Source: an uncultured virus (IMG/VR IMGVR_UViG_3300034103_001223) (Duplodnaviria; Heunggongvirae; Uroviricota; Caudoviricetes). From it: a stretch of 64,000 nt of DNA. Below the pieces are notes generated by a model. That model had not been told where the DNA came from. It made no database searches and worked only from the letters and a program-made list of their open reading frames with translations. Both the position numbers and the translations under genes were made by a program. Each line of letters opens with the position of its first letter. The stretch's first letter is position 1. Location of the stretch: IMG/VR virus record IMGVR_UViG_3300034103_001223; one strand, given 5' to 3'. Below are positions 1 to 64,000 of the stretch, piece by piece.

Positions 1-783
1 CACAGCAGCACCATCACGTTAAACGGCTCGGGTGGTGACTACATCATACTGAACGGCTCGGTTGGGGGGGTGCCCAAAATAACGATGTTTAACTCGGGGA
101 TTGGCAACATAGAGCTGACTGCGAACTCTTCCGGGGGTCTTGGAGTCAACGCCAACGTCTCTGCGACATCTTTCTCATCTTCCGGCGCTTTTTATGGTAA
201 CGGAGCGATTGGTTCAGTGACTTCCGGTGGCTCTGGCGGCTCTATCACGGCAGCGGGTGTAGCAAGTTTTTGGTCTGCTTCCGGCAATCCGACATATCTT
301 TCTTTCTCCGAAAACGCGGTTGCGAATCGCGGGGTGATTGGTTATGGCGCGGGGAGTGCGGACCTTGTCATCAAAACGGGCGGGGAAACCTTTGCCGCTG
401 CCACCACCGAGCTGTTTCGCCTCACCAGCGCGGGCAGTGTTGGTATTGGCACGGCGTCTCCCTCGGCCCGCTTGCACGTCGTGGGCGGCGGCTTCAGGGT
501 GGGTTCGGCTGGGTCCACTGTTACAAACTACGCCAGCGCCACTGCCACCCTAGACTTTGGTAGCATCAACTCGCTCGCCTCGGAAGACCTCACGGTTACG
601 GTGACGGGAGCGGTAGTTAATGACACCGTTACGATTGGTCTGCCTGCTGCGCCAACCGCCGGCATTGTATTCCAAGTCTTCGTGTCCGCAGCCAACACGA
701 TCACGGTTCGCGCCCACAATTACACCGCCGGGGCGATTGATCCCGCATCGGCCACCTATCGAGTCGGAGTTACCAGCCATTAA
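1..783 (+). CDS. Tail fibre protein, C-terminal part (5' truncated by window)
   Basis: Frame is open from base 1. Gly/Ser/Thr-rich beta-type sequence with the fibre-associated motif GSVGIGTASPSARLHV. Confidence 0.7.
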   Translation, partial: HSSTITLNGSGGDYIILNGSVGGVPKITMFNSGIGNIELTANSSGGLGVNANVSATSFSSSGAFYGNGAIGSVTSGGSGGSITAAGVASFWSASGNPTYLSFSENAVANRGVIGYGAGSADLVIKTGGETFAAATTELFRLTSAGSVGIGTASPSARLHVVGGGFRVGSAGSTVTNYASATATLDFGSINSLASEDLTVTVTGAVVNDTVTIGLPAAPTAGIVFQVFVSAANTITVRAHNYTAGAIDPASATYRVGVTSH

Positions 784-789
784 AAAACC

Positions 790-1206
790 ATGAAAACCAG
801 CATCCTTGCCGTCGCGCTCTGCGCCTCCACGCTCCACGCCAGCGATGTCGTCGTGGTCGTCTCTGCAACGTCTGTCACCGTGAACGGCCAACCGGTCGGG
901 AAGCCAGCCGACACCATCCGAAACCGGCCCGAACTGGCCAGCGCGATTCAACTGGCACTTGAGAAGCGCGAGGCTGAACAAGCCGCCGCGCTCGCCGCCG
1001 CGCAGTCGAAGTTGGACGCCGCCCTTGCGACGCGGGCCGCGTTGATCGCCAAGGCCAAAGCCAAACTCGCCGAGTTGCCGGAATCGTCGCGGGCGATTGT
1101 TGTCAGCGTCATCACCGACGCAGAGCTGCCCGACGTGGAACGGAAGCGGGCGCAGTTGGCGGCTGAACTCGCGGCGAAGCAAAAGGAACTGGACGCCTTA
1201 AAATGA
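790..1206 (+). CDS. Hypothetical exported protein with Ala-rich coiled coil
   Basis: N-terminal signal-like MKTSILAVALCASTLHA, followed by heptad-rich helices. Confidence 0.6.
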   Translation: MKTSILAVALCASTLHASDVVVVVSATSVTVNGQPVGKPADTIRNRPELASAIQLALEKREAEQAAALAAAQSKLDAALATRAALIAKAKAKLAELPESSRAIVVSVITDAELPDVERKRAQLAAELAAKQKELDALK

Positions 1207-1424
1207 ACCGTTTTGCCCTCATCCTAGACCTGCGAGCGCAGTTGTATTTCTGGATTGCGACCGGCAGCGCGTTTCTTGTCCAGACAGAGTCCATCACCGA
1301 AGTCTCTGACTGGACGTGGATTCAGTGGGCGCGGACCGGAATCGGCAGCCTGATTTCAGGCGCGACGGCGTTGCGGGCTTACGTTGACCAGTCGCTTACG
1401 AAAAACAAACCGGACGCACCATGA
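1203..1424 (+). CDS. Small membrane protein, holin-like
   Basis: 73 aa, two hydrophobic segments, charged C-terminus, 4-nt overlaps with both neighbours. Confidence 0.45.
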   Translation: MNRFALILDLRAQLYFWIATGSAFLVQTESITEVSDWTWIQWARTGIGSLISGATALRAYVDQSLTKNKPDAP

Positions 1425-2035
1425 AACCCATCCTCGCCGCACTCGCACTCTGCCTGCTCTCAGCCTGCGCTACCGTCCGCCCCGGCAACCAATCCGCCGA
1501 AGTTCGCGCAGAGCAAACCCTATCCGTGTCTCTGGCCGCGTTGGATTCATTCACGGCCTTTGAACACCGCCGCCGTTCCGACGTGCCGCCGCTGGTGCGC
1601 GACGTTTCTGCTAGGGTGCGTTTGAATGCTCCGAAGGCTCTGGACAGCGCCAACGCCTTGCGCCTCGCCTACAAGGGGAACAGGAGCGCAGCAAACGAGG
1701 CCAACCTTCGCACGGCGCTATCCGTCGTTGACGCGCTTGTGGGGGAAATCCGCGTGTGGGTTCCGGCAACATCCGCCAATGGCGCGATCCTGAAACCTGC
1801 TTCGGGATCAACCGTGCAAGCGTTGATTGCCGAAGCCCGCGCTTCGCAGACCGTAACGGCGCAATCATGGGTTGCGCTGGTGCCGGTTTTCGTGGATTTG
1901 GCCCGCGAGGTTTGGAGCGTTGTCAACCGCACCCGCGAAGCTGCAAGGCAAGATAGTGAATGGGATCTTCCGCAAGAGGCCGACTTTGCAGCCAAGCTCA
2001 CAGCATTGAAAGCGGCTCCACACTGGAAGATTTAA
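1421..2035 (+). CDS. Lipoprotein (lysis-associated candidate)
   Basis: Lipobox LSAC after MKPILAALALCL. Confidence 0.6.
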   Translation: MKPILAALALCLLSACATVRPGNQSAEVRAEQTLSVSLAALDSFTAFEHRRRSDVPPLVRDVSARVRLNAPKALDSANALRLAYKGNRSAANEANLRTALSVVDALVGEIRVWVPATSANGAILKPASGSTVQALIAEARASQTVTAQSWVALVPVFVDLAREVWSVVNRTREAARQDSEWDLPQEADFAAKLTALKAAPHWKI

Positions 2036-2052
2036 GGAGAGAAAGCGATGAA

Positions 2053-2592
2053 ATGGAACACTTTGACTCCCTCGAACCGGAATGGGGTGACGCGCTTTTT
2101 GAGGCGGCTCCCACCGCAATGGCCATTGTTGGTCCTGACCATCGTTTTGTGCGATGCAATGCTGCATTTAGCGACCTCACCGGCTTCTCTCGTAGCGAAT
2201 TGCTCGCCCGCACCTGGCAGTCCATTACCCACCCGGATGATGTCGCCGGGGATCAAGCTGGAGCAGACGCCGCACAGCGTGACATCGGGCATCCAACCTA
2301 TACCGTTACCAAGCGGTATCTGTCCAAGCGCGGTGATGCGGTCTGGGTCAATCTACACGTCCGAGGAATCTGGCACAAAGGAGCCTTCCAGTGCTACTTC
2401 ATCACCGCACTCCGGCAAGCACCAGCGCGATGCGAAGACTGCCCCGCAAATGGCCGTCGGACTGCCACCAGAGAGACTATCGTTGAATGGTGCAAAAGAA
2501 ACCCTAAAGACGCAGCCATAATGTTCCTCGCTGGAGCTGCGTTCCTTGGGCGAGATGAGGCAATCGCAATGCTGAAAGCACTCGTCAAATGA
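2053..2592 (+). CDS. Stand-alone PAS-domain protein with C-terminal hydrophobic helix
   Basis: PAS signatures LFEAAPTAMAIV, NAAFSDLTGFSRSELL, ITHPDD and KRYLSKRGDAVWV. AAGGAG upstream of ATG 2053. Confidence 0.85.
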   Translation: MEHFDSLEPEWGDALFEAAPTAMAIVGPDHRFVRCNAAFSDLTGFSRSELLARTWQSITHPDDVAGDQAGADAAQRDIGHPTYTVTKRYLSKRGDAVWVNLHVRGIWHKGAFQCYFITALRQAPARCEDCPANGRRTATRETIVEWCKRNPKDAAIMFLAGAAFLGRDEAIAMLKALVK

Positions 2593-3158
2593 AAATCATC
2601 CCATCAGCCAACGCGGACGCGCTATTCCTGTCCCCCATGCTGGAGGCTGGGCAATTCGACTTCGACAATCTGCCATTCCCAAACATGCGCTCCAGCACCT
2701 CCGTGCTGGTGTTCTCGGAAGGGTATCTCGTTGCGGTGTCGCAGTGGTGGGATGCCTACCTGAAAGCCACTGGATTCAAGTATGTCCCCGGCAGCGGAAT
2801 GTGTGAGGGTGGCACCAAGGCTTTCATCGGGCATGTGAATGAAGAAGCGGTGAATCCGTTTCGCGGGCTCGGACCAGTTGATCCTGCCGTGGTAGAAGCG
2901 GCAAAAGAACAGGGGCGGGAATGCCCCGTGGAGCGTTTAGGAGATTTCTCACCGGCAGTCTATGAGGTGCGCTGCACTATCCCCAGCGGGGTGAGCTTGA
3001 ACGGAGTTACTGATGGCGGGCACTCCACTCCGGCTATCCTCGTCCACGATGTCGCTGGGGAAATCGTAGCGTTTTTCTGGGAGTGGCAGTCTTCAAAATG
3101 GGAGCCGCTCGACAAGGCGGTGAAGCGTGGCGTGAAAATCCTCGACGTAATTGACTGA
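2589..3158 (+). CDS. Hypothetical protein, possible papain-like Cys peptidase
   Basis: Coupled ORF with motif order MCEG ... GGHS ... FFWEWQ, suggesting a Cys-His-Glu triad. Confidence 0.45.
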   Translation: MKIIPSANADALFLSPMLEAGQFDFDNLPFPNMRSSTSVLVFSEGYLVAVSQWWDAYLKATGFKYVPGSGMCEGGTKAFIGHVNEEAVNPFRGLGPVDPAVVEAAKEQGRECPVERLGDFSPAVYEVRCTIPSGVSLNGVTDGGHSTPAILVHDVAGEIVAFFWEWQSSKWEPLDKAVKRGVKILDVID

Positions 3159-3159
3159 C

Positions 3160-3294
3160 ATGAAAAAGCTCTCTCTCGCAATCCTCCTCGCGGCAACCCT
3201 CCTGAGCGGCTGCGAAACAACGCCCAAGGTTGACCAGCAGGGGAATCCTCCCCCTGGATGGCGCTTGACGCCTCGGATGCCGGTGGCATTTTGA
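3160..3294 (+). CDS. 44-aa Pro-rich lipoprotein (o-spanin-like); not in the ORF track
   Basis: MKKLSLAILLAATLLSGCETTPKVDQQGNPPPGWRLTPRMPVAF*, lipobox LSGC, starts immediately after the upstream stop. Confidence 0.7.
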   Translation: MKKLSLAILLAATLLSGCETTPKVDQQGNPPPGWRLTPRMPVAF

Positions 3295-3300
3295 CGGGCA

Positions 3301-3603
3301 ATGTTTTGCACCGGCCAGAAAGTCGTCTGCTGCGACGACGTGTTTCACCCACAGATTGCAGCCCTCTACCTCGCACTCCCAAGGAAGGATGTCGTCTATG
3401 TGGTGCGCGGCGTGAGCGTTGGCATCAGCCCAACAGGTGATGAAGGGGAAATTGCCATCACGCTCACCGGATTGCAGAATCCCCGCAGCAGCAAACCTCC
3501 CCACCCTGAACGAGCGTTCAACGCCATGAGGTTTCGCTCCTTGGAAGAGATGCAGGGGAAGGTTTCTGATGAAGCCGAGCACAAGGAATACGACCTAATT
3601 TGA
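3301..3603 (+). CDS. Hypothetical protein
   Basis: ATG ORF continuing the operon. Confidence 0.55.
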   Translation: MFCTGQKVVCCDDVFHPQIAALYLALPRKDVVYVVRGVSVGISPTGDEGEIAITLTGLQNPRSSKPPHPERAFNAMRFRSLEEMQGKVSDEAEHKEYDLI

Positions 3604-3672
3604 GAGGTTGGAAAACTTTTCTGAAAATAATCCTTGCAGCTTGGGATGAGTTGGCCCACGATGGCCCTCGTA

Positions 3673-3840
3673 ATGACCAAGCCAATCAGAATCAGACTGG
3701 AATCGGAACACGCCCAGCGGGTTGAAAAGGTGGTAGCGCAGTGCGTTAAGCGCGGCGTGAAAATCTCAGCCAACACCGTGGGAAACCTCGCCGTGCGGCA
3801 CGGCATTCACAAAGCGGAAAAAGAACTCAACACCAAATAA
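3673..3840 (+). CDS. Small DNA-binding protein, ribbon-helix-helix-like
   Basis: MTKPIRIRL beta-strand pattern followed by two basic helices. Confidence 0.45.
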   Translation: MTKPIRIRLESEHAQRVEKVVAQCVKRGVKISANTVGNLAVRHGIHKAEKELNTK

Positions 3841-3842
3841 TC

Positions 3843-4616
3843 ATGCCAAGAGTAGCCCAAGCAAGCAAGACCCCTAACCCAGCCTCCAAATACTTCGAGT
3901 GGGCTGGTGGAAACAACGGTGGACACATCTCCTACTACGATAAAACCGCCGTCAACCCTGAGACGAAGAAAGCCGGGGTGAACGTCCTCGTGAAACTTCC
4001 CTTCGCGTTCATCGTGATCGGAATCACCTCAACGATTAAAGGCTGGCACGATGGCTCTGACAGCGCCATTTACAGCAACGAAGTGAAGGACACTGTGGGT
4101 GAACCACTCGTGGTGAAAGCCTTTGACGGTGGTGTTCTCGCAACCGGATTCTATTCCGCTATCCGCGACCGCGTGGCGGCTGCCGGTGGAAGGTTCACCA
4201 GCAACATCTACCTCGCCTACCGTGACGCAGGAGTGATGAAGATTGGCTGCCTGCAACTTCATGGTGCCAGCCTCAACTCGTGGGTCGAGTTCAAGAACGC
4301 TTCTGGCGATGCCATCTGGAAAAAAGCCGTCGGCATCACCTCCTACAAGGAGGGCAAGAAGGGTTCCATCGTGTATCGGACTCCAGTGTTCACCCTCAAG
4401 GATGTCTCCACCGAGAGCGACGATGCGGCTGGTGTCCTTCAGGAGCAGCTCGCCAAATACCACACGGAATACTTTGCCCGCACTCGCACGGAAGCAGCGC
4501 AAGCTCCGGCAAATCCCGCTGAAGCTCCTCGGGGTGGCCATCCTGCTGAAGCCCCGCAGGACAACAGTTGGGGTGGTGAACCTGAAGCACCTCCTGCGGA
4601 CGACCAAGCCTTCTGA
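3843..4616 (+). CDS. Single-stranded DNA-binding / annealing-type protein
   Basis: Flexible Pro/Ala tail ending in acidic-aromatic DDQAF; first large gene of the replication module. Confidence 0.55.
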   Translation: MPRVAQASKTPNPASKYFEWAGGNNGGHISYYDKTAVNPETKKAGVNVLVKLPFAFIVIGITSTIKGWHDGSDSAIYSNEVKDTVGEPLVVKAFDGGVLATGFYSAIRDRVAAAGGRFTSNIYLAYRDAGVMKIGCLQLHGASLNSWVEFKNASGDAIWKKAVGITSYKEGKKGSIVYRTPVFTLKDVSTESDDAAGVLQEQLAKYHTEYFARTRTEAAQAPANPAEAPRGGHPAEAPQDNSWGGEPEAPPADDQAF

Positions 4617-4730
4617 CCCTTTAAGACAACCTTGGCCGTGGCGTCCCTAAACCACAGTAACGGCCTGCTTCCCTGAATAAGCTCGGGGTGACTTTCGGAT
4701 TCGTCTGGGTTCAACATGAACCGCTTAACT

Positions 4731-4862
4731 GAGCGTGTGGCGCAATGGGATAGACGCTGGGCAAGCTGAACAATCCGGTGCCGTGTGCGGACAGTAGCCT
4801 GAAGCCGACCGCGAACACGGGCCGCGATGGGCTTGAGGGTTCGACTCCCTCCACGCTCTCCA
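4731..4862 (+). ncRNA. tRNA-like RNA with an enlarged, non-canonical central arm
   Basis: Acceptor stem GAGCGTG/CACGCTC plus T-CCA; class II-type D-arm GCG..TAGACGC; T-arm GAGGG-TTCGACT-CCCTC; 77 nt between D- and T-arms. Confidence 0.75.
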
Positions 4863-4881
4863 ACCTTTAACTATCGGAAAC

Positions 4882-7260
4882 ATGAAGATCAAAACCATCA
4901 TTGCAAAGGACTTGAAGGGGAACTCCTTCAAGCACAACCTCAAAGACATCACCATTTTTACCGGCCCCAACGGTGCTGGTAAGAGTAGTCGCCTTGACTG
5001 CATTCCACTAGCCTTGTTCGGCTATCACCCCGCTCACAAGCGCACCAACGGGGAAATCCTTGAAGGGCTTGGTAGCGGCTCCTGCATGACGGCTGCTGTG
5101 GAGTTCGACACAGGTGCAGCTATATTGCGTCGCTGGGATACCAGCAAGTCCACCGTCACCTGTGATACGCAGGGAGCGATTCCTCCCAGTGTGACGCCGC
5201 TCTGCATTGACGCCTCGGAATACTTCGGACTGACGGAACGTGAGCGGGTGAAGCTGGCGTTCCGCTTCTCGCAGTGCTCCACGGAGTTTGGTCCAGAGCT
5301 GGTGGCGAAGGTGAAGAGTCTCAAGTTGGATGAGCATGATGCCGCCACCGAGGAGGCTATCGGACTGGTGGCCACCATCATCGGCGACGATTGGAAGTTG
5401 AACCGCCAGAACGTCTCCGCGCCTGAGTGGCTGGAAACCTTCGCCGAGGTGGCTAAGAAGAAGTGCTCAGAAGCGCAGGCCGGGGCGAAGCGTATGGCGT
5501 CCACCTTGGAAGGGCTCACCGAGTTGCGTGCCCAGGTAAAGCAAACTGTGAACAGCGCAGCGGAGGCGCAGTTGGCGGAGCTGAATCGGGAACTGATCAA
5601 GCTGTCCGCCAAGCATCAGGCCGCGAGCATGAAGCTGGCTGACGCCCGCGCCAAGTATGCCCGTATGACTGACCTTGAGCATCACATCGCCGGGAGTGCC
5701 ACCCAGAAGCAGTTGTGGGTGGAGAACGCTGAAGCCATCGTGGCTTTGGAGAATGAGATTGCAGGTTACGCCAGCGAAACCCCCACGCTGCGCGAAAGGA
5801 TTGCCGCGTTACAAGGTGCCAGCCGGGATGCTCATGCTGAGATTGCCCGCTTGAAGCAGCGCATTGCAGACCGTGAGAGGCAGTCGTTGAGGATTACTGA
5901 ACTCAAGGCTCTCGTGGCCCCTGATAGCCAGCAGTCCAAGGAGATTGCCGACATCGAGAAGTTTCTCGCGGAAACCAAGCCGAAGATGGCTGATTACAGC
6001 GCGAGCGAGTCGGTGAAAATCAACGCTCGGCTAACAGACGCCAAGGTAGAGTTGTCGGAGTGCTGTGCGAACATCTCCAACCACACCAAGCTGACCGCAA
6101 GTCTTGAGAAAAAGATGCGCGACTTGGCGTCTGAGAAGTGCTGCCCGTTCTGCGCAGCCAGCGAGTCTGGATGGCAGGACCGTGTGAACACCGGACTGCA
6201 AGAGCAGTTGGAAAAGGCCAAGCGCGATAAGGCCAAGGAAAGCAAGCGGTATGACAAGCTGCACGCAGCCATTGCCACCGCTACTCAAGAGCTGAACTCC
6301 AGCATCGAAATGGATCGGGTAGCAGCAGAGCTAGCCAAGAAAGCTGACCAAGCTAGCACCGCGCTGAAGCTGCTCAAAGCTGACCAAGCGAACGCTAACA
6401 AAACCATTACCGAAGATGTTTCCGAAGATGTTGAGCGGTTGAAGGTCCGCCTTCAGGAGCTTTCTCCCGAAGCGATTGATGCACAGATTGCCAAAGAAGC
6501 TGCTGCCTTAGAGAATTCCAAGATGAAAGACGCTGGGGTGGACGCCAAGCGGTTCCAGTTAAGGGGGCTCCGCGAACGGCAAACGCAGCTAACCTCCGAG
6601 CAGGAGCTTCTCATGCGCCTCCGTGGCGAGTTCGACTCCCTGAAAGACATCACCATCGAAGCTGGTCGAGCCTTAGCTGAAGAGGTTCAGCGGTTGGAAG
6701 TTGAGATTGCCAACCTCCAAACGAAGCTCCAGCCGCTCACCTTAGAGGTCCGGCAGGCGAACGCTGCCAAAGGCGAAGTTGCCGCCAAGCTCAAAGCTGC
6801 CGAGGCTGCTGAACGGGTCGCCAAGGAATACGTCGTATGGCGCGAGGTGAAGAAGCTCGTGGATGAAATGCAGGTGGAAGCCGTGAAAGAATCCATGAAG
6901 CCGATTCTCCGCCAAGCCAACCTCATCGCTGGGTCCATCCTGCCATCCAAATTGGAATACCACGACGGAGCGATTGGCCGGTGGTCTGGCCGGAAGTTCA
7001 TCGGCACACGGTCATTCAATCGGAGCGACCAGCAGATCGCCTTTGCGGCGGTGTCCGTGGCCTTGGCTTCCGCAAGTGGTTCGCCCTTGAAAATCCTCCT
7101 GATGGACGACCTGGACAACGTGGAAGAGAAGCGCCTGAAGCCGCTCTTCGAGGCAATCCGTGCGGCGATTGACGCCAAGCAAATCAGCCAGTGCATTGCC
7201 TGCGGGGTTCGCTCCAAAGAGTATGCTGGAATGGAAGGCGTGGAGGTGGTGGAGCTATGA
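4882..7260 (+). CDS. SbcC/Rad50/SMC-like ATPase
   Basis: Walker A GPNGAGKS, long coiled coil, central zinc hook CPFC, Walker B LLMDD. Confidence 0.85.
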   Translation: MKIKTIIAKDLKGNSFKHNLKDITIFTGPNGAGKSSRLDCIPLALFGYHPAHKRTNGEILEGLGSGSCMTAAVEFDTGAAILRRWDTSKSTVTCDTQGAIPPSVTPLCIDASEYFGLTERERVKLAFRFSQCSTEFGPELVAKVKSLKLDEHDAATEEAIGLVATIIGDDWKLNRQNVSAPEWLETFAEVAKKKCSEAQAGAKRMASTLEGLTELRAQVKQTVNSAAEAQLAELNRELIKLSAKHQAASMKLADARAKYARMTDLEHHIAGSATQKQLWVENAEAIVALENEIAGYASETPTLRERIAALQGASRDAHAEIARLKQRIADRERQSLRITELKALVAPDSQQSKEIADIEKFLAETKPKMADYSASESVKINARLTDAKVELSECCANISNHTKLTASLEKKMRDLASEKCCPFCAASESGWQDRVNTGLQEQLEKAKRDKAKESKRYDKLHAAIATATQELNSSIEMDRVAAELAKKADQASTALKLLKADQANANKTITEDVSEDVERLKVRLQELSPEAIDAQIAKEAAALENSKMKDAGVDAKRFQLRGLRERQTQLTSEQELLMRLRGEFDSLKDITIEAGRALAEEVQRLEVEIANLQTKLQPLTLEVRQANAAKGEVAAKLKAAEAAERVAKEYVVWREVKKLVDEMQVEAVKESMKPILRQANLIAGSILPSKLEYHDGAIGRWSGRKFIGTRSFNRSDQQIAFAAVSVALASASGSPLKILLMDDLDNVEEKRLKPLFEAIRAAIDAKQISQCIACGVRSKEYAGMEGVEVVEL

Positions 7261-7535
7261 GTGATACACCTAGAACGGATGCGGCATGGTATGCCTCAGA
7301 AAGTGGTGCAGGCTGCGAACCACTTCTTAAATGCTCGCTTCAACTCGAACGCGAACTCCGAGAGTCGGAGGCAAATGCGGCGGTGATGCGGGAGGCTTTA
7401 GGGCGGCAAATTCAAGGGTTGTCACCACTTGACTACCTTCACGTCCAGTTCCCAGCCACCATCGGACACATTCCGCTGAACGAGTTTTTTCACGCACAGG
7501 CGGACGCCCTCTCCGAATGGGAGGCGAGCAAGTGA
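7257..7535 (+). CDS. Hypothetical phage protein
   Basis: MSDTPRTDA start typical of small phage ORFs; ATGA coupling. Confidence 0.55.
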   Translation: MSDTPRTDAAWYASESGAGCEPLLKCSLQLERELRESEANAAVMREALGRQIQGLSPLDYLHVQFPATIGHIPLNEFFHAQADALSEWEASK

Positions 7536-9262
7536 ACCTCTCCCCCGAACAATCCGCCGCAGTCCACGCCACCGAGAAGCACGTCGTCGTCGCCTCGGTA
7601 GCGGGCTCTGGAAAATCCCGCGTCATCGTGGAGCGCATCAAGTGGCTCATCTCGCAGGGAGTTCCCGCGCAGAAAATCTGCATGGTGACTTTCACCGTGG
7701 CTGGCGCGATGGAGATTCAGAAGCGGTTGCAAGAGCAGTGCGGGGCTTGCGACCAATACGGAAGGGTTCCGTCATGGGACGGTGATGGGAACGAAATTGG
7801 AGATCAACCCTGCGCGCATTGTGGTGGTTATAGAACGACAAGCATCAAGCTGGGCTTTTGCGGCACCCTCCACGGAATGCTGCTGAAAGCTATCCGCCTC
7901 GTGCCCCACCTCGTCGGCTACTCAACCAGTCCAGCCGTTCTCAGCGAAGAAGCAGCGGAGAAGCTGATGGAAGAATCTGCCAAAGAATCGCGTTGGAAGG
8001 GTTCGCTGGAAGAGCTTCGGAAGTGCGCTTCAAGGACCATCCGCAAGAAGTCCGCGCTCTCCAAGCTGGAGGTGGCAGCGGTCCACTATCAGCAGAAGCT
8101 CGTGGATGAGAACCTCGTGGATTTCGACAGCGTGCTCCGGCTGGGACTTGAGCTGGTGTATTCGGAAGGGTTTCCGTTTAGGTTTGAGCATTTGGTTTGC
8201 GACGAAATGCAAGATTCAGCAGCCATTGACTTCGAGATTTATGATGCGATGGCGGTTGAGAACACGTTCGCGGTTGGAGATCCGAACCAAAGAATCATGG
8301 GGTTTCGTGGTGCCTCTGATGGGTTCGAGAAGCTCTGCCAGAGCAAGGATGTCACCCTCTACAAACTTGAGGATTGTTATAGGTGCAGCTTAGAAGTTTG
8401 CTCCGCAGCGAACAACCTGACCAGCCACCTCCCCGCGAGCGTCGGCAAGAACATTTCCGTCATCGGCTCAAAAGTTCCGGTGGCTGTGTCATCTTTCAAG
8501 ACCGCTCAGGAAGAGGTCGCCAGCATTGCCTTGAAGCTCTCAGTCTGGAACTCCAGCGGCCTAGTCCCCTTCAACGACTCCGCCGTGCTTCTCCGCACGA
8601 ACCTGCTCGTGGATTTCTTTCGCAATGGCCTCCGCGCTGCCGGGATACCTGTCAAAGCGCACAAGTCAGGTGGAAAACCGAAAGGCTGGCCCCAAGCACA
8701 AGCCATCGTCGCGCTCTGCGGCAGCCCCGCCAATGACAGATTAGCTCTTGGATACATCTCGGCAGCCTTCTCCGGCTCCGACGCCGCTAAGGCCAAATCC
8801 AAGGCCGCTGCTCAGATGGGGTCCATCTACGAGGCGTGCCCTGAATTGTTCACCGACCTCGGCAACCCCTTCAAGATGATGACCCTAGCGAGGGTGCCCG
8901 AGGAAGCCATCGCCAAGGCTGAATCTTTGAGGGATGCCCTACCGGAAGGCTCCGACTGGTCGGACCTGGCGATGGCCATGCTCAAGGATGAGCCGGACAA
9001 GGAGGTTGGGGAGGGGGTTCACGTCGGGACAATCCATAGCTACAAGGGCCGCGAGGCTCTGGCGGTGTTCCTGCCAGCGTTCGAGCAGCAGGTGATTCCT
9101 GCGAGAAGGGAACTCGACGAAGAGACCAGACTCGCATACGTGGCCTTCACCCGCGCAAAGGTCTTCCTCGACATCTCCTACTGCGGCGAGCGAGCGAACT
9201 TCTACACGGGGAAGGTCGAGCAGTGTGAACCGAGTGAGTTTATTGGAAAGGCAGGACTGTGA
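7532..9262 (+). CDS. UvrD/Rep-family SF1 helicase
   Basis: Motifs AGSGKS, VTFT, DEMQD, VGDPNQ, YRCS, TIHSYKG and EETRLAYVAFTRAK. Confidence 0.9.
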   Translation: MNLSPEQSAAVHATEKHVVVASVAGSGKSRVIVERIKWLISQGVPAQKICMVTFTVAGAMEIQKRLQEQCGACDQYGRVPSWDGDGNEIGDQPCAHCGGYRTTSIKLGFCGTLHGMLLKAIRLVPHLVGYSTSPAVLSEEAAEKLMEESAKESRWKGSLEELRKCASRTIRKKSALSKLEVAAVHYQQKLVDENLVDFDSVLRLGLELVYSEGFPFRFEHLVCDEMQDSAAIDFEIYDAMAVENTFAVGDPNQRIMGFRGASDGFEKLCQSKDVTLYKLEDCYRCSLEVCSAANNLTSHLPASVGKNISVIGSKVPVAVSSFKTAQEEVASIALKLSVWNSSGLVPFNDSAVLLRTNLLVDFFRNGLRAAGIPVKAHKSGGKPKGWPQAQAIVALCGSPANDRLALGYISAAFSGSDAAKAKSKAAAQMGSIYEACPELFTDLGNPFKMMTLARVPEEAIAKAESLRDALPEGSDWSDLAMAMLKDEPDKEVGEGVHVGTIHSYKGREALAVFLPAFEQQVIPARRELDEETRLAYVAFTRAKVFLDISYCGERANFYTGKVEQCEPSEFIGKAGL

Positions 9263-9498
9263 AGAAGGAAACCGGCGTGATGATTGTGAAGGATGGGAAG
9301 GGTTGGGGTGTTCCCTACTCCGACGGCCACTCGACAGCCTCAGGGTGGGTTCAACTGGAAAATGCTACGATTTACGATCCTAGATTCTGCTTAAAACCTA
9401 CGGATGTCACCTATCGCGGAAGCCATTACACCGAAGAGCTGAAGACGGGGAAGGTGGTTAATGTGGTGCGCGTAACAACCGTAACAATCCTACCATGA
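9259..9498 (+). CDS. Hypothetical protein
   Basis: GTGA-coupled ORF. Confidence 0.5.
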   Translation: MKKETGVMIVKDGKGWGVPYSDGHSTASGWVQLENATIYDPRFCLKPTDVTYRGSHYTEELKTGKVVNVVRVTTVTILP

Positions 9499-9734
9499 AA
9501 AATCGCATCAACGTATGGCGCAAAGCCATCACCAATGTCCCCCGCCAAAAGCTCCTCTCCTGCAAGGTGCTCGTCACGAGAGCCTCAACGGGCTGGCGCT
9601 GGAGGGTGATGCGGGACACCTCCCAACTGGATGCCGGAATGGAGCGCACCAAGGACGGTGCCATTGACGCAGGAGCCGCCGCCAAGAAGAGGGTGATGGG
9701 AATAACGCAGAAGCGGGAAGCGATAACGATATAG
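9495..9734 (+). CDS. Hypothetical protein
   Basis: ATGA-coupled ORF. Confidence 0.5.
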   Translation: MKNRINVWRKAITNVPRQKLLSCKVLVTRASTGWRWRVMRDTSQLDAGMERTKDGAIDAGAAAKKRVMGITQKREAITI

Positions 9735-9771
9735 CTGGACAATGTAGAAAAAGACTTCTACATACATCTAC

Positions 9772-10845
9772 ATGAGTATGACTTTCACAAAACTGTTCTC
9801 CTCAATTACCGAGAGCACCATCTGGCGGGAACCCGCCAACGTGCGACTTGTTTGGATTACCATGCTGGCAATGGCCGACCGGCGAGGTCGCGTCTGGGCG
9901 AGCCTGCCGGGGTTGGCCGACCGGGCGCGGGTGCCAGACGAAGACTGCCGCGCTGCCATCAAGACGTTCCTCTCCCCCGACGCTGACAGCCGGACACGGG
10001 AGCATGAAGGCCGTCGGATTGAAGTCATTGATGGCGGCTGGAGGTTGCTGAACCACGAGAAATACCGGGCCATCCGCGACGAGGAAGCCATCAAGGACTC
10101 GAAGCGTAACTACATAAACAAGCGTCGTGCTGCCGAAAAGCAGTCAAATGTAGAAAATGTAGAACGCGGTAGAACGCCGTCGAACGATGTATCTCAGTGT
10201 AGAGCCAATGCAGAGTCAGAAGCAGATGCAGATGCAAAAGAAAAAGAAGTAGAGCCTCCGGCTCCTTTTGATTGCCACACCTGTTCAGCCGTTTTTGGAG
10301 ATGATGAGCAAATGCCGGGAGAGCCGAAGCAGGAAAAGAAAGCTCCAAGTTTTACTACTCAGTTCATCGAAGCTTGGTGCGAGTCTTTCCTATCTGTTCG
10401 GGGTGAAAAATACCTCGTGTGCAAAGGTAAGGACCACGCTGCGGCAAAGCGCATCGCCAGCATGGGGATGCCCATAGCTGACCTGATCGCATTGGCGCGA
10501 CGGGCATGGGCTAGTAGTGGCCCGAAGTTCTGGCGCTGTGAGAAGGCTATAACCATCAGCTTCTTCGTCGGCAGCTTCAATGAAATCCGAGCCGAACTTT
10601 CAGCCAAACCAACCACATCAAATGCAATCCATAGCAAAAATCCTGCCGAGCATCCTCGAAACCGTTTCATCGCTGGAGCTGGCACCGGCCCCAGCACAAG
10701 CGAAATCATCAAGCGTAACAACGAGCGTGCCGCCGCCGAGCGTGCCGCCCGAGAAGCTGAAAGGGTTCCCGCCCCTACCGGACCAATGGCAGGCGAAGTG
10801 GCTCCAGTTGAGGAACACCCATCCGCAGGTTTTGGCAGCGTGTAA
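9772..10845 (+). CDS. Replication initiator (lambda O / replisome organiser-like)
   Basis: N-terminal FTKLFSSITESTIW..LVWITMLAMAD winged-helix-type region, internal DNA repeats, followed by a DnaC-like gene. Confidence 0.75.
   Translation: MSMTFTKLFSSITESTIWREPANVRLVWITMLAMADRRGRVWASLPGLADRARVPDEDCRAAIKTFLSPDADSRTREHEGRRIEVIDGGWRLLNHEKYRAIRDEEAIKDSKRNYINKRRAAEKQSNVENVERGRTPSNDVSQCRANAESEADADAKEKEVEPPAPFDCHTCSAVFGDDEQMPGEPKQEKKAPSFTTQFIEAWCESFLSVRGEKYLVCKGKDHAAAKRIASMGMPIADLIALARRAWASSGPKFWRCEKAITISFFVGSFNEIRAELSAKPTTSNAIHSKNPAEHPRNRFIAGAGTGPSTSEIIKRNNERAAAERAAREAERVPAPTGPMAGEVAPVEEHPSAGFGSV
10147..10255. repeat. Iteron-like repeats plus A-rich tract (candidate origin)
   Basis: AATGTAGAA twice in tandem (10147-10164), then degenerate GTAGAA/TGTAGAG/TGCAGAG copies and AAAAGAAAAAGAAG. 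Confidence 0.65.
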
Positions 10846-11344
10846 CGCCGTCCACGCCTTCGGATTCGACTGGTTCCAGCATAAGCGTGCCCGCAGGTTG
10901 GTGTTAGCGGGGCACAGTGGTTGCGGCAAGACGCAGCTAGCCAAGGCGCTTTACACCTGGGCCTCGGCTGCCTCGATGCGAGCCTACGAGAAGCGCCACT
11001 GGTCGAAGCCCCCTGGCTGCGGCTTCCTGCTTTGGCAGGAGGTGTGCGACCGGCTGGAGGACTCGCGATCCTCGATGGTGGACCTGTTGGCCGACGCTGT
11101 GACGGAGCCGCTGCTGATTGTGGATGACATCGGCGCAGAGAGCGACCGCTTCAAGTCTGGCAAAGGAGTGGACGCACTAGGCTACTTGCTTACGAGACGC
11201 CAAGACAGCGGATTCACCATGCTAACCACCAACGTCCTACCCGATGAGTGGCACAGCCGTTGGGACGAGCGAGTGCGGGACCGGATGCTCAGAGAATCCA
11301 CCGTGATTGACATGAGCGAATGCCCCTCGTGGGCCGCCCTGTAA
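10622..11344 (+). CDS. DnaC/IstB-like helicase loader ATPase
   Basis: Walker A GHSGCGKT, Walker B LLIVDDIG, TTN and RVRDRM motifs. Start uncertain. Confidence 0.85.
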   Translation: MQSIAKILPSILETVSSLELAPAPAQAKSSSVTTSVPPPSVPPEKLKGFPPLPDQWQAKWLQLRNTHPQVLAACNAVHAFGFDWFQHKRARRLVLAGHSGCGKTQLAKALYTWASAASMRAYEKRHWSKPPGCGFLLWQEVCDRLEDSRSSMVDLLADAVTEPLLIVDDIGAESDRFKSGKGVDALGYLLTRRQDSGFTMLTTNVLPDEWHSRWDERVRDRMLRESTVIDMSECPSWAAL

Positions 11345-11353
11345 AATTCCCCC

Positions 11354-11387
11354 TTGACGAATCCACCTGAGTAGCATATTTGTGACC
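11354..11387 (+). promoter_or_regulatory. Promoter-like motif, copy 1
   Basis: TTGACG-N15-CATATTTGTGACC; the same motif recurs at 13653. Confidence 0.55.
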
Positions 11388-11762
11388 ACCAGCATGAGCA
11401 CGCGCCCACCACAACCTCCCGCCAAGCAGTTCATTCATCGGCAGAGAGCTTCGGACGCGGAGCTGTTGGAGTTGTATCGCCAGCGGGATGATGTCTTCCA
11501 CAACCTTGAAGGGATAGCTCGCCGCGTGAAGGCTTTCCTTGAAGCGTCGGAGCAAGAGTATAACGCCGAGAAGGAAGTCGAGCTGACGTTCAACGCGAGG
11601 ATTCACGCTGCGAGACAGCAGGTAGAGATTCCTGTCATCGCTGTGATGCACCCAGCTAGGAACATGAAGACCCTCTACCACGCTGCCGACATTGAGTTCA
11701 AGAATCCCATTGAGACTGTCCCGATGAGGCCCGAGGACTACGAACTACCCCTTCCGCTATGA
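11382..11762 (+). CDS. Hypothetical protein
   Basis: ORF following the promoter motif; start may be ATG 11394. Confidence 0.6.
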   Translation: MTTSMSTRPPQPPAKQFIHRQRASDAELLELYRQRDDVFHNLEGIARRVKAFLEASEQEYNAEKEVELTFNARIHAARQQVEIPVIAVMHPARNMKTLYHAADIEFKNPIETVPMRPEDYELPLPL

Positions 11763-12121
11763 GCCAGACGCTAGACATCCGACCAGAGCCGAACGAGGTG
11801 GGCCGATTCCGGGTGGCCAGCCAGAACCAGCTCCAATGCGCGGCCTGCAAACACGACTTCAAGAGGAACTCCTCGATGAAGTGTCCCAAGTGTCAAGGTG
11901 AAGGGGAGCCGGTGGACTACATCATTGATGTCCGCGCTTTTTGGGGCCGGGGTGCCTGCTCGTGTTCTCAATTTAGGTGCCGCGTCCAGCCGTTTTACGA
12001 GAAGAAGGATTTCTCGGTTCCCGGATGTAAGCATCTAGTTGGAACCGGTTCTCCAGGTGCGTTCACCTTGTTCGGGCAGATGGTGGCGAGGGCTACAGGA
12101 GAGGAGCCGCAAACGACATGA
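11759..12121 (+). CDS. Zinc-finger protein (SWIM-like C-terminus)
   Basis: CAAC, CPKC and CSC..CKH motifs. Confidence 0.6.
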   Translation: MSQTLDIRPEPNEVGRFRVASQNQLQCAACKHDFKRNSSMKCPKCQGEGEPVDYIIDVRAFWGRGACSCSQFRCRVQPFYEKKDFSVPGCKHLVGTGSPGAFTLFGQMVARATGEEPQTT

Positions 12122-12492
12122 CCTTCCGAGGCTACCAAAAGAAAACCCGACCAGCTTTGTGGACAAAGCTCCGCAAGGGGCTGCACCCAAGGAGTCCGCA
12201 GAAGAAGCCCGCCCAGAAGAAGCTGCGCCAAAAACCTATCAGGAAGTGTAGCCCGCAGATGCGCAAGCTGTTGAAGGAATACCAGCGGGTGCGCGTTGAG
12301 TATCTGATTGAGCATCCTATTTGCGAGGTGTGCAACAAAGAGCCATCCGTTCAAATCCACCACAAGAAAGGTCGCGGAAAGTTGCTCTGCGAGAAGAAGT
12401 TTTTCTTGGCGATTGATGACAATTGCCACCGGAGAATCCACGAGCAGCCAGCGTGGGCGTATGAGATGGGCTACCTATTGAAAAGGATATGA
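12118..12492 (+). CDS. HNH-type nuclease-like protein
   Basis: CEVC..HHKKGR..NCHRRIH. Confidence 0.7.
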   Translation: MTFRGYQKKTRPALWTKLRKGLHPRSPQKKPAQKKLRQKPIRKCSPQMRKLLKEYQRVRVEYLIEHPICEVCNKEPSVQIHHKKGRGKLLCEKKFFLAIDDNCHRRIHEQPAWAYEMGYLLKRI

Positions 12493-12920
12493 GAGTCGAG
12501 GACATCAGAAAAGGAATGACGGTGACAGTTCGTCCAGCCGTGCGTGGAATAGCGCAGTTTGATGGGGTTGTGCTAGGCACCGCTGGAAACTTTGTGATGG
12601 TGCAGCGAGGCGAAAAGAAGGAAAGTTGGGCGGTGGGAGCGCACGAAATTTCCCCTTACGACGGCCTGACAGATTTCCAGCGAAAGATTCTGGCCGTTGT
12701 GCGGCGTATGAAAAGCGTGTCCATTGAAAGCCTTATACACGAGATTGACACCTTCAAAGCTGCCGAGACACCCCGAGAAGCTGGCGCTCAAGAAGCCGCC
12801 GTCATGCGAGCCGCAAAGCGCCACCCTCTCAGCAACTACGTCGAGGCGAAGCGTGCGGAAGGGAACAACCGCAAGGAACGCTTTTGGATTTTAACATTGA
12901 AGGAGGAGGCGAAGGTATGA
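12489..12920 (+). CDS. Hypothetical protein
   Basis: Coupled ORF. Confidence 0.55.
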   Translation: MRVEDIRKGMTVTVRPAVRGIAQFDGVVLGTAGNFVMVQRGEKKESWAVGAHEISPYDGLTDFQRKILAVVRRMKSVSIESLIHEIDTFKAAETPREAGAQEAAVMRAAKRHPLSNYVEAKRAEGNNRKERFWILTLKEEAKV

Positions 12921-13177
12921 GTGTCGAAAACTGGGAGCTGGTCAGCGATGAAAACCTGCCGCCGCTGGATCAAATCGTCTGGCTTTGGGACGGCAAAGGT
13001 ATCTGGATTGGAGGGCGCGCTGATGATTGCGACGGCTGGCTCTGGGCAAACACCTACGGAAATACTTGGTGGGACGGAAAGAAATGGAATGGCGAACTCG
13101 AAGCCGATGACGACTACAAGCCGACGCATTGGAAATCATTGCCGAAGCCGCCAATTATTCCGCAAGCAGTCAACTAA
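12917..13177 (+). CDS. DUF551-like phage protein
   Basis: W..V.DENLPP at the N-terminus and PTHWKSLPKPP at the C-terminus. Confidence 0.65.
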   Translation: MSVENWELVSDENLPPLDQIVWLWDGKGIWIGGRADDCDGWLWANTYGNTWWDGKKWNGELEADDDYKPTHWKSLPKPPIIPQAVN

Positions 13178-13182
13178 CCACC

Positions 13183-13656
13183 ATGAAACCATTCTCACAG
13201 TGGAACTCCGCCGAAGTGCTTGCCCACAATGAGCGCATCTTGCAGCAACGAACCAAGAAGTCCGCCCCCATCGGACTCATTGCAGAGTCCATCCAGAAGG
13301 AGCAGTTGAAGAAGACTCAACGGCTGGACCGCAGGCCGATCCTTGAGGCGGAGATTCAACAGCAGATAGATGATTTCCTCAAGACTCAAAGCCATCGTTG
13401 CTGGTGGGACCGTAAGAGAATGGACCAGAAAACCAGCTCAAGGATCGGAGTCCCTGATTTTGTGGGAACAATCACCGCAGCTCCAGGTTCAATCGGGATT
13501 CCGTTCGGAATCGAAGTCAAACGCCCCGGCCAGAAGCCCACCCCAGAGCAACTCGGCGAGCTGGCCTGGATGCAGAAGGCCGGAGCAAAGACCGCCGTGG
13601 TGTTCTCCTGCGACGAGGCAAAAGATTTTCTGCTAGGGTTGGTTGAAAAGAGTTGA
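13183..13656 (+). CDS. VRR-NUC domain nuclease (resolvase-like)
   Basis: EAEIQ..GVPDF..IEVKRPG..PTPEQ. Confidence 0.8.
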   Translation: MKPFSQWNSAEVLAHNERILQQRTKKSAPIGLIAESIQKEQLKKTQRLDRRPILEAEIQQQIDDFLKTQSHRCWWDRKRMDQKTSSRIGVPDFVGTITAAPGSIGIPFGIEVKRPGQKPTPEQLGELAWMQKAGAKTAVVFSCDEAKDFLLGLVEKS

Positions 13657-13686
13657 CCTGAAGATTCCAGTATCATATTTGTGACC
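13653..13686 (+). promoter_or_regulatory. Promoter-like motif, copy 2
   Basis: TTGACC-N15-CATATTTGTGACC. Confidence 0.55.
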
Positions 13687-13941
13687 TCAACAATGAAGAA
13701 GCAATCCTCCAAAAAGTTCTCCGAACACTACCTGTCGCCAATCCGCGCAGGATTGAAGGCTGGCATCACCGGCCAGATGCTCGCCGACGAATACCTCAAG
13801 ATCACCGGCCAGAAGATTGCCAAGAGCGTCGTCTATCGGTGGCTGTGCAACAAGGGCGAGCCGGTGGAGCCGCTGCTGGGGAGTGGGCTCGCTTTGAAGG
13901 CGGCATTTGAGAGGTTGAAGGCTAGAAAGGCTGCTAAATGA
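13681..13941 (+). CDS. HTH DNA-binding protein
   Basis: GITGQMLAD..SVVYRWL..EP, a Cro/XRE-like pattern. Confidence 0.55.
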   Translation: MTSTMKKQSSKKFSEHYLSPIRAGLKAGITGQMLADEYLKITGQKIAKSVVYRWLCNKGEPVEPLLGSGLALKAAFERLKARKAAK

Positions 13942-14294
13942 AGACGACTGACGGCTTGGCTCTGCAAATCGCCTTCAAGCCGAATGACCTGCGGGCGGCG
14001 ATTGTTGGCATCGTGGATGCGGCTCTTCAATACCACGGAGACATGTTCTGGCCGGACGAGCAAGCATTCAGCAACGTGCCTCCCGATTCGCGCAATGCCA
14101 TCGGCAACGGATTTAAGGTTCTCCTCCGAGCCAACATCATTGAGAAGACCGGCGCTTGGAGGAACTCCCAGCGACCAGAGCAGAAGGGGCGCATCGTGTG
14201 GGGATGGCGCTTGAAGAGTCGAGCCTTGGCGGAGACGCTGCTGAAGAACCACAACGCGGCTACTTGGAAGGGTCAGATGGAGCTGTCGCTGTGA
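13938..14294 (+). CDS. Hypothetical protein
   Basis: Coupled ORF ending QMELSL. Confidence 0.55.
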   Translation: MKTTDGLALQIAFKPNDLRAAIVGIVDAALQYHGDMFWPDEQAFSNVPPDSRNAIGNGFKVLLRANIIEKTGAWRNSQRPEQKGRIVWGWRLKSRALAETLLKNHNAATWKGQMELSL

Positions 14295-14713
14295 GCCTCC
14301 GCCACGTCCACGTCACCAAGCAAGACGACGGCAAATACTGCCTGCTGGTTGGCCCTTACAAGTCTTTGGTTGGATACCAGACCGCCGAGGCCGCTGAATT
14401 GGATGTCATCACGAGAGACGGCAGAGGGTTCGGCCTGAACTACTGTCTGCACAAGCTGTCGCACAAGCGGGCTGTCGCTCTGGCAGTGAAGCTGGACGAA
14501 TGGCTCATTGAGGTTGGTGCTTTCGAGCCTCGCGGGAAGGGTTCTGGCAAGCCCAGGCTTTCAGAGACTTCCTCCAAATATGCCGAAGCGATGGGCGTCA
14601 AGGTGAACTCGGTGAGGTCGCTTCCGAGGACGGTGGATGATGAGACATTTGCTCGCAACATGGAGGCTTCAGGAACCGCTGATGGGAGCCGCTTTTTGAG
14701 GGGGAGACATTGA
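14291..14713 (+). CDS. Hypothetical protein
   Basis: GTGA-coupled ORF. Confidence 0.5.
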   Translation: MSLRHVHVTKQDDGKYCLLVGPYKSLVGYQTAEAAELDVITRDGRGFGLNYCLHKLSHKRAVALAVKLDEWLIEVGAFEPRGKGSGKPRLSETSSKYAEAMGVKVNSVRSLPRTVDDETFARNMEASGTADGSRFLRGRH

Positions 14714-14714
14714 G

Positions 14715-15212
14715 ATGAATGCTGCACAACTAATCAATCAGGACTCTGGCGACTACGAATACTACACGCCGCCATTCATCATTGAGGCTGCGAGGAAAAC
14801 GCTTGGTAGGATTCATCTTGACCCAGCCTCAAGCGAAACCGCCAACCAGCTTGTTAGGGCGGAACGCTTTCTCTCCAGTAAGGGTTTAGAGATGCACTGG
14901 TATGGATCCGTGTTTATGAATCACCCGTTCAGCCGTGAGAACAATCCGCTCTGGATCAACAAGCTGGTTGGAAGCGTGTCGGATGGGGCTGTGTTTTCCG
15001 CCTGCTGCATCACCTATGCCGCAACTTCAGAGCAATGGTTCCGTCCGCTGCTGGATTTTCCGCAGTGCTACCTGCAACCCCGCACCAACTACTTCCTACC
15101 GGATGGCTCCGTGAAGAAAGGCGTCACGAAAGGCTCCGTCGTCACCTACATGGGGCCGAACCTGAAGCGCTTCCGTGAGGCGTTTGCTGGATTGGGAGTG
15201 GTGAAGGTATGA
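14715..15212 (+). CDS. Phage DNA N6-adenine methyltransferase
   Basis: EYYTP, LDPAS and VFMNHPF (variant of NPPY/F). Confidence 0.75.
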   Translation: MNAAQLINQDSGDYEYYTPPFIIEAARKTLGRIHLDPASSETANQLVRAERFLSSKGLEMHWYGSVFMNHPFSRENNPLWINKLVGSVSDGAVFSACCITYAATSEQWFRPLLDFPQCYLQPRTNYFLPDGSVKKGVTKGSVVTYMGPNLKRFREAFAGLGVVKV

Positions 15213-16297
15213 GCTTTTCTGTAAGGCCGTATCAGCATCAAGCCGCAGAGTGGCTCTCACGGAGGAAGCGGGGGGCAATCATTTCTCCAGCAGGTTCAGG
15301 GAAAACTCTCATGCTGGCTTACGCTTTGGACATGGCCATCAAGAGCCGTGTGAGGGGGCGCAAGGTCCGCATCGGGTGGGTGGCAAATACCAAGGAGCAG
15401 TGCCAGCAGGCGCAGAAGGCAATGGACACCTTCCCGCTAGTTGCTAGGCAGGACATCCGCATCGCCTGCGCTGCGGCAGCTACCGACTGGAGCGACCGTG
15501 ATGTTCTCATCATTGATGAAGCTCATCACCTTGCAAGCGCACTCACATGGCAGTCCCAGGTTGAAACCTGCAAGGGCGCTCTGTGGCTGATGACGGCGAC
15601 ACCTCCTGAAGACCCGGCTTTGATGGCGGTCCTGATGCGCTTCTGTGAGAAGTCCTACGTCATCTCCCGTGAAGATGTCGCCAATAATCTCGCTCCGGCA
15701 GTCGTCCGATGGCTCGACGCAACAGACCCCGGCTTAAAGGAGCCGATTGACCGGGAAATTGATCGAGTGGTTCGTATCAGGCAGCGCTATTGGAGTGGTG
15801 ATCAAGGGCAACTGTGGGGGCAGGTTGCCTGGCAGGTGGTGGTAGAGATGGGTATTGTTGCAAACGTGGCACGAAACGCTGCCGCTATTGCTGCCGCGAC
15901 CAACGACCGGCCTACGCTGGTTCTCATCAATCAGGTGGAGCACGCACACGCGCTGGCCTCGCAAATACCCGGAGCGGTGCCTTGCTACTCAGCTATGGGG
16001 GCGAAGGCTCGCAGGCAAGTGCTTGATGATTTCTTGGCTGGTAAATGCAGGTGCTTGATTGCCAGCTCCCTCGCTGACGAGGGAATGGATCTGCCAAATG
16101 CAGAGGTTCTCGTGCTGGTAAGTGCAGGCAAGTCAGCAGCCAGAACGGAGCAGCGCACCGGGCGCGTGCTAAGACAGTTCTGTGGGAAAACAACCGCTGT
16201 GATTTACGACTTCAAAGACCTCTACCACCCACTACCAGCCAAGCACGCTAGATTGCGCGGAGAGCTTTACGGGAAACTCGGTTACACAATGGTTTGA
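15209..16297 (+). CDS. SF2 DEAH helicase
   Basis: PAGSGKT, DEAHH, TAT, EGMDLP and QRTGRVLR. Confidence 0.9.
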   Translation: MSFSVRPYQHQAAEWLSRRKRGAIISPAGSGKTLMLAYALDMAIKSRVRGRKVRIGWVANTKEQCQQAQKAMDTFPLVARQDIRIACAAAATDWSDRDVLIIDEAHHLASALTWQSQVETCKGALWLMTATPPEDPALMAVLMRFCEKSYVISREDVANNLAPAVVRWLDATDPGLKEPIDREIDRVVRIRQRYWSGDQGQLWGQVAWQVVVEMGIVANVARNAAAIAAATNDRPTLVLINQVEHAHALASQIPGAVPCYSAMGAKARRQVLDDFLAGKCRCLIASSLADEGMDLPNAEVLVLVSAGKSAARTEQRTGRVLRQFCGKTTAVIYDFKDLYHPLPAKHARLRGELYGKLGYTMV

Positions 16298-16329
16298 CAA
16301 CAACCGCTTGTTGATATACAACAGGCTCC

Positions 16330-16986
16330 ATGAGCAATGAATCACAGAGAGTTCAGCCGGAAGGGCGGTCGTGCCAAAACGCCTGCGAAAACATTAGCGG
16401 GCCGGTCCAATCTGGAGAAGGCCAGGGAGGCACTGGCAAAGCGACGCCTCCAAAACATTTCAATGCCACCCACGGGCTTACAAAGTCCCGTGAATACAAG
16501 ACGTGGCTAAAGATGAAGGAGCGATGCTACAACCCTCGTGCTATCAACTTCGAGCGATACGGAGCGCGTGGCATTACTGTCTGTGATGAGTGGAGAAACT
16601 GCTTTGAACAATTCCTTGCTGATATGGGGAACAAGCCTTCTCCGAAGCACAGCATTGAGAGGGTGGACAACATGGCTGGATACTCCAAAGAGAACTGTAA
16701 GTGGGTCACGATGAAGGAGCAGAATAGAAACCGTAGAAGCAACCACTACGTCGAATACAAGGGTCAAACCAAGTCCGCCGCACAGTGGGCGGAGGATTTG
16801 AAAATTCCACACCAAACTCTTTTGATACGGCTCAATGCTGGGTGGGCTGTTGATCTTGCTATGGAAACGCCAGTGTCGAATAGCAACCGATGGGTTGGTG
16901 TTCCTGAGCATTTGAGAAGCAGGTTCGCAAAGATTGCCAGAGCCTCGAAGAATCATCCCCACCCAACCAAGAACTTTGTTCCATGA
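16330..16986 (+). CDS. HNH homing-endonuclease-like protein
   Basis: HGL..EYKTW..MKERC, YGARGITVC..W, SIERVDN..GY..ENC.W..EQNRNRR. Confidence 0.85.
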   Translation: MSNESQRVQPEGRSCQNACENISGPVQSGEGQGGTGKATPPKHFNATHGLTKSREYKTWLKMKERCYNPRAINFERYGARGITVCDEWRNCFEQFLADMGNKPSPKHSIERVDNMAGYSKENCKWVTMKEQNRNRRSNHYVEYKGQTKSAAQWAEDLKIPHQTLLIRLNAGWAVDLAMETPVSNSNRWVGVPEHLRSRFAKIARASKNHPHPTKNFVP

Positions 16987-17075
16987 AACTCCTTTTCCTC
17001 CTTGGCATCCTCCTCTGCATCGTGCTATCAACAGCCATCGCTTTTGCGAGCCTCCCTGGCCGCGACCGCGATTAG
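16983..17075 (+). CDS. 30-aa hydrophobic peptide; not in the ORF track
   Basis: MKLLFLLGILLCIVLSTAIAFASLPGRDRD*, ATGA-coupled. Confidence 0.4.
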   Translation: MKLLFLLGILLCIVLSTAIAFASLPGRDRD

Positions 17076-17159
17076 ACAAATCGTGAGTGTCGAACTTTGA
17101 CAGCGTTTCTCATACGCCCCTAGCTGGCAGGTCAGTCAGTGTCAGGCAACCACGAAGAC

Positions 17160-17198
17160 CAAAAACCCGGCAGGGTAATTCCTGCCGGGTCATTCTTT
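17160..17198. terminator. Bidirectional intrinsic terminator between convergent blocks
   Basis: ACCCGGCAGG-GTAATT-CCTGCCGGGT, with an A-run on the left and a T-rich run on the right. Confidence 0.75.
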
Positions 17199-17220
17199 CC
17201 CGCCTGTAGTTCGCGCCGGG

Positions 17221-17523
17221 TCAGGTGATTTTGTAGGCTGCTCTGGTAGCGCCGACGAAAGTAGCCCGCGCTTTGCGAATCTTCTGGTGGGTGCTGGCTC
17301 CCATCAATATCCGCTTCAAGGCGTAGTCCTCCGCGATTTCCTTCCAAGCGTCAGGAATGGCCAGCGCCACGCGGGCGTTTAGGCGGGACCGCTTCCAGAC
17401 GAGGTAGATGATGCGCTCAGAGTGCGGTCCTGCGAGGTGTTCAAGAGTCCGCTTGGTCGGGTTGTTCATCACGAGTCCCCTGGCGACGAGTGAGGCTGTG
17501 TAGTTGAGATCTTTGGGGGTCAT
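17221..17523 (-). CDS. Hypothetical protein
   Basis: Last gene of the leftward block. Confidence 0.55.
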   Translation of the reverse strand: MTPKDLNYTASLVARGLVMNNPTKRTLEHLAGPHSERIIYLVWKRSRLNARVALAIPDAWKEIAEDYALKRILMGASTHQKIRKARATFVGATRAAYKIT

Positions 17524-17735
17524 TGAGGGGAAGCCCCGTGTCGGGGCAGGCTGATTTTCTTGCCTTCGATGTTGAGCCCGTAGAACTGCGCTTCTAGGTC
17601 AATGCACCGCTGGCAGATCCACGAGGAGCACTTCATTCGGACGGCTGGGGATCCGCAGTCACAGGTGTAGCGGGAAGGGTTGGCCAGCTTCTCTTTCCGC
17701 AGTTCCTTCTGGCGGGCGTATTGGTCAGGTTTCAC
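17520..17735 (-). CDS. Small Cys-rich protein
   Basis: CDCG..C..CQRC. Confidence 0.5.
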   Translation of the reverse strand: MKPDQYARQKELRKEKLANPSRYTCDCGSPAVRMKCSSWICQRCIDLEAQFYGLNIEGKKISLPRHGASPQ

Positions 17736-17883
17736 GGATGAAAGGCTGCACGGGTTTTTCGGTCGGGTCAGGAATGTTCAGGAGTTCATCCTCGGAGATG
17801 GTCCCGGTGGCGATGTAGTTGCGGAACCAGGCTTCCGAGCGTTTCCGAAGGGCTTCCGCTTCGTCGTGGGCGGTGGTTTTCAT
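17725..17883 (-). CDS. 52-aa hypothetical protein; not in the ORF track
   Basis: MKTTAHDEAEALRKRSEAWFRNYIATG...; fills the gap between coupled genes. Confidence 0.5.
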   Translation of the reverse strand: MKTTAHDEAEALRKRSEAWFRNYIATGTISEDELLNIPDPTEKPVQPFIRET

Positions 17884-18104
17884 GGTGTTTTCGAGCGTTT
17901 CTTCTGCCAGTGGTAGCCTTTTCGGAGGGCGTCGAGGAGGGTCTTGTTGCGAGCGGTCAGGGAGGCATAGCTTCGGCCAGCCTTAAACATCTCCCGGCCA
18001 CGGGCAAAGGCTGATTCGGTATCTGAACCGGCTCCGCAGTCACCCCTCACTTCAAGGGGCTTGTGATAGCGGGGGCCGTTGTAGATTTCCTCGTGGTGCC
18101 TCAC
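17880..18104 (-). CDS. Hypothetical protein
   Basis: GTGA-coupled ORF. Confidence 0.45.
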   Translation of the reverse strand: MRHHEEIYNGPRYHKPLEVRGDCGAGSDTESAFARGREMFKAGRSYASLTARNKTLLDALRKGYHWQKKRSKTP

Positions 18105-18403
18105 TTGGCACCTCCCGTAGCTTTGGCGATGGCAGCGTCCTTCAACTCGCCCAACCACCGCTTCATGCTTTTCCCGTCAGATGTTCCAGTGTAGCCAGCC
18201 TGCCGGAACTCTGGAAGGCTGGACTCGCAGAGGTAACGACTGTGAAATGTAAGATCCAACTCCAACGCGGCCAACAAGTCAGGCGATGCCTCGAACAACT
18301 TCCCGTAGGCTTTCCCGGCCTCGTCGTTGGTGAAGGTTGCGAGTCTGGTGCGGTATTTGTCGGGACCATTGATCCCGAATCCGTCGAAACTAAGTTGGCT
18401 CAT
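18101..18403 (-). CDS. Hypothetical phage protein
   Basis: ASPDLLAALE..AAIAKATG motif common in small phage proteins. Confidence 0.65.
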   Translation of the reverse strand: MSQLSFDGFGINGPDKYRTRLATFTNDEAGKAYGKLFEASPDLLAALELDLTFHSRYLCESSLPEFRQAGYTGTSDGKSMKRWLGELKDAAIAKATGGAK

Positions 18404-18574
18404 AATGTTTTCCTATCAGTTGTTTTCCGGCCCGTAATTGAGCGCGGACTACTCCCGCCTGTCACGCGGGAGGTGTCCATTCTCAGAGTCCTTTGTCGTG
18501 ATTGTCGTCCTTCCAGTTGAAGAGCCAAGCGACGGCTCCAAAGAGAAGCCATGAGGCGAATTCTAGGAGGGGTT

Positions 18575-18832
18575 TCACTTGGAAGCCTTCCGCACACGCT
18601 GCCGCTTTGGAATGCAAACCAAGGAGGAGGTTAGTTCAGGCGCGTATTGTTTGCTTGCCCCCATAAAATAGACGCCTGGAACACTGGCCAAGAGCTTGGC
18701 CCGCGTCTCCCCTGAGAGGGTGTCGCCTTTGTAGTAATCCGCAACCTTGCGGTTGCCTTCGCTGATAGTGCCGAATTCATACCAGCGGAACCCAGCGGCT
18801 TCAAGTGCTTGCATAAGGCTGAAGGTGTTCAC
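18575..18832 (-). CDS. Hypothetical protein
   Basis: GTGA-coupled ORF. Confidence 0.5.
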   Translation of the reverse strand: MNTFSLMQALEAAGFRWYEFGTISEGNRKVADYYKGDTLSGETRAKLLASVPGVYFMGASKQYAPELTSSLVCIPKRQRVRKASK

Positions 18833-19224
18833 AGAGAACCCCCTTTCAGATCCCACAACTCCAGATAGTCCTGCATAACCAGCTTGCGGCAATCCTCTGG
18901 CAAGTCTCCAAAAGGAATCCGCCTGCCAAGATGATTCTTGCGCCCCATCGCAGCGGGGAAGCCCCAGCGGTCAACGTCGCAAGGTTTGTTTCTGGTTTCG
19001 CCGTGCTGGCCGAAGCCTTGAGGGTGAAATGGGGCGGAGTTCATGGCGAGGTATGGCCAAACGCGATCAATCCTGGCGGAAGCGTGCCGCCCGCTGAAGA
19101 CGACGGTGTAACGGTCAATCGTCCCTTCTGGCTGGCTTGGTCCACCGTTGTCGTAACAGCGGACGTATTTAGGGACGCCTCCGGGGAGAAGGCTTTCAAG
19201 GCGCTTTTTGGTGCGTGTAGGCAT
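18829..19224 (-). CDS. Conserved-type early phage protein
   Basis: YDNGG..TIDRYTVV..PFHPQGFGQHGE..HLGRRI.FGDLP.D motif. Confidence 0.7.
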   Translation of the reverse strand: MPTRTKKRLESLLPGGVPKYVRCYDNGGPSQPEGTIDRYTVVFSGRHASARIDRVWPYLAMNSAPFHPQGFGQHGETRNKPCDVDRWGFPAAMGRKNHLGRRIPFGDLPEDCRKLVMQDYLELWDLKGGSL

Positions 19225-19237
19225 ATGGTTTGATTGG

Positions 19238-19900
19238 TTAGGCGAGTTCCCCGTCTTCCGTGAACTCGTATTCGTTGGCGATGATCGACTCGTCCACCTG
19301 CTCGTCGGAACGGGTGTATTCGTATTCCTTCTCAAGCTGCCGATAGATCCAGCGCATGAAGTCCCGCGCAGCTTCGGCAAGTTCGCTTTCCGCATCCTCC
19401 GCACGGGTGGCTTGCTCGTCCGTCAATTCGTAACCATTGCCCAAGGTGAAGTCGAATTCGACGGAGTGCTCGTGGGTGTAGCGGCCACGGTGCGCGACTT
19501 GGAATTCAGCGCAGGGGAATTCAGCGGCCAGCCTTTCAAACTCTCCCGCAATGCGCTTCACCTCCCGGCATTGCTCCGAGTCGCCGACGTGCGCGGCCAC
19601 TGCCCTTGGCTTCACGTTGCAAGCGTGCCAGTCACCTTCAAAACAAGCCCCGTCACCCTGGCTCCAAAAGCCGGACCAGTAGATTGCAGGCTCCTGACGT
19701 GTGCCGCCACCCATTAGCCGAACGCAACGCTTCCGCAGATCAATTCCCATCAGGTCCGCGATTGCGGCCGCGTCCTCAATAACGGACTCCGCGAAGAAGT
19801 TATCCCCGTCCAGTCCCCGCCGATACCATTCGCGGGCTCGCTCTTTGGCAGCGTCACCTAGTTCGGTGAACTCAAAAACCGTCGTTTCGATTGTTCTCAT
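19238..19900 (-). CDS. Acidic early phage/plasmid protein
   Basis: F.ELGDAAKERAR.W, IYWSGFWSQGDGACFEG and NEYEFTEDG. Confidence 0.75.
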   Translation of the reverse strand: MRTIETTVFEFTELGDAAKERAREWYRRGLDGDNFFAESVIEDAAAIADLMGIDLRKRCVRLMGGGTRQEPAIYWSGFWSQGDGACFEGDWHACNVKPRAVAAHVGDSEQCREVKRIAGEFERLAAEFPCAEFQVAHRGRYTHEHSVEFDFTLGNGYELTDEQATRAEDAESELAEAARDFMRWIYRQLEKEYEYTRSDEQVDESIIANEYEFTEDGELA

Positions 19901-19995
19901 AGTTTTTCCTTCAATTTGCCCGCACAGAATAGCGCGGGGAGCGGTATCCCGCCCGGTGAACCGCAGGCGACTGCGCCCCGGCTCAACGGGAGGGA

Positions 19996-20178
19996 CTACT
20001 GCGCGGTGAACTCCATCTTGGTACCCTTTCGGATTTGCGCTGGTGTCCGGCTTGAATTGAACGCTTCGCAGCGTCGCCTTGCCTCGTCCAGAGTTAGACC
20101 GTAGGCATCAGAAATCTTCCGCGCCCTGGCAAAGGTTTTCCAGTTGGTAGCGTTGCGCCTAAATGTTTTGAAAAGCAT
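19996..20178 (-). CDS. Small basic hypothetical protein
   Basis: ATG ORF within the block. Confidence 0.5.
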   Translation of the reverse strand: MLFKTFRRNATNWKTFARARKISDAYGLTLDEARRRCEAFNSSRTPAQIRKGTKMEFTAQ

Positions 20179-20189
20179 AGATCAAAAGG

Positions 20190-20660
20190 TTAGATCCAAC
20201 GATGCTTCAAGGCATAACCGCCGTCGGTATCCCGTCCAGACGTGTCGCCATTACGCCCCACGCCGTCAACCTTGAATCCGTCGGGGTAAAGGGACCGGGA
20301 CAAGCAATAGACAAGGTGCCAGCCCATATCCATTCCACAGCCGCCGACAATAACCCCGCCGTCCCTTTCGTGCCGCCGATAGTCCAGAGCCGTCGCCACC
20401 CACCCCGACACGTCCAAAATGCCGCATTCCTTGTCAGGAATCAGCACAGAGATCCGCCGCGACATTCCAGAGCCGGAGACGTGGCGCAGAATGGTGAAGG
20501 CGGTGCTCCCTACGGGTAGCAACTTCCGCAGCTTCTCCCGCGCTTGTTCCCGATACGCTTCCTTGCCAGCTTTGGCCGACATGGGCTTTGCCTCGGTCCA
20601 GATTTCAGGGGAATCGGTTTGAATGACCGTCCCATCTGTCAGCTGCATATACTTTGCCAT
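20190..20660 (-). CDS. Conserved-type early phage protein
   Basis: LRHVSGSGMSRRI and GCGMDMG.HLVY motifs. Confidence 0.7.
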   Translation of the reverse strand: MAKYMQLTDGTVIQTDSPEIWTEAKPMSAKAGKEAYREQAREKLRKLLPVGSTAFTILRHVSGSGMSRRISVLIPDKECGILDVSGWVATALDYRRHERDGGVIVGGCGMDMGWHLVYCLSRSLYPDGFKVDGVGRNGDTSGRDTDGGYALKHRWI

Positions 20661-20758
20661 AACTTTGCCCTTTATTTTGACCGTCTCGCGGTTACTGGCC
20701 GCGCTTGCGCTTGATTGCGCCTCCCGCCCTCCCCAGAAGGGAAGGGCGGACGGGGGAA

Positions 20759-21304
20759 TCAAGAAAGATGAAGCCGCCCATCGTCGCCCGCGTAGACATC
20801 GCACCCGCCAAACGTCTTGGCCGCTTTCGTCAGCGTGTCCGCCATCGGTTCCGGCCAGTCTCCGTCCCAAAAGCCAGCCCCGTGGCCGTTCCTAGTAAGC
20901 CAGAAATCATGGCCAGCCCGGCCAAGTGCCCCGAAATCAGGACCAAAGCGCACTTCCCCGGTGTTAATGGCTTCCTGGATTGTCTCCCCCTGCTCAGCTT
21001 CAAAGCGCGCACAGTCGGCCAGCATCCTTGTCAATGCCTCCGGGGAAAGATCCTCCTCGTCATAATTGTCGTCCATTGGCTCGGGTCGCGCCTCCCGCAC
21101 CCCGCACCCCGGCGCGTCGCACATCGGCTCTTGATCAAAGTCCTCCTCCGGCAGCTTGCAAAGCAAAGCCTCCCGCCCACAGCAAGGGCAGACGCCAAAG
21201 GGATACCCCGTCGAACTCCAAAGAGCAGAACGCACATAAGCACGGGCAAATTCCCCCGCCTCCCGTATCCGCTCCGTCACAGTTTTCTCAAGTGTCGCGA
21301 TCAT
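20759..21304 (-). CDS. Conserved-type early phage protein
   Basis: GHDFWLTRNGHGAGFWDGDW motif; GGAAAAACT leader. Confidence 0.7.
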   Translation of the reverse strand: MIATLEKTVTERIREAGEFARAYVRSALWSSTGYPFGVCPCCGREALLCKLPEEDFDQEPMCDAPGCGVREARPEPMDDNYDEEDLSPEALTRMLADCARFEAEQGETIQEAINTGEVRFGPDFGALGRAGHDFWLTRNGHGAGFWDGDWPEPMADTLTKAAKTFGGCDVYAGDDGRLHLS

Positions 21305-21334
21305 AGTTTTTCCAATAGTTTCCCCCGGTAAAGC

Positions 21335-21496
21335 CTACCGGAAAGCCAAGCGCTCTAATGCGCCCGCTCCTACCCCCGAAATCCCCATTGAATCACGATG
21401 CACCCAAAGAGGCCCGAACCCGTCGTCATAAATAGGAAGCTCCCTGCCAAACTGATTTACCACACGCACAAGTCGCTGATCGTCTGCAATCTTCAT
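21335..21496 (-). CDS. First small gene of the early block
   Basis: GGAAGGG upstream of ATG; 53 aa. Confidence 0.45.
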   Translation of the reverse strand: MKIADDQRLVRVVNQFGRELPIYDDGFGPLWVHRDSMGISGVGAGALERLAFR

Positions 21497-21545
21497 TTTA
21501 CCCTTCCCGTGAGCCCGGCTTACTGGGCCGCGCTCAACTGCAAAC

Positions 21546-21573
21546 ACCTTACCAGCCCGCAAAGGAATTTCAA
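21546..21573 (-). promoter_or_regulatory. Sigma70-like promoter of the early block
   Basis: TTGAAA-N16-TAAGGT with TG extension. Confidence 0.55.
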
Positions 21574-21756
21574 CAATTTTCTTCGCATTGCAATGCATTG
21601 CATGCTAGACACTTAGGAAAATACGCGCAAAAAAGCTGAAAATAGTTTTTGCGGATTTGACTGCAAACTAGCCCGCGCACGGATACCTTGCGCGGTATGC
21701 GCGAAAGTGAAACGGAAGGGGAACACTGTGGGGAGTGGTCTTCTTGAAATACCACA

Positions 21757-22275
21757 ATGGAAGACTACAGAGTTAGGGAAGGGGTAAGCGTGTCAGGCTT
21801 TCCAGCCAGCCACCAATCAAAGCTGATTTCTAAGCTCAATGCTTTCAATCCTAAGCAACTTACTTATCTTTCCGTAATCCGCCCCCCGGAGAGCACCCTT
21901 TGGAAGTGGGTTGAAGAGCTGCGCCAGAAGGTTGGGATTGTCGGGCTCGTCGCCTTAGGAATCCCCCACGGGATAGCCAAGGGCGGGAGCGGCTTCAGGT
22001 ATGGGACGGACGCTCGCCTGGTGTTCTACCTTTGGAGCGCTCTTTACTGCCCTTCCAACCTGAGCAATGCCTTTCATTTGGCCTCTTGGGGAAGGTTTAA
22101 CCCAGCAATGCCCAAAGACTACCAGGAAGCCGCCGAAAGGATACTCTCCCGCAAGAGCGGCCCCCGCAGAGCCCGCCTAGCAGGGAAGCCCTACAAGCCA
22201 TTTAGGAAGCCGTGGCAGGGGAAGACACCCCGGCGCAAGATCTACATCACCCCGCCCTCCCTGCCGCTCCTGTAG
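21757..22275 (+). CDS. Hypothetical basic protein
   Basis: Isolated ATG ORF next to the G/C-skewed junction. Confidence 0.45.
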   Translation: MEDYRVREGVSVSGFPASHQSKLISKLNAFNPKQLTYLSVIRPPESTLWKWVEELRQKVGIVGLVALGIPHGIAKGGSGFRYGTDARLVFYLWSALYCPSNLSNAFHLASWGRFNPAMPKDYQEAAERILSRKSGPRRARLAGKPYKPFRKPWQGKTPRRKIYITPPSLPLL

Positions 22276-22959
22276 GGGCATTCTGGCAAGGGGTAGGCTG
22301 GGCGGAGTGGCTGGAAGGGTGCGCGGGAGGGGTGGCCGGGAGGGGAGCCAGGCGGGAGGGCGAGGGTAGGGGGTGGGTTTTGGGGACCGCCCCCTATGCG
22401 CGTGTCAGACTAGTATAGTGGTTTTCTCTCTTACGGGCACTCCCCCAAAAAACGACTTTTCCAGTCCTTCCCTTTTAGCCATCTCCCCTGACCTTCCCTT
22501 CAAGCTCACTTTCCCCACCTCACCATCCCCACCACCCTTTTAGCTGGTTCCTCCCCCTCGCACGCCTTCAGGAGTCCTTTCTTGTCCGCCCCTGTGAAAC
22601 GCTCCCAAATGAGCCTTTTGATGGATTTCCTAATGAAACGCTGTTTTCGGTCTTCCAATGCCTATTCAGCCACCTGTCCGCCCCTGTGAATGCGGACTTG
22701 ACCATTTTTCCTATCTGGTTTCTGCTGTTTGGATGGCTGATGAAGCGATACAGATGGATGCACCGGACGAGGTTTTTGCTTCAGGGAGTGGTCGCAGGCC
22801 GCGCCCTAGGGGTGGGAACCGTAAAGCTCAAGCTGCTAGGTATCACCTGAAGAACCGGGTTCGGAGGCGTGCTTACTGGAAGCTGTATCAGGCAGCGAGG
22901 AGGGCGGCGGCGAGGGTGGGGATTTCTGAGGACATTTGAATCCCCACCCTGCTGGAGGA

Positions 22960-23373
22960 CTACTCCTCGACTCCACAAGGGAGCCAGGTTTTGCCTTGGT
23001 CAGTGGAGTGCTGGAAGTTTTCAAGGAGGTGTGTTGGGCTTATTTTGCAGAAGCCGTCGCTGTCCACCTGCACTGCCATGCCGCTTACGCAGGCCACGAT
23101 GAGGCTGTAATCGAGGTTTCCCTTGTCGCAAATCCACGCTCCCAAGGGAAGCTCTTCAGGTTTCCACGGGCGGAGATGTTTGGTGGTGGCGATGCGGAAT
23201 CGTGCTGGGTTTTCGGTTTGGTGTGGCGGGTTGATGGATTTCGCCCACTCATCGGAAAACTGGTTAAACCATTCCAGCTTCCCCTCCCAGAAGGCTTCTA
23301 CATGCTTCAGGTGGAGGTCTTTGGTGTAGCTGGCGGGGAGGTGTGAGGTAAGGTTTTCGTCGGTGGGGTTCAT
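22960..23373 (-). CDS. Hypothetical protein
   Basis: ORF ending STDQGKTWLPCGVEE. Confidence 0.6.
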   Translation of the reverse strand: MNPTDENLTSHLPASYTKDLHLKHVEAFWEGKLEWFNQFSDEWAKSINPPHQTENPARFRIATTKHLRPWKPEELPLGAWICDKGNLDYSLIVACVSGMAVQVDSDGFCKISPTHLLENFQHSTDQGKTWLPCGVEE

Positions 23374-23384
23374 TGGGTTCTCAT

Positions 23385-23903
23385 TTATTCTCCGCACTTG
23401 GCTTTGAGCCGTTGGATCTCCTTCAGGAGCATTGGAATGACAGTGGTTGAACGGGCGATGATTTTGGCGTTGGCCTCGATTTCTTGGTGGAAGCCGCTTT
23501 TGTAGCAGTGGTTGTTGGGAGTGTGGGCGATGAACATGGTCCCGACTCGCTTGCGGTATTCCTCGGGGTTAGCTGCCATGATGCTGTATTGGTCCCGGCC
23601 ATCGTTGTTTCGGATGATGGCCCGCCATTCCCCTGGGCTTACCTTGGAGAGTATGGCTTCTAGATCGCTGATGATGATGGTGATGCTTTGCTGAGGTTCG
23701 CTCATAGCTACCTCCTTGTTCGGATGAGCTTCCTCGATCTTCTTCAGAGCTTTCATGGCGGCTTCGCTATAGGTGGGGTGGACGACGGATGGCATGGCAG
23801 CAGCGACGAGCATGAGTTCCGTAATAGCGATGTCGAGGGCTTTGCAGTGGCGCACAGCCTTGGCGTGCCTTGCCTGGAGTTCTTTACGGGTGGGGATTTT
23901 CAT
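23385..23903 (-). CDS. Hypothetical protein (Ead/Ea22-like C-terminal half)
   Basis: SPGEW..EANAKIIA..LLKEIQRLK pattern. Confidence 0.55.
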   Translation of the reverse strand: MKIPTRKELQARHAKAVRHCKALDIAITELMLVAAAMPSVVHPTYSEAAMKALKKIEEAHPNKEVAMSEPQQSITIIISDLEAILSKVSPGEWRAIIRNNDGRDQYSIMAANPEEYRKRVGTMFIAHTPNNHCYKSGFHQEIEANAKIIARSTTVIPMLLKEIQRLKAKCGE

Positions 23904-24088
23904 GGTTTCTCCTTCAAATTTTTCAGATCTTCTCTCAGCTCATCCTGTTTTTTGACGGCCCAGTGGAGCTTGTCCATGAACCAACTCAGGATGTCGTGAA
24001 TCAACATGAGCACGGCTCGATAGCAGATGCAGCAGGTGAGGCTCAGGAGGAACAGAGCTAGTAGGATGTTGATCTCATTGGTGTTCAT
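23900..24088 (-). CDS. Small membrane protein
   Basis: Hydrophobic N-terminal half; coupled ORF. Confidence 0.45.
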   Translation of the reverse strand: MNTNEINILLALFLLSLTCCICYRAVLMLIHDILSWFMDKLHWAVKKQDELREDLKNLKEKP

Positions 24089-24297
24089 TTTCTGTTAGTG
24101 GATTATCAACGTGAACCCAAAGGCGGTGATTGAGATTGAGTGGGGCCATGCAAAATCCAGGCGCACAGGCTTCCAGATGTTGCTCCACCAGCAATGGCGA
24201 AGTCCCCACTTCCAGACATGCACAAGCAGAACATGCTTCGGTTTTGATTTTATGGATTTCTCCACTCCACTCATGTAGCCATGACCCCATTGCTTGC

Positions 24298-24882
24298 TCA
24301 CCACTTCTTCCCTCCAGCAGCCATCCTGGCCGCGTGCTTGTGGTCCTCCCTTTTGGAGTTGTAGGCCATCTTCTCCTCGAAGGCTCCCTGAAGGTCGTAG
24401 CCGCCCTCTGCTGCATACTCCGCTATGCGTAGGATCAGAAGCACCAAAGCCTCGGCAACTTCTGAGTCTGGCTTGCCTTTGCGTTCCAGTTCGAGAATGC
24501 GCGAGACGTGGCTGTGAATCCCAAGCAGCCAGCAGGTGCTGCCGTAAGGGTGCTCGGGAGCGTTCTCCCGCAAGCTGATGAGGTTCTCAAACCCAGTCAC
24601 AGCGAACTTCAGCGCAGCTTTTCCGAGGTCATACTTGAATCCACCCGCGTAATCGAGGGTGCGAATGATGGCGTCAACCAGCTCCACTTCAGCCATCTTC
24701 CGATGGGGCAGCTTGTCATCGTTAAGCTCACCAGCTTCCCCATCGGCACATTCAGAAATCTCCGAGTGGATGAGCGCGAGGAGTTCGCCCTTGTTGCGCT
24801 GGATGGGGAGGCCGGTTTGAGGGTCACGCCACCAGTTGATGTTGGCGGCGTGGACGCGGGAGGAGAGGTCGTTGAGGTTCAT
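24298..24882 (-). CDS. MazG-like nucleotide pyrophosphohydrolase
   Basis: LALIHSEISE..EVELVDAIIRTLD..EEKMAYN..R. Confidence 0.75.
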   Translation of the reverse strand: MNLNDLSSRVHAANINWWRDPQTGLPIQRNKGELLALIHSEISECADGEAGELNDDKLPHRKMAEVELVDAIIRTLDYAGGFKYDLGKAALKFAVTGFENLISLRENAPEHPYGSTCWLLGIHSHVSRILELERKGKPDSEVAEALVLLILRIAEYAAEGGYDLQGAFEEKMAYNSKREDHKHAARMAAGGKKW

Positions 24883-24891
24883 GTGTGATGG

Positions 24892-25317
24892 TTATCCAAT
24901 GTGCATTCTGACTACGGTTCCTTTTCCGTCGGTGAACAGGTTGAGCCTGCTGTCGGATATGTCCTGTCCGCAGCGTGTCACATCGAAGCGATGGTGAACC
25001 CCATGCTGCCTGCATATACAGGCAGCTTCAGCAGCAAGGACTGGACTCCTCAAGGTCAGCTCTTCGCAGATAGTGGTGGCAATCCTTCGCTCGATGTCCC
25101 TTCGTAATTCCCAGTCAGATATGCTCGCTGGCTTGATATTCACCTTCTCCAAAGCCGCCGCCGGATAAATCTGCACGGAGCCTTTCTCCGTGCTGCTCTC
25201 CACAGCGTAGCCTTCGGGAGTCAACTCGGTGGAGTAGATGCCGACGACGGCACCGCTCCACTGTGAGCCTTTGGTTTTGCGAACGAGGTCGCCGAGTTTG
25301 AATTTGGGAGGATTCAT
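24892..25317 (-). CDS. DfrB (R67, type II dihydrofolate reductase)-like domain fused to a C-terminal domain
   Basis: [52 protein letters not shown] matches the R67 core, including VQIY. Confidence 0.9.
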
Positions 25318-25718
25318 AGAAGTTCTTCCGGCCATGCGGCGATGATGGCGGCTTTTTGTTTCAAGCAAACTGCGAAGCCATTGATCTCTAGCTCTTCCAC
25401 AAAATCAATCGCCGCAATCGTCGCCCTCCAGCCAGCCTCGGCTGGACCGGCGCAGGAGGCGATGAAGGCGGCGTCATTGCCAGAGGTTTCAATGCATCCC
25501 GGAAGCCCAGTTTGCGCTCCATCGCTAGACAGCCAAACGCTTCCTGCCGCGCCGATGAATGTCGTCTCGCCTGCCCACTCAAATTCCCCCTCTTCTTTTG
25601 CAGCTTTCAGGTCGTCATAAATTTGTGCAACCCACCTCCCCCGCGTCCGCTTCTCAGCCAACGCCAGCAGTTCAACGCATCGGGCGCGAATCCGTTTCAG
25701 ATGTTCCCGTCTATCCAT
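25314..25718 (-). CDS. Hypothetical protein
   Basis: [12 protein letters not shown] pattern; coupled ORF. Confidence 0.6.
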
Positions 25719-25733
25719 AGCTGGTGGTTTTGG

Positions 25734-26060
25734 TTACTTCGCCGAGATGATCGCCTCAAGGTCTTTCACTGTGCGAATCTTGCGGGCTTTCTTCCAAGAA
25801 GCTGCCTTGGCTTCCATCGCATTTTTGCCGCAGTCGTTCTCCCAGATGAACCAGTTGAGCCACGCATAATCATCTCCAACCTGGATGGCAACGAGCTTGG
25901 TGTAGCTTTCAAAAAGCTGCCAGAAACGCGCCTGCACATCTCCATCAGGGTTCTTGCCAAAAAGCATTTCAATGGAATTGCAGGTGGATTCAACTTTCTT
26001 GTATTCCAACAACCACTCCGTAAGAAGTGTGATGCGTTCAGATTTTGTGAGTGCGTTCAT
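25734..26060 (-). CDS. Hypothetical protein
   Basis: WLNWFIWENDCG motif. Confidence 0.6.
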   Translation of the reverse strand: MNALTKSERITLLTEWLLEYKKVESTCNSIEMLFGKNPDGDVQARFWQLFESYTKLVAIQVGDDYAWLNWFIWENDCGKNAMEAKAASWKKARKIRTVKDLEAIISAK

Positions 26061-26351
26061 GCTGGTAGCAAGTATGTGACTAGGGGGTGGGGTTCGTCAA
26101 GGCTTTCCTCGCCTCCCTGAAAGATTTTCTTTTCAAGTCCCACGCATCGCGCTGCTTTTTGAGCTTCCCTGCGCGGCCATTCCAGAAGCGACCCCCGAGT
26201 GTTTCGTAGAAAATCGCTCTATCCAAGGAGGTGATTCTGCGGTCGGCGTGGCGGAGTTTTTTGAAGATGGCCGAGCGAGCACGACTCGAACGTGCGCTTC
26301 CCGCACTTCTGCGGGAGTTCTGTCCACCTAAACTATCACTCGGGAAGGTTG

Positions 26352-26834
26352 TCATTTACCTGCCATGATTTCCAAGTAGGTTTCCTTGGAGGTGTGGCGA
26401 CGGATGTATTTCTTGATGAAGGGACTCACAATGCTCCTGTCGGGAGCATCGGCTGCGGGAGTGGCGAAGTTCTGCCGGTTGGTGTCAATGCTCCGAAACT
26501 TCGGCGTGTATGGCTTTGAGTAGGCTTCTTCCCTTCGGGCGTTCGCAGCACTCTCCTGAGCCATCTGAGCCGTTAGCTTTTGGCTGGGCTTGTTCTTGGA
26601 TGGCCGCACAGGCGGAGCTTTACCATGCTCCCCGGCGTGGCACTTCTCGCACAGCGTTTCCAAGTCTTCAAGCAGGGTGTCCTGCGGTGTCTTGCGATAA
26701 ACCTTGTGGTGAACCTGCAATCGAACCGGCCACTCACAGCGCACGCACCTCCTTCCGTCTCGCTCAATCGCCTCTGAGCGGAGCCGATGCCAGTGCTCGG
26801 TGAGGAGGTAAAGTTGGTAGGCTTCTCGGTTCAT
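26352..26834 (-). CDS. HNH endonuclease
   Basis: YL...HW..LR..RDG..CVRC..LQVHH..Y..LETLCEKCH. Confidence 0.8.
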   Translation of the reverse strand: MNREAYQLYLLTEHWHRLRSEAIERDGRRCVRCEWPVRLQVHHKVYRKTPQDTLLEDLETLCEKCHAGEHGKAPPVRPSKNKPSQKLTAQMAQESAANARREEAYSKPYTPKFRSIDTNRQNFATPAADAPDRSIVSPFIKKYIRRHTSKETYLEIMAGK

Positions 26835-26839
26835 CGGAG

Positions 26840-27574
26840 TTAGGCGAAGTTGTTGTCCATTTTCTCGCCCAACGAGGAAACGTATTTCTTCCAGTCGTAG
26901 ATCGGAACCCAGCGGTTAGCTTTGGCTCGCCAATGATGCCATTTGTGGCGGCAGAGGTCACGATACAGGTCGGGACGGTGCGCCCCCAGCAACTCGGAAC
27001 ATTCAAAAAGCAGGAAGGCGTCGAATTCTTCTTGGCTTGGGAATTGATGCCCCTTCGGGGCAGGTAAATCCCCCAACTGCTGCTCCTTACTTTTCTTAGA
27101 AGGTTTCCAAACTGGCTCAAAAGAAAGACCATCCGGCGCAGCCGATGTCTCTTTAGTCTCTTTAGACTCCTTCTTACTACACTCCTTCTTACTAAGAGGT
27201 GGGTTTCCCACATGCGGAAAACCGACATCTGGTTTAGAGGGCGAAGATTTTTGATTTTTAAGAGCTGGCGGATTGCAGGTGTCGCTGACAATCCAGCGCC
27301 ATTCCTGAACCTTTCCATTCTCGCCCTTAATGCACTCAAGGTTGACGTAGCCAACCTCTCGCAGTTCCTTCAGCGCGGCTCTTACCGAGCAGTCTCCGTC
27401 GGTGGACTGGTTGATGAGGTCTGCCCTACGAACCTTCCATGTATAAGGCTTTCCGAGAAGGTAGCAGAGCACTCCCTTAGCCTTCCAAGAAAGGCGGTCG
27501 TCTGAAAGAATCTCGTGGGGGATGCGAGCGAAGGGGTCTTCGCGCTTACGGCTGATGTAGATGTTCTGTTCCAT
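26840..27574 (-). CDS. Second replication-initiator-like HTH protein
   Basis: FARIP.EIL.D.RLSWKAKGVL.YLL.KP..W..L....DG..SVR.ALKEL...GY. Confidence 0.7.
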   Translation of the reverse strand: MEQNIYISRKREDPFARIPHEILSDDRLSWKAKGVLCYLLGKPYTWKVRRADLINQSTDGDCSVRAALKELREVGYVNLECIKGENGKVQEWRWIVSDTCNPPALKNQKSSPSKPDVGFPHVGNPPLSKKECSKKESKETKETSAAPDGLSFEPVWKPSKKSKEQQLGDLPAPKGHQFPSQEEFDAFLLFECSELLGAHRPDLYRDLCRHKWHHWRAKANRWVPIYDWKKYVSSLGEKMDNNFA

Positions 27575-27617
27575 AAAAGAAAAGGCCCGCTCGTGTAGCG
27601 CCAAGCGGGCCTTTTCT
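27575..27617 (-). terminator. Terminator/attenuator hairpin directly before ATG 27574
   Basis: 14-bp stem AGAAAAGGCCCGCT/AGCGGGCCTTTTCT followed by TTT. Confidence 0.65.
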
Positions 27618-27659
27618 ACCGTCACCAACAAAAAACTGTGTTTGCTCTCTTCTCAGTCG

Positions 27660-27845
27660 CTACACTGAATCGAACGCCACGACCTTACTCTCGACCGGCG
27701 AACCGTCAACAAAAACTTTCGACTGATGCTTCCGGCATCGTTCCTTCCAAGCCAACCCTTCAGCCTGTTCCCTTGAGCACCCTCCATCGAACTCGTGGAT
27801 GGCGGCTCGCTCCTCTTGGATTTCTTGGCAGGTTTCGCAGGTCAC
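27660..27845 (-). CDS. Small phage protein
   Basis: EERAAIHEFDGGCSREQAE motif; GTGA-coupled to the terminase gene. Confidence 0.55.
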   Translation of the reverse strand: MTCETCQEIQEERAAIHEFDGGCSREQAEGLAWKERCRKHQSKVFVDGSPVESKVVAFDSV

Positions 27846-29419
27846 AACAGCACCGACACTGGCTGAGAGCTGGCCCGGTTGGCAAGGATAGCCTTCTTCG
27901 CCCGGAACAATTCCTCGTAGCACATCGCCTGAAGCGGGTAGGTGAGAGCATCCCATGCGTGCTTGAACTCGGAAGCCCGGTCAACGGGGGTGTTCTTGCC
28001 CTTCTTAATGGACTGCACCGACATGATGGTTTGCGGGCATTTCGTCTTGGAGAACTGGAGGCGGTCCTCGAAGAGTAGCCTGCGGGTGATGTCAATGCGT
28101 TGTCGCACAGAGCCGTCTCCCTTTTCAACGGCCAGCAGCTTGATTCGCTTCTTCGACGACAGATAGACCTCCACATGCTGCCTTCGATTGGAAATGGACT
28201 CCTTGAAGTCGAATGCGGAACGGTCGGAGTAGTGCGTCCAGTGAATTGTTCTTCCAAGGTAGCTCTCCCAGAAATCCATCTTTTCGAGCACTCCCTCGGT
28301 AAAATCTTCGATGGATGCGTCGGAATGCAGCATCACCAGCTCGTCTATGATGGAGAAGTGTGGAACCTTGATGCCCTTTGAATTTGGCCAGTAGAAGCGC
28401 TCCATCAGGGTGAACGCATGATTTGATGTGCCCAAGTCCCAGCCGGTAATCAGCTCATAGCAATCGTCCGATGGGACGAGCATCTGAGGGTCGCGGTTGA
28501 GCGGTGTCTCCATTTCGCCTTGAACATGGATGGCGGGGCGGAATACGTCGTAGAAGAGGCCATCACCAGCAGCCGCAGTCCATTTCCCGAGATAGTAGCG
28601 GTCCCACAGCTCGGGTGAGTGAGCGTATTTGGTCTTCAGCTCAATTAAATCCTTCTCGGAAAGCGAGAGGTTGTCGTGAACGAAGACTTCAACGAGGCCG
28701 TAATTCTTCTGCTGGGCAACCATGTCTTCAACATTGATTGGCTTGTCGCCAATCAGCTCGATGATCTGCGTGGTGTCCAGCCGCCTAAACTTGTAGAAAA
28801 TCTGGTAAATCCAGTGGTCTTCACCAGGGGATTCCGGGTTGGTGTCGATCACCATCGTCAGGTCGCTGGTCTTCCAGAAGCTCTTTTCGCGAAGACATTC
28901 TGAGATGATGTCGAAAGCAGCCCTCGTCTTGACCCACGTAGCAGCTTCGGACCAGTAGATGAACGACATCTTCTTGCCCTTGAACCGCTCCTTGATGTCC
29001 GACTCGGTGGCTCCATCCCGAAAAGATTCAAGCTGGAATTCGCTGACAGTTCCGTGCTTGTTGCGGATGCTGAACTTCATCCTCTTGGTGGACCCGGCCA
29101 TGTAGGGCTTGCGGACCCACTCCAAACCAAACCCACCTTCGACCCACATGGGAACGATTTCCTCAACGAGCTGCTGCCAGCATCCGCCATCTATGGCATT
29201 CGTGAGGGTTGGCGAAACGATGGCGATTAGAGCGCGGTCAACCTCCCAAGCGTGTTCGACGGCAGCGTGCAGGCAGCCGACCGTTTTGGAGGATTTACGC
29301 GGCCCGGAAACGCAGGTGTAGCGTGTTCTGTCGGGGTTTGCTGGGTGAACTTGCCAGCGGATTTCGTTCTGCTTGGGAAAACATTTTGGAGCCCAACTGA
29401 CCTGTTCTTCGGTTGCCAT
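27842..29419 (-). CDS. Terminase large subunit
   Basis: GPRKSSKT Walker A-like motif, IYWSEA Walker B, DTNP motif, RYYLGKW, nuclease GWDLG and HAWDALTY. Confidence 0.85.
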   Translation of the reverse strand: MATEEQVSWAPKCFPKQNEIRWQVHPANPDRTRYTCVSGPRKSSKTVGCLHAAVEHAWEVDRALIAIVSPTLTNAIDGGCWQQLVEEIVPMWVEGGFGLEWVRKPYMAGSTKRMKFSIRNKHGTVSEFQLESFRDGATESDIKERFKGKKMSFIYWSEAATWVKTRAAFDIISECLREKSFWKTSDLTMVIDTNPESPGEDHWIYQIFYKFRRLDTTQIIELIGDKPINVEDMVAQQKNYGLVEVFVHDNLSLSEKDLIELKTKYAHSPELWDRYYLGKWTAAAGDGLFYDVFRPAIHVQGEMETPLNRDPQMLVPSDDCYELITGWDLGTSNHAFTLMERFYWPNSKGIKVPHFSIIDELVMLHSDASIEDFTEGVLEKMDFWESYLGRTIHWTHYSDRSAFDFKESISNRRQHVEVYLSSKKRIKLLAVEKGDGSVRQRIDITRRLLFEDRLQFSKTKCPQTIMSVQSIKKGKNTPVDRASEFKHAWDALTYPLQAMCYEELFRAKKAILANRASSQPVSVLL

Positions 29420-29428
29420 AGATGCTGC

Positions 29429-29460
29429 TTGCACTTTAGAACTGCATCGTTAAAGTGCCA
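29429..29460. promoter_or_regulatory. Palindromic bidirectional promoter
   Basis: TTGCAC-N16-TAAAGT on +, TGGCAC-N16-TAAAGT on -. Confidence 0.55.
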
Positions 29461-29469
29461 GCACAAACT

Positions 29470-29769
29470 ATGAACAAGATGACCCTTAACTCCAAAGATC
29501 CCGCCGTGATGGAAGCCATCAAGGACTGCGCCGTGGGTGACGAGAAGGAGCTGCTCGTGAAGGTCAAAGTCACCGAGGTTGGCCCGATGGTGGACTTCGA
29601 CGTGATGTCCGCCAAATACGCCGAGGAGAAAGTCGAAGAGGAAGAGGTGGTCGAGAATAATGGTGAAGTCGTCGAGGAGGGCATGGAAGCTGAAGCCCCG
29701 ATGCCCATGAAGAAGAAGAAGGGCAACCCCGCGCTGGCCATCCTGATTGCTCCCGGTGGAAAGCGTTAA
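29470..29769 (+). CDS. Acidic hypothetical protein
   Basis: Glu-rich, strong codon bias, first gene of the virion operon. Confidence 0.65.
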   Translation: MNKMTLNSKDPAVMEAIKDCAVGDEKELLVKVKVTEVGPMVDFDVMSAKYAEEKVEEEEVVENNGEVVEEGMEAEAPMPMKKKKGNPALAILIAPGGKR

Positions 29770-29774
29770 ACTGC

Positions 29775-32276
29775 ATGATCCCCCAGTCAGTCTTCAAGAA
29801 GCACGGCTGCGACACGGAATCTCTCCGTGCGCTTTTCACCATTTCTGAAGACCAGATTACTCCCGCGAAGGATAAGAAGGGCGTAAAAGTTCCCCCTCGC
29901 AAGACTTCCGACGAGACGACTACTGGCGAGAAACCAGGCGTGTATCGCCTACGGCAACTCCTGCGGTCCCGCCTTCAGGATGGCGCTCAGAACAACCTGC
30001 GCGACTACCGCATATTCGCGGCCATTGACTACGCCTACGACGCGCCTTTCCACCAGACCACCCCGACCCTCGTTCAGCACATCCTCCACCAGAAGATGAC
30101 GTATGATGAGTCTCTGAAAGTGGTCGAAGGCTGGGGGCTTGTGTGGGGCGACATCTTCCGTCTGGAACGCGGTCCTGATGGCGCTGTGCTGAAGGATGCT
30201 CAAGGCTGCAATCGCTTTGCGGTCAATGCTCCAAGCCTTGTTCGGACCCTGATTCCATTGGTTAAATCGCTGGTGACAGTGCGGACGGCAAAGCTCTACA
30301 CCGACCGCGACCAGATTCCTCTCTTCAAGTTCGAGCCCATCCACGCCACCGACGAGAACCGGCTCCTCTGCGAAGTCCTTACGAGCGTTGCTGAAGCGAT
30401 GGTGACGCAGTTCGGCTATCGCTCCGAGCTGAAGGACTTGATCCTTCACACGCTCCTTTACGGCATCTGCCTCATGTTCCCGCAGGAGGCGTGGTTCTGT
30501 GAGAAGCAGGAGGACATGGAAGGCGAGGAGAAGATCGTGAAGGAGGGTCTGCGCTACCTCCAGCCGCATCCCACCCGGTTTTTCTACGATCTGATGTATC
30601 GGACCAGCTCGTTCAACACGAACACCGGCTGCAAGTTTGCCGGACACTGGCGCATCATTCGCTACGGCGACATCCTTCACAACCCGAACTACTTCAACAA
30701 GGGGGCCATCTCCTACGGAACGAACTGGTTCAATAATCCCTTGGCCGGGAACTACTTCTCGGACTTCTATCCTTGCACGGTGCAATTCCCGCAGTGCGCT
30801 CCCGGCAGTGATACCAACCGGGAAGACCGGGCGGCGTTCTACTGCGTGGACGATGAGGACAAGGCGGTGTTCCAAGCGGACCTGTTGTGCGAACTGATTC
30901 CGAGCCAGTGGGACTTGGGCACCTACACGCATCCTGTCTGGTTCCGCTTCGTGATGGCGTCTGATGACACGGTGATCTTTGCGGAGCCGCTGTCTTACAA
31001 CCCCATCGTTTATTCTGGATACGATGCTGATGGGAATCGTGTGCGGAACGCCAGCATGGCGCTGGAGCTGATTCCATTCCAAGACCAGCTCGGGAACATT
31101 CTCAGCCAGATTCTCCTGACGGCGAAGCAGAACCTCGCCAACATCACGTTCTACGACAAGAACATCGTCAACGTCGCGCAGATTGAGAACTTGAAGAACT
31201 CCGGCGAGATGCTGGTTCGCGGGTTGAACTTCGTGGAGATGGACAAGGAGAAGGATGCCATTGCAGGGCTCGACACGCGGAAAGCCTTTGAGACGGTGAA
31301 CTTTGCCAAGATGTCCACTGCGGAGCTGGTGAACACGATGAACACCATCATCTCGATGGCGGAGCGGATGCTCTCGTTCAGTGCTCAGGAGCTTGGTGGA
31401 GCGGCAAGCCATCAGCAAAGCGCCGAGGAAATTCGCACCGTGGCCGGTAACGTCGGTGTGCGGGTGGCCTACACGGGCACTTTCATTGACGACGCGATTG
31501 ATGCGTGGAAGACGCAGATTGCCAACGCCTCGATGGCTTACATGGACAGCGGCTTCGTCGCTCTGGTGTCGCCTGACATCCCCAACCTTGAGGAACTCCT
31601 CAAGAAGCTCGGCTTTGAGATGATCGACAAGGGTGGTGGCCGGGTGAAAGCGAAGGTCCGTGTGGACAAAAAGAAGATCGTTCCACTGCTCTTGGAAGGA
31701 CTGGCCTCTACCCGTGACGGCCCTGACCGTGGCACTGATGCGCAGGCTGCCACCGTGCAGATGCAAACGTGGTCGGCCATCGCTGCCAACCAGCCGCTCG
31801 CCCAGGCAGTCGGAGCGAAGACCATCCTGCGTGGCATGGAAGAGGCTGCCCGCCTTGGCGGTGCCGGGAAGGACTTCAAGCTGGATGCGTCCGGCGAGGA
31901 GCAGCCGAATCAGGAGCAGATGGTTCAGATGGCGCAGCAGATCCAGCAGAGCGCCGTCGAGGAGTCTGTGAAGCAAGTCACCCAGCTCGTCGCCGAGCAG
32001 GTAGTGAAGCCTGCCGCCGAGCAGATTGGCAAGCAGCAGCAGCAGATCGACCAGATGGCGCAGGAGGTCAACGCAGTGGCTCAGGGCGCAGCCGCAACGC
32101 AGGTTGCCGTCGAGAAGCTCGCCCAGATTGTGCAAAGCGCCATGAGCGCCCCGCCGCTCCCGCCTCAGATGCCGCCGCCGATGCCTTATGGAACAGAACC
32201 CATTCCTCCAGTTGGAGCCGAACCCATTGCCGGAGCCGGACCAGTTGTCCCTCCGCAAATGGCTCTCCCAGTCTGA
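29775..32276 (+). CDS. Portal protein (podovirus type)
   Basis: 833 aa, positioned before scaffold and capsid; SAEEI motif and Gln/Pro-rich C-terminal barrel. Confidence 0.7.
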   Translation: MIPQSVFKKHGCDTESLRALFTISEDQITPAKDKKGVKVPPRKTSDETTTGEKPGVYRLRQLLRSRLQDGAQNNLRDYRIFAAIDYAYDAPFHQTTPTLVQHILHQKMTYDESLKVVEGWGLVWGDIFRLERGPDGAVLKDAQGCNRFAVNAPSLVRTLIPLVKSLVTVRTAKLYTDRDQIPLFKFEPIHATDENRLLCEVLTSVAEAMVTQFGYRSELKDLILHTLLYGICLMFPQEAWFCEKQEDMEGEEKIVKEGLRYLQPHPTRFFYDLMYRTSSFNTNTGCKFAGHWRIIRYGDILHNPNYFNKGAISYGTNWFNNPLAGNYFSDFYPCTVQFPQCAPGSDTNREDRAAFYCVDDEDKAVFQADLLCELIPSQWDLGTYTHPVWFRFVMASDDTVIFAEPLSYNPIVYSGYDADGNRVRNASMALELIPFQDQLGNILSQILLTAKQNLANITFYDKNIVNVAQIENLKNSGEMLVRGLNFVEMDKEKDAIAGLDTRKAFETVNFAKMSTAELVNTMNTIISMAERMLSFSAQELGGAASHQQSAEEIRTVAGNVGVRVAYTGTFIDDAIDAWKTQIANASMAYMDSGFVALVSPDIPNLEELLKKLGFEMIDKGGGRVKAKVRVDKKKIVPLLLEGLASTRDGPDRGTDAQAATVQMQTWSAIAANQPLAQAVGAKTILRGMEEAARLGGAGKDFKLDASGEEQPNQEQMVQMAQQIQQSAVEESVKQVTQLVAEQVVKPAAEQIGKQQQQIDQMAQEVNAVAQGAAATQVAVEKLAQIVQSAMSAPPLPPQMPPPMPYGTEPIPPVGAEPIAGAGPVVPPQMALPV

Positions 32277-32481
32277 GCGCACCAAGATTGAGGCAGTGGT
32301 GAAAAGCCTTGGATTGAAGCACGCAATGGCCGGTTCCGAGCGGGCCATGCACCCGCATGAGGGAAAGATTGCAGCCTCTCGCGGCGACTTTCATGCGGCC
32401 ATGCGTTACCGGCACTTTCTGCAAGTCCTCGATGAGTTGGACAAGCTGCCCCATTTCGAGACGGTGAAGACAAACATCTGA
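32188..32481 (+). CDS. Hypothetical protein overlapping the portal 3' end
   Basis: Ordered helical sequence filling the portal-scaffold gap. Confidence 0.55.
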   Translation: MEQNPFLQLEPNPLPEPDQLSLRKWLSQSERTKIEAVVKSLGLKHAMAGSERAMHPHEGKIAASRGDFHAAMRYRHFLQVLDELDKLPHFETVKTNI

Positions 32482-32497
32482 CAACCCCACAAAACAC

Positions 32498-33931
32498 ATG
32501 CCAGCCACACTAGATGCGCCGAAAGGTGCCCCCGTGTCCGAAATGGACAAGACCAAGGATCTGCTTCAACAGTTCAAGGAGAACTGGATTCAGAGTTCGC
32601 CCAAAAAGGAAGAGCCCAAGGCGGAGCGCAAGCCGGAGAACTTCCCGAAGATTTCCGACCCCGTGGCTCCTGAGCCCGCACCTGCACCGGAAGCCAAGAA
32701 GGAACCCGCCAAGGAGCCCGAGAAGGCCGCAGCGGAGGAGCCTGCCAAGCCGAAGCCCGCTCCTGAGCTGGAGCGCAAGCCTGCCATCAATCAGGAAGAA
32801 CTCTCCGAGTCCATCGTCAAAGGCGTGCGTGAGGGCGTCCGTGAAGCGGTGCGACAGGAGCGGAAGGCGGAAGAGCCCAAGGAGGCACCGCTCCCACCTG
32901 TCGAGCTGAAGCGGATGGAGCGGCTGGCTGTGCTGGAGCAGCTCTACCCGGAAGACTACAAGGACATCGCTCAACAGCGAGAGAACTTCCTGAAAGCCCA
33001 GCGGAAGTATGAGGAGAGTTGGATCAAAGAGCATCCCGGCGAAGACTTCGACCCGAACGCCGCCGACCACGAGGAGTTCTTCGAGAAAGACCCCATCAAC
33101 AAGGTGGATGCAGAGCACATGGCAGAAGCCATCGCCGAGCACCGCTTGAAGGATGAGCGCAAGGCGTTCGATGCCAAGCTCGAAGCTGTGGCCACTCGCG
33201 CCGAGGTGAACCCCGCAGCGGCCCGTGAAGGGGCTCGTGTAGCGTCCAGCGTAGTGAGCGGAATTCTCGGTAAGGCTGGCAGCGGTCTGGTGAACTCCGA
33301 CGGCTCCATCAATCAGGAACGCTTCGAGGCGCTCCAGACGGAAGACCCTGTTCGCGCCCCCGTTCTGGCTCACGCCGCACAGGCCGCGCAGAAGCTCGGA
33401 ACCGAAGTGGTGAAGCTGTTCCGTGGAGCCGTGAAGCCGGACACTGAGCGCAATCCGCTGCACCGCCAGATCGTCGAGTTCGGCAAGGGCGTCGAGGAAC
33501 GCATGTTGCAACTGAGCCCAGACCAGTGGGAGGGGCAAGACCAGCGCAACCGCAAGCACGAGGACTTCGTTCCGAGCGCCAAGTTCCACCGCATGAGCAA
33601 AGCGGAGCAGGCGAAACACTGGACCTTTGACGAGCGCGATTTCGTCGAACTCATGGCGCTGGACCTGCAAAATGATGCGAAAAAAGTGATCGACGAAGAG
33701 GAAAATCGCATCATCACGCTGGCTAAACGGCGAGGTTACGAAGTGACATCTGCACCAAAAGCGCCAGCCGCAGCACCGGCCAAACAGCAATCCCCGCTCA
33801 TTACACACGAGGAGAAACCTGTTTCTCCGTCCTCCGCGCTCCAGCCAAAAATGGCGGGCGTAAAAGGTGCCCCTCCAGCCGAGTCGCAAACTTTACTTCA
33901 GGCTTGGGGAAAAGCGTGGCTTGGTAAATAG
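32498..33931 (+). CDS. Scaffolding protein (putative)
   Basis: Charged, Pro/Glu/Lys-rich helical protein immediately before the capsid gene. Confidence 0.6.
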   Translation: MPATLDAPKGAPVSEMDKTKDLLQQFKENWIQSSPKKEEPKAERKPENFPKISDPVAPEPAPAPEAKKEPAKEPEKAAAEEPAKPKPAPELERKPAINQEELSESIVKGVREGVREAVRQERKAEEPKEAPLPPVELKRMERLAVLEQLYPEDYKDIAQQRENFLKAQRKYEESWIKEHPGEDFDPNAADHEEFFEKDPINKVDAEHMAEAIAEHRLKDERKAFDAKLEAVATRAEVNPAAAREGARVASSVVSGILGKAGSGLVNSDGSINQERFEALQTEDPVRAPVLAHAAQAAQKLGTEVVKLFRGAVKPDTERNPLHRQIVEFGKGVEERMLQLSPDQWEGQDQRNRKHEDFVPSAKFHRMSKAEQAKHWTFDERDFVELMALDLQNDAKKVIDEEENRIITLAKRRGYEVTSAPKAPAAAPAKQQSPLITHEEKPVSPSSALQPKMAGVKGAPPAESQTLLQAWGKAWLGK

Positions 33932-33996
33932 TTCTTGCAAGCAAGCCGGGAAAGTTCTCGGCCAGAACAGCAACAACAAACTATAACGATAAAGCT

Positions 33997-35715
33997 ATGG
34001 CCGTATCTGCGAATATCTTCAGCAAGTGCTCTCCGGCACTTGGAACCAACATCCAGGCTTGCGGGTCGGTGACGATCTGCAACGCCTCCGTCATCACCGC
34101 CGACAACATCGAAGAGGTCTTCGCTGATGCGGACGGCAACTTCCGCATCATGGATGCTCTGGCTGGTTTCCAGCTTGAGGTCAAGGCGTGCGGTGCCTCG
34201 CAGGTCGGAATGTTCGACTTCCTGATGGCGAACCGTGTGAACTGGTCGAAGCGCGTGGACGCCGTGAAGTCCGCTGGCCTTGCCAGGCTGCGCCCGTTCG
34301 TGATCGCTCGCCGCAAGTGGCCGATCAACAACAAGTATTGGAACGTCAGCGGCGGTCAGGCGTCCGGTGGCAACTGGCGCGTGGACGTGTCCAGCCCGAC
34401 CGGCGTTCCGTTCGATGTGCGCTCCTTCATCGCCGATGAGGAAGTGTATATCCAGTCGGCGGGCGATGGCGGCAGCCTCTCCGAAACCCAGTGGAAGATT
34501 GTCAGCGCCACCGCGTTGACCTCGACCTCTGGCCGGTTGGTCCTGTCCTCGCTGAACTCCGGCTCCTACTTGGATGCCGACAAGCTCACCAGTCCCGTGA
34601 CTGGCTGGCTGATTCGCGGCATCAACAACAAGGATGTCACGGAGAGCTTCTGCAATCAGCCTCCGAGCTACATCACCAACTCTGATTACCCGGCGTGGTA
34701 TCAGACGATGCGTTTCACCACCTGCAAGAGTGAACTCTACGACCAGTATCGTGAGGCGCTGCTCGCTGGCGGAAACACCTACTTCCGCGATTTCCAAGAC
34801 CTCCCCGAGGCGGAAGTCAACCGGCAGGAGGGTCTGGACGCTCAAAACCGCATGGCCTACGCCATGTTCTACAACAAGCCGCTGGTGAACCAAACGATGT
34901 CCACCTACGACCAGTTGGAGGACATCACCACGGCTGCGAGCCAGTTCCTCGACATCCCGACCAGCTCGCGCTGCGTCGGCAAGCGGGCGAACATGGTGGG
35001 CATCCTCGAACAGCTCGCCGAGTGCGACCGTGTGGCGGACCTTCAGGGTGGCCAGCTCATCCTGAGCGACCTGTTCCGCACGCTCTATCTCATGCTCCGC
35101 TCGCGCCAGGCGAACGGTGACACGAGCAACATGATCGACCTGTTCATGGACACCTCGACGGCGAGCCGGTTCCATCAGGCGATGGTTACTTACTACAGCG
35201 CCCAGAACAGCGGCCTGCTCCGGGTCAACATGAACATGGGTGGCGATTACAGCATCACCAACCCTGCGCAGATCAAGAAGGCCGAGTTCGGCTTCGCTTA
35301 TCGCAGTTACCCGCTGGAGTGGCCGCAGGGCTTGGTCATCAACGTCGTCACGCACTTCTTCTTCGACGACCTCGTGACGCAGGCGGCTGCCATCGGCAAC
35401 ACCTCGCTCGGGCGGAACATCTGGATTCTGGACTTTGCGGGCATCTACCCGTTCACCGTCTCCACGGATCGGACCGTCACCAAGACCAATCCCAATGCGT
35501 TGCAGGGGATTGATGCCACCTACGCCTGCACTCCGAAAATCTACACGGAGCAGAAGACGCTCAACAGCTTCACGATGGGTATGCACGTTGAGTGCCCCCG
35601 TGCGAGCATCGTGTTGGAGAACGTCGGCGAGGAAGTCCCTGACGCCACTACGGATGACGGCAGCAGCGTCTATCCGAACGATGGCTCCGGTGTGACCACC
35701 ACGCCTGCGGACTAA
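33997..35715 (+). CDS. Major capsid protein (putative)
   Basis: Very strong codon bias, follows the scaffold gene, followed by a terminator. Confidence 0.7.
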   Translation: MAVSANIFSKCSPALGTNIQACGSVTICNASVITADNIEEVFADADGNFRIMDALAGFQLEVKACGASQVGMFDFLMANRVNWSKRVDAVKSAGLARLRPFVIARRKWPINNKYWNVSGGQASGGNWRVDVSSPTGVPFDVRSFIADEEVYIQSAGDGGSLSETQWKIVSATALTSTSGRLVLSSLNSGSYLDADKLTSPVTGWLIRGINNKDVTESFCNQPPSYITNSDYPAWYQTMRFTTCKSELYDQYREALLAGGNTYFRDFQDLPEAEVNRQEGLDAQNRMAYAMFYNKPLVNQTMSTYDQLEDITTAASQFLDIPTSSRCVGKRANMVGILEQLAECDRVADLQGGQLILSDLFRTLYLMLRSRQANGDTSNMIDLFMDTSTASRFHQAMVTYYSAQNSGLLRVNMNMGGDYSITNPAQIKKAEFGFAYRSYPLEWPQGLVINVVTHFFFDDLVTQAAAIGNTSLGRNIWILDFAGIYPFTVSTDRTVTKTNPNALQGIDATYACTPKIYTEQKTLNSFTMGMHVECPRASIVLENVGEEVPDATTDDGSSVYPNDGSGVTTTPAD

Positions 35716-35738
35716 TCGCAGCGGCCCAAGAAATTGCG

Positions 35739-35777
35739 CCGGGCCGTTCAGAAACTCTGGACGGCCCGGTTTTCTTT
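35739..35777 (+). terminator. Intrinsic terminator after the capsid gene
   Basis: CCGGGCCGTTCAGA-AAC-TCTGGACGGCCCGG-TTTTCTTT. Confidence 0.8.
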
Positions 35778-35793
35778 GGATACTGTCCCGCCT

Positions 35794-36288
35794 ATGCGCT
35801 ACTTCAAGAAAGCAATCCTCAGTCAAAACATCTTCAAAGACCGCGATGGCAAGACTATCGCATGGGAGATTCTTCCGGGTAACACTGGCGTCATCGCCCT
35901 CGACCCGGCCACTAAGGGTCAACTTATTGAGGACTTGGTGAAGTCCATCAATCGCCGTGGTATCACCGAGATCGACGACGCTCGCTACGTCGAGTTAAAA
36001 AAAAACCGCAAGAACTTCAAGCCCGCGACAAAATTGTCCAGCTTAGGCGGGCCAATGCGCGTCCTCCGCAACGACCTCACCCCCCGAAAACAAGCGGCTG
36101 CTCCGTCTGCGGACGCCGCCGCCAGCAGCAACCCCAGTGAGCCCAAGCCTGAAGCGCAGCCGAACACACCGCTCCCGAAGGGTGACGCCACCCTCGCTGA
36201 AGCGGTGCAGCCCGCCCCCAAGCCAGTCCGGCTGGGTCGGCCTCGCAAGCAGCGCTTTGCGGAAGCTCCTGAGCCTGTAGCAGCCTGA
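35794..36288 (+). CDS. Hypothetical virion-associated protein with internal A9 slippery site
   Basis: ATG ORF; TTA AAA AAA AAC at 35995-36006. Confidence 0.6.
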   Translation: MRYFKKAILSQNIFKDRDGKTIAWEILPGNTGVIALDPATKGQLIEDLVKSINRRGITEIDDARYVELKKNRKNFKPATKLSSLGGPMRVLRNDLTPRKQAAAPSADAAASSNPSEPKPEAQPNTPLPKGDATLAEAVQPAPKPVRLGRPRKQRFAEAPEPVAA

Positions 36289-36290
36289 AC

Positions 36291-38768
36291 GTGCCCTACA
36301 CCTACGCCAACCTGAAGTCCGAGTTGCAGCCGCTCCTGTGGCCACAGGGAGAGGCGGAGAACCTGATTCTCCCGCACAACAAGTTCTTCACGGAAGCGTT
36401 GATTGAGATCCAGCGTTGGGCGGACTGCTACCAATACAACAACAGCCAGCTCTACCGGGCCTGCTCGCGGTTCTACACCTGCGGGCTGAACGTGATGGAG
36501 GCTCCCGGTGCGTTGGTTGCTGGAAGCATCGCCAACACGATTCGCCGCCTGTCCGTCATTGACCAGATTGATCCGGCAACACAGCTTGAATCGGCGGCGG
36601 CCCCTGACCAGTGGTGTTCTCGCATCTACTACAAGCAGGTTCCCCATTGCGAGCTACTCAAGTATCAGCAGAAGGTGGCTTCCTGTTTGAGCTGTGGTGG
36701 CAACGCCAACTTCAGCGGTCTGTTCGGGTTCCCCGGCGCTTCGTGCCAGAAGGGGAACTTTCCGACGCCGACGGACGCGGAGTATCTCGCCAGCCCTGCG
36801 CTCCCGTTGGGACATCACTACCAGCCGCAAGCCTCCACGGACTCCCGATGGGGACGCTCCCGGCATGGTGTCTGGTCGCTGGAGCGGGGCCGCATTTACC
36901 TCGCGCCGTGGCTCCAGAGCACCGAGACGGTGATTGTGGAGTGGGACGGCATCAAAGCTGACTGGGATTCTCTCGACCTCGTGGTGGACAACGCACAGCT
37001 CAAGCGAGCGGTGCGCTACTACGTTCTCTGGAATCACCTGAAGGACTACGAGCGGGACGACGTGGCGGCAGCGCAGGCGGAGAAGGATTGGATCATGGCT
37101 CTGCGCGGCCTCATGCGGGATTGCCGAGAGGAAACCCGTGTGCGTGGCTGCGAGGGCAGCAATGCGCGGCAGGCGGACATTCGCATCAATGGAGATCCAG
37201 AGCCGATTCCAGCCACATTGCAGTATCCCGGCAACGGTGGGAGCGCTGGCGCTGGCGGTTCAAATCCGGGTGGAGCTGGAGGGGGAGTCCCTGGATGTGT
37301 TCCGGTCGAAGCTCCTGAATTTGATCCGCCGTCCGGTGCGATTGTTACCTATCCAACGTGGGTCACGATCACGTCTGCAACAGATGGTGCGGAGATTTAC
37401 TTCACCACGGATGGATCAGAGCCAACCCGCGCAAGCAATCGTTACAGCGGTCCTTTCCAGCTTGCTTCTGGATACAGCATCAACGCTGTCGCATTCCTTG
37501 GCGTCTGCCCGTCTCCTGAGAACTCGTCGGACTACATCTCGGCGCAGGACTACCTGAATCCTCCTGACGATCCTACCAAGACCGGCTCTGCTCCAGTGCT
37601 GACAGTTCTTTGCACTGATACAGACCGAGCTGGACGTTGGTATGTGTTCACCCCGGATGGTAGCAAGGACATCAACTGGAGGCTTGAGTTTGCCTTCAAC
37701 GCTGGCTCCACAGTAAAGCGGCTGGAGATGTATGAGACGGATGAGAATGGCGTCTGGTCAAGTGGCCGAGCGTGGGCTACTCAGTATCTCATCAACGGCA
37801 ATTTTGCCACATTCCCGCTGGTGCTTGATGACGGTGGGCAGATTAACCATGCTTATACAACAAACCTGAACGAGCCGGGTGACGACGCTCATTCGTGGGC
37901 TATGTTTGGAGAGTCGGTTGGTCGTCCGAGCACTGGTTCTCACTACAAGCTGATAATCTTTCTTGAGGACGGAACGAAGTTTTACACCACTCACAGCATT
38001 GAGTGCGTAGGGGAAGACCCGGAAGAGGGGTGCATTGAGCTTGAGGCAAACGATCAAGGGGAAGTTTCATACACTTTCAACATTGGAACAAAGCTTAGCC
38101 CTGATGGAACGATTGTTCCGGCGGTGGTTGTAACGGGAACATGGGTGGTGTTCGTTCTGGATGGGCAGTGGGTTCTTGGCAGGGTTGAAGCAGTTGATTC
38201 CAACGGCAATAGCGTGACACTTGATCCGTCTTCGTTCGTTCCCGGCGTGAGGTATGCCCCTGGAGATGTGGTTGTTCTTTCCGGTGTATCCGCAGGTGGA
38301 GTTACTGGCAGTGGTGGATGCGTGATTCTCCCACCGATACCGCCGACTACAACCACGACAACAACTGGAGGTAGCACTACAACTACAACTGCGGCACCTG
38401 ATTTGTGCTGCGATGATCTTCCGAACAGCCTTATTATTGGTGGCGGTTACGGATCACTTCCAGCATCCGGTGGATTCAGTTTTGGCCTTGGGGCTGTCTG
38501 CACAAAGCAGGTTGTTGGCGGTGAGGTTCAATACGTCGGAACCGTGAGCGAAATTGTCACATACGCCAATGCGCCGGGATATTTTGGTGATGCGTCTTTT
38601 GTGTTCAGGAGAAATTCTGAAACGTGCATTTGGACGTTGGAGCAAACTCTGAACAGTCCTTTGGATGGAAGTGTAACTGAGTCTGGAACAAGTTCTCAAA
38701 ACTGGTGTCAGGAGCGGCAGCTGGAGAGTGTTGTCGTGTTTGGCGGATTTACAGGAGTCCAGATATGA
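36291..38768 (+). CDS. Head-tail adaptor-like protein with Fn3-associated (chitobiase C-terminal-like) domain and Thr-rich linker
   Basis: MPYTYANLKSEL adaptor-type start; PEFDPPSG..VTITSATDGAEIYFTTDGSEPT motif. Confidence 0.6.
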   Translation: MPYTYANLKSELQPLLWPQGEAENLILPHNKFFTEALIEIQRWADCYQYNNSQLYRACSRFYTCGLNVMEAPGALVAGSIANTIRRLSVIDQIDPATQLESAAAPDQWCSRIYYKQVPHCELLKYQQKVASCLSCGGNANFSGLFGFPGASCQKGNFPTPTDAEYLASPALPLGHHYQPQASTDSRWGRSRHGVWSLERGRIYLAPWLQSTETVIVEWDGIKADWDSLDLVVDNAQLKRAVRYYVLWNHLKDYERDDVAAAQAEKDWIMALRGLMRDCREETRVRGCEGSNARQADIRINGDPEPIPATLQYPGNGGSAGAGGSNPGGAGGGVPGCVPVEAPEFDPPSGAIVTYPTWVTITSATDGAEIYFTTDGSEPTRASNRYSGPFQLASGYSINAVAFLGVCPSPENSSDYISAQDYLNPPDDPTKTGSAPVLTVLCTDTDRAGRWYVFTPDGSKDINWRLEFAFNAGSTVKRLEMYETDENGVWSSGRAWATQYLINGNFATFPLVLDDGGQINHAYTTNLNEPGDDAHSWAMFGESVGRPSTGSHYKLIIFLEDGTKFYTTHSIECVGEDPEEGCIELEANDQGEVSYTFNIGTKLSPDGTIVPAVVVTGTWVVFVLDGQWVLGRVEAVDSNGNSVTLDPSSFVPGVRYAPGDVVVLSGVSAGGVTGSGGCVILPPIPPTTTTTTTGGSTTTTTAAPDLCCDDLPNSLIIGGGYGSLPASGGFSFGLGAVCTKQVVGGEVQYVGTVSEIVTYANAPGYFGDASFVFRRNSETCIWTLEQTLNSPLDGSVTESGTSSQNWCQERQLESVVVFGGFTGVQI

Positions 38769-38794
38769 AAGTCGCACCTAAATCCTGAACAGAT

Positions 38795-38941
38795 ATGCGC
38801 TTCGACCGAATCATAGAAACTCCCTGCGAGACGCCGGGGACTAGCGTGACAACGACAACCGGCAGTGATTCAACGTCCACCACCGGAAGCGGTGCCACTA
38901 GCACAACCGCTGGTGACTCGACAACGACTACGCCTGCATGA
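38795..38941 (+). CDS. 48-aa Thr/Ser-rich mucin-like peptide; not in the ORF track
   Basis: MRFDRIIETPCETPGTSVTTTTGSDSTSTTGSGATSTTAGDSTTTTPA*, coupled to the next ORF. Confidence 0.65.
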   Translation: MRFDRIIETPCETPGTSVTTTTGSDSTSTTGSGATSTTAGDSTTTTPA

Positions 38942-39246
38942 ACATCTCCTTCGTCCCATTCCACGGCTTCTGGGTGCCTATCATTGGAGTGGACGAGCAG
39001 GAAACGCTGAACGAATGCGCTGATTGCCACGACCAGTTCGACCTGCTACAGATTCGGCTAAACCAAGACGGGTGGTTTAGATGCGACCGATGCACAGCCC
39101 GGAACGACAAGTATCTGACAGAACAACATGCGCTTCGTAATCAAGTATCCCACCAGGGGCAGGCCGGGGCAGTTCATCCGGCAGGTGCAGAAGTATCGGG
39201 CATTCCTTTCCCGCCGCAATCCAGTCCGCTTTGTGGTGTCCATTGA
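38938..39246 (+). CDS. Small zinc-finger-like protein
   Basis: CADC..CDRC; 3' part overlaps the next gene. Confidence 0.45.
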   Translation: MNISFVPFHGFWVPIIGVDEQETLNECADCHDQFDLLQIRLNQDGWFRCDRCTARNDKYLTEQHALRNQVSHQGQAGAVHPAGAEVSGIPFPPQSSPLCGVH

Positions 39247-39784
39247 CGAGGACGACCGGACGATGCACGCCGCCGACGTGCAGGCGTTTATCTCCCGGCA
39301 GCGCGACATGAAGGTGTATGTCGGCGCATCGAAGGGGAAGATTGAGGCTGTCAACGCGAACTTCGACAAGCTGGGCGACTACGACGTGCTCATCCTCGCC
39401 TCCGACGACATGGTGCCACAGGTGCGCAACTACGATGTCACCATTGAGCAGTTGATGATGAAGCACTTCCCAAATCTGGACGGCTGCCTGCACTTTGATG
39501 ACGGCCTTAACAAGCATGGCCTGAACACGATGCCGATAGCGGGGAAGAAGCTGATCGACTCGTGGGGTTACATCTACCACCCCTCGTATCGTTCGGAGTT
39601 CTGCGATAACGAGTTCCAAGATGTGACTGAGAGGGATGGTAAATCGGTCAAGTCTCCGCTCTGCCTGTTCAAGCACGAGTGGGCAAAGACAGGCAAGGAT
39701 GCCACATTCATTCGCAACAGTAATTTGTGGTGTGTGGACAAACCGAACTACGAGCGGAGGAAGGCTGCTGGCTTCCCCAAATGA
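39128..39784 (+). CDS. Glycosyltransferase, GT-A fold (GT2-like)
   Basis: PTRGRP, KIEAVN, ASDDM and YRSEFCDNE. Confidence 0.75.
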   Translation: MRFVIKYPTRGRPGQFIRQVQKYRAFLSRRNPVRFVVSIDEDDRTMHAADVQAFISRQRDMKVYVGASKGKIEAVNANFDKLGDYDVLILASDDMVPQVRNYDVTIEQLMMKHFPNLDGCLHFDDGLNKHGLNTMPIAGKKLIDSWGYIYHPSYRSEFCDNEFQDVTERDGKSVKSPLCLFKHEWAKTGKDATFIRNSNLWCVDKPNYERRKAAGFPK

Positions 39785-40338
39785 GCCTATTCGTTCTCAG
39801 CATCCTCATTTGCACCCTGCCAGAGCGTGCGATGTTTCTGCGTCGCCTGATGGCATCACTTGAAAAGCAGGCTCGCGGATTCCCAGTCGAAATCCTGACC
39901 GACAATCGCGGCAAGAACATCTCCATCGGAGCCAAGCGGAACGCACTTATGAAGCGGGCCAGAGGGGAATACGTCGCATTTGTGGATGATGACGACGAGG
40001 TGGCAGCGAATTACGTTCAGCTCGTCCTGCAAGCCCTCCGCTCAAAGCCGGACTGCGCCGAGCTGCGTGGCGAGATTACCACTGACGGGAAGAACCCAAA
40101 GCCGTTTATCCACACTGTCACCTGCCAGAAGTGGCACGAGAAGGATGGCGTCTATTGGAGGATGCCAAACCACCTGAATGCGATTCGCCTCGATCTGGCA
40201 CTTCAAGCTGGATTCCCCGAGAAGAGCTTTGGGGAAGACCACGACTTCAGCAAGCGTGTTCAGCCCTTCTTGAAGACCCAGGGAGACATCCCGCAGACGA
40301 TCTACTACTATCGCTATCGAAGTAAGAAACGCGCTTGA
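39781..40338 (+). CDS. Glycosyltransferase family 2
   Basis: LSILICT, IGAKRNAL..ARGEYVAFVDDDD and GEDHDF. Confidence 0.85.
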   Translation: MSLFVLSILICTLPERAMFLRRLMASLEKQARGFPVEILTDNRGKNISIGAKRNALMKRARGEYVAFVDDDDEVAANYVQLVLQALRSKPDCAELRGEITTDGKNPKPFIHTVTCQKWHEKDGVYWRMPNHLNAIRLDLALQAGFPEKSFGEDHDFSKRVQPFLKTQGDIPQTIYYYRYRSKKRA

Positions 40339-40492
40339 CACCCGCCAAAGCTGGCGGTTAGATGGAACGCACCGGGCAGTCCATCTGACAAGCCTGCCCG
40401 GTGCTAACATCAACCAACATGCGCGAATGATTGACGCTGAAGAAACCCTTTCAGGAATGTCCCTCTAAGTCAATCAGCACTCGGCATCCTCA

Positions 40493-41290
40493 ATGAAAAA
40501 CGTAGTCTCGTATTCGCTGTTCTGGGCCGGAAAAGACGATCACGCCAAGCTCTACACGAACGGCCTTCGGGCCACTGTTCTCGCGCACCACAGCATCTAT
40601 CCCGGCTGGGAGCTGCGTATCCACCACGACGGCACGCTGCATCTCGACAAGGATTCCGAGCGGCTGATTGCTTTTGCAGAACTCGGGCTGGTGAAGCTCG
40701 TGCATGTGAAGCCTGCGACGCGCATCTGTGAAGCGATGCTGTGGCGGATGCTGCCAGTGTTCGACCAGAGCGTTGGCTACACGCTTTGCCGCGACCTTGA
40801 CTCGCTGGTGATTCCACGTGAGCGGCTGATGACGGAGGACTTCATCAAGAGCGGTGCCGGGATGCACTGCATCAACGACCACCCGCAGCATGGGGCTCCC
40901 ATCATGGGTGGAATGTGCTCTTTCAAGGGCGACATCTTCCGGCGTCTCACCGACAAGGATTCCTTCGAGCGGATGATTGCCGGGTTCTCACTCGACCGGC
41001 ACGGGGACGATCAGGATTTGCTGATGACGCGCATCTGGCCGGTCATGCAGCATTCGCTCTGCGAGCATCGCATCTCGGGGCGTGAACAGACCCCCGGCGC
41101 GATGGCCAGCTTCAAATACACCAGCACGAAGGAGTCCGAAATCAAGGACATGACGGATGCGGTGCGAGATCGTGCCGACATGCTCATTCCGTTCCTCGGC
41201 GTTCCGGGGTTCGACTACAAGCGCGTCGAGGAGTTCTTTCTGAAAGAGGGTCATCCGCAGATTTCAAAGCTGGTCAATTCCATCCCGTGA
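40493..41290 (+). CDS. Putative glycosyltransferase (DxD)
   Basis: VSYSLF, YPGWELRIH, MLWR, RDLDS, IMGGM and DQD.L...IWP. Confidence 0.55.
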   Translation: MKNVVSYSLFWAGKDDHAKLYTNGLRATVLAHHSIYPGWELRIHHDGTLHLDKDSERLIAFAELGLVKLVHVKPATRICEAMLWRMLPVFDQSVGYTLCRDLDSLVIPRERLMTEDFIKSGAGMHCINDHPQHGAPIMGGMCSFKGDIFRRLTDKDSFERMIAGFSLDRHGDDQDLLMTRIWPVMQHSLCEHRISGREQTPGAMASFKYTSTKESEIKDMTDAVRDRADMLIPFLGVPGFDYKRVEEFFLKEGHPQISKLVNSIP

Positions 41291-41973
41291 ACACGATTTT
41301 CAACTACAACTCCATCAGCCTTGCCACACTGGGGCGGCTGAACGCATTTGCCACGATGGCTTACTCCACGGTGCAAGGCATCCAGCACACCTACCTTGCG
41401 GCTCGTGACATCGTGCAGCGCGGCATCCCCGGAGCCTTCGTGGAGTGCGGGGTGGCGAACGGCGCACAGGTTTGCTCGATGGCGGAAGCCAATGGTAAGT
41501 TCGCCCGCGAGTTCCACCTGTTCGATTCCTTCCAAGGCATCCCGATGGCTGGCCCGAACGACCACGACCAACCTGGCATTGGCAAGTTCGTGGTGGACCA
41601 GAACCTCCCTCTGCGCGAACGCTTGGTGTCCAGCGGAATCAGCTCCAGCTCAGTGCAGAACGTGAAGAACAATCTCGCCAAGCACGGCTTCGGGGCTGGC
41701 TACAAGTTCCATGTCGGATGGTTTCAGGACACGGTGCCGGTCGTGGAGACTGGTCCGATTGCGCTGCTCCGACTGGATGGCGACCTCTACGAATCCACGA
41801 AGGTCTGCCTTGAGCATCTCTTCCCGAAGATTGTTCCGGGTGGTGCAATGATTCTGGACGACTACCCGCTTCCCGGTTCCCGCAAAGCGTGGGAGGAATA
41901 CTGCGAGCAGCACAAGTTGAACCTCACGCCGATCATCGCCTGTGACACGGGCGCAGCCTACTTCCAACTGTGA
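41287..41973 (+). CDS. TylF/MycF/NovP-family sugar O-methyltransferase
   Basis: GAFVECGV..G, LFDSFQG.P, GWFQDT, IALLRLDGDLYEST and DDY. Confidence 0.9.
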   Translation: MNTIFNYNSISLATLGRLNAFATMAYSTVQGIQHTYLAARDIVQRGIPGAFVECGVANGAQVCSMAEANGKFAREFHLFDSFQGIPMAGPNDHDQPGIGKFVVDQNLPLRERLVSSGISSSSVQNVKNNLAKHGFGAGYKFHVGWFQDTVPVVETGPIALLRLDGDLYESTKVCLEHLFPKIVPGGAMILDDYPLPGSRKAWEEYCEQHKLNLTPIIACDTGAAYFQL

Positions 41974-42824
41974 GCATCGCCGTCGTCTATCTTGCTTCTC
42001 CGAGGGACTGGTCACACCAAAAGTGGACCCGGTTGGAGTGCCTGCGGGCTTCATTGAAGCTGCTGCGGAAGTTTGCTCCACCGTGGCCGGTCATCATTTT
42101 CCACGAGAACTATCGCAAGGAAGATGAGGAGTTTCTTCGTGCAGTCTATCCTGACATCACGTTCTCGCAGGTGGACTTCTCCACGCACATTCACCGCTAC
42201 AAGCCGGGTTATCGTGACGCTCGGGTTGGAACCTACGGCTACGGGATGATGTGCCGCTTCTTCAGCGGGGTGATGCAGGTTCATCCGCTGCTGAATCCCT
42301 ACACGCACTACATCCGGCTGGACGATGACTCCTACATCCAGAGCCCGATCACGCCTGAGATTGTTCAGCGAATCCTCTCCAACGACTACACCTATCGCTG
42401 CACCTTCGAGGACTACTCGCCATCGCTGTGGGATTACTCCATTGAGTTCATGCGGAAGAACGGTCTGCCAGTGGACCCGAAGCTGCGCACCATCGCAACG
42501 GCTCCCTACACCAACTACCACTCCAGCAGCATCCGGCTCTGGAAGCATCACGTCGTTCGGGAATACCTGCGGGGAATCGAGGAGCAAGACGGCTGTATCA
42601 CGAAGGGGTGGGATGACGCCATCATTCAGGGTGTGATTGCCAAGATGATCTGCCCCGTGCTCGGCTACGGTGTTCATCTGGAAAACGGCTTCTGCTATCG
42701 CCATAACCAGCACTGCTCGCATCGCCCTGGGCATGGCCATTCAGAGCTGTGCTTGGATGGAAACGACGAGCACCACAAGGGCGACATTAACTACCAGTGG
42801 GGTCCACCGAAATCAATATGCTGA
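41970..42824 (+). CDS. GT15 (Kre2/Ktr mannosyltransferase)-like glycosyltransferase
   Basis: YGMMCRFFSG..HPLL..Y..YIRLDDDS, YTNY and WDDA. Confidence 0.7.
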   Translation: MSIAVVYLASPRDWSHQKWTRLECLRASLKLLRKFAPPWPVIIFHENYRKEDEEFLRAVYPDITFSQVDFSTHIHRYKPGYRDARVGTYGYGMMCRFFSGVMQVHPLLNPYTHYIRLDDDSYIQSPITPEIVQRILSNDYTYRCTFEDYSPSLWDYSIEFMRKNGLPVDPKLRTIATAPYTNYHSSSIRLWKHHVVREYLRGIEEQDGCITKGWDDAIIQGVIAKMICPVLGYGVHLENGFCYRHNQHCSHRPGHGHSELCLDGNDEHHKGDINYQWGPPKSIC

Positions 42825-43540
42825 CCAGAGTGATAGCGGTGACGCAGCTTGGCCAAGGCGTTCATTCAAAGTTCGCCAAGCGGAACCTCCATGTCAGGAA
42901 CACGCTGATTCCATCTCTCGCTCAAATCGGACTTTCAGCGGAAATCTTCCCAGCCATAATCGGTTCATCCGTGAAGGTGAGCGGTGGAGCCGCGCTGCAT
43001 GATTCGCTGGAGATTCCGCTTGGGGAAGGCTGCATTGGGAACCTGCTTTCAAACTACGAGCTTTGGAAGTTGAGTGTCACCACCGGCCAATCGGTGCTCA
43101 TCCTTGAGGATGACGCCATCCTGCCGTCGCAGAACGCACAGTTTGTGGCTGATGCGATTCGGTCCTTTCAGCAGTCCCACCAAGATCAGCCGGACATCCT
43201 CTACCTGCTTTCGCAGTCACCATTCATCAAGGACACCTTCAAGCGGTATGCTCCGAGCGAGCTGAAGGCGATAAACAACAGCATCTCCCGGCTGATTCGC
43301 ACCAGCGACCTCGCCTGCACGGCAGCTTACATGGTGACACCTTTCTCGGCTCGCCGCCTGATGGAGCGTATCACAAAGTCGAAGACGATTCCGACGGACG
43401 GCTACGTTCACACCGCGCAGATGGATGGCGCTATTGGAATCGTTGTTCAAACGGACCCAACTAAGGGGTTTATGCTGAACGAGAACTGGGCGGAGTGGAA
43501 TCACAAACACGATCCTTCGGTGAAGATGGAGCCGTCGTGA
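42818..43540 (+). CDS. Glycosyltransferase family 25-like
   Basis: G..LS.YELW..VLILEDDA..TAAYMVTP..A..L..PTD. Confidence 0.75.
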   Translation: MLTRVIAVTQLGQGVHSKFAKRNLHVRNTLIPSLAQIGLSAEIFPAIIGSSVKVSGGAALHDSLEIPLGEGCIGNLLSNYELWKLSVTTGQSVLILEDDAILPSQNAQFVADAIRSFQQSHQDQPDILYLLSQSPFIKDTFKRYAPSELKAINNSISRLIRTSDLACTAAYMVTPFSARRLMERITKSKTIPTDGYVHTAQMDGAIGIVVQTDPTKGFMLNENWAEWNHKHDPSVKMEPS

Positions 43541-44253
43541 AAATCTCCTGCGCCACACTCACCTACGCCCGCACGGGGATGCTGGAGGAAGCCATCGAGA
43601 GCTTTCTCCGGCAGGACTATCCCAACAAGGAGATGGTGATCTACAACACCTACGAGCGGCAACATCTGGTGTGCAACTCTCCCGGCGTGCGCGTCATCAA
43701 TGCCTACTCAAGACCGGCCACCCTCGGTGAAACCCGGAACAAGTGCATCGAGAAGTGCGAAGGGGAGTTCATCCTCAACCTCGATGACGACGACATCATC
43801 CTGCCGGGATACCTCTCATGGCTGGTATCCAGGCTGGAAGGCCGGGATTGGATTCGGCAGGACCGCCGCTTCTGCCTGCGCAACGGGAGGATTGTAGGGA
43901 TGGCCGAGCAAGCCACCAACCAGTCGCTTTTCAGGAAGTCGGCTTGGGCGGCTGTCGGAGGGTTCCCCCACGAGAACTCCGGGGAGGACAAGGGTTTTAG
44001 AAGACTGCTGGCTAATCGTCATGGTGGAGCGCGGGTGGAATGCCGCCCGCAAGACGCTGGATTCCTTTACCGCTGGCATTCCAACAACATCTCCCGCACG
44101 GGACCAGACCGACCGGGGCAGCTCAATGGAATGCAGACCACCAAGCGTCTCGTAATGAAGGCCATGCCGAAGCGGGGCAAGGTAACGCTGCATCCTCGCT
44201 GGGGAGTGGACTACTGGCAGCTCACACGGGAATATCTCAAAGCGCACCCATGA
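43537..44253 (+). CDS. Glycosyltransferase family 2
   Basis: LEEAIESFLRQDYPNKE, LGETRN, LDDDD and GED. Confidence 0.85.
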   Translation: MKISCATLTYARTGMLEEAIESFLRQDYPNKEMVIYNTYERQHLVCNSPGVRVINAYSRPATLGETRNKCIEKCEGEFILNLDDDDIILPGYLSWLVSRLEGRDWIRQDRRFCLRNGRIVGMAEQATNQSLFRKSAWAAVGGFPHENSGEDKGFRRLLANRHGGARVECRPQDAGFLYRWHSNNISRTGPDRPGQLNGMQTTKRLVMKAMPKRGKVTLHPRWGVDYWQLTREYLKAHP

Positions 44254-44777
44254 AAAGCGACGTGGATATTCAACCCTTATCGCATCCCGTTCTCGACGCC
44301 TGCTGCGGAAGCCGGATGATGTGGATGGACAAGGCTGATAGCCGGGTGACGTTCGTGGACAGGAGGGATTGCGACTACACAATCGCTCCCGACCGAGCCT
44401 ACCCGAGCGGCACCACCATTCGCGTGCGACCCGACGTGGTGGCGGACTTCACCGCGCTGCCGTTTCCAGACAACTCGTTCTGGCACATTGTCTTCGACCC
44501 ACCCCACATCATCCGCAATGCGGAACTTGGCACGGTGACGAAGAAATACGGCTGCCTGAACGGCGAGTGGAAGGAGATGCTACGGATCGGGTTTGCTGAA
44601 TGCTTCCGAGTCCTAAAGCCGAACGGAACGCTGATTTTTAAGTGGTGCGAAACGCAGATTCCACTGAAGGACATTCTGGCGCTTACACCGGAGAAGCCGC
44701 TCTACGGCCACAAAGGGGGCCAGAAATCAGTCACCCACTGGGTCGCATTTCTAAAGCCTGACAAATCCAACCCATGA
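44250..44777 (+). CDS. SAM-dependent amino-methyltransferase, paralogue 1
   Basis: LDACCGSRM, VFDPPH and ECFRVLKP.GTLIFKW. Confidence 0.85.
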   Translation: MKSDVDIQPLSHPVLDACCGSRMMWMDKADSRVTFVDRRDCDYTIAPDRAYPSGTTIRVRPDVVADFTALPFPDNSFWHIVFDPPHIIRNAELGTVTKKYGCLNGEWKEMLRIGFAECFRVLKPNGTLIFKWCETQIPLKDILALTPEKPLYGHKGGQKSVTHWVAFLKPDKSNP

Positions 44778-44974
44778 ACCCACTCACCCTGCAATCCACC
44801 GTCGCAGAAGTTCTGGCCGAGATAGACCGTGAGCACCAGCAGATAGTGTCCGCGCTTGGGGAGTTGACCGGCGAGTGGGATGCCGAGCAGAAGGAACGCT
44901 ACGAGGAGCTGGTGGAGGAGCGTCTGGAGATGGTGGCTGCGAGGGATTACCTTTTGAGGAGGTGCAAGCAATGA
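44774..44974 (+). CDS. Hypothetical protein
   Basis: Coupled ORF. Confidence 0.5.
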   Translation: MNPLTLQSTVAEVLAEIDREHQQIVSALGELTGEWDAEQKERYEELVEERLEMVAARDYLLRRCKQ

Positions 44975-44981
44975 GTGGATT

Positions 44982-45524
44982 ATGAATACTGTAAAAGACA
45001 CCGTAAAATGTGCGGCGGCTGCTTTAGATTCATTCCCGCCCGTGCTCGACGCCTGCTGCGGAAGCCGGATGTTTTGGTTCAACAAGCAAGATGACCGGAC
45101 GCTGTTCGTGGACAAGCGCCGCGAGACGCATCCAATAGACATTGGAACTCCTGGCACAATCGGACGAAGCCCAATCGTGGTAGATCCTGACATGCTTGCC
45201 GACTTCACAAGTCTTCCGTTCCCAGATGACACGTTCGCACTCGTCGTGTTTGACCCTCCGCACATTGAGCGGACTGCCGCGAAAGGGCTGCTGACAAAGA
45301 AGTATGGGCATCTGACAGGTGACTGGCGCGAAACTCTACGCCGAGGCTTTGCGGAGTGTTTTCGTGTGCTCAAGCCGCATGGAACGCTCATCTTCAAATG
45401 GGCTGAATCGGACTATCCAGTATCCGAAGTGCTGTCCTTAACCTGTGAGCAACCGCTATTTGGACACAAATCCGGAAAGCAGAGCGCGACGCACTGGATT
45501 GCTTTCTTGAAGCCGAACGCATGA
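44982..45524 (+). CDS. SAM-dependent amino-methyltransferase, paralogue 2
   Basis: Same motifs as 44250-44777. Confidence 0.85.
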   Translation: MNTVKDTVKCAAAALDSFPPVLDACCGSRMFWFNKQDDRTLFVDKRRETHPIDIGTPGTIGRSPIVVDPDMLADFTSLPFPDDTFALVVFDPPHIERTAAKGLLTKKYGHLTGDWRETLRRGFAECFRVLKPHGTLIFKWAESDYPVSEVLSLTCEQPLFGHKSGKQSATHWIAFLKPNA

Positions 45525-46459
45525 TCTCCGTCTGCATCACCTGCCGGAACGACCAAGAGGAAACGAACGCCACGATTCGCTCTATCAGGGAGACGGCTGG
45601 CGACCTTCCTGAATTGGTTGTGCTGGATGACGGCTCAGACAAGCCACTCCAACTGGATGACAAGAACGTAGTCTTCAGGACCGTCCACGGGAGAGCTGGG
45701 GTGGGACCAGCCCGCCATATCGCCGCCACGATGGCCAGCCGGAAGCATCTGCTCATCATAGACGCCCACATGCGATTTGAGCCGGGATGGTATGAGAAGG
45801 CTTTGGAGAGGTTGGAGTCCAGCGACGGCACCCTCTGGGGCTGCACCTGCGTCCACCTGAACGCGGAGAACATGCAGATGACCCTGGAGAGCAAGACCTA
45901 CAACGGGGCTACCTTGAACTTCTTCGGGCCGAACAAGAACCAGCCGCAGAAGATGCAGTTCATCGAGCCGGTCTGGATTCCCCATGCGCAGCATCCCAAG
46001 AACAACGACGTGATACCTTGCGTCCTCGGAGCTGCCTACTTTATGCCCCGCAGCCTGTTCTTCAAGATTGGCGGCATGAGGATGCTCCGCCACTGGGGTT
46101 CCTCAGAGCCTTACCTCTCGCTGAAAGTCTGGCTGGCTGGTGGTGAATGCAGGCAGATGACGGATGTGCGGATAGGACACCAGTTCAGGACCGCAACCAC
46201 CTACACCTACAAGATTGCCGCCTCGCTCTACAACAAGTTGATGATTGCGGCCACGCTCTTCCCGGAAGACGCCACGGCGTTCATGGTGGCGAAGATGCGC
46301 CAGCACGCGCTCCCAGCGCAGGACTTCAAGATTGCGATGGACCTGTTCCGCAACGACCAGTCCAACATTGAGATTGAGCGGGTCTTCGCGGAGAGGGTCT
46401 TCACAAGGTCTTTGGAGGAGTATCTGGAGCGGTTTGGAATGCCGAGGTTTTGGACTTGA
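45521..46459 (+). CDS. Polypeptide GalNAc-transferase (GT27)-like glycosyltransferase
   Basis: ELVVLDDGSD, DAH (DxH) and WGSSEPYLSLKVWLAGG..RIGHQFR. Confidence 0.7.
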   Translation: MISVCITCRNDQEETNATIRSIRETAGDLPELVVLDDGSDKPLQLDDKNVVFRTVHGRAGVGPARHIAATMASRKHLLIIDAHMRFEPGWYEKALERLESSDGTLWGCTCVHLNAENMQMTLESKTYNGATLNFFGPNKNQPQKMQFIEPVWIPHAQHPKNNDVIPCVLGAAYFMPRSLFFKIGGMRMLRHWGSSEPYLSLKVWLAGGECRQMTDVRIGHQFRTATTYTYKIAASLYNKLMIAATLFPEDATAFMVAKMRQHALPAQDFKIAMDLFRNDQSNIEIERVFAERVFTRSLEEYLERFGMPRFWT

Positions 46460-46493
46460 ACGATAAAGGTTAAGCTCCATAGTAGGAGGCAGC

Positions 46494-46724
46494 ATGTCGC
46501 TACCGCTGCCATCTGAATTCGAGGCACTCGTCCCCGCCGATCCGAACAACCCCACCTGCGATGAGCTGCGTGCGTTGTTGGACCGCGAGACTGGCTTGCA
46601 GGCGTTGCTGTATCGGTGGTGGTCCTACTGGTTCAATGAGGATGGCACGCTGACCGAGGATTTTACTGAGCAAATCTGCAATGCTGGCTGCGGAAGCAGT
46701 GGCTCAAGCTCCACCCCACCATGA
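46494..46724 (+). CDS. Small virion protein (Cys-containing module plus Ser tail)
   Basis: AGGAGG RBS; paralogous to the N-terminus of the next gene. Confidence 0.7.
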   Translation: MSLPLPSEFEALVPADPNNPTCDELRALLDRETGLQALLYRWWSYWFNEDGTLTEDFTEQICNAGCGSSGSSSTPP

Positions 46725-47500
46725 GTTGCCCCATACCGTCGGACTTTCAGGACTTGATTATTGACCAGAACTCCTCGGTGTGCGAGGCGTTGAGCAAGCT
46801 CGGGCCAGCCTCCCAGCTTTGGTATCAAGCCTACTCCTGCATCTACAAGAACAACCTTGAGTTCACCGAGGAGTTTCGCACGAAGATTTGCGATACCGGC
46901 TGCGGTGGCGGTGGTGGCGGGACATCCACATCCACTACTCAGGCAGGTTCCGGCGAGCAGCCTTACGACGCTGCTGGGTCGTATGAGTTCACGGTTCCTG
47001 ATGGGGTTACGGAGCTGACTGTGGTTGTGGTTGGCGGTGGTGGTGGCGGTGGTGGGCGTGGAAGTCCGTCCCTTTTCCCAACCCGAGTATGCTCTGGTGG
47101 CGGTTCCGGCGAGAAGCGAGTGCATACTTTTGCGGTCGTTCCGTCTGCGACGGTCAACGTCACTGTTGGAGGTGGCGGAACTCAAGACAGTGTGACAGGT
47201 GATGGCTCAAGCGGTGGAGCTTCCGGCGTTTTTTACAGTGCTGTCAATATCGTTGCTAACGGTGGTGGTGGTGGTCAAAACGAAGACTGCACAACTGCCC
47301 CATTCGCAGGTGGCGCTGGTGGTAGTGGTGGTAGCGGTGGAACTGGAACCAGCGGAAATGCTGGCGGTCCATCCACTGTGGCTTGCGGAAGTGGTGCTGG
47401 TGGCGCATCGGTTGGTCTTTCCGCTGGCGCTGGTTCAGCCGGAAGCATGGCTGACAACTCGCACCCTGGATTCGCTGGCGCAGTTCTGATCACTTGGTAA
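46721..47500 (+). CDS. Glycine-rich fibre/appendage protein
   Basis: FTVPDGVT.L.VVVVGGGGGGG..GAVLITW, a glycine-rich fibre domain. Confidence 0.75.
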   Translation: MSCPIPSDFQDLIIDQNSSVCEALSKLGPASQLWYQAYSCIYKNNLEFTEEFRTKICDTGCGGGGGGTSTSTTQAGSGEQPYDAAGSYEFTVPDGVTELTVVVVGGGGGGGGRGSPSLFPTRVCSGGGSGEKRVHTFAVVPSATVNVTVGGGGTQDSVTGDGSSGGASGVFYSAVNIVANGGGGGQNEDCTTAPFAGGAGGSGGSGGTGTSGNAGGPSTVACGSGAGGASVGLSAGAGSAGSMADNSHPGFAGAVLITW

Positions 47501-49446
47501 TGTCCACCACCCCCTACAAGTCAATCATCCTGCGGCCCCTCCTTGGGCCGATGGACTCGCGGTCCAACCCGGAGGACGCACCCGCGAACTCGTTCCGCTT
47601 CAAGCTGAACATGATGGTGGACGACAACGACAAGCTCGCCCGAGGCTACGGATGGGAGCGGCTGCTCGCAGATGCCTCGCCTTACGTTAATCAAGACGCG
47701 CACGACCAAGGAGACTGTTTCGACACTCTACCTCCTAGAGAGCCGATTACGCTGCTTTACGAGGCTACCAACAACCTCGGCATCCGCCGACTGATTCGCG
47801 GCCAGCAATCCTCCCTCGCCATCCTGAGCGAAAGCACTGGCGACTGGACTTACATCGGCAGGAACTTTGGGGGTGGAACAACTGCCACCCAGCTCAGGTG
47901 GTCGGTTGGTCAGGCTGGCAACACCATCATCTTCACGAACAACCGCGATAAGCCTCAAAGCTACTCCATCGGAACGCTTCCAGCAGGATGCGGCGATTCA
48001 GCCGTCAACGAGATTGCCGCACTGAACACCTTAGACGTGACGCAAGCTGCGGTCGCTGCCAGCTTCAACGGCTGCATTTTCCTGATGAACGTGGTTCAGG
48101 AGGGAACTCGCATCACGAGTCGCGTCCGGTGGAGTGGTGTGAACCGACCTCTGACTTGGGTTCCTGCTGATGACACCATAGCAAACTTCCAAGACCTCCC
48201 TTACACGGAGACAATCCTTGCAGCGCGGGAGTTGCAGGGAAACCTCATCATCTTCACCGACAAAAGTATCTATCGGTGCTTCGTGAACGGCATTTCGTTC
48301 GGGTTTGCCCGCGTCTATACCGAGCCAACGAACCGGGACAAGTGCCTCGTCTATCCGCAGTCCTTGGTGAGTGATGGAAACAACCTCTACTGGCTTGGCC
48401 GGGATGCGTTTTACCAGTGGAACGTCTATCTGGCTGAACCTCAACAGCCCGAATGGCTGTGGCGCTCCTCGAATCTGGTCATTAACACCCTCGACACGAG
48501 TTGCTGCTCCGGGCCGGTGGGCGAATACTGGCCAAACCTGAAGACAATCCTCTGGTCCTGGCCGAAAAGTGGTGAGGGATGCCTCAACTTCCGCACCATT
48601 CAGGCGAATCTGCGGGTCAACACCGCCGACATCATTGACCACGGGTTCACCGTCTTCGCCAACTACCGCAGCGACCGTCGGCAGACGCTTGATGAGTGGC
48701 TCGATGAGTATTGCACCGACGATTTCCTCGGCCTCTGCGCCAACATCGGTGGAAAAACCATTGATGACTTCTGCGCAGAGTGCAATCAGCAGCAGCTTTT
48801 CATCGGGGCATCCTCGCAGGACTACTCCATCAAGCAGCTCGGCACGAGCTACAGCCGGGAACGCTGCGAGAACGCTGCCACTGGAGAGGGTTCTTTCGAT
48901 GCACAGGGCAACTACGTCCCGTTCGTTGGGGAATACGTCAATGACGGCTATTTCAGCATCGTTCGCGGGATGTTCCCGCTGGGAAACATGGATTACGAGA
49001 AGTCCATCCGGCAGTTCCTCATGGAGCCGACCGTTCAAGACCTCCTCGGCGACTCAAACTACTGGCGGCTGCGCATCGGCACGAGCTATCAGGCGCGAGA
49101 CGCCAATCCTTACCTGAAGCCGCTCGCTTTCGGATACGAGACAGACGACTTCGCCCCGGAGTGGCAGGCGGAGTTCACCACGGACGGAGATTCCTGCGAG
49201 GTGCTCTGGCATCGGATGACGGACAGGGAAATCCGCTGCCCTGACGACATGACGACCGCTCAATACTTGGCTGCAAACGTCAGGCCGGTGAAGTCGGAGA
49301 ATTGGGTGGGACTTTTCCAGGGCCGTTTCCTCTACTTCGAGTTGTCTGTGATTGGGAAGAACGAGCTTGGTGAGGTGATTCCGCCCGTGGGCGCGGTGTT
49401 CACGCTCAGTCGCTTTCAGGTGGATGCTCGGGTGATGGCATCCTGA
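47500..49446 (+). CDS. Tail tubular/nozzle (stabilisation) protein
   Basis: Beta-propeller-like pattern with VRWS, LIIFT..SIY and LYWLG motifs; size and position fit. Confidence 0.6.
   Translation: MSTTPYKSIILRPLLGPMDSRSNPEDAPANSFRFKLNMMVDDNDKLARGYGWERLLADASPYVNQDAHDQGDCFDTLPPREPITLLYEATNNLGIRRLIRGQQSSLAILSESTGDWTYIGRNFGGGTTATQLRWSVGQAGNTIIFTNNRDKPQSYSIGTLPAGCGDSAVNEIAALNTLDVTQAAVAASFNGCIFLMNVVQEGTRITSRVRWSGVNRPLTWVPADDTIANFQDLPYTETILAARELQGNLIIFTDKSIYRCFVNGISFGFARVYTEPTNRDKCLVYPQSLVSDGNNLYWLGRDAFYQWNVYLAEPQQPEWLWRSSNLVINTLDTSCCSGPVGEYWPNLKTILWSWPKSGEGCLNFRTIQANLRVNTADIIDHGFTVFANYRSDRRQTLDEWLDEYCTDDFLGLCANIGGKTIDDFCAECNQQQLFIGASSQDYSIKQLGTSYSRERCENAATGEGSFDAQGNYVPFVGEYVNDGYFSIVRGMFPLGNMDYEKSIRQFLMEPTVQDLLGDSNYWRLRIGTSYQARDANPYLKPLAFGYETDDFAPEWQAEFTTDGDSCEVLWHRMTDREIRCPDDMTTAQYLAANVRPVKSENWVGLFQGRFLYFELSVIGKNELGEVIPPVGAVFTLSRFQVDARVMAS
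49412..49439 (+). repeat. 28-bp direct repeat, copy 1
   Basis: GCTTTCAGGTGGATGCTCGGGTGATGGC. Confidence 0.9.
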
Positions 49447-50351
49447 CAGCGGCTTACTATAAGCGTGGCAGCATCGCTGTGGACCCCAAATTCTTCGTAA
49501 TCTGGAGGTGCAGTCTGATTCCTAAGCGACCGAATGCAGGCTCTTGCGAAGTTGATCTTGTTTTGCTCAGAAACGAAGTCGTCGGCACTGGTGAGCACTA
49601 CTCCAAACGCCTCTCTCGTTAGCGGGCCGACCCTCTTTTGAATCTCCATCGCCCTCGGTTGGAGAACGTGGAAATCTGGATACTTTGGGAAGTTGGCTGG
49701 AATCCCTAACATGTGGCAATTTACTGCCTCCCTTACAGCATCAGTGTATGGACCTTCGTTTTCAATGGATACTGCAAGGGCAAGTTCAGCCTCCTTTTCG
49801 CGCTGCTTTTGCCGAGCTAGAACGCGCTTGCGCTCATCCTCCTTCGCCTTCTTCTTTGCAGCAATACTGTCGCGCCTCTTCTGAAGCTCTTCAGGGGTGA
49901 GCTTTCTTCCGACTTTGGCTGGCTCAGAACTTCCAACGGCGCACAGCTTGCGAATGAACGGAGGATTGAGTTTCCCGTCCTCATCGTAAATTGCAAGATA
50001 CGCAGTGTTGAGTGAGTCAATCTGGCTGAACACTTTTGAGATGGACTCGCAAATCTGACTCCCGTTCTCTTTTCGAGTTGCTCCGAGTAGCGTTACAGCT
50101 CGATCTCGAAGCCTCTTCTGGTCTTCTTCCAAGTTTTTTGCGTCCACCTCGGCAAGCAGCTTCCCAAGCTGCCGTTCTCCAAACTTGTTCACGACCTCGG
50201 TTGCTTCCGGGTCAACGCTTGAGAAGGACCAGTAGCAGCTCCGGTCAATTCTGAAAGCGGTTCGCTCTACTGGCTCGTCTCCTGATGAAACTCCAAACTC
50301 CCGCTCATACCACCCAAGATCGCGATTTAACTTTGGCCTGTCTATGAACAT
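49416..50351 (-). CDS. Hypothetical protein between the direct repeats
   Basis: 311-aa ORF with a copy of the module seen at 46494 and 46721. Confidence 0.65.
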   Translation of the reverse strand: MFIDRPKLNRDLGWYEREFGVSSGDEPVERTAFRIDRSCYWSFSSVDPEATEVVNKFGERQLGKLLAEVDAKNLEEDQKRLRDRAVTLLGATRKENGSQICESISKVFSQIDSLNTAYLAIYDEDGKLNPPFIRKLCAVGSSEPAKVGRKLTPEELQKRRDSIAAKKKAKEDERKRVLARQKQREKEAELALAVSIENEGPYTDAVREAVNCHMLGIPANFPKYPDFHVLQPRAMEIQKRVGPLTREAFGVVLTSADDFVSEQNKINFARACIRSLRNQTAPPDYEEFGVHSDAATLIVSRCQDAITRAST

Positions 50352-50596
50352 GGGCTTTCAGGTGGATGCTCGGGTGATGGCTTCGTGATTCGTTTCACCT
50401 CCGTAATCACCCGCATAGCAGCAACTCCAACATTTCCAAACGTGGCGTGGTCCTCAATTCCTTGCGTTCGGCAGAGGTGTGAAAGGATGTCGAAGTTGTG
50501 ACGCTTGGAGATTTCAGCAGCATCTTCCTTTGAGAGCTTGCTGAGAGCGTGTTCAGCATCAGCCACTGCCATTTCAGTCCACGACGGGTTATGCAT
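50342..50596 (-). CDS. Hypothetical protein
   Basis: ORF within the leftward block. Confidence 0.5.
   Translation of the reverse strand: MHNPSWTEMAVADAEHALSKLSKEDAAEISKRHNFDILSHLCRTQGIEDHATFGNVGVAAMRVITEVKRITKPSPEHPPESPCS
50354..50381 (+). repeat. 28-bp direct repeat, copy 2
   Basis: Identical to 49412-49439. Confidence 0.9.
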
Positions 50597-50879
50597 TGTT
50601 AGAGGCTTGCAGTGCATCGTGCCACGCCTCGACTTTTTCACGCACCATTTCCACCGCCATGCGTTGCGCGGTTTCGGCACTCACGGCATCGACCGGCACG
50701 GTATCCATTCCGGCCTCGTAGCAATGCATGACCCACTTTTCGGGATAGCGGATGTGTCCACTTGTGACAACGATTCTCAGACCGCCGATTTCGGTTGTCC
50801 ACGACGTAGGCTTTCGAGCCTTGTCGTCACGGCTGTATGATGTTGTGTCCTTCCAGTTCATATTGTTTTTCACGTTCAC
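50589..50879 (-). CDS. Hypothetical protein
   Basis: WKDTTSYSR..HIRYP..W motif. Confidence 0.6.
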   Translation of the reverse strand: MNVKNNMNWKDTTSYSRDDKARKPTSWTTEIGGLRIVVTSGHIRYPEKWVMHCYEAGMDTVPVDAVSAETAQRMAVEMVREKVEAWHDALQASNNA

Positions 50880-51214
50880 CTCTTAATCCACTTCTCCAAG
50901 CATCGGTTAAAAGTCTTCCTCGCAGCCGGTGACAGGTGATTCAGCGGCTTCTCCGACACGGCAGCAGCCAGCAGGAATCGCCGCACTTTGAACGGCTTGA
51001 ACAGGTCCACGCAGGCGGCGTCGGCAAAAGCTCCGCACACATCCACATTCACGCCTTCCCAAGAGGTCTTCACCGCCAACCGCTCCACCATGCGCAAGGA
51101 CAGGCCGGAACGCTCTGCGAGCTGATTCCTTGAAAGAGGTTTCCGGTCCACCTTCGCCATCGCGGCGACGATGAAGGGGGGAACTTCGTCAAGGACTTGC
51201 GGGAGGGTTGGCAT
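50876..51214 (-). CDS. HTH (XRE-like) protein
   Basis: LSRNQLAERSGLSLRMVERL. Confidence 0.6.
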   Translation of the reverse strand: MPTLPQVLDEVPPFIVAAMAKVDRKPLSRNQLAERSGLSLRMVERLAVKTSWEGVNVDVCGAFADAACVDLFKPFKVRRFLLAAAVSEKPLNHLSPAARKTFNRCLEKWIKR

Positions 51215-51663
51215 CAGTTTGCCTGCGCATGAAACTTCTCCAGCGCGTTCATCTCATCGTCATTCAAGGTGATGGTCCCACCGGGAGCCGCATTGGCGAG
51301 CTTGGCGATGAACACCGCATCATCCACCGGAAGGTTCTCCACATGGCTCAACTCCACGAGGCGCTCTTTCAGAGCCGGGTTAAACTTCACTATGGCGTAT
51401 CTCCGTGAGGCGGTGATAAAGGCGACGCTCCCATCAGCGAGCTTCTCCTTGCACCCCTGACACTCCGCCATCTTCAACTCTGGCGAGGTGAACAGCTTCG
51501 TTCGTTCAAACATCAAGCCGCAGATAGGGCACATCCGGGTGAACCTCTGAGCCGACGCCACAGCCTTGTTCTTTCCGCTCGTCACCTGCGCCTTGGCCAT
51601 TGAGGGGAGGTCGCCCCAAAGATTCGTCAGGCCGCGTGGTTTGTAGGGGTCGGGTTGCGACAT
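51214..51663 (-). CDS. Zinc-binding hypothetical protein
   Basis: CPICG..CQGC. Confidence 0.55.
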   Translation of the reverse strand: MSQPDPYKPRGLTNLWGDLPSMAKAQVTSGKNKAVASAQRFTRMCPICGLMFERTKLFTSPELKMAECQGCKEKLADGSVAFITASRRYAIVKFNPALKERLVELSHVENLPVDDAVFIAKLANAAPGGTITLNDDEMNALEKFHAQAN

Positions 51664-51754
51664 GCCAGCGAGCGTCCGCCAGATTTGGCGGGGTGTCAAG
51701 GGGTTTCTGACAGTGTGGAGAGGGGTGAATCCTTGAGGGAGCGGAGCAGAGGCA

Positions 51755-52145
51755 AACTCCAACTGTTGCCAGTTAGAGTTGCAGAAGGGCAGATCCTCTC
51801 GGTCGCTTCGCTTCGGTTTGAACAGCCCTCCGGGACACCTTAACCATCGGAACCCGCACCAGCTTTTACGCGCTGGAACTGCTGTTATCAGTGTGCTCGG
51901 AACGGCTCGCGTCGGGCGGCTTGTGGCACACTCTTTAAGGCAGCCGGTTTTTAGTCCATCTGCCCGTGTTTAACCTTCAACTGGCTGGAGCATTACCAGC
52001 AGGGAAGGGTTACGCCATCGGCGTCTGAAAAAGGAAACACCCGACCTTTGTCATCCCGATGGGTGTGAAGCAATCTGGGAAACCTGTGGCCGGGGTGTTC
52101 GGTTTGCACAGGGGTCAAAATGATTTCTGATTGCTTCACGCCGCG
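51755..52145 (-). ncRNA. Structured non-coding RNA / long leader
   Basis: Multiple stems including a GCAA-capped hairpin with a minus-strand G-U pair; promoter TTGACA-N16-TAGCTT at about 52146-52173. Confidence 0.5.
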
Positions 52146-52169
52146 AAGCTATATCAATAAAGATTGCTG

Positions 52170-55100
52170 TCAAGCTGTCAATCGCACCCGGCGAATCTTT
52201 TTCCTGCGGCTTCTCATTGGGCTAATCTTCCGGCGACGACCCGTGAGGCTGATGCGGCGAATCTTCGCCCGACGACGACCACGGGAAGCGGAAACCCCAA
52301 CCGACTTCATCCGGCCAGACACCCCGCCAGTGAGTGAGACGCGACCGTAGGAGGGTTCGCGCACAGTGCCTCCAGGGCGATTCTCGGCGACATCCTCCTT
52401 GGTGATGTTCCCCGGCTTGCCAAAGAGCGCCTGTGCCCCGTCTTGCCACGCCTTGATGCCTTGGCGGATGACTTGGCCACGTTCTGTTGTGGCATCGCCA
52501 ATGAGCTGCTTGTATTGCTCAACTGAAGGGCGGCGTCCGCCCAAGGCTGCGGTGACTGGATTGATTTCCTGATAGTCTTGCCACACGGATGCCTTGGCGG
52601 TCTTGGCGGCGACTTCCGGTGAGTCGCCCGCTTCGAGGCGTTGCTTGGTGTAGAACGCTTCTAGCTCGGCTATGTTCTTCTGAGCGGAAGCCTTGGCCTT
52701 AGAGAAGGCTTCAGTGTCGCCATCGCGTTGCGCCTGAGCCATGCGGCTAACATCATCGCTGATGGCGCGGCGTTGGACGGAGGTGTAGCCAGCAGGTCCA
52801 AAGACCCCAGCGGGAGGCGTCTCGATGCCTTCCACCTTGGCGTTCTCCAAAATCATGTTCTTGGTGATGTTCACCTCGCCGGGATTCATGCCCAGCAAGT
52901 AGTTCAGCTCCGCTCCACCAAACGACATTTGCAGGAGTGTCTTCCTGAGTGGGACAATCGCTTTCGTTACGTCTCCTGTATCCGAGAATATCTTAAACCC
53001 GCTCACCAAGTCCCGAAGCAGCTTGGATGCAGTTGAGAAAACGAACGCCCGCTGGGATGGGTCAAGCGGCTTCCGCCCATCTAGCCATCCGGTGACGCCT
53101 GAAATTGCATCGCCAAAGAAATACGTTGCCGCAGCGAGGTAGCGGCCAGCGGCAGCGGTCATGTGCTTCGGATTGGTCCAGAACTCTGAATCCAATGGAG
53201 TAACCCTGCCAGACCTTTGCCCCTGCATCTTTCTGCGCCACAGCTCGCCAGCAGCCTCAGCCGCTCCTTGGGTGATGAGCGCAATCGCAGCGATGCCGAC
53301 ATACATCGGCAGCTTGTGGAGAGCTTGCAAGACGGCCTTCCTGTCGCGGGAGCCGCCCAGTGTGATGCGCAGCAGCTTTAATGTGGCATCTGCCGGGTAT
53401 CCGGTCAGGGCCAGTAAGGTTCGCCAGATGGGATACGCCTGCCCCGAGGCTGCCCGATTCATTGGCAGCGCGGCGTTGTTCTCCGCAACCATGCTCCGCT
53501 GCACCGCTTCATAGGTGCGCGGGTCGAACACTCTGGCTGGCTTTCCAGCCGTCTTGTCCTGATAGTATTGCAGGAGGTTCTTTTCCAACTGGAATCCTTC
53601 AGCGGAGGCGCTGTTTTCGAGGAACCTTCGGACTTCTCCTAGCGAGTTCCTTCCATCCTGCTCGTTGCTGGTAGGCAGCCACTCGGAAGGCATCAGCATT
53701 GAGTCCTTGTTGGTCGGGTCAATCCGGGTGATGCCAGCCTTGGCCAGCCGCTCACCGAACACCATCGCAACATCCTGAAGGCGCTGCTCAAGGTTTCCGA
53801 CTAGCCCAAGTGAAAGGGCGTTCATTGAGGTGTCGCTCGTTTCAAGAACGCTGCCACGGACGAACGCCTTATTGGTGTCCAACGCGAAGTTTGCGACTCG
53901 GTTGGCGAAGTGGATTGCCCGAGAGAGTGCATTCGCCTCCGCATCTTCCTGTTCTTTGCGCGTCTGGAACTGGCCGGTTTCGCGCCACGATTGGCCAGAT
54001 ACCTCAGTCCAGTCTTGGCTGGTATCAAAGCCCATGCGGTGAACCGCCGCGATGCTGTCCCTGACCGGCTGCGCTCCAACCATCGGTTTGCGTAGCGCAA
54101 ATTGGATTGGCTTGAACAAGGCTTCGTCAGCCAGCACATCCACAAGTTTCTGGATAGTCTTCTGCGCCTGCGGGTCGCGCCCCATGCGGCGGTCAATAAA
54201 TCCGCTGACATTACGGGCTGTCAGATAGGCCGTGTTCAAGTAGCCACGAGGGATGTTCGTCAACGCCTTCCAGAGTGCCAACTTGAGGCTCATGTAGTGC
54301 ATCTGCTGCGCCACGTTGAACACCTGACCCTGACCTTGTGATGTGTTGCGAAGGGCTAGTGCGACTCCGGCCAGAATGTTTCCAAGTGTCGCATCTACGA
54401 TCTTCCGGCCTATCTTGGTTGGAATTATGTCAGGGCCACCCTTGCGGTAGCTGTCCTCGAACTTCTTTAGGGATTCCTGAAGAAGTTGCAGCACGTCTTG
54501 CATTTCCTGCTGGTTGCCACCGTAGTTTTCGGACAGCAGCTTCTTGTCAGCATCCGTGGCTCCCGCAGCGCCCATTCGGTTCAGCCGATTCTCCAACTCC
54601 CTGATGGACAGGCGCAGCGCATTAGCGAAGTCCACCAAGACGGTGTGATTAGCGCGTGAAAGGGCAGTGGTGCGCTCAATGCTCCCCAGCGGGCCGTAGT
54701 CGTAGTATCTGGAAGGAAGTTCTAGTTTGGCGGCAGGCTTGGTGAACTCGTTTTCAGAGGACAACGCAATTGAGAGTCCGCTGTTTTTGGCATTGTCTTC
54801 AGTGCGCTCCTTCTGGATACGCTGCGCATGGGAGAGGTATTGGAGCAGCTCGTTGTTGAGTCCTTCCCGAGCGGTGTCCAGTGGGTTCTTCCCGCTCGTA
54901 ACAGGAATCTCAGCAGCAATCAGGTCCACCAAGTCCTGCACGCTGTTCACCTGATCCATGTTCCCGGCTAGCCATCGTGCGGCAATCCGCTTCTCGGCAG
55001 CCGCCATCTCGGCGGACTGCTTGAAGGTCCGGTCGGTGCGTGGACTGTTCAAGATGTGCTGCTTCAAATCAATTACGTTCTCGTTCCAGTGCTTGACCAC

Positions 55101-58100
55101 TGGATCGGTGCTGCTGGCGGAAAGGTCCGTTGCGGGAGTGAATCCTTGAGGATTTTTACCGTAGGCACTTGTCACATCAGCGATGAACTGTGTAGCTGAA
55201 CGGTTCAGGTGACGCGGCATACCCTTGTCGCCGGTGTAGGAGCCTTTCCGGGTAATTTCCTTGCCGCCACGTTCGTAGCGGACGCCGGTTACGGGGTCAA
55301 TCTCGGTGACTTCGCGGCGGAGCTTTTCCTCGAACGCCAGCGTCCGATTAAAGAAGGCCATGTCCTCCTTGGTGACGACCTGATTGGCGGTTGGTAGCAG
55401 AAACCCAACCCGGAGACGGGAGCCGTATTCGCGTCCGTAATGCCCCATCTCATTGAGCAAGATGCGGTAGGTGTCCTCGCTCTTAATGTTGTGCGAGCGC
55501 ATCGCCTCAGATTGCAGCTTTGCCAAGTCCTGAAACTGCGCTCCAACCTTCTTTGAGTCCAGATAGCCGCGCTTGTATCTAGCAACTTGCGTGCGGAGGA
55601 TTCCGCCAGCGAATCCGCCCACCAATTTGCTAATCTGCTCATACTGCCCGAAGATGTTTCCGAGGATGTTGCCCTTCATCATCTTCCGCATTATGGCCGG
55701 AGCGAGATACTGGACAGCTTTATCCAAGTCGCCGAGGTCTAGGAACATCGGCCAAACTTGCTTATTCAGAGCGTGCTTCAGGCCGATGTAATCAGCCCGG
55801 TCGAAACCAAGTTGCTGTGGAGTCGGATTAGCAGGGTTGAGTTTGTGTGCTGCTTCAGCGCGCTCGTAGTCGCCCACATAAAGCTCGGCGTTCTGGACGT
55901 ATTTCCAAACCTTGTCCCGAGTGGATTGAAGGTCCAGCGCATTGCCGTCCACGTTGACCTTCAACTCTGCCTGATACTCCTTGCTGGGAGTTCCGAAGCC
56001 GCGCAGGACCGGACCCGTTGGACCCAGCACCACCATGTTTTGCGCTCCACCAGCACCCAGCGAAACCGCTCCCCGCAACTGCTGGAACGCCGGAGAGTTG
56101 GCCGTCTGATTGAACAACGCCTGACCCTGCTGCAAGGTGCGCAGTCGAAGGACGCTCTGAGCAAGCTGCCGTGCGGCGGTCTGCCTAGCAGCGTTCGCCT
56201 TGGTGCCCTGCGCATTGGCTTGCTGGACAATCTGGCTGGTGAGGTTCGCTGCCAGCGCCATACCAACTGGATTCCCGCTCGTGGCAAGCTGCGCAATGGA
56301 CTGCATCTGAAGCGGAGGACTGTTCGCCAGCTTCGCAGCAGCATCATCGGTGAGCGTCACGATAGCACTCGCAAGGGAAGGCGATTGCTGAACCACCTTG
56401 AGCACTTCCCGAAGCGCCGCCTCAGAGATGCCAAGGGATTGCGCAACGCTCGCTCCGAAAGCAGGCATGTCGCCGGGAGCCATCAGGAAATCGTAGAGCC
56501 AGCGGTTCTGGTCGAGCGTCCGGCCCAAGTTCGCCGCTAGGGTGGTGATGGCTCCCGTGGAAGCCTCTAGGTTGGCGATGTTGGCAGCGTCTCCGACAGT
56601 GCCGGTCAAGCCCATCTCCCCCTTGGCAGCTTTCAAAGCATCCGCCACGAGGACATCAGCCAGGCCGGAAGTCACCTTGGCATCGGCGATGTCAGCCTCC
56701 GCCAGCCGGATGTCCTTGAGCAACCCCTTCTCCTCAGAGTTCAAAAGGTCGTCCATCTGCGACTTCGCAATGTCGAACTCATCGAAGGACTTCTGCAAGC
56801 TGGTCAAGACAGATGCCCGCTGCTCATCCGTTAGGGTTCCCTTCTTCAGCGCATCCTTCACAGTCGCATCGAACGAAGCCCACTTGTCGTAAATCTCCCC
56901 AAGGCGTGCCACCTCGGAGATAGACGTGGAGGAATCCATCAGAGCACGAGTCAGGTCAGCCGCCGCCTTGGCCTTCTCCGACAGGTCGCGCAGTTCGGTG
57001 ATGCCTTTGCCGAAGAACTCTTGCACTGGCTCCAAGGTGAGCGCATCACGCTTGGACTGAAGCTCCACCCTGGAAGCGTTTGCGCGGGTAATCTCCTCGG
57101 CGCGTTCGCCGATGGATTGCTGTCCACGGCCACGGTCGGTGGTAACTGGCGTGAGGTTCGCTACCACCTTCTCCTTGGCGGCAATCAGCTTGTCCAGCTT
57201 CAGGATTTCATCTGCCGGAGCCTTGATGCGGATGTAGTAGTCCCGCAGCTCTTTCAAGGTGGCCAGCTTTCCAAGGTTGTCCACGAGCCTTCGCGCTTGC
57301 TGCTCGAAATAGACCTCCGCTTGCAGCGACTTCACCAGCTCAGGCCGGAACTGGACTCCCATCTGAGCGAGCTTTGTGACCAGCTCATCGCCGACGACGA
57401 TTTGGCCGTTCTCAATGGAGACGCCATCGCGGATGTTCGCCCGCATGTCATCCGTCACGCGGTCTTGGGGAAGCTGTCGAAGCCTGCCTTCATGGAGGCT
57501 CACCAGATTGTTCAGCTCAGAGCGTGCATTCCTGAAGGATTTACTCTCGTAGGCCAGTCCTTCAAGCTGCCGACCCGCCTGCTCGAACTCCTCAACCTGC
57601 TGCCTGCCGAGGTCTGCCACAGCTTTTCCAGCAGCAGCTACGAGGGAAGGCTCAATGGCGCGACCTTGGACTTCGGTGGCGTCGGATTGGCTTACCGGAG
57701 CACCCAGCGAATACCGGATGTCCGGCGACTCCTGCTGGAATCGCTGCGAGAGGGGGATTGGTTGGCCGTCGTTATCATAGGTGATGGGGTCGGCGGACTT
57801 TAGCTGTGATGGAGAAAGCGCGATGAAAGAATCAAGCCCACGCTCACCTTCGACCTCGTTCCGATAGACGATTGACTCGACTCCTTTTGAAAGCAGTAAG
57901 CTGCGAAGCTCTGCGTTGCTATCGCTCGCGTTGAACACCTTGTCGTATTCCGCGTTGCTAATCGGAACGCCAGCCTTGCGAAGCTCTCGAATCACGGACT
58001 GATAATTCCACGTTCCCAAATCGCTGGTCCGAACTGGATTCCCCAGCTTTGCGTAGAACGGAAAGACTGTTCCGAACTGGGATGCAGCAGACTCAGGCCC

Positions 58101-61100
58101 AAGGTGAACTCCAAGCTCCAACTCTCCAGATGGAAGGTTGAAAACTTGGAACGCTAAATCGTTTCTACCTTCGGACACCACGCCGCCTCCGAGCTGGGAC
58201 TGCCACAGCTTTGCATTTTCAACGTCCTGCTGGGTAACTCCCAGCAAGCCATCATTCGCAAGCCGTTGGTAAGTGGATGTGGCACCCATCCAGTCTTTCA
58301 AGCCAACCCTAGTCGCTAATTCTTGCAGCTTTTGCTTTGCTGACTGGTTCAACGGGGCCGTCTTTCCTTCGGTGTAGTTCGTGGAATTCGTGCCGTGGTA
58401 TAGCTTGCGGCCATACCCCGCCCCCCTCGCAGCTTCATCCACCAAGGCTTGCACCTCCTGCATGTCGCCGCGCTGGACCGCTGCGAGGTATTGCTGGTCG
58501 AGTTGGTTCTGGAGGGGGCCAGTGGAGAACATCGCCTGACCACCCATCACGGAATCCTTGATGGCGGGGGTGAGGGGGAGGGCGTTGATGGTCGCCGCCT
58601 CCTTTTGAGCTTTTTGAAACGCTGCAAAATCGGCATATTGAGTTGGCTTTCCACCGCTTTGATTGATGGCTGCCACCCCCACCTTCCCGCCAGCATTCCT
58701 CACCGCAGGCAGCTTCCCGACCACATTGCGGAAGTCCACGTCGTAGAGCTTCTTCAAGCCTTCGCCGCCGACTTTCAAGCCTTCGCCAGCAATCTCCTCG
58801 GACGTGCCGGGCTGAAGTGCGGCAGCCTTGGATGCGAATTCCTTGCCAATGTAGGACTCAAGGCCATCCTCATTTAGAAGGTGTTTCTGACCAAGGAACG
58901 ATCCATCCTTATTCCACGCTTCATAGCCCAACCCGCCAGAAGCGTCCTTTTTAATCAGCAATTTAGAGAGCTGCTTTTCGAGCGAGTATCTTTCCGCCTG
59001 CTGCGCTCCAGTCGTCCAGCCAACCACATCAAAGCCATTCTCAGCGGCGTGCCTCAAGGCCCACTTGAAGGCAATCTCCCGCCAGTTCTTCTGGAAGAGC
59101 GCAGGCATCTTCTCGAAGTTATCCTTCTGTGGTGCTTGGACCTCCTCCAGAAACAACATCCGCTGGCCATCCTGCGTGGTGCGTTCGTTGAAGCGTAGCC
59201 GCACGATGGGGTTTGCGATGGAGCTATATTCGGGGTGGCCGTCGGACCAGTTCAAACCTTGCAAAGCAAGCCTTGCAGAGCGGTAGTCATCAATCGCTCT
59301 TTGAGATTCATTAGGAATATCAAAGTTGATTGCGTAGTCCTTGTCGTTCTTGACTGCCTCCCACGCTTCCTGCGCATTGTTAAACCCGAGGTAGTCGAGG
59401 TCGCGCAATGCGGATTTCATCCTCTCCCATTGCGGTGTAGTGTCTGGAATTTGCCGCTTTGGAACTGTCAACAGCACTTCCCTGTAGGAGCCTTCCTTCG
59501 CGCCGGGGAGCTGCCACCTTGAAAAGTAGGTTTTCGGCTCTGCGTAGGCGTCGTATTTCTTGCGGTATTCGATTGGGAGCTTGTTGTAGAACTCCTCTGA
59601 CAAGTCGAATCCAGAACGCTGCACGTCTGGGTTCTTGAGAAATACCTGCTCCTGCTCTTTCAGCCAAATCGGATAGCCGGACGCCTTCCCCCCCAACGTC
59701 ACATCCTTCACCTCCACCTGATTCGCCTGCAAATAGTCCAGCACCTCCTGCTTGGAATACATCTTTCCGTCTTCCAAATCGTTCACCCCGGTAAGGCCAA
59801 TCTCCCCTTGAGCGATACCTTCACTCCACGATTTCCCAAGCGTCGGGGTAGGCTTGCCCTTCGACCACTTGTTGATGACGCCCTTCCACTTCTGCCCGTT
59901 GGCATTCTGCATGGGCGTCTCCTCGACAGCCCGAACCAGCCGGGAGTAGAACGCCTTCACCATCTGCCTGATGCCCCCCTCCGCATACACCTCTCCACCA
60001 CTCCTCAAAGACCGCTTCCCAGCAGCCGCCGCTTTCAGCGCCTTCGCCAGCACATCCTGCGCATCCCGCTCCGTGAACACCTTCCCGGTGAACTTCCCGT
60101 AGAGCCTCTGAATAGCACCAATCACCGCATCCCACAGTCGGGCGAGAATCCCCCGCTGTTCCTGCGTCAACTGCTGCTTCTCCAGAATATCCGCCACCGC
60201 CTCCATGCGAAGCTGCTCCTCGGAGATGTTCCCGTAAGCTGCCTTCGCTGAAGCAAGCTGCTCTGGGGTGAGCGAGGCGACCAGTCTGGAAAGCTCTTTC
60301 TGAACAGCCTTGTCGTTCTGGATGGCGTGGAAGGCTTCCTCCACGAACACCGCCCGAGCTTCTTGAGGAGAGCGCAGGTAAGCGGCGTTCAACCAGATGG
60401 TCCCGGTAGCGGGGTCATACCAGCCGCGCACCTCGCGGCCATTGAAGACCTTCCCGTAGTTGTGCGTGACCTGAAAGTTCGGCGGGGTGGCGCTGTCAAA
60501 GAACAGCTCTCGCACCGCTTGCTCCACCTGCATCTTGGAGAGCGACTGGGCGGGGCGGGCGGAGGGGGTGGACCCGAGGGAGAGTTGCTGGTCGCGCTCA
60601 CGAATCAGATGCTCGGCGTAATCCAGGCCAGCCTTCGTGAGAGTTTTCTCCAAAAGGTATCCACCTCTGTCGCTGGACAAAGCTCGCTGTCCCTCTTCGA
60701 CTTCCACCTTACCCCCTTCTTGGATTACAAGCTGGCGGATGATGTCACGTCGGGATAGCTCCTTGCCAAGGTAGCGAAATTTTGCGGTGAGCTGTTTGAC
60801 CACTGCCCCGCGCTTCATCGGAGTCATTCCATCCGTGAAGGTTCCAAGGTCTTCACGTTCAGCTTTTGCCTTAGCCTCTGCGCTCTTCTCGGCTTCCATC
60901 TTGCGAAGCGATTCCGCCCGCTGCTCCCGCCGTGCAGCCTCTCGCGTGCTTTCGGCAACCGCCTCTTGCTCTGTGTCGTAGATAGAGTCTCCAAAGCCTC
61001 GCTTTTCACCCTGCTGAACCAGCCACTTCATCTCACCTCTCCGGTCCATCTGGTAAATTGAGCCGACGCCTTCCTTGGGGATGGCTACCCGAGCCTGCTG

Positions 61101-64000
61101 CGCTTCCGCTTCACCTTGTCCGGCAGCTTGCGATACTTCACCGGGCTTTCCTTCTGCCATTTGTGCAGGAGTTCCGGGTGGTTGATTGCGAAGAACTTCC
61201 ACTGGCGCTTGCTCTTGAGGGGCATAGGGAGGTTGGGGGGAGGGTTTAGCTGGCTGCTTGCCTTTGAAAACGTAGAGGTCGCCTTCACGGACGTAGCCGG
61301 GAGGGAGTTTTCGCTTCAGCTTATATTCCTCGACTGCGATGGCGTTAAGGCTGGACCTCTCTCTTGCCGCGTTCAGAATAGTTGCTGCGTGCTCTCGCTT
61401 GGCCTGCGCTTCAGACTTGTTTCTGACAGTGCCCATCGTTGTCTTACCAATTCCCCAACCTCCAAGCGGGGTTCTTTCGCTTAGATAACGATTTGGAGAC
61501 AATCTCCATGATGGCTTGCCCGAAGGATTCCAAGAGCTTGGTTCGCTATCCACATCTGGACCCAGCTCCAAATTATCGCCGCTCTCAACCCACCTGCCAG
61601 TCATCCCTAACTGACTCCCGTTATACCCAAACAATGCGCTAGTGACGCGGGAATTGACTGGCTGATTATTCTCAACAGCAGACTTGATGGCAGCCTTTGC
61701 GGCCTCTGTGGCAGTCTTGTTATCAAGACCGCTTGCACGCCAGTCATCCAGCGACATCAGCTCAGGAGGTTTCACCGCAGCCGGAGCAGCCTCCCCCTTC
61801 TGCTTCAGCTCGGGATAGTCAGCGAGGACGGTGGGAGGGACGGGCTTGCCTTTCTTAATCGCATCAGTCAGTTCACGACGATGAAGGTCGTCCGCTTCTT
61901 CCTGTGTGTATGACTCATGTCTCGGCTCTCTGAGGCGAATCTCAGCATCATCTTTTTGGGTCTGCTTGCGGTATTCCTGCCGTGTCATTTGCCACGGTTC
62001 CTTCACCGTTTCCGCCAGCTTCGATTTGATGACGGAATCCGTGTAAGCCTTCCACTCAGCGGAAGTGTATTCCGCCTTCGTCTTGAGCGAACCATCCGGT
62101 CGTCGTGCGTAAGCAACACCCTCCCCCTCCAACTCCCTAGCAGCCCTCTCCGCGTAACCCCCACGGATGTCCTCCACAGCCGCCGCCAAGTCGGGGTCCA
62201 CGGGCGACACCCTGCCGCGCTCGATGCCAAGCTCTCCCACGGGACGCGCTGGCATGGTCGCTTCAGGGCGGGTGGTGAGGCGCGTGTCGTAGGGTTGACC
62301 TTCGAGGGGTTCCGGGAGGGAGGGAGCTTCTGGAAGAGCAGTCGTCCGCTTCGGCGCTGCCCGCTCAAGGAATCGGTTTGGGTCGTAGATGGTATATTCA
62401 CCTGTGTCCGGGCTGAATGTTCCAACATACCCTCGACGCTGTAATTCTGCGTCAATGTTTTTGACCTGCCTGAGAGCGGGTTCAGTGCGGTCCAATTCAC
62501 GCAGGTTCGCAATGAGCTTGGCCGGGACATCTATAGAAACCACTCCCTTCGCGCCGTATGCCCCCACGGCTGCCGCCTCATCCGCTAAGAAGTATGTGGC
62601 CTTACCTCCAAGTCCAGTGGGTGTTTGCTTGGCGGGATCAAACCGATCAAATGCCGCACCTTTACCATGATATAAACGGACTGACTCAGCCTCCGTGGCA
62701 AGGCGGGGCGCTGCGGCCTGCGCTGCCGGGGTGATGGCTGTGCGGCGGGGCTTGGGGGTGACAGTCGGAGGAGCACCAAGCAAGTCCAGTTCTCCAGCCA
62801 GCTTCCGAGCGGTGGTCACATCGCCAGCAGCTCTTGCCGCATTGATGCGCTGTTGAAGCTGTTCGGTAGCATCCAGCGGAACGGTGCGCTTGGAATCCAC
62901 CTTGGCCGGTGGCTCTGGCAGCGCGACCTTTGGAGATGGAGGGGGAAGCGGAAACTCGAAGGGCTTGCCCCGAGCAGCTTCCGACATGGCCTTCGCCTGC
63001 TGGACGTTCTCAAGAAAGCCGAACTCCTTGAACCCACTGACAGCGGTGGTCCCGTCATCGAACTTGACCGTGACAGTCGCGTTGGGGTTCCCGTCCACCT
63101 TCGGACCAGTCATCGCCGTGACAGTGCCGACCTTGCCGAAACCGCCGCCAGCTTGGGACAACTTCACCACCTTGTTGCCAATGCCGAACGAGTCCGGCGA
63201 TTGGGCGAGGATGTTCGGAGACGATGGTGAGGTGCTCCACGTTGAGAGTGGTTGGTTCAGCATCAACCCGCTCACCTTTGGCATCGGGGGCGGCTCAATA
63301 GGAACGCTCACCCGCTGGCTTGCTTGAGGAGGGGCTACCTGCGGGGCCGGGATAGGGGCAGGTGCGACGGGAGCTGCTGGAGGGGTGGCAGGAGCGGCGG
63401 TGGTAGGAGTTGCTGCTGGTTGCCCACGTCCTGAGACTAGCTGCGCACTGCCGCCCATCGCCGCGCCAGCGACAAAGCCCTGAGCGGCTGCCTCGGCAAG
63501 ACCCTGATCCCACGGCTTTCCAAGAGCGAGGTTGCTGAACATCTGCTCCTGCATGGACTGCGGAAGCTCCTCCAAAGCACCTTCTTGTAAGGCACCAGCA
63601 ATGATGGCCTTGAACTTCGGGAGAGCGGTCTTCTGTGCTGCTTGGGTGCCACCTCTGGCGAGTGCCGTCTGGATGTCTTCCAATCCGAGCTTCTGGGCAG
63701 CCTTGCCGCCGAGGATACCGAAAGCAGCGGTTCCGGCACCGCTTGCAGCAGCGTATCCAGCCTGTTCCCAAGTGAGGAATCCATCGGGAGATTGTTGCCG
63801 AATGTTCTCCGCAGCGGACCCTGCTCCAACAAGCCCTTCACCAACAGCGCCAGCCACAACCGGAGCCGACGCACCGGCTGCCCACGTTGCGAACTTGGGG
63901 CCAATCTTAGCAATCCCCTTCAAAGCCGCCTGAGAAAGTGCGCCACCACCAAACATCAATGGAAGCGACTCGATGATGGATTCAGCAGCAACCGTCGGGT
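52170..64000 (-). CDS. Giant (>3,929 aa) polyvalent / internal virion (ejection) protein, 5' truncated
   Basis: Frame stays open to the window end; two YHG ART-like domains, an EEAFH zincin-like motif, helical C-terminal half and Arg-rich tail. Confidence 0.8.
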   Translation of the reverse strand, partial: PTVAAESIIESLPLMFGGGALSQAALKGIAKIGPKFATWAAGASAPVVAGAVGEGLVGAGSAAENIRQQSPDGFLTWEQAGYAAASGAGTAAFGILGGKAAQKLGLEDIQTALARGGTQAAQKTALPKFKAIIAGALQEGALEELPQSMQEQMFSNLALGKPWDQGLAEAAAQGFVAGAAMGGSAQLVSGRGQPAATPTTAAPATPPAAPVAPAPIPAPQVAPPQASQRVSVPIEPPPMPKVSGLMLNQPLSTWSTSPSSPNILAQSPDSFGIGNKVVKLSQAGGGFGKVGTVTAMTGPKVDGNPNATVTVKFDDGTTAVSGFKEFGFLENVQQAKAMSEAARGKPFEFPLPPPSPKVALPEPPAKVDSKRTVPLDATEQLQQRINAARAAGDVTTARKLAGELDLLGAPPTVTPKPRRTAITPAAQAAAPRLATEAESVRLYHGKGAAFDRFDPAKQTPTGLGGKATYFLADEAAAVGAYGAKGVVSIDVPAKLIANLRELDRTEPALRQVKNIDAELQRRGYVGTFSPDTGEYTIYDPNRFLERAAPKRTTALPEAPSLPEPLEGQPYDTRLTTRPEATMPARPVGELGIERGRVSPVDPDLAAAVEDIRGGYAERAARELEGEGVAYARRPDGSLKTKAEYTSAEWKAYTDSVIKSKLAETVKEPWQMTRQEYRKQTQKDDAEIRLREPRHESYTQEEADDLHRRELTDAIKKGKPVPPTVLADYPELKQKGEAAPAAVKPPELMSLDDWRASGLDNKTATEAAKAAIKSAVENNQPVNSRVTSALFGYNGSQLGMTGRWVESGDNLELGPDVDSEPSSWNPSGKPSWRLSPNRYLSERTPLGGWGIGKTTMGTVRNKSEAQAKREHAATILNAARERSSLNAIAVEEYKLKRKLPPGYVREGDLYVFKGKQPAKPSPQPPYAPQEQAPVEVLRNQPPGTPAQMAEGKPGEVSQAAGQGEAEAQQARVAIPKEGVGSIYQMDRRGEMKWLVQQGEKRGFGDSIYDTEQEAVAESTREAARREQRAESLRKMEAEKSAEAKAKAEREDLGTFTDGMTPMKRGAVVKQLTAKFRYLGKELSRRDIIRQLVIQEGGKVEVEEGQRALSSDRGGYLLEKTLTKAGLDYAEHLIRERDQQLSLGSTPSARPAQSLSKMQVEQAVRELFFDSATPPNFQVTHNYGKVFNGREVRGWYDPATGTIWLNAAYLRSPQEARAVFVEEAFHAIQNDKAVQKELSRLVASLTPEQLASAKAAYGNISEEQLRMEAVADILEKQQLTQEQRGILARLWDAVIGAIQRLYGKFTGKVFTERDAQDVLAKALKAAAAGKRSLRSGGEVYAEGGIRQMVKAFYSRLVRAVEETPMQNANGQKWKGVINKWSKGKPTPTLGKSWSEGIAQGEIGLTGVNDLEDGKMYSKQEVLDYLQANQVEVKDVTLGGKASGYPIWLKEQEQVFLKNPDVQRSGFDLSEEFYNKLPIEYRKKYDAYAEPKTYFSRWQLPGAKEGSYREVLLTVPKRQIPDTTPQWERMKSALRDLDYLGFNNAQEAWEAVKNDKDYAINFDIPNESQRAIDDYRSARLALQGLNWSDGHPEYSSIANPIVRLRFNERTTQDGQRMLFLEEVQAPQKDNFEKMPALFQKNWREIAFKWALRHAAENGFDVVGWTTGAQQAERYSLEKQLSKLLIKKDASGGLGYEAWNKDGSFLGQKHLLNEDGLESYIGKEFASKAAALQPGTSEEIAGEGLKVGGEGLKKLYDVDFRNVVGKLPAVRNAGGKVGVAAINQSGGKPTQYADFAAFQKAQKEAATINALPLTPAIKDSVMGGQAMFSTGPLQNQLDQQYLAAVQRGDMQEVQALVDEAARGAGYGRKLYHGTNSTNYTEGKTAPLNQSAKQKLQELATRVGLKDWMGATSTYQRLANDGLLGVTQQDVENAKLWQSQLGGGVVSEGRNDLAFQVFNLPSGELELGVHLGPESAASQFGTVFPFYAKLGNPVRTSDLGTWNYQSVIRELRKAGVPISNAEYDKVFNASDSNAELRSLLLSKGVESIVYRNEVEGERGLDSFIALSPSQLKSADPITYDNDGQPIPLSQRFQQESPDIRYSLGAPVSQSDATEVQGRAIEPSLVAAAGKAVADLGRQQVEEFEQAGRQLEGLAYESKSFRNARSELNNLVSLHEGRLRQLPQDRVTDDMRANIRDGVSIENGQIVVGDELVTKLAQMGVQFRPELVKSLQAEVYFEQQARRLVDNLGKLATLKELRDYYIRIKAPADEILKLDKLIAAKEKVVANLTPVTTDRGRGQQSIGERAEEITRANASRVELQSKRDALTLEPVQEFFGKGITELRDLSEKAKAAADLTRALMDSSTSISEVARLGEIYDKWASFDATVKDALKKGTLTDEQRASVLTSLQKSFDEFDIAKSQMDDLLNSEEKGLLKDIRLAEADIADAKVTSGLADVLVADALKAAKGEMGLTGTVGDAANIANLEASTGAITTLAANLGRTLDQNRWLYDFLMAPGDMPAFGASVAQSLGISEAALREVLKVVQQSPSLASAIVTLTDDAAAKLANSPPLQMQSIAQLATSGNPVGMALAANLTSQIVQQANAQGTKANAARQTAARQLAQSVLRLRTLQQGQALFNQTANSPAFQQLRGAVSLGAGGAQNMVVLGPTGPVLRGFGTPSKEYQAELKVNVDGNALDLQSTRDKVWKYVQNAELYVGDYERAEAAHKLNPANPTPQQLGFDRADYIGLKHALNKQVWPMFLDLGDLDKAVQYLAPAIMRKMMKGNILGNIFGQYEQISKLVGGFAGGILRTQVARYKRGYLDSKKVGAQFQDLAKLQSEAMRSHNIKSEDTYRILLNEMGHYGREYGSRLRVGFLLPTANQVVTKEDMAFFNRTLAFEEKLRREVTEIDPVTGVRYERGGKEITRKGSYTGDKGMPRHLNRSATQFIADVTSAYGKNPQGFTPATDLSASSTDPVVKHWNENVIDLKQHILNSPRTDRTFKQSAEMAAAEKRIAARWLAGNMDQVNSVQDLVDLIAAEIPVTSGKNPLDTAREGLNNELLQYLSHAQRIQKERTEDNAKNSGLSIALSSENEFTKPAAKLELPSRYYDYGPLGSIERTTALSRANHTVLVDFANALRLSIRELENRLNRMGAAGATDADKKLLSENYGGNQQEMQDVLQLLQESLKKFEDSYRKGGPDIIPTKIGRKIVDATLGNILAGVALALRNTSQGQGQVFNVAQQMHYMSLKLALWKALTNIPRGYLNTAYLTARNVSGFIDRRMGRDPQAQKTIQKLVDVLADEALFKPIQFALRKPMVGAQPVRDSIAAVHRMGFDTSQDWTEVSGQSWRETGQFQTRKEQEDAEANALSRAIHFANRVANFALDTNKAFVRGSVLETSDTSMNALSLGLVGNLEQRLQDVAMVFGERLAKAGITRIDPTNKDSMLMPSEWLPTSNEQDGRNSLGEVRRFLENSASAEGFQLEKNLLQYYQDKTAGKPARVFDPRTYEAVQRSMVAENNAALPMNRAASGQAYPIWRTLLALTGYPADATLKLLRITLGGSRDRKAVLQALHKLPMYVGIAAIALITQGAAEAAGELWRRKMQGQRSGRVTPLDSEFWTNPKHMTAAAGRYLAAATYFFGDAISGVTGWLDGRKPLDPSQRAFVFSTASKLLRDLVSGFKIFSDTGDVTKAIVPLRKTLLQMSFGGAELNYLLGMNPGEVNITKNMILENAKVEGIETPPAGVFGPAGYTSVQRRAISDDVSRMAQAQRDGDTEAFSKAKASAQKNIAELEAFYTKQRLEAGDSPEVAAKTAKASVWQDYQEINPVTAALGGRRPSVEQYKQLIGDATTERGQVIRQGIKAWQDGAQALFGKPGNITKEDVAENRPGGTVREPSYGRVSLTGGVSGRMKSVGVSASRGRRRAKIRRISLTGRRRKISPMRSRRKKIRRVRLTA
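61085..61225 (-). CDS. 46-aa basic protein nested out of frame in the giant gene
   Basis: MPLKSKRQWKFFAINHPELLHKWQKESPVKYRKLPDKVKRKRSRLG. Confidence 0.6.
   Translation of the reverse strand: MPLKSKRQWKFFAINHPELLHKWQKESPVKYRKLPDKVKRKRSRLG

Follow-up and report, generated by a model that had tools for sequence, protein, structure and literature searches.

A lectin-less GT27-like glycosyltransferase in an uncultured tailed phage and its possible role in starting virion O-glycosylation

Background

GT27 enzymes are regarded as the eukaryotic initiators of mucin-type O-glycosylation, and most members carry a C-terminal ricin-type lectin domain. In a stretch of 64,000 nucleotides from an uncultured virus of the Caudoviricetes (IMG/VR record IMGVR_UViG_3300034103_001223; hereafter the window, meaning this whole stretch), a preliminary description based on the letters of the DNA pointed to a GT27-like enzyme without a lectin domain and proposed it as the candidate for a first sugar transfer. 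A full-text literature search yielded no published description of a phage GT27-like enzyme among the matches listed. The locus raises the question of whether a bacterial virus encodes a relative of the mucin-initiating enzymes and, if so, on what such an enzyme would act. In this paper, we report that the kinship with GT27 is borne out by sequence, profile and model comparison, and we propose, with a probability of roughly 55%, that the 312-aa enzyme initiates O-glycosylation of virion proteins; its donor sugar, acceptor and the anomeric outcome are what we infer from these comparisons and from the gene neighbourhood.

Results

The gene and its product

The open reading frame starts with ATG, shares the letters ATGA with the stop of the preceding gene (44982..45524) and encodes 312 aa. 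The frame and the residues referred to below are located as follows.

45521..46459, + strand: GT27-like glycosyltransferase, 312 aa, catalytic domain only (sequence, profile and model comparison)
45761-45769, + strand: D81-x-H83 of the 312-aa protein
46106-46108, + strand: E196 of the 312-aa protein
46178-46180, + strand: H220, the C-terminal His of the 312-aa protein

The frame and all motifs quoted in the preliminary description are present in the translation as written, which contains LLIIDAHMRF (D81-A82-H83), PCVLGAAYFMPRSLFFKIGG, WGSSEPYLSLKVWLAGG and RIGHQFR (H220). No signal peptide, membrane anchor, stem or N-terminal hydrophobic segment was seen in the sequence or in the AlphaFold (AF2) model, whose first beta-strand already begins at residue 2. 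The sequence stops at residue 312, and a lectin domain is not among its Pfam matches: only PF00535 (residues 3-134) and a sub-threshold PF11397 match were returned, in agreement with the earlier view that a ricin-type lectin is missing; NCBIfam matches were far under their cut-offs. The best reading is a soluble, cytoplasmic, catalytic-domain-only relative of GT27.

The window is of phage origin, encoding a large terminase subunit, helicases and a virion protein, and its source is an uncultured phage of the 72-kb class. Neither the 312-aa protein nor the large terminase subunit had a match in 50,697 phage records (tblastn, E 1e-5), and a promoter and terminator scan of positions 35000-51000 stayed at chance level overall. 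DNA methyltransferase-like genes are also encoded in the window; no integrase was seen among the window ORFs scanned.

Kinship with GT27

A phmmer search of the 312-aa protein against 177,635 distinct PDB sequences gave 16 matches at E≤10, all of them GT27: fifteen are named polypeptide GalNAc-transferases and the remaining one, 8uhv, is Toxoplasma GalNAc-T3. The best match covers residues 3-232 (E 1e-9). In the alignment with GalNAc-T2, DAH is set against DSH, WGSSEPYLSLKVWLAGG against WGGENLEISFRVWQCGG and RIGHQFR against RVGHVFR, and D81-A82-H83 pairs with D224-S-H226 when counted along the phmmer alignment. A profile built from a family set of 63 sequences (27-64% identity) retrieved 16 GT27 sequences at the top of the PDB (E 3.3e-35 to 5.1e-26), with matches spanning positions from about 4 to 227-301 of 310, nearly the whole domain. 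The best non-GT27 match, K4CP chondroitin synthase (E 2.5e-12), is limited to positions 4-107, the N-terminal third; structures of the GT2 family match at positions of about 1-120 only, with E 2.5e-12 or worse, and no GT7 chain was among the PDB matches of this profile. In terms of sequence, the resemblance to the GALNT enzymes is far beyond chance.

Structure prediction, a check proposed in the preliminary description, gave a high-confidence model (pLDDT 97.0, pTM 0.94) that lies closest to the GalNAc-transferases in two comparisons. The Foldseek matches listed (31, to rank 48) are all GalNAc-transferases, with query-normalised TM scores of 0.69-0.78. In VIA-align (48,161 chains), GalNAc-T1 ranked top (Z 28.6, 281 residues, 2.7 Å) and TgGalNAc-T3 scored Z 27.6 with 279 of 312 residues aligned; the next matches after the GalNAc-transferases were B4GALNT1 (Z 18.6) and generic GT-A enzymes at 18.4 or below, K4CP among the latter values at 18.1. 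Clustering with ordinary bacterial GT2 enzymes, the outcome that had been set against the original reading, was not what we found: in this ranking against all PDB chains, which stands in for a tree with GT27, GT60, GT7 and GT2, GT2 enzymes match the N-terminal residues, about 100, with E values of at least 2.5e-12 and Z scores of at most 18.4. An ordinary bacterial GT2 enzyme is thereby ruled out, PF00535 being confined to residues 3-134, the motif being DAH and not DxD, and the GT2 structures matching N-terminally only.

The whole catalytic domain of GT27 enzymes (GalNAc-T1 8v9q, T2 4d0t/2ffu, T10 2d7i, Toxoplasma GalNAc-T3 8uhv/6s22) can be aligned with the phage protein, residues 117-428 of GalNAc-T1 corresponding to residues 1-312 of the model. 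DxH, the C-terminal His, the G-loop and the W-G...W..GG...GH.FR block are held in common, although identity in the structural alignments is just 17-21%. The phage protein differs in having no N-terminal membrane anchor, stem or C-terminal ricin-type lectin domain, and its length is 312 aa versus about 500-630; it stems from a bacterial virus and is cytoplasmic, whereas GT27 enzymes are type II membrane proteins of the secretory pathway.

GT60, which comprises protist and prokaryotic polypeptide/Skp1 alpha-GlcNAc-transferases (PF11397), also has the DxH motif and is placed in the same clade as GT27 (PMC7185993). The PF11397 match on residues 44-101 reached 17.6 bits, below the family cut-off of 21, and just 4 of the 63 family members matched PF11397 (E≤0.01); no solved GT60 structure surfaced in any search run. 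GT2-CHS/K4CP and GT7 are assigned to the same GT-A clade as GT27 (PMC7185993). Like the phage enzyme in its ungapped alignments, the K4CP chondroitin polymerase (GT2-CHS) and GT7 have an acid at the xED-Asp position, but they differ from it in DxH, since that motif is described as confined to GT27/GT60 (PMC7185993). PF02709 (Glyco_transf_7C) was not detected in the 312-aa protein and occurs in only 4 of the 63 family members.

Catalytic residues and a displaced acid

D37, D81, H83 and H220 are invariant in the 63 family sequences, and R58 and E196 are conserved in at least 90%. According to PMC7185993, DxH in place of DxD is a hallmark of the GT27/GT60 pair and confined to it, the pair is retaining, and the C-terminal His binds metal in GT27. 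These results uphold the original idea of a lectin-less GT27-like phage enzyme and its parallel for the distal metal-binding His, H220 being invariant and aligned with the His of RVGHVFR. The DAH motif is likewise there, but it had been presented as a departure from the expected pattern, and this part falls away because DxH is itself the hallmark of GT27/GT60. The enzyme would bind a divalent metal via D81, H83 and H220, and a UDP-sugar via D37, R58, the G170-A171 loop, W192 and R223.

The principal deviation from GT27 lies in the motif WGSSE (family consensus WGxDE), in which the acid stands one position later than in the WGGE(N/Q) of GT27. In ungapped alignments, E196 falls opposite N335 of T2, at the xED-Asp position (Q in T10, N in TgT3), and Ser stands opposite the GT27 Glu. 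In inverting GT-A enzymes, the xED acid serves as the catalytic base (PMC7185993). An inverting, sugar-extending activity therefore retains some probability. A register shift of one residue would set E196 on the GT27 Glu.

Neighbouring transferases and conserved gene order

Upstream of the gene lies a cluster of further transferase-like genes.

39128..39784, + strand: glycosyltransferase, 218 aa (GT_218; phrog_14945)
39727..40338, + strand: GT2-type glycosyltransferase, 203 aa (GT2_203), homologue of the N-terminal domain of Che8 gp108
40493..41290, + strand: 265-aa protein, cluster member, conserved in L019 and G005
41287..41973, + strand: TylF-type sugar O-methyltransferase (PF05711, E 4.9e-37)
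41970..42824, + strand: GT15-like transferase (PF01793, E 3e-7)
42797..43540, + strand: GT25-family transferase (PF01755, E 3.6e-11)
43495..44253, + strand: GT2 transferase, 252 aa (GT2_252)

The GT15-like transferase has as its best PDB match 1s4n, 'Glycolipid 2-alpha-mannosyltransferase' (E 9e-10), and the 265-aa protein had no match in Pfam, NCBIfam, PHROGs or PDB. On the downstream side, the gene is followed by three reading frames.

46494..46724, + strand: 76-aa ORF with an N-terminal module common with the next gene and a Ser/Thr/Pro tail at its end
46721..47500, + strand: 259-aa glycine-rich protein in which the N-terminal module of the 76-aa ORF recurs, with a short linker of Gly/Thr/Ser and a Gly_rich_2 domain
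47494..49446, + strand: virion structural protein of 650 aa (phrog_3287), encoded downstream of the GT27-like gene in a conserved arrangement

In 10 of 11 distinct contigs, the GT27-like gene is directly upstream of the gene for the 650-aa virion protein, whose homologues are 26-67% identical across the 11; the eleventh contig (L050) has just 1.5 kb upstream, too short to tell. The gap between the two genes is 0-31 nt in five contigs. The GT27-like gene is constant in all 10 testable contigs and the other transferases of the cluster vary between relatives. GT2_252, which ranks second among the lineage's transferases in breadth of conservation, has homologues in 8 of 11 loci (absent from L043, L044 and the short L050) and also in G002, the complete genome that includes L043. 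G002 has homologues of GT_218 and TylF as well. The notion that the GT27-like gene is the sole transferase in relatives of 40% identity was rejected, G002 having two more PF00535 matches elsewhere. In the window, the gene is placed inside the + strand structural block of 29775 to 49446, and not in an early or lysogeny region.

Freeman et al. reportedly described in 2023 the glycosylation of mycobacteriophage virions, with gp108-110 of phage Che8. In systems of this type, phage-encoded transferases and a sugar O-methyltransferase act on the C-terminal tails of capsid and tail proteins; glycans on the C-termini of mycobacteriophage capsid and tail-tube proteins are described in PMC12619734. The two halves of Che8 gp108 are homologous to products of the window, namely GT2_203 (37% identity over 188 aa, E 1.7e-28, blastp) and the TylF methyltransferase, which matches the C-terminal part of gp108 (E 2e-9). 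At positions 40000-59471 of the Che8 record, gp108-110 are the sole annotated glycosyltransferases and none matched the GT27-like gene: gp108 is not GT27-like, and gp109 and gp110 have no GT27-like match in the window. The cluster of the window is also larger than that of Che8, with seven transferase-like genes, and stands inside the structural module.

Candidate acceptors

Runs rich in Ser and Thr occur in 7 of the 575 window ORFs (at least 40 aa); just two of these belong to plausible genes, which immediately precede the transferase cluster. They are given below together with a third candidate.

36291..38768, + strand: 825-aa fibre- or appendage-like protein, candidate acceptor, with a CHB_HEX_C_1/Fn3_assoc domain (residues 346-402)
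38795..38941, + strand: 48-aa ORF with a conserved head (MRFDRIIETPCETPG) followed by a Thr/Ser-rich tail, the candidate acceptor peptide of the preliminary description
33997..35715, + strand: 572-aa structural protein ending in VYPNDGSGVTTTPAD, candidate acceptor conserved across the lineage

In the 825-aa protein, a poly-Thr stretch flanked by Pro (residues 684-702, nt 38340-38396) forms a linker between a conserved body and a variable C-terminal tip; the linker is found at the homologous position, with variable length, in four relatives (L002, L006, L009, L013). Short forms of the 48-aa ORF (40-48 aa) are kept in L002, L006, L007, L009 and L019, and in two 339-aa proteins of L013 the same head is present, followed by T/S repeats and a BNR/Asp-box domain. 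The transfer of a first sugar onto this peptide, as originally put forward, is plausible and is strengthened by the context; further candidates beyond it are the linker of the 825-aa protein and the tail at the C-terminus of the 572-aa protein.

The C-terminal Thr cluster of the 572-aa protein (nt 35695-35703) follows a VYP motif in all five lineages compared and may be a counterpart of the C-terminal tails of the Che8 type. As a lead only, this is probably the phage's major capsid protein: Crass_capsid or SU10_MCP is annotated on 12-54% of the members of its nearest ESM Atlas clusters. It had no match in a Pfam, PHROGs or PDB profile search, and its AF2 model, made from 5 sequences, was unusable (pLDDT 37). 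Among complete genomes, G005 has S/T tracts in the same two genes as the window and G002 has its sole tract in the 572-aa homologue. No strong Thr tracts were found within 10 kb of the GT27-like gene in L044-L047 and L049.

Discussion

We propose that, late in infection, the enzyme would attach the first sugar to the hydroxyls of Thr/Ser where particle proteins of the phage itself carry unstructured Thr clusters flanked by Pro, using a UDP-sugar and acceptors of the GT27 kind. Candidate sites would be the tail at the C-terminus of what is probably the capsid protein, the 48-aa peptide, the poly-Thr linker in the 825-aa protein and the S/T linkers found in the 76-aa and 259-aa products. Extension and methylation of the glycan would then fall to the 39128-44253 cluster, through its six further transferase-like genes and its TylF-type O-methyltransferase.

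The enzyme might instead extend a glycan begun by another transferase of the cluster, possibly as an inverting enzyme with E196 as the base. The gp108-like GT2_203 could be such an initiator, because Che8 glycosylates its virion proteins without a GT27-like enzyme, through gp108-110, none of which is shown to be GT27-like. The highly conserved E196 stands where GT27 has N or Q and where inverting GT-A enzymes have their base (PMC7185993), although the register shift noted above would remove this distinction. Against extension stand the restriction of DxH to the retaining GT27/GT60 pair in the same source and the lead of GT27 over K4CP, which exceeds 20 orders of magnitude in E-value and amounts to about 10 Z units. 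The GT27-like gene is moreover the one transferase adjoining the virion gene in 10 of 10 testable contigs while the others vary, and an obligatory first step fits this constancy better than an optional extension. We consider an extending role rather unlikely.

An action away from the virion, on a host envelope polymer (LPS, capsule), a host protein or phage DNA, with superinfection exclusion or anti-restriction as its purpose, appears improbable. The best-known activities of phage glycosyltransferases are DNA glucosylation and serotype conversion (PMC12619734), the window has DNA methyltransferase-like genes, and 16 among the 120 homologues listed are labelled 'glycosyltransferase involved in cell wall biosynthesis' by one public source. 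The 312-aa protein, however, has no membrane segment or lipid-carrier-type domain, its closest solved relatives act on polypeptides, its gene is inside the structural block in a window where the ORFs scanned revealed no integrase, and the cluster is flanked by Thr-rich tracts. Very unlikely indeed is an inactive or purely structural transferase remnant that persists because the virion protein encoded next to it needs it for assembly; the tight conserved adjacency to the 650-aa gene and the Ser paired with the GT27 Glu would suit it, but the metal- and nucleotide-binding residues are all invariant in 63 sequences down to 27% identity, a pattern that would be expected of an active enzyme.

If initiation on virion proteins is the correct reading, a broader proposal can be made tentatively, which we regard as possible rather than probable: this uncultured tailed-phage lineage may perform true mucin-type O-glycosylation in the bacterial cytoplasm, where a minimal lectin-less GT27-type enzyme would start on Pro-flanked Thr clusters (capsid tails, fibre linkers) and variable transferases would build on the first sugar. 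In that case, no sister group outside the eukaryotes would stand closer than this family to the mucin-initiating enzymes of animals and protists, of which it might be the source, and this would bear on the origin of the GT27/GT60 clade. Virion glycosylation, so far documented for mycobacteriophages, would extend to unrelated uncultured phages with a different initiator, and a route to site-directed O-glycosylation of Thr clusters in the bacterial cytoplasm would be useful in glyco-engineering.

The viral and prokaryotic family comprises 133 clusters at 50% identity with E≤1e-30. A scan of the genomes of 185,579 species with a single peptide pattern, which is weak evidence of absence, gave no close full-length cellular homologue; it gave 31 weak or partial loci (E 3e-6 to 9e-4, 22-54% identity over fragments), mostly in Alphaproteobacteria, Rickettsiales and Burkholderiales MAGs. 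A search for longer homologues found fusions to second GT domains and to LanC-like domains, with no lectin fusion among the 120 homologues listed.

The GT27-like protein

45521..46459, +, GT27-like gene (ATG start, 312 aa, from the ORF listing)

The stop codon of the upstream gene overlaps the ATG of this gene (ATGA), and the start codon appears sound because homologues in the family alignment begin with the same MIS- residues. The preliminary description regarded the product as a phage enzyme resembling the polypeptide GalNAc-transferases (GT27) and lacking a lectin domain. The motif strings that it quoted (LLIIDAHMRF, PCVLGAAYFMPRSLFFKIGG, WGSSEPYLSLKVWLAGG and RIGHQFR) are all present in the translation, and Pfam likewise detected no lectin domain. 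Pfam matched PF00535, the generic nucleotide-binding half, to residues 3-134 (E 2e-13), with PF11397 (GT60) below threshold; matches in NCBIfam and PHROGs were weak and N-terminal only.

The single sequence was compared with all PDB sequences using phmmer, and each of the 16 distinct matches at E ≤ 10 was a GT27 enzyme, namely GalNAc-T1, T2, T4, T7, T9, T10, T12 and Toxoplasma GalNAc-T3 (8uhv); the top match (E 1e-9) covered residues 3-232. A word-indexed search yielded 153 relatives, 63 of which (27-64% identity) were aligned as A1. With the A1 profile, these 16 GT27 sequences rose to E values of 3.3e-35 to 5.1e-26, their alignments extending from position ~4 to 227-301 of 310. The first non-GT27 structure, K4CP chondroitin synthase (2.5e-12), aligned at positions 4-107 only, and all bacterial GT2 structures matched the N-terminal third of the profile alone. 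An AlphaFold2 model was built from A1 (pLDDT 97.0, pTM 0.94), and all 31 Foldseek matches listed, through rank 48, were GalNAc-Ts. VIA-align, which is independent of Foldseek, compared the model with 48,161 chains and placed GalNAc-T1 at the top (Z 28.6, 281 residues, 2.7 A; model 1-312 on chain 117-428), with TgGalNAc-T3 at Z 27.6; beyond GT27, B4GALNT1 reached Z 18.6 and generic GT-A enzymes at most 18.4. Since sequence, profile and fold searches all favour GT27 over GT2, the clustering with ordinary GT2 enzymes that the preliminary description had set against its own proposal was seen in none of these four comparisons.

Catalytic residues

Residues T18, D37, G60, D81, H83, W90, G170, G207, H220 and N238 are invariant in A1, and R58, R85, A171, E196, K202 and W204 are at least 90% conserved.

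Residues of the phage protein paired with GalNAc-T2, counted along the GalNAc-T2 line of the phmmer alignment (chain numbering from 139)
D37: D176
R58: R201
D81-x-H83: D224-x-H226
G170-A171: G308-G309
W192: W331
H220: H359
R223: R362

The DAH that had been reported as standing in place of DxD is indeed present; it is a hallmark and no oddity, because according to the available text of PMC7185993 DxH replaces DxD specifically in GT27 and GT60. The same text has the metal bound by a C-terminal His in GT27 and places GT27, GT60, GT7 and GT2-CHS in one clade. Where GT27 enzymes carry WGGE(N/Q), with N in T2 and TgT3 and Q in T10, the phage protein has WGSSE and its family shows WGxDE as consensus; when aligned without gaps, the near-invariant E196 pairs with the N/Q position. 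This is the xED-Asp site, described in the available text of PMC7185993 as the catalytic base in inverting GT-A enzymes. Judged from the alignment, E196 may either replace the GT27 Glu with a one-residue shift or mark an inverting mechanism.

Genomic context

Features of the structural block, the sugar cluster and their flanks
27845-29434, -, large terminase subunit (annotation searches)
33997..35715, +, 572-aa protein
36291-38768, +, 825-aa protein
38795..38941, +, 48-aa ORF
Sugar cluster, 218-aa transferase (phrog_14945)
Sugar cluster, 203-aa GT2
Sugar cluster, 265-aa protein, family unassigned
Sugar cluster, TylF-type O-methyltransferase
41970-42824, +, sugar cluster, GT15-like transferase
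Sugar cluster, GT25 transferase
Sugar cluster, 252-aa GT2
Sugar cluster, two small methyltransferases and a 66-aa ORF
Sugar cluster, GT27-like gene (last)
46494-46724, +, 76-aa ORF
46721-47500, +, 259-aa glycine-rich protein
47494..49446, +, 650-aa virion protein
52170-63959, -, 3929-aa ORF

The window is a phage and encodes a large terminase subunit, helicases, nucleases and a virion protein, together with the 3929-aa ORF; among its relatives are two complete, terminally repeated genomes of 72 kb. All genes from 29775 to 49446 lie on the + strand, in the order 833-, 477-, 572-, 184- and 825-aa proteins, then the 7-kb sugar cluster, 3' of which are the 76-aa ORF, the 259-aa protein and the 650-aa protein.

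Viral contigs were searched with the enzyme and with an alignment of the 650-aa protein, and 11 distinct contigs (650-aa homologues 26-67% identical) were examined. A member of the enzyme family (hmmsearch E 1e-102 or better) lies directly upstream of the 650-aa gene in 10 of the 11, with a gap of 0-31 nt in five of those; the eleventh, L050, has just 1.5 kb upstream of that gene and was left out of the judgement. Because this adjacency holds in 10 contigs while the remaining transferases differ among relatives in presence and position, the GT27-like gene belongs to the core of this lineage's structural module.

The 203-aa GT2 resembles the N-terminal half of mycobacteriophage Che8 gp108 (37% identity, 188 aa, E 1.7e-28), and the TylF gene matches its C-terminal half; gp108 itself is not GT27-like.

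The top solved relative of the GT15-like gene is 1s4n, 'Glycolipid 2-alpha-mannosyltransferase' (E 9e-10), a yeast enzyme that extends protein O-mannose chains. It gives the cluster a second eukaryote-type protein-glycan enzyme.

Candidate acceptors

S/T-rich runs occur in 7 of the 575 window ORFs of at least 40 aa; the plausible genes among them number just two, namely the 825-aa protein and the 48-aa ORF directly after it, both immediately upstream of the sugar cluster. In the 825-aa protein, residues 684-702 form a Pro-flanked poly-Thr linker, found at the homologous position with varying length in loci L002, L006, L009 and L013, which divides the conserved body from a variable C-terminal tip. 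In the 48-aa ORF a conserved head (MRFDRIIETPCETPG) precedes a T/S tail; five other loci, one with an enzyme only 58% identical, retain short forms of 40-48 aa. In the complete genome G005, tracts are found in the 825-aa homologue and an adjacent 43-aa ORF, and the other eight listed sit in short ORFs (41-122 aa) that have no counterpart in the window and are likely spurious frames. The 72 kb of the complete genome G002 hold a single tract: close to the C-terminal end of its 572-aa homologue, a linker precedes a DUF5977 domain.

A Thr cluster follows a VYP motif at or near the C-terminal end of the 572-aa protein in 5/5 lineages. This is probably the major capsid protein, judging from gene order, a hairpin and its ESM Atlas neighbours, 12-54% of whose members carry Crass_capsid or SU10_MCP; no identification came from Pfam, PHROGs, a PDB profile search or AF2. 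The 15-pair GC-rich hairpin (35738-35770, +), followed by a T-run, lies 23 nt past the stop of the gene. No other strong terminator-like site was seen in 35000-51000, and the hairpin accords with strong expression of a capsid gene. In mycobacteriophages, capsid and tail-tube subunits bear glycans at their C-termini (available text of PMC12619734, citing Freeman 2023).

Residues ~703-825 of the 825-aa protein, its C-terminal ~120, are wholly unlike between the window and L009 on one side and L002 and L006 on the other. The first ~680 residues stay 80-94% identical among these close relatives. Such a pattern suggests a distal tip that can be exchanged and may bind a receptor. In L013, two tandem 339-aa proteins (1685-2704 and 2708-3727) share the head of the 48-aa ORF, followed by T/S repeats and BNR/Asp-box repeats, a sialidase-type propeller signature.

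Distribution

An exhaustive phmmer search of 1.84 billion representatives returned 1921 proteins at E ≤ 1e-3, 792 at E ≤ 1e-10 and 133 at E ≤ 1e-30, and the closest ESM Atlas clusters are mostly viral. Many relatives (P0081, P0091, P0104 and others; P0127-P0240) reach 500-1260 aa through fusion to a second GT domain, to a partial LanC-like domain (PF05147) or to both. The source labels of several read Prevotellaceae, Bacteroidales or Clostridium MAG; none of the 120 longer relatives listed has a lectin fusion. The joining of a peptide-handling, LanC-like module with a GT27-like domain is a hint that the substrates may be peptides. No close full-length homologue was found in cellular genomes of 185,579 species (one-pattern scan) or in 50,697 deposited phage genomes. 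A full-text literature search, judged on titles and abstract openings, found no description of a phage GT27-like enzyme; GT27 enzymology and phage virion glycosylation are already known, and this enzyme is a variation on both.

Proposed function

We favour, at a probability of roughly 55%, a soluble, metal-dependent transferase that would begin O-glycosylation on the candidate Thr clusters, after which other genes of the sugar cluster would extend and methylate the glycan. This reading is built on homology, fold, conserved residues, synteny and Thr tracts, and from these we infer donor, acceptor, order of action and stereochemistry. The position of E196 is also consistent with action at an extending, possibly inverting, step of the same pathway, a tentative alternative about half as probable, to be weighed against the full-length likeness to GT27. 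Action on the host envelope, a host protein or DNA is unlikely for a gene inside the + strand structural block. Least probable is an inactive structural remnant; the altered WGGE(N/Q) segment would fit it, and the invariant DxH and distal His speak against it.

Other features of the locus

The methyltransferases at 44250-44777 and 44982-45524 (+) are paralogues of ~175-180 aa with weak Methyltransf_25/11 matches, both containing FDPPH, which resembles motif IV of amino-methyltransferases. L009 has a homologue of only one, and the 58-59% relatives L010, L013 and L019 have neither; the two genes probably represent cargo with no link to the glycan. An N-terminal module of ~65 aa is common to the 76-aa ORF and the 259-aa protein; after it come a Cys-x-x-Cys and a stretch of Gly/Ser/Thr. 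The 76-aa ORF, like the 48-aa ORF, looks like a 'head plus linker' form of a longer fibre-type protein. The giant 3929-aa ORF is conserved among relatives (~39-69% identity), and its matches are limited to PHROGs without a known function; given its length and the terminal repeats of the 72-kb genomes, it may resemble N4-type virion RNA polymerases.
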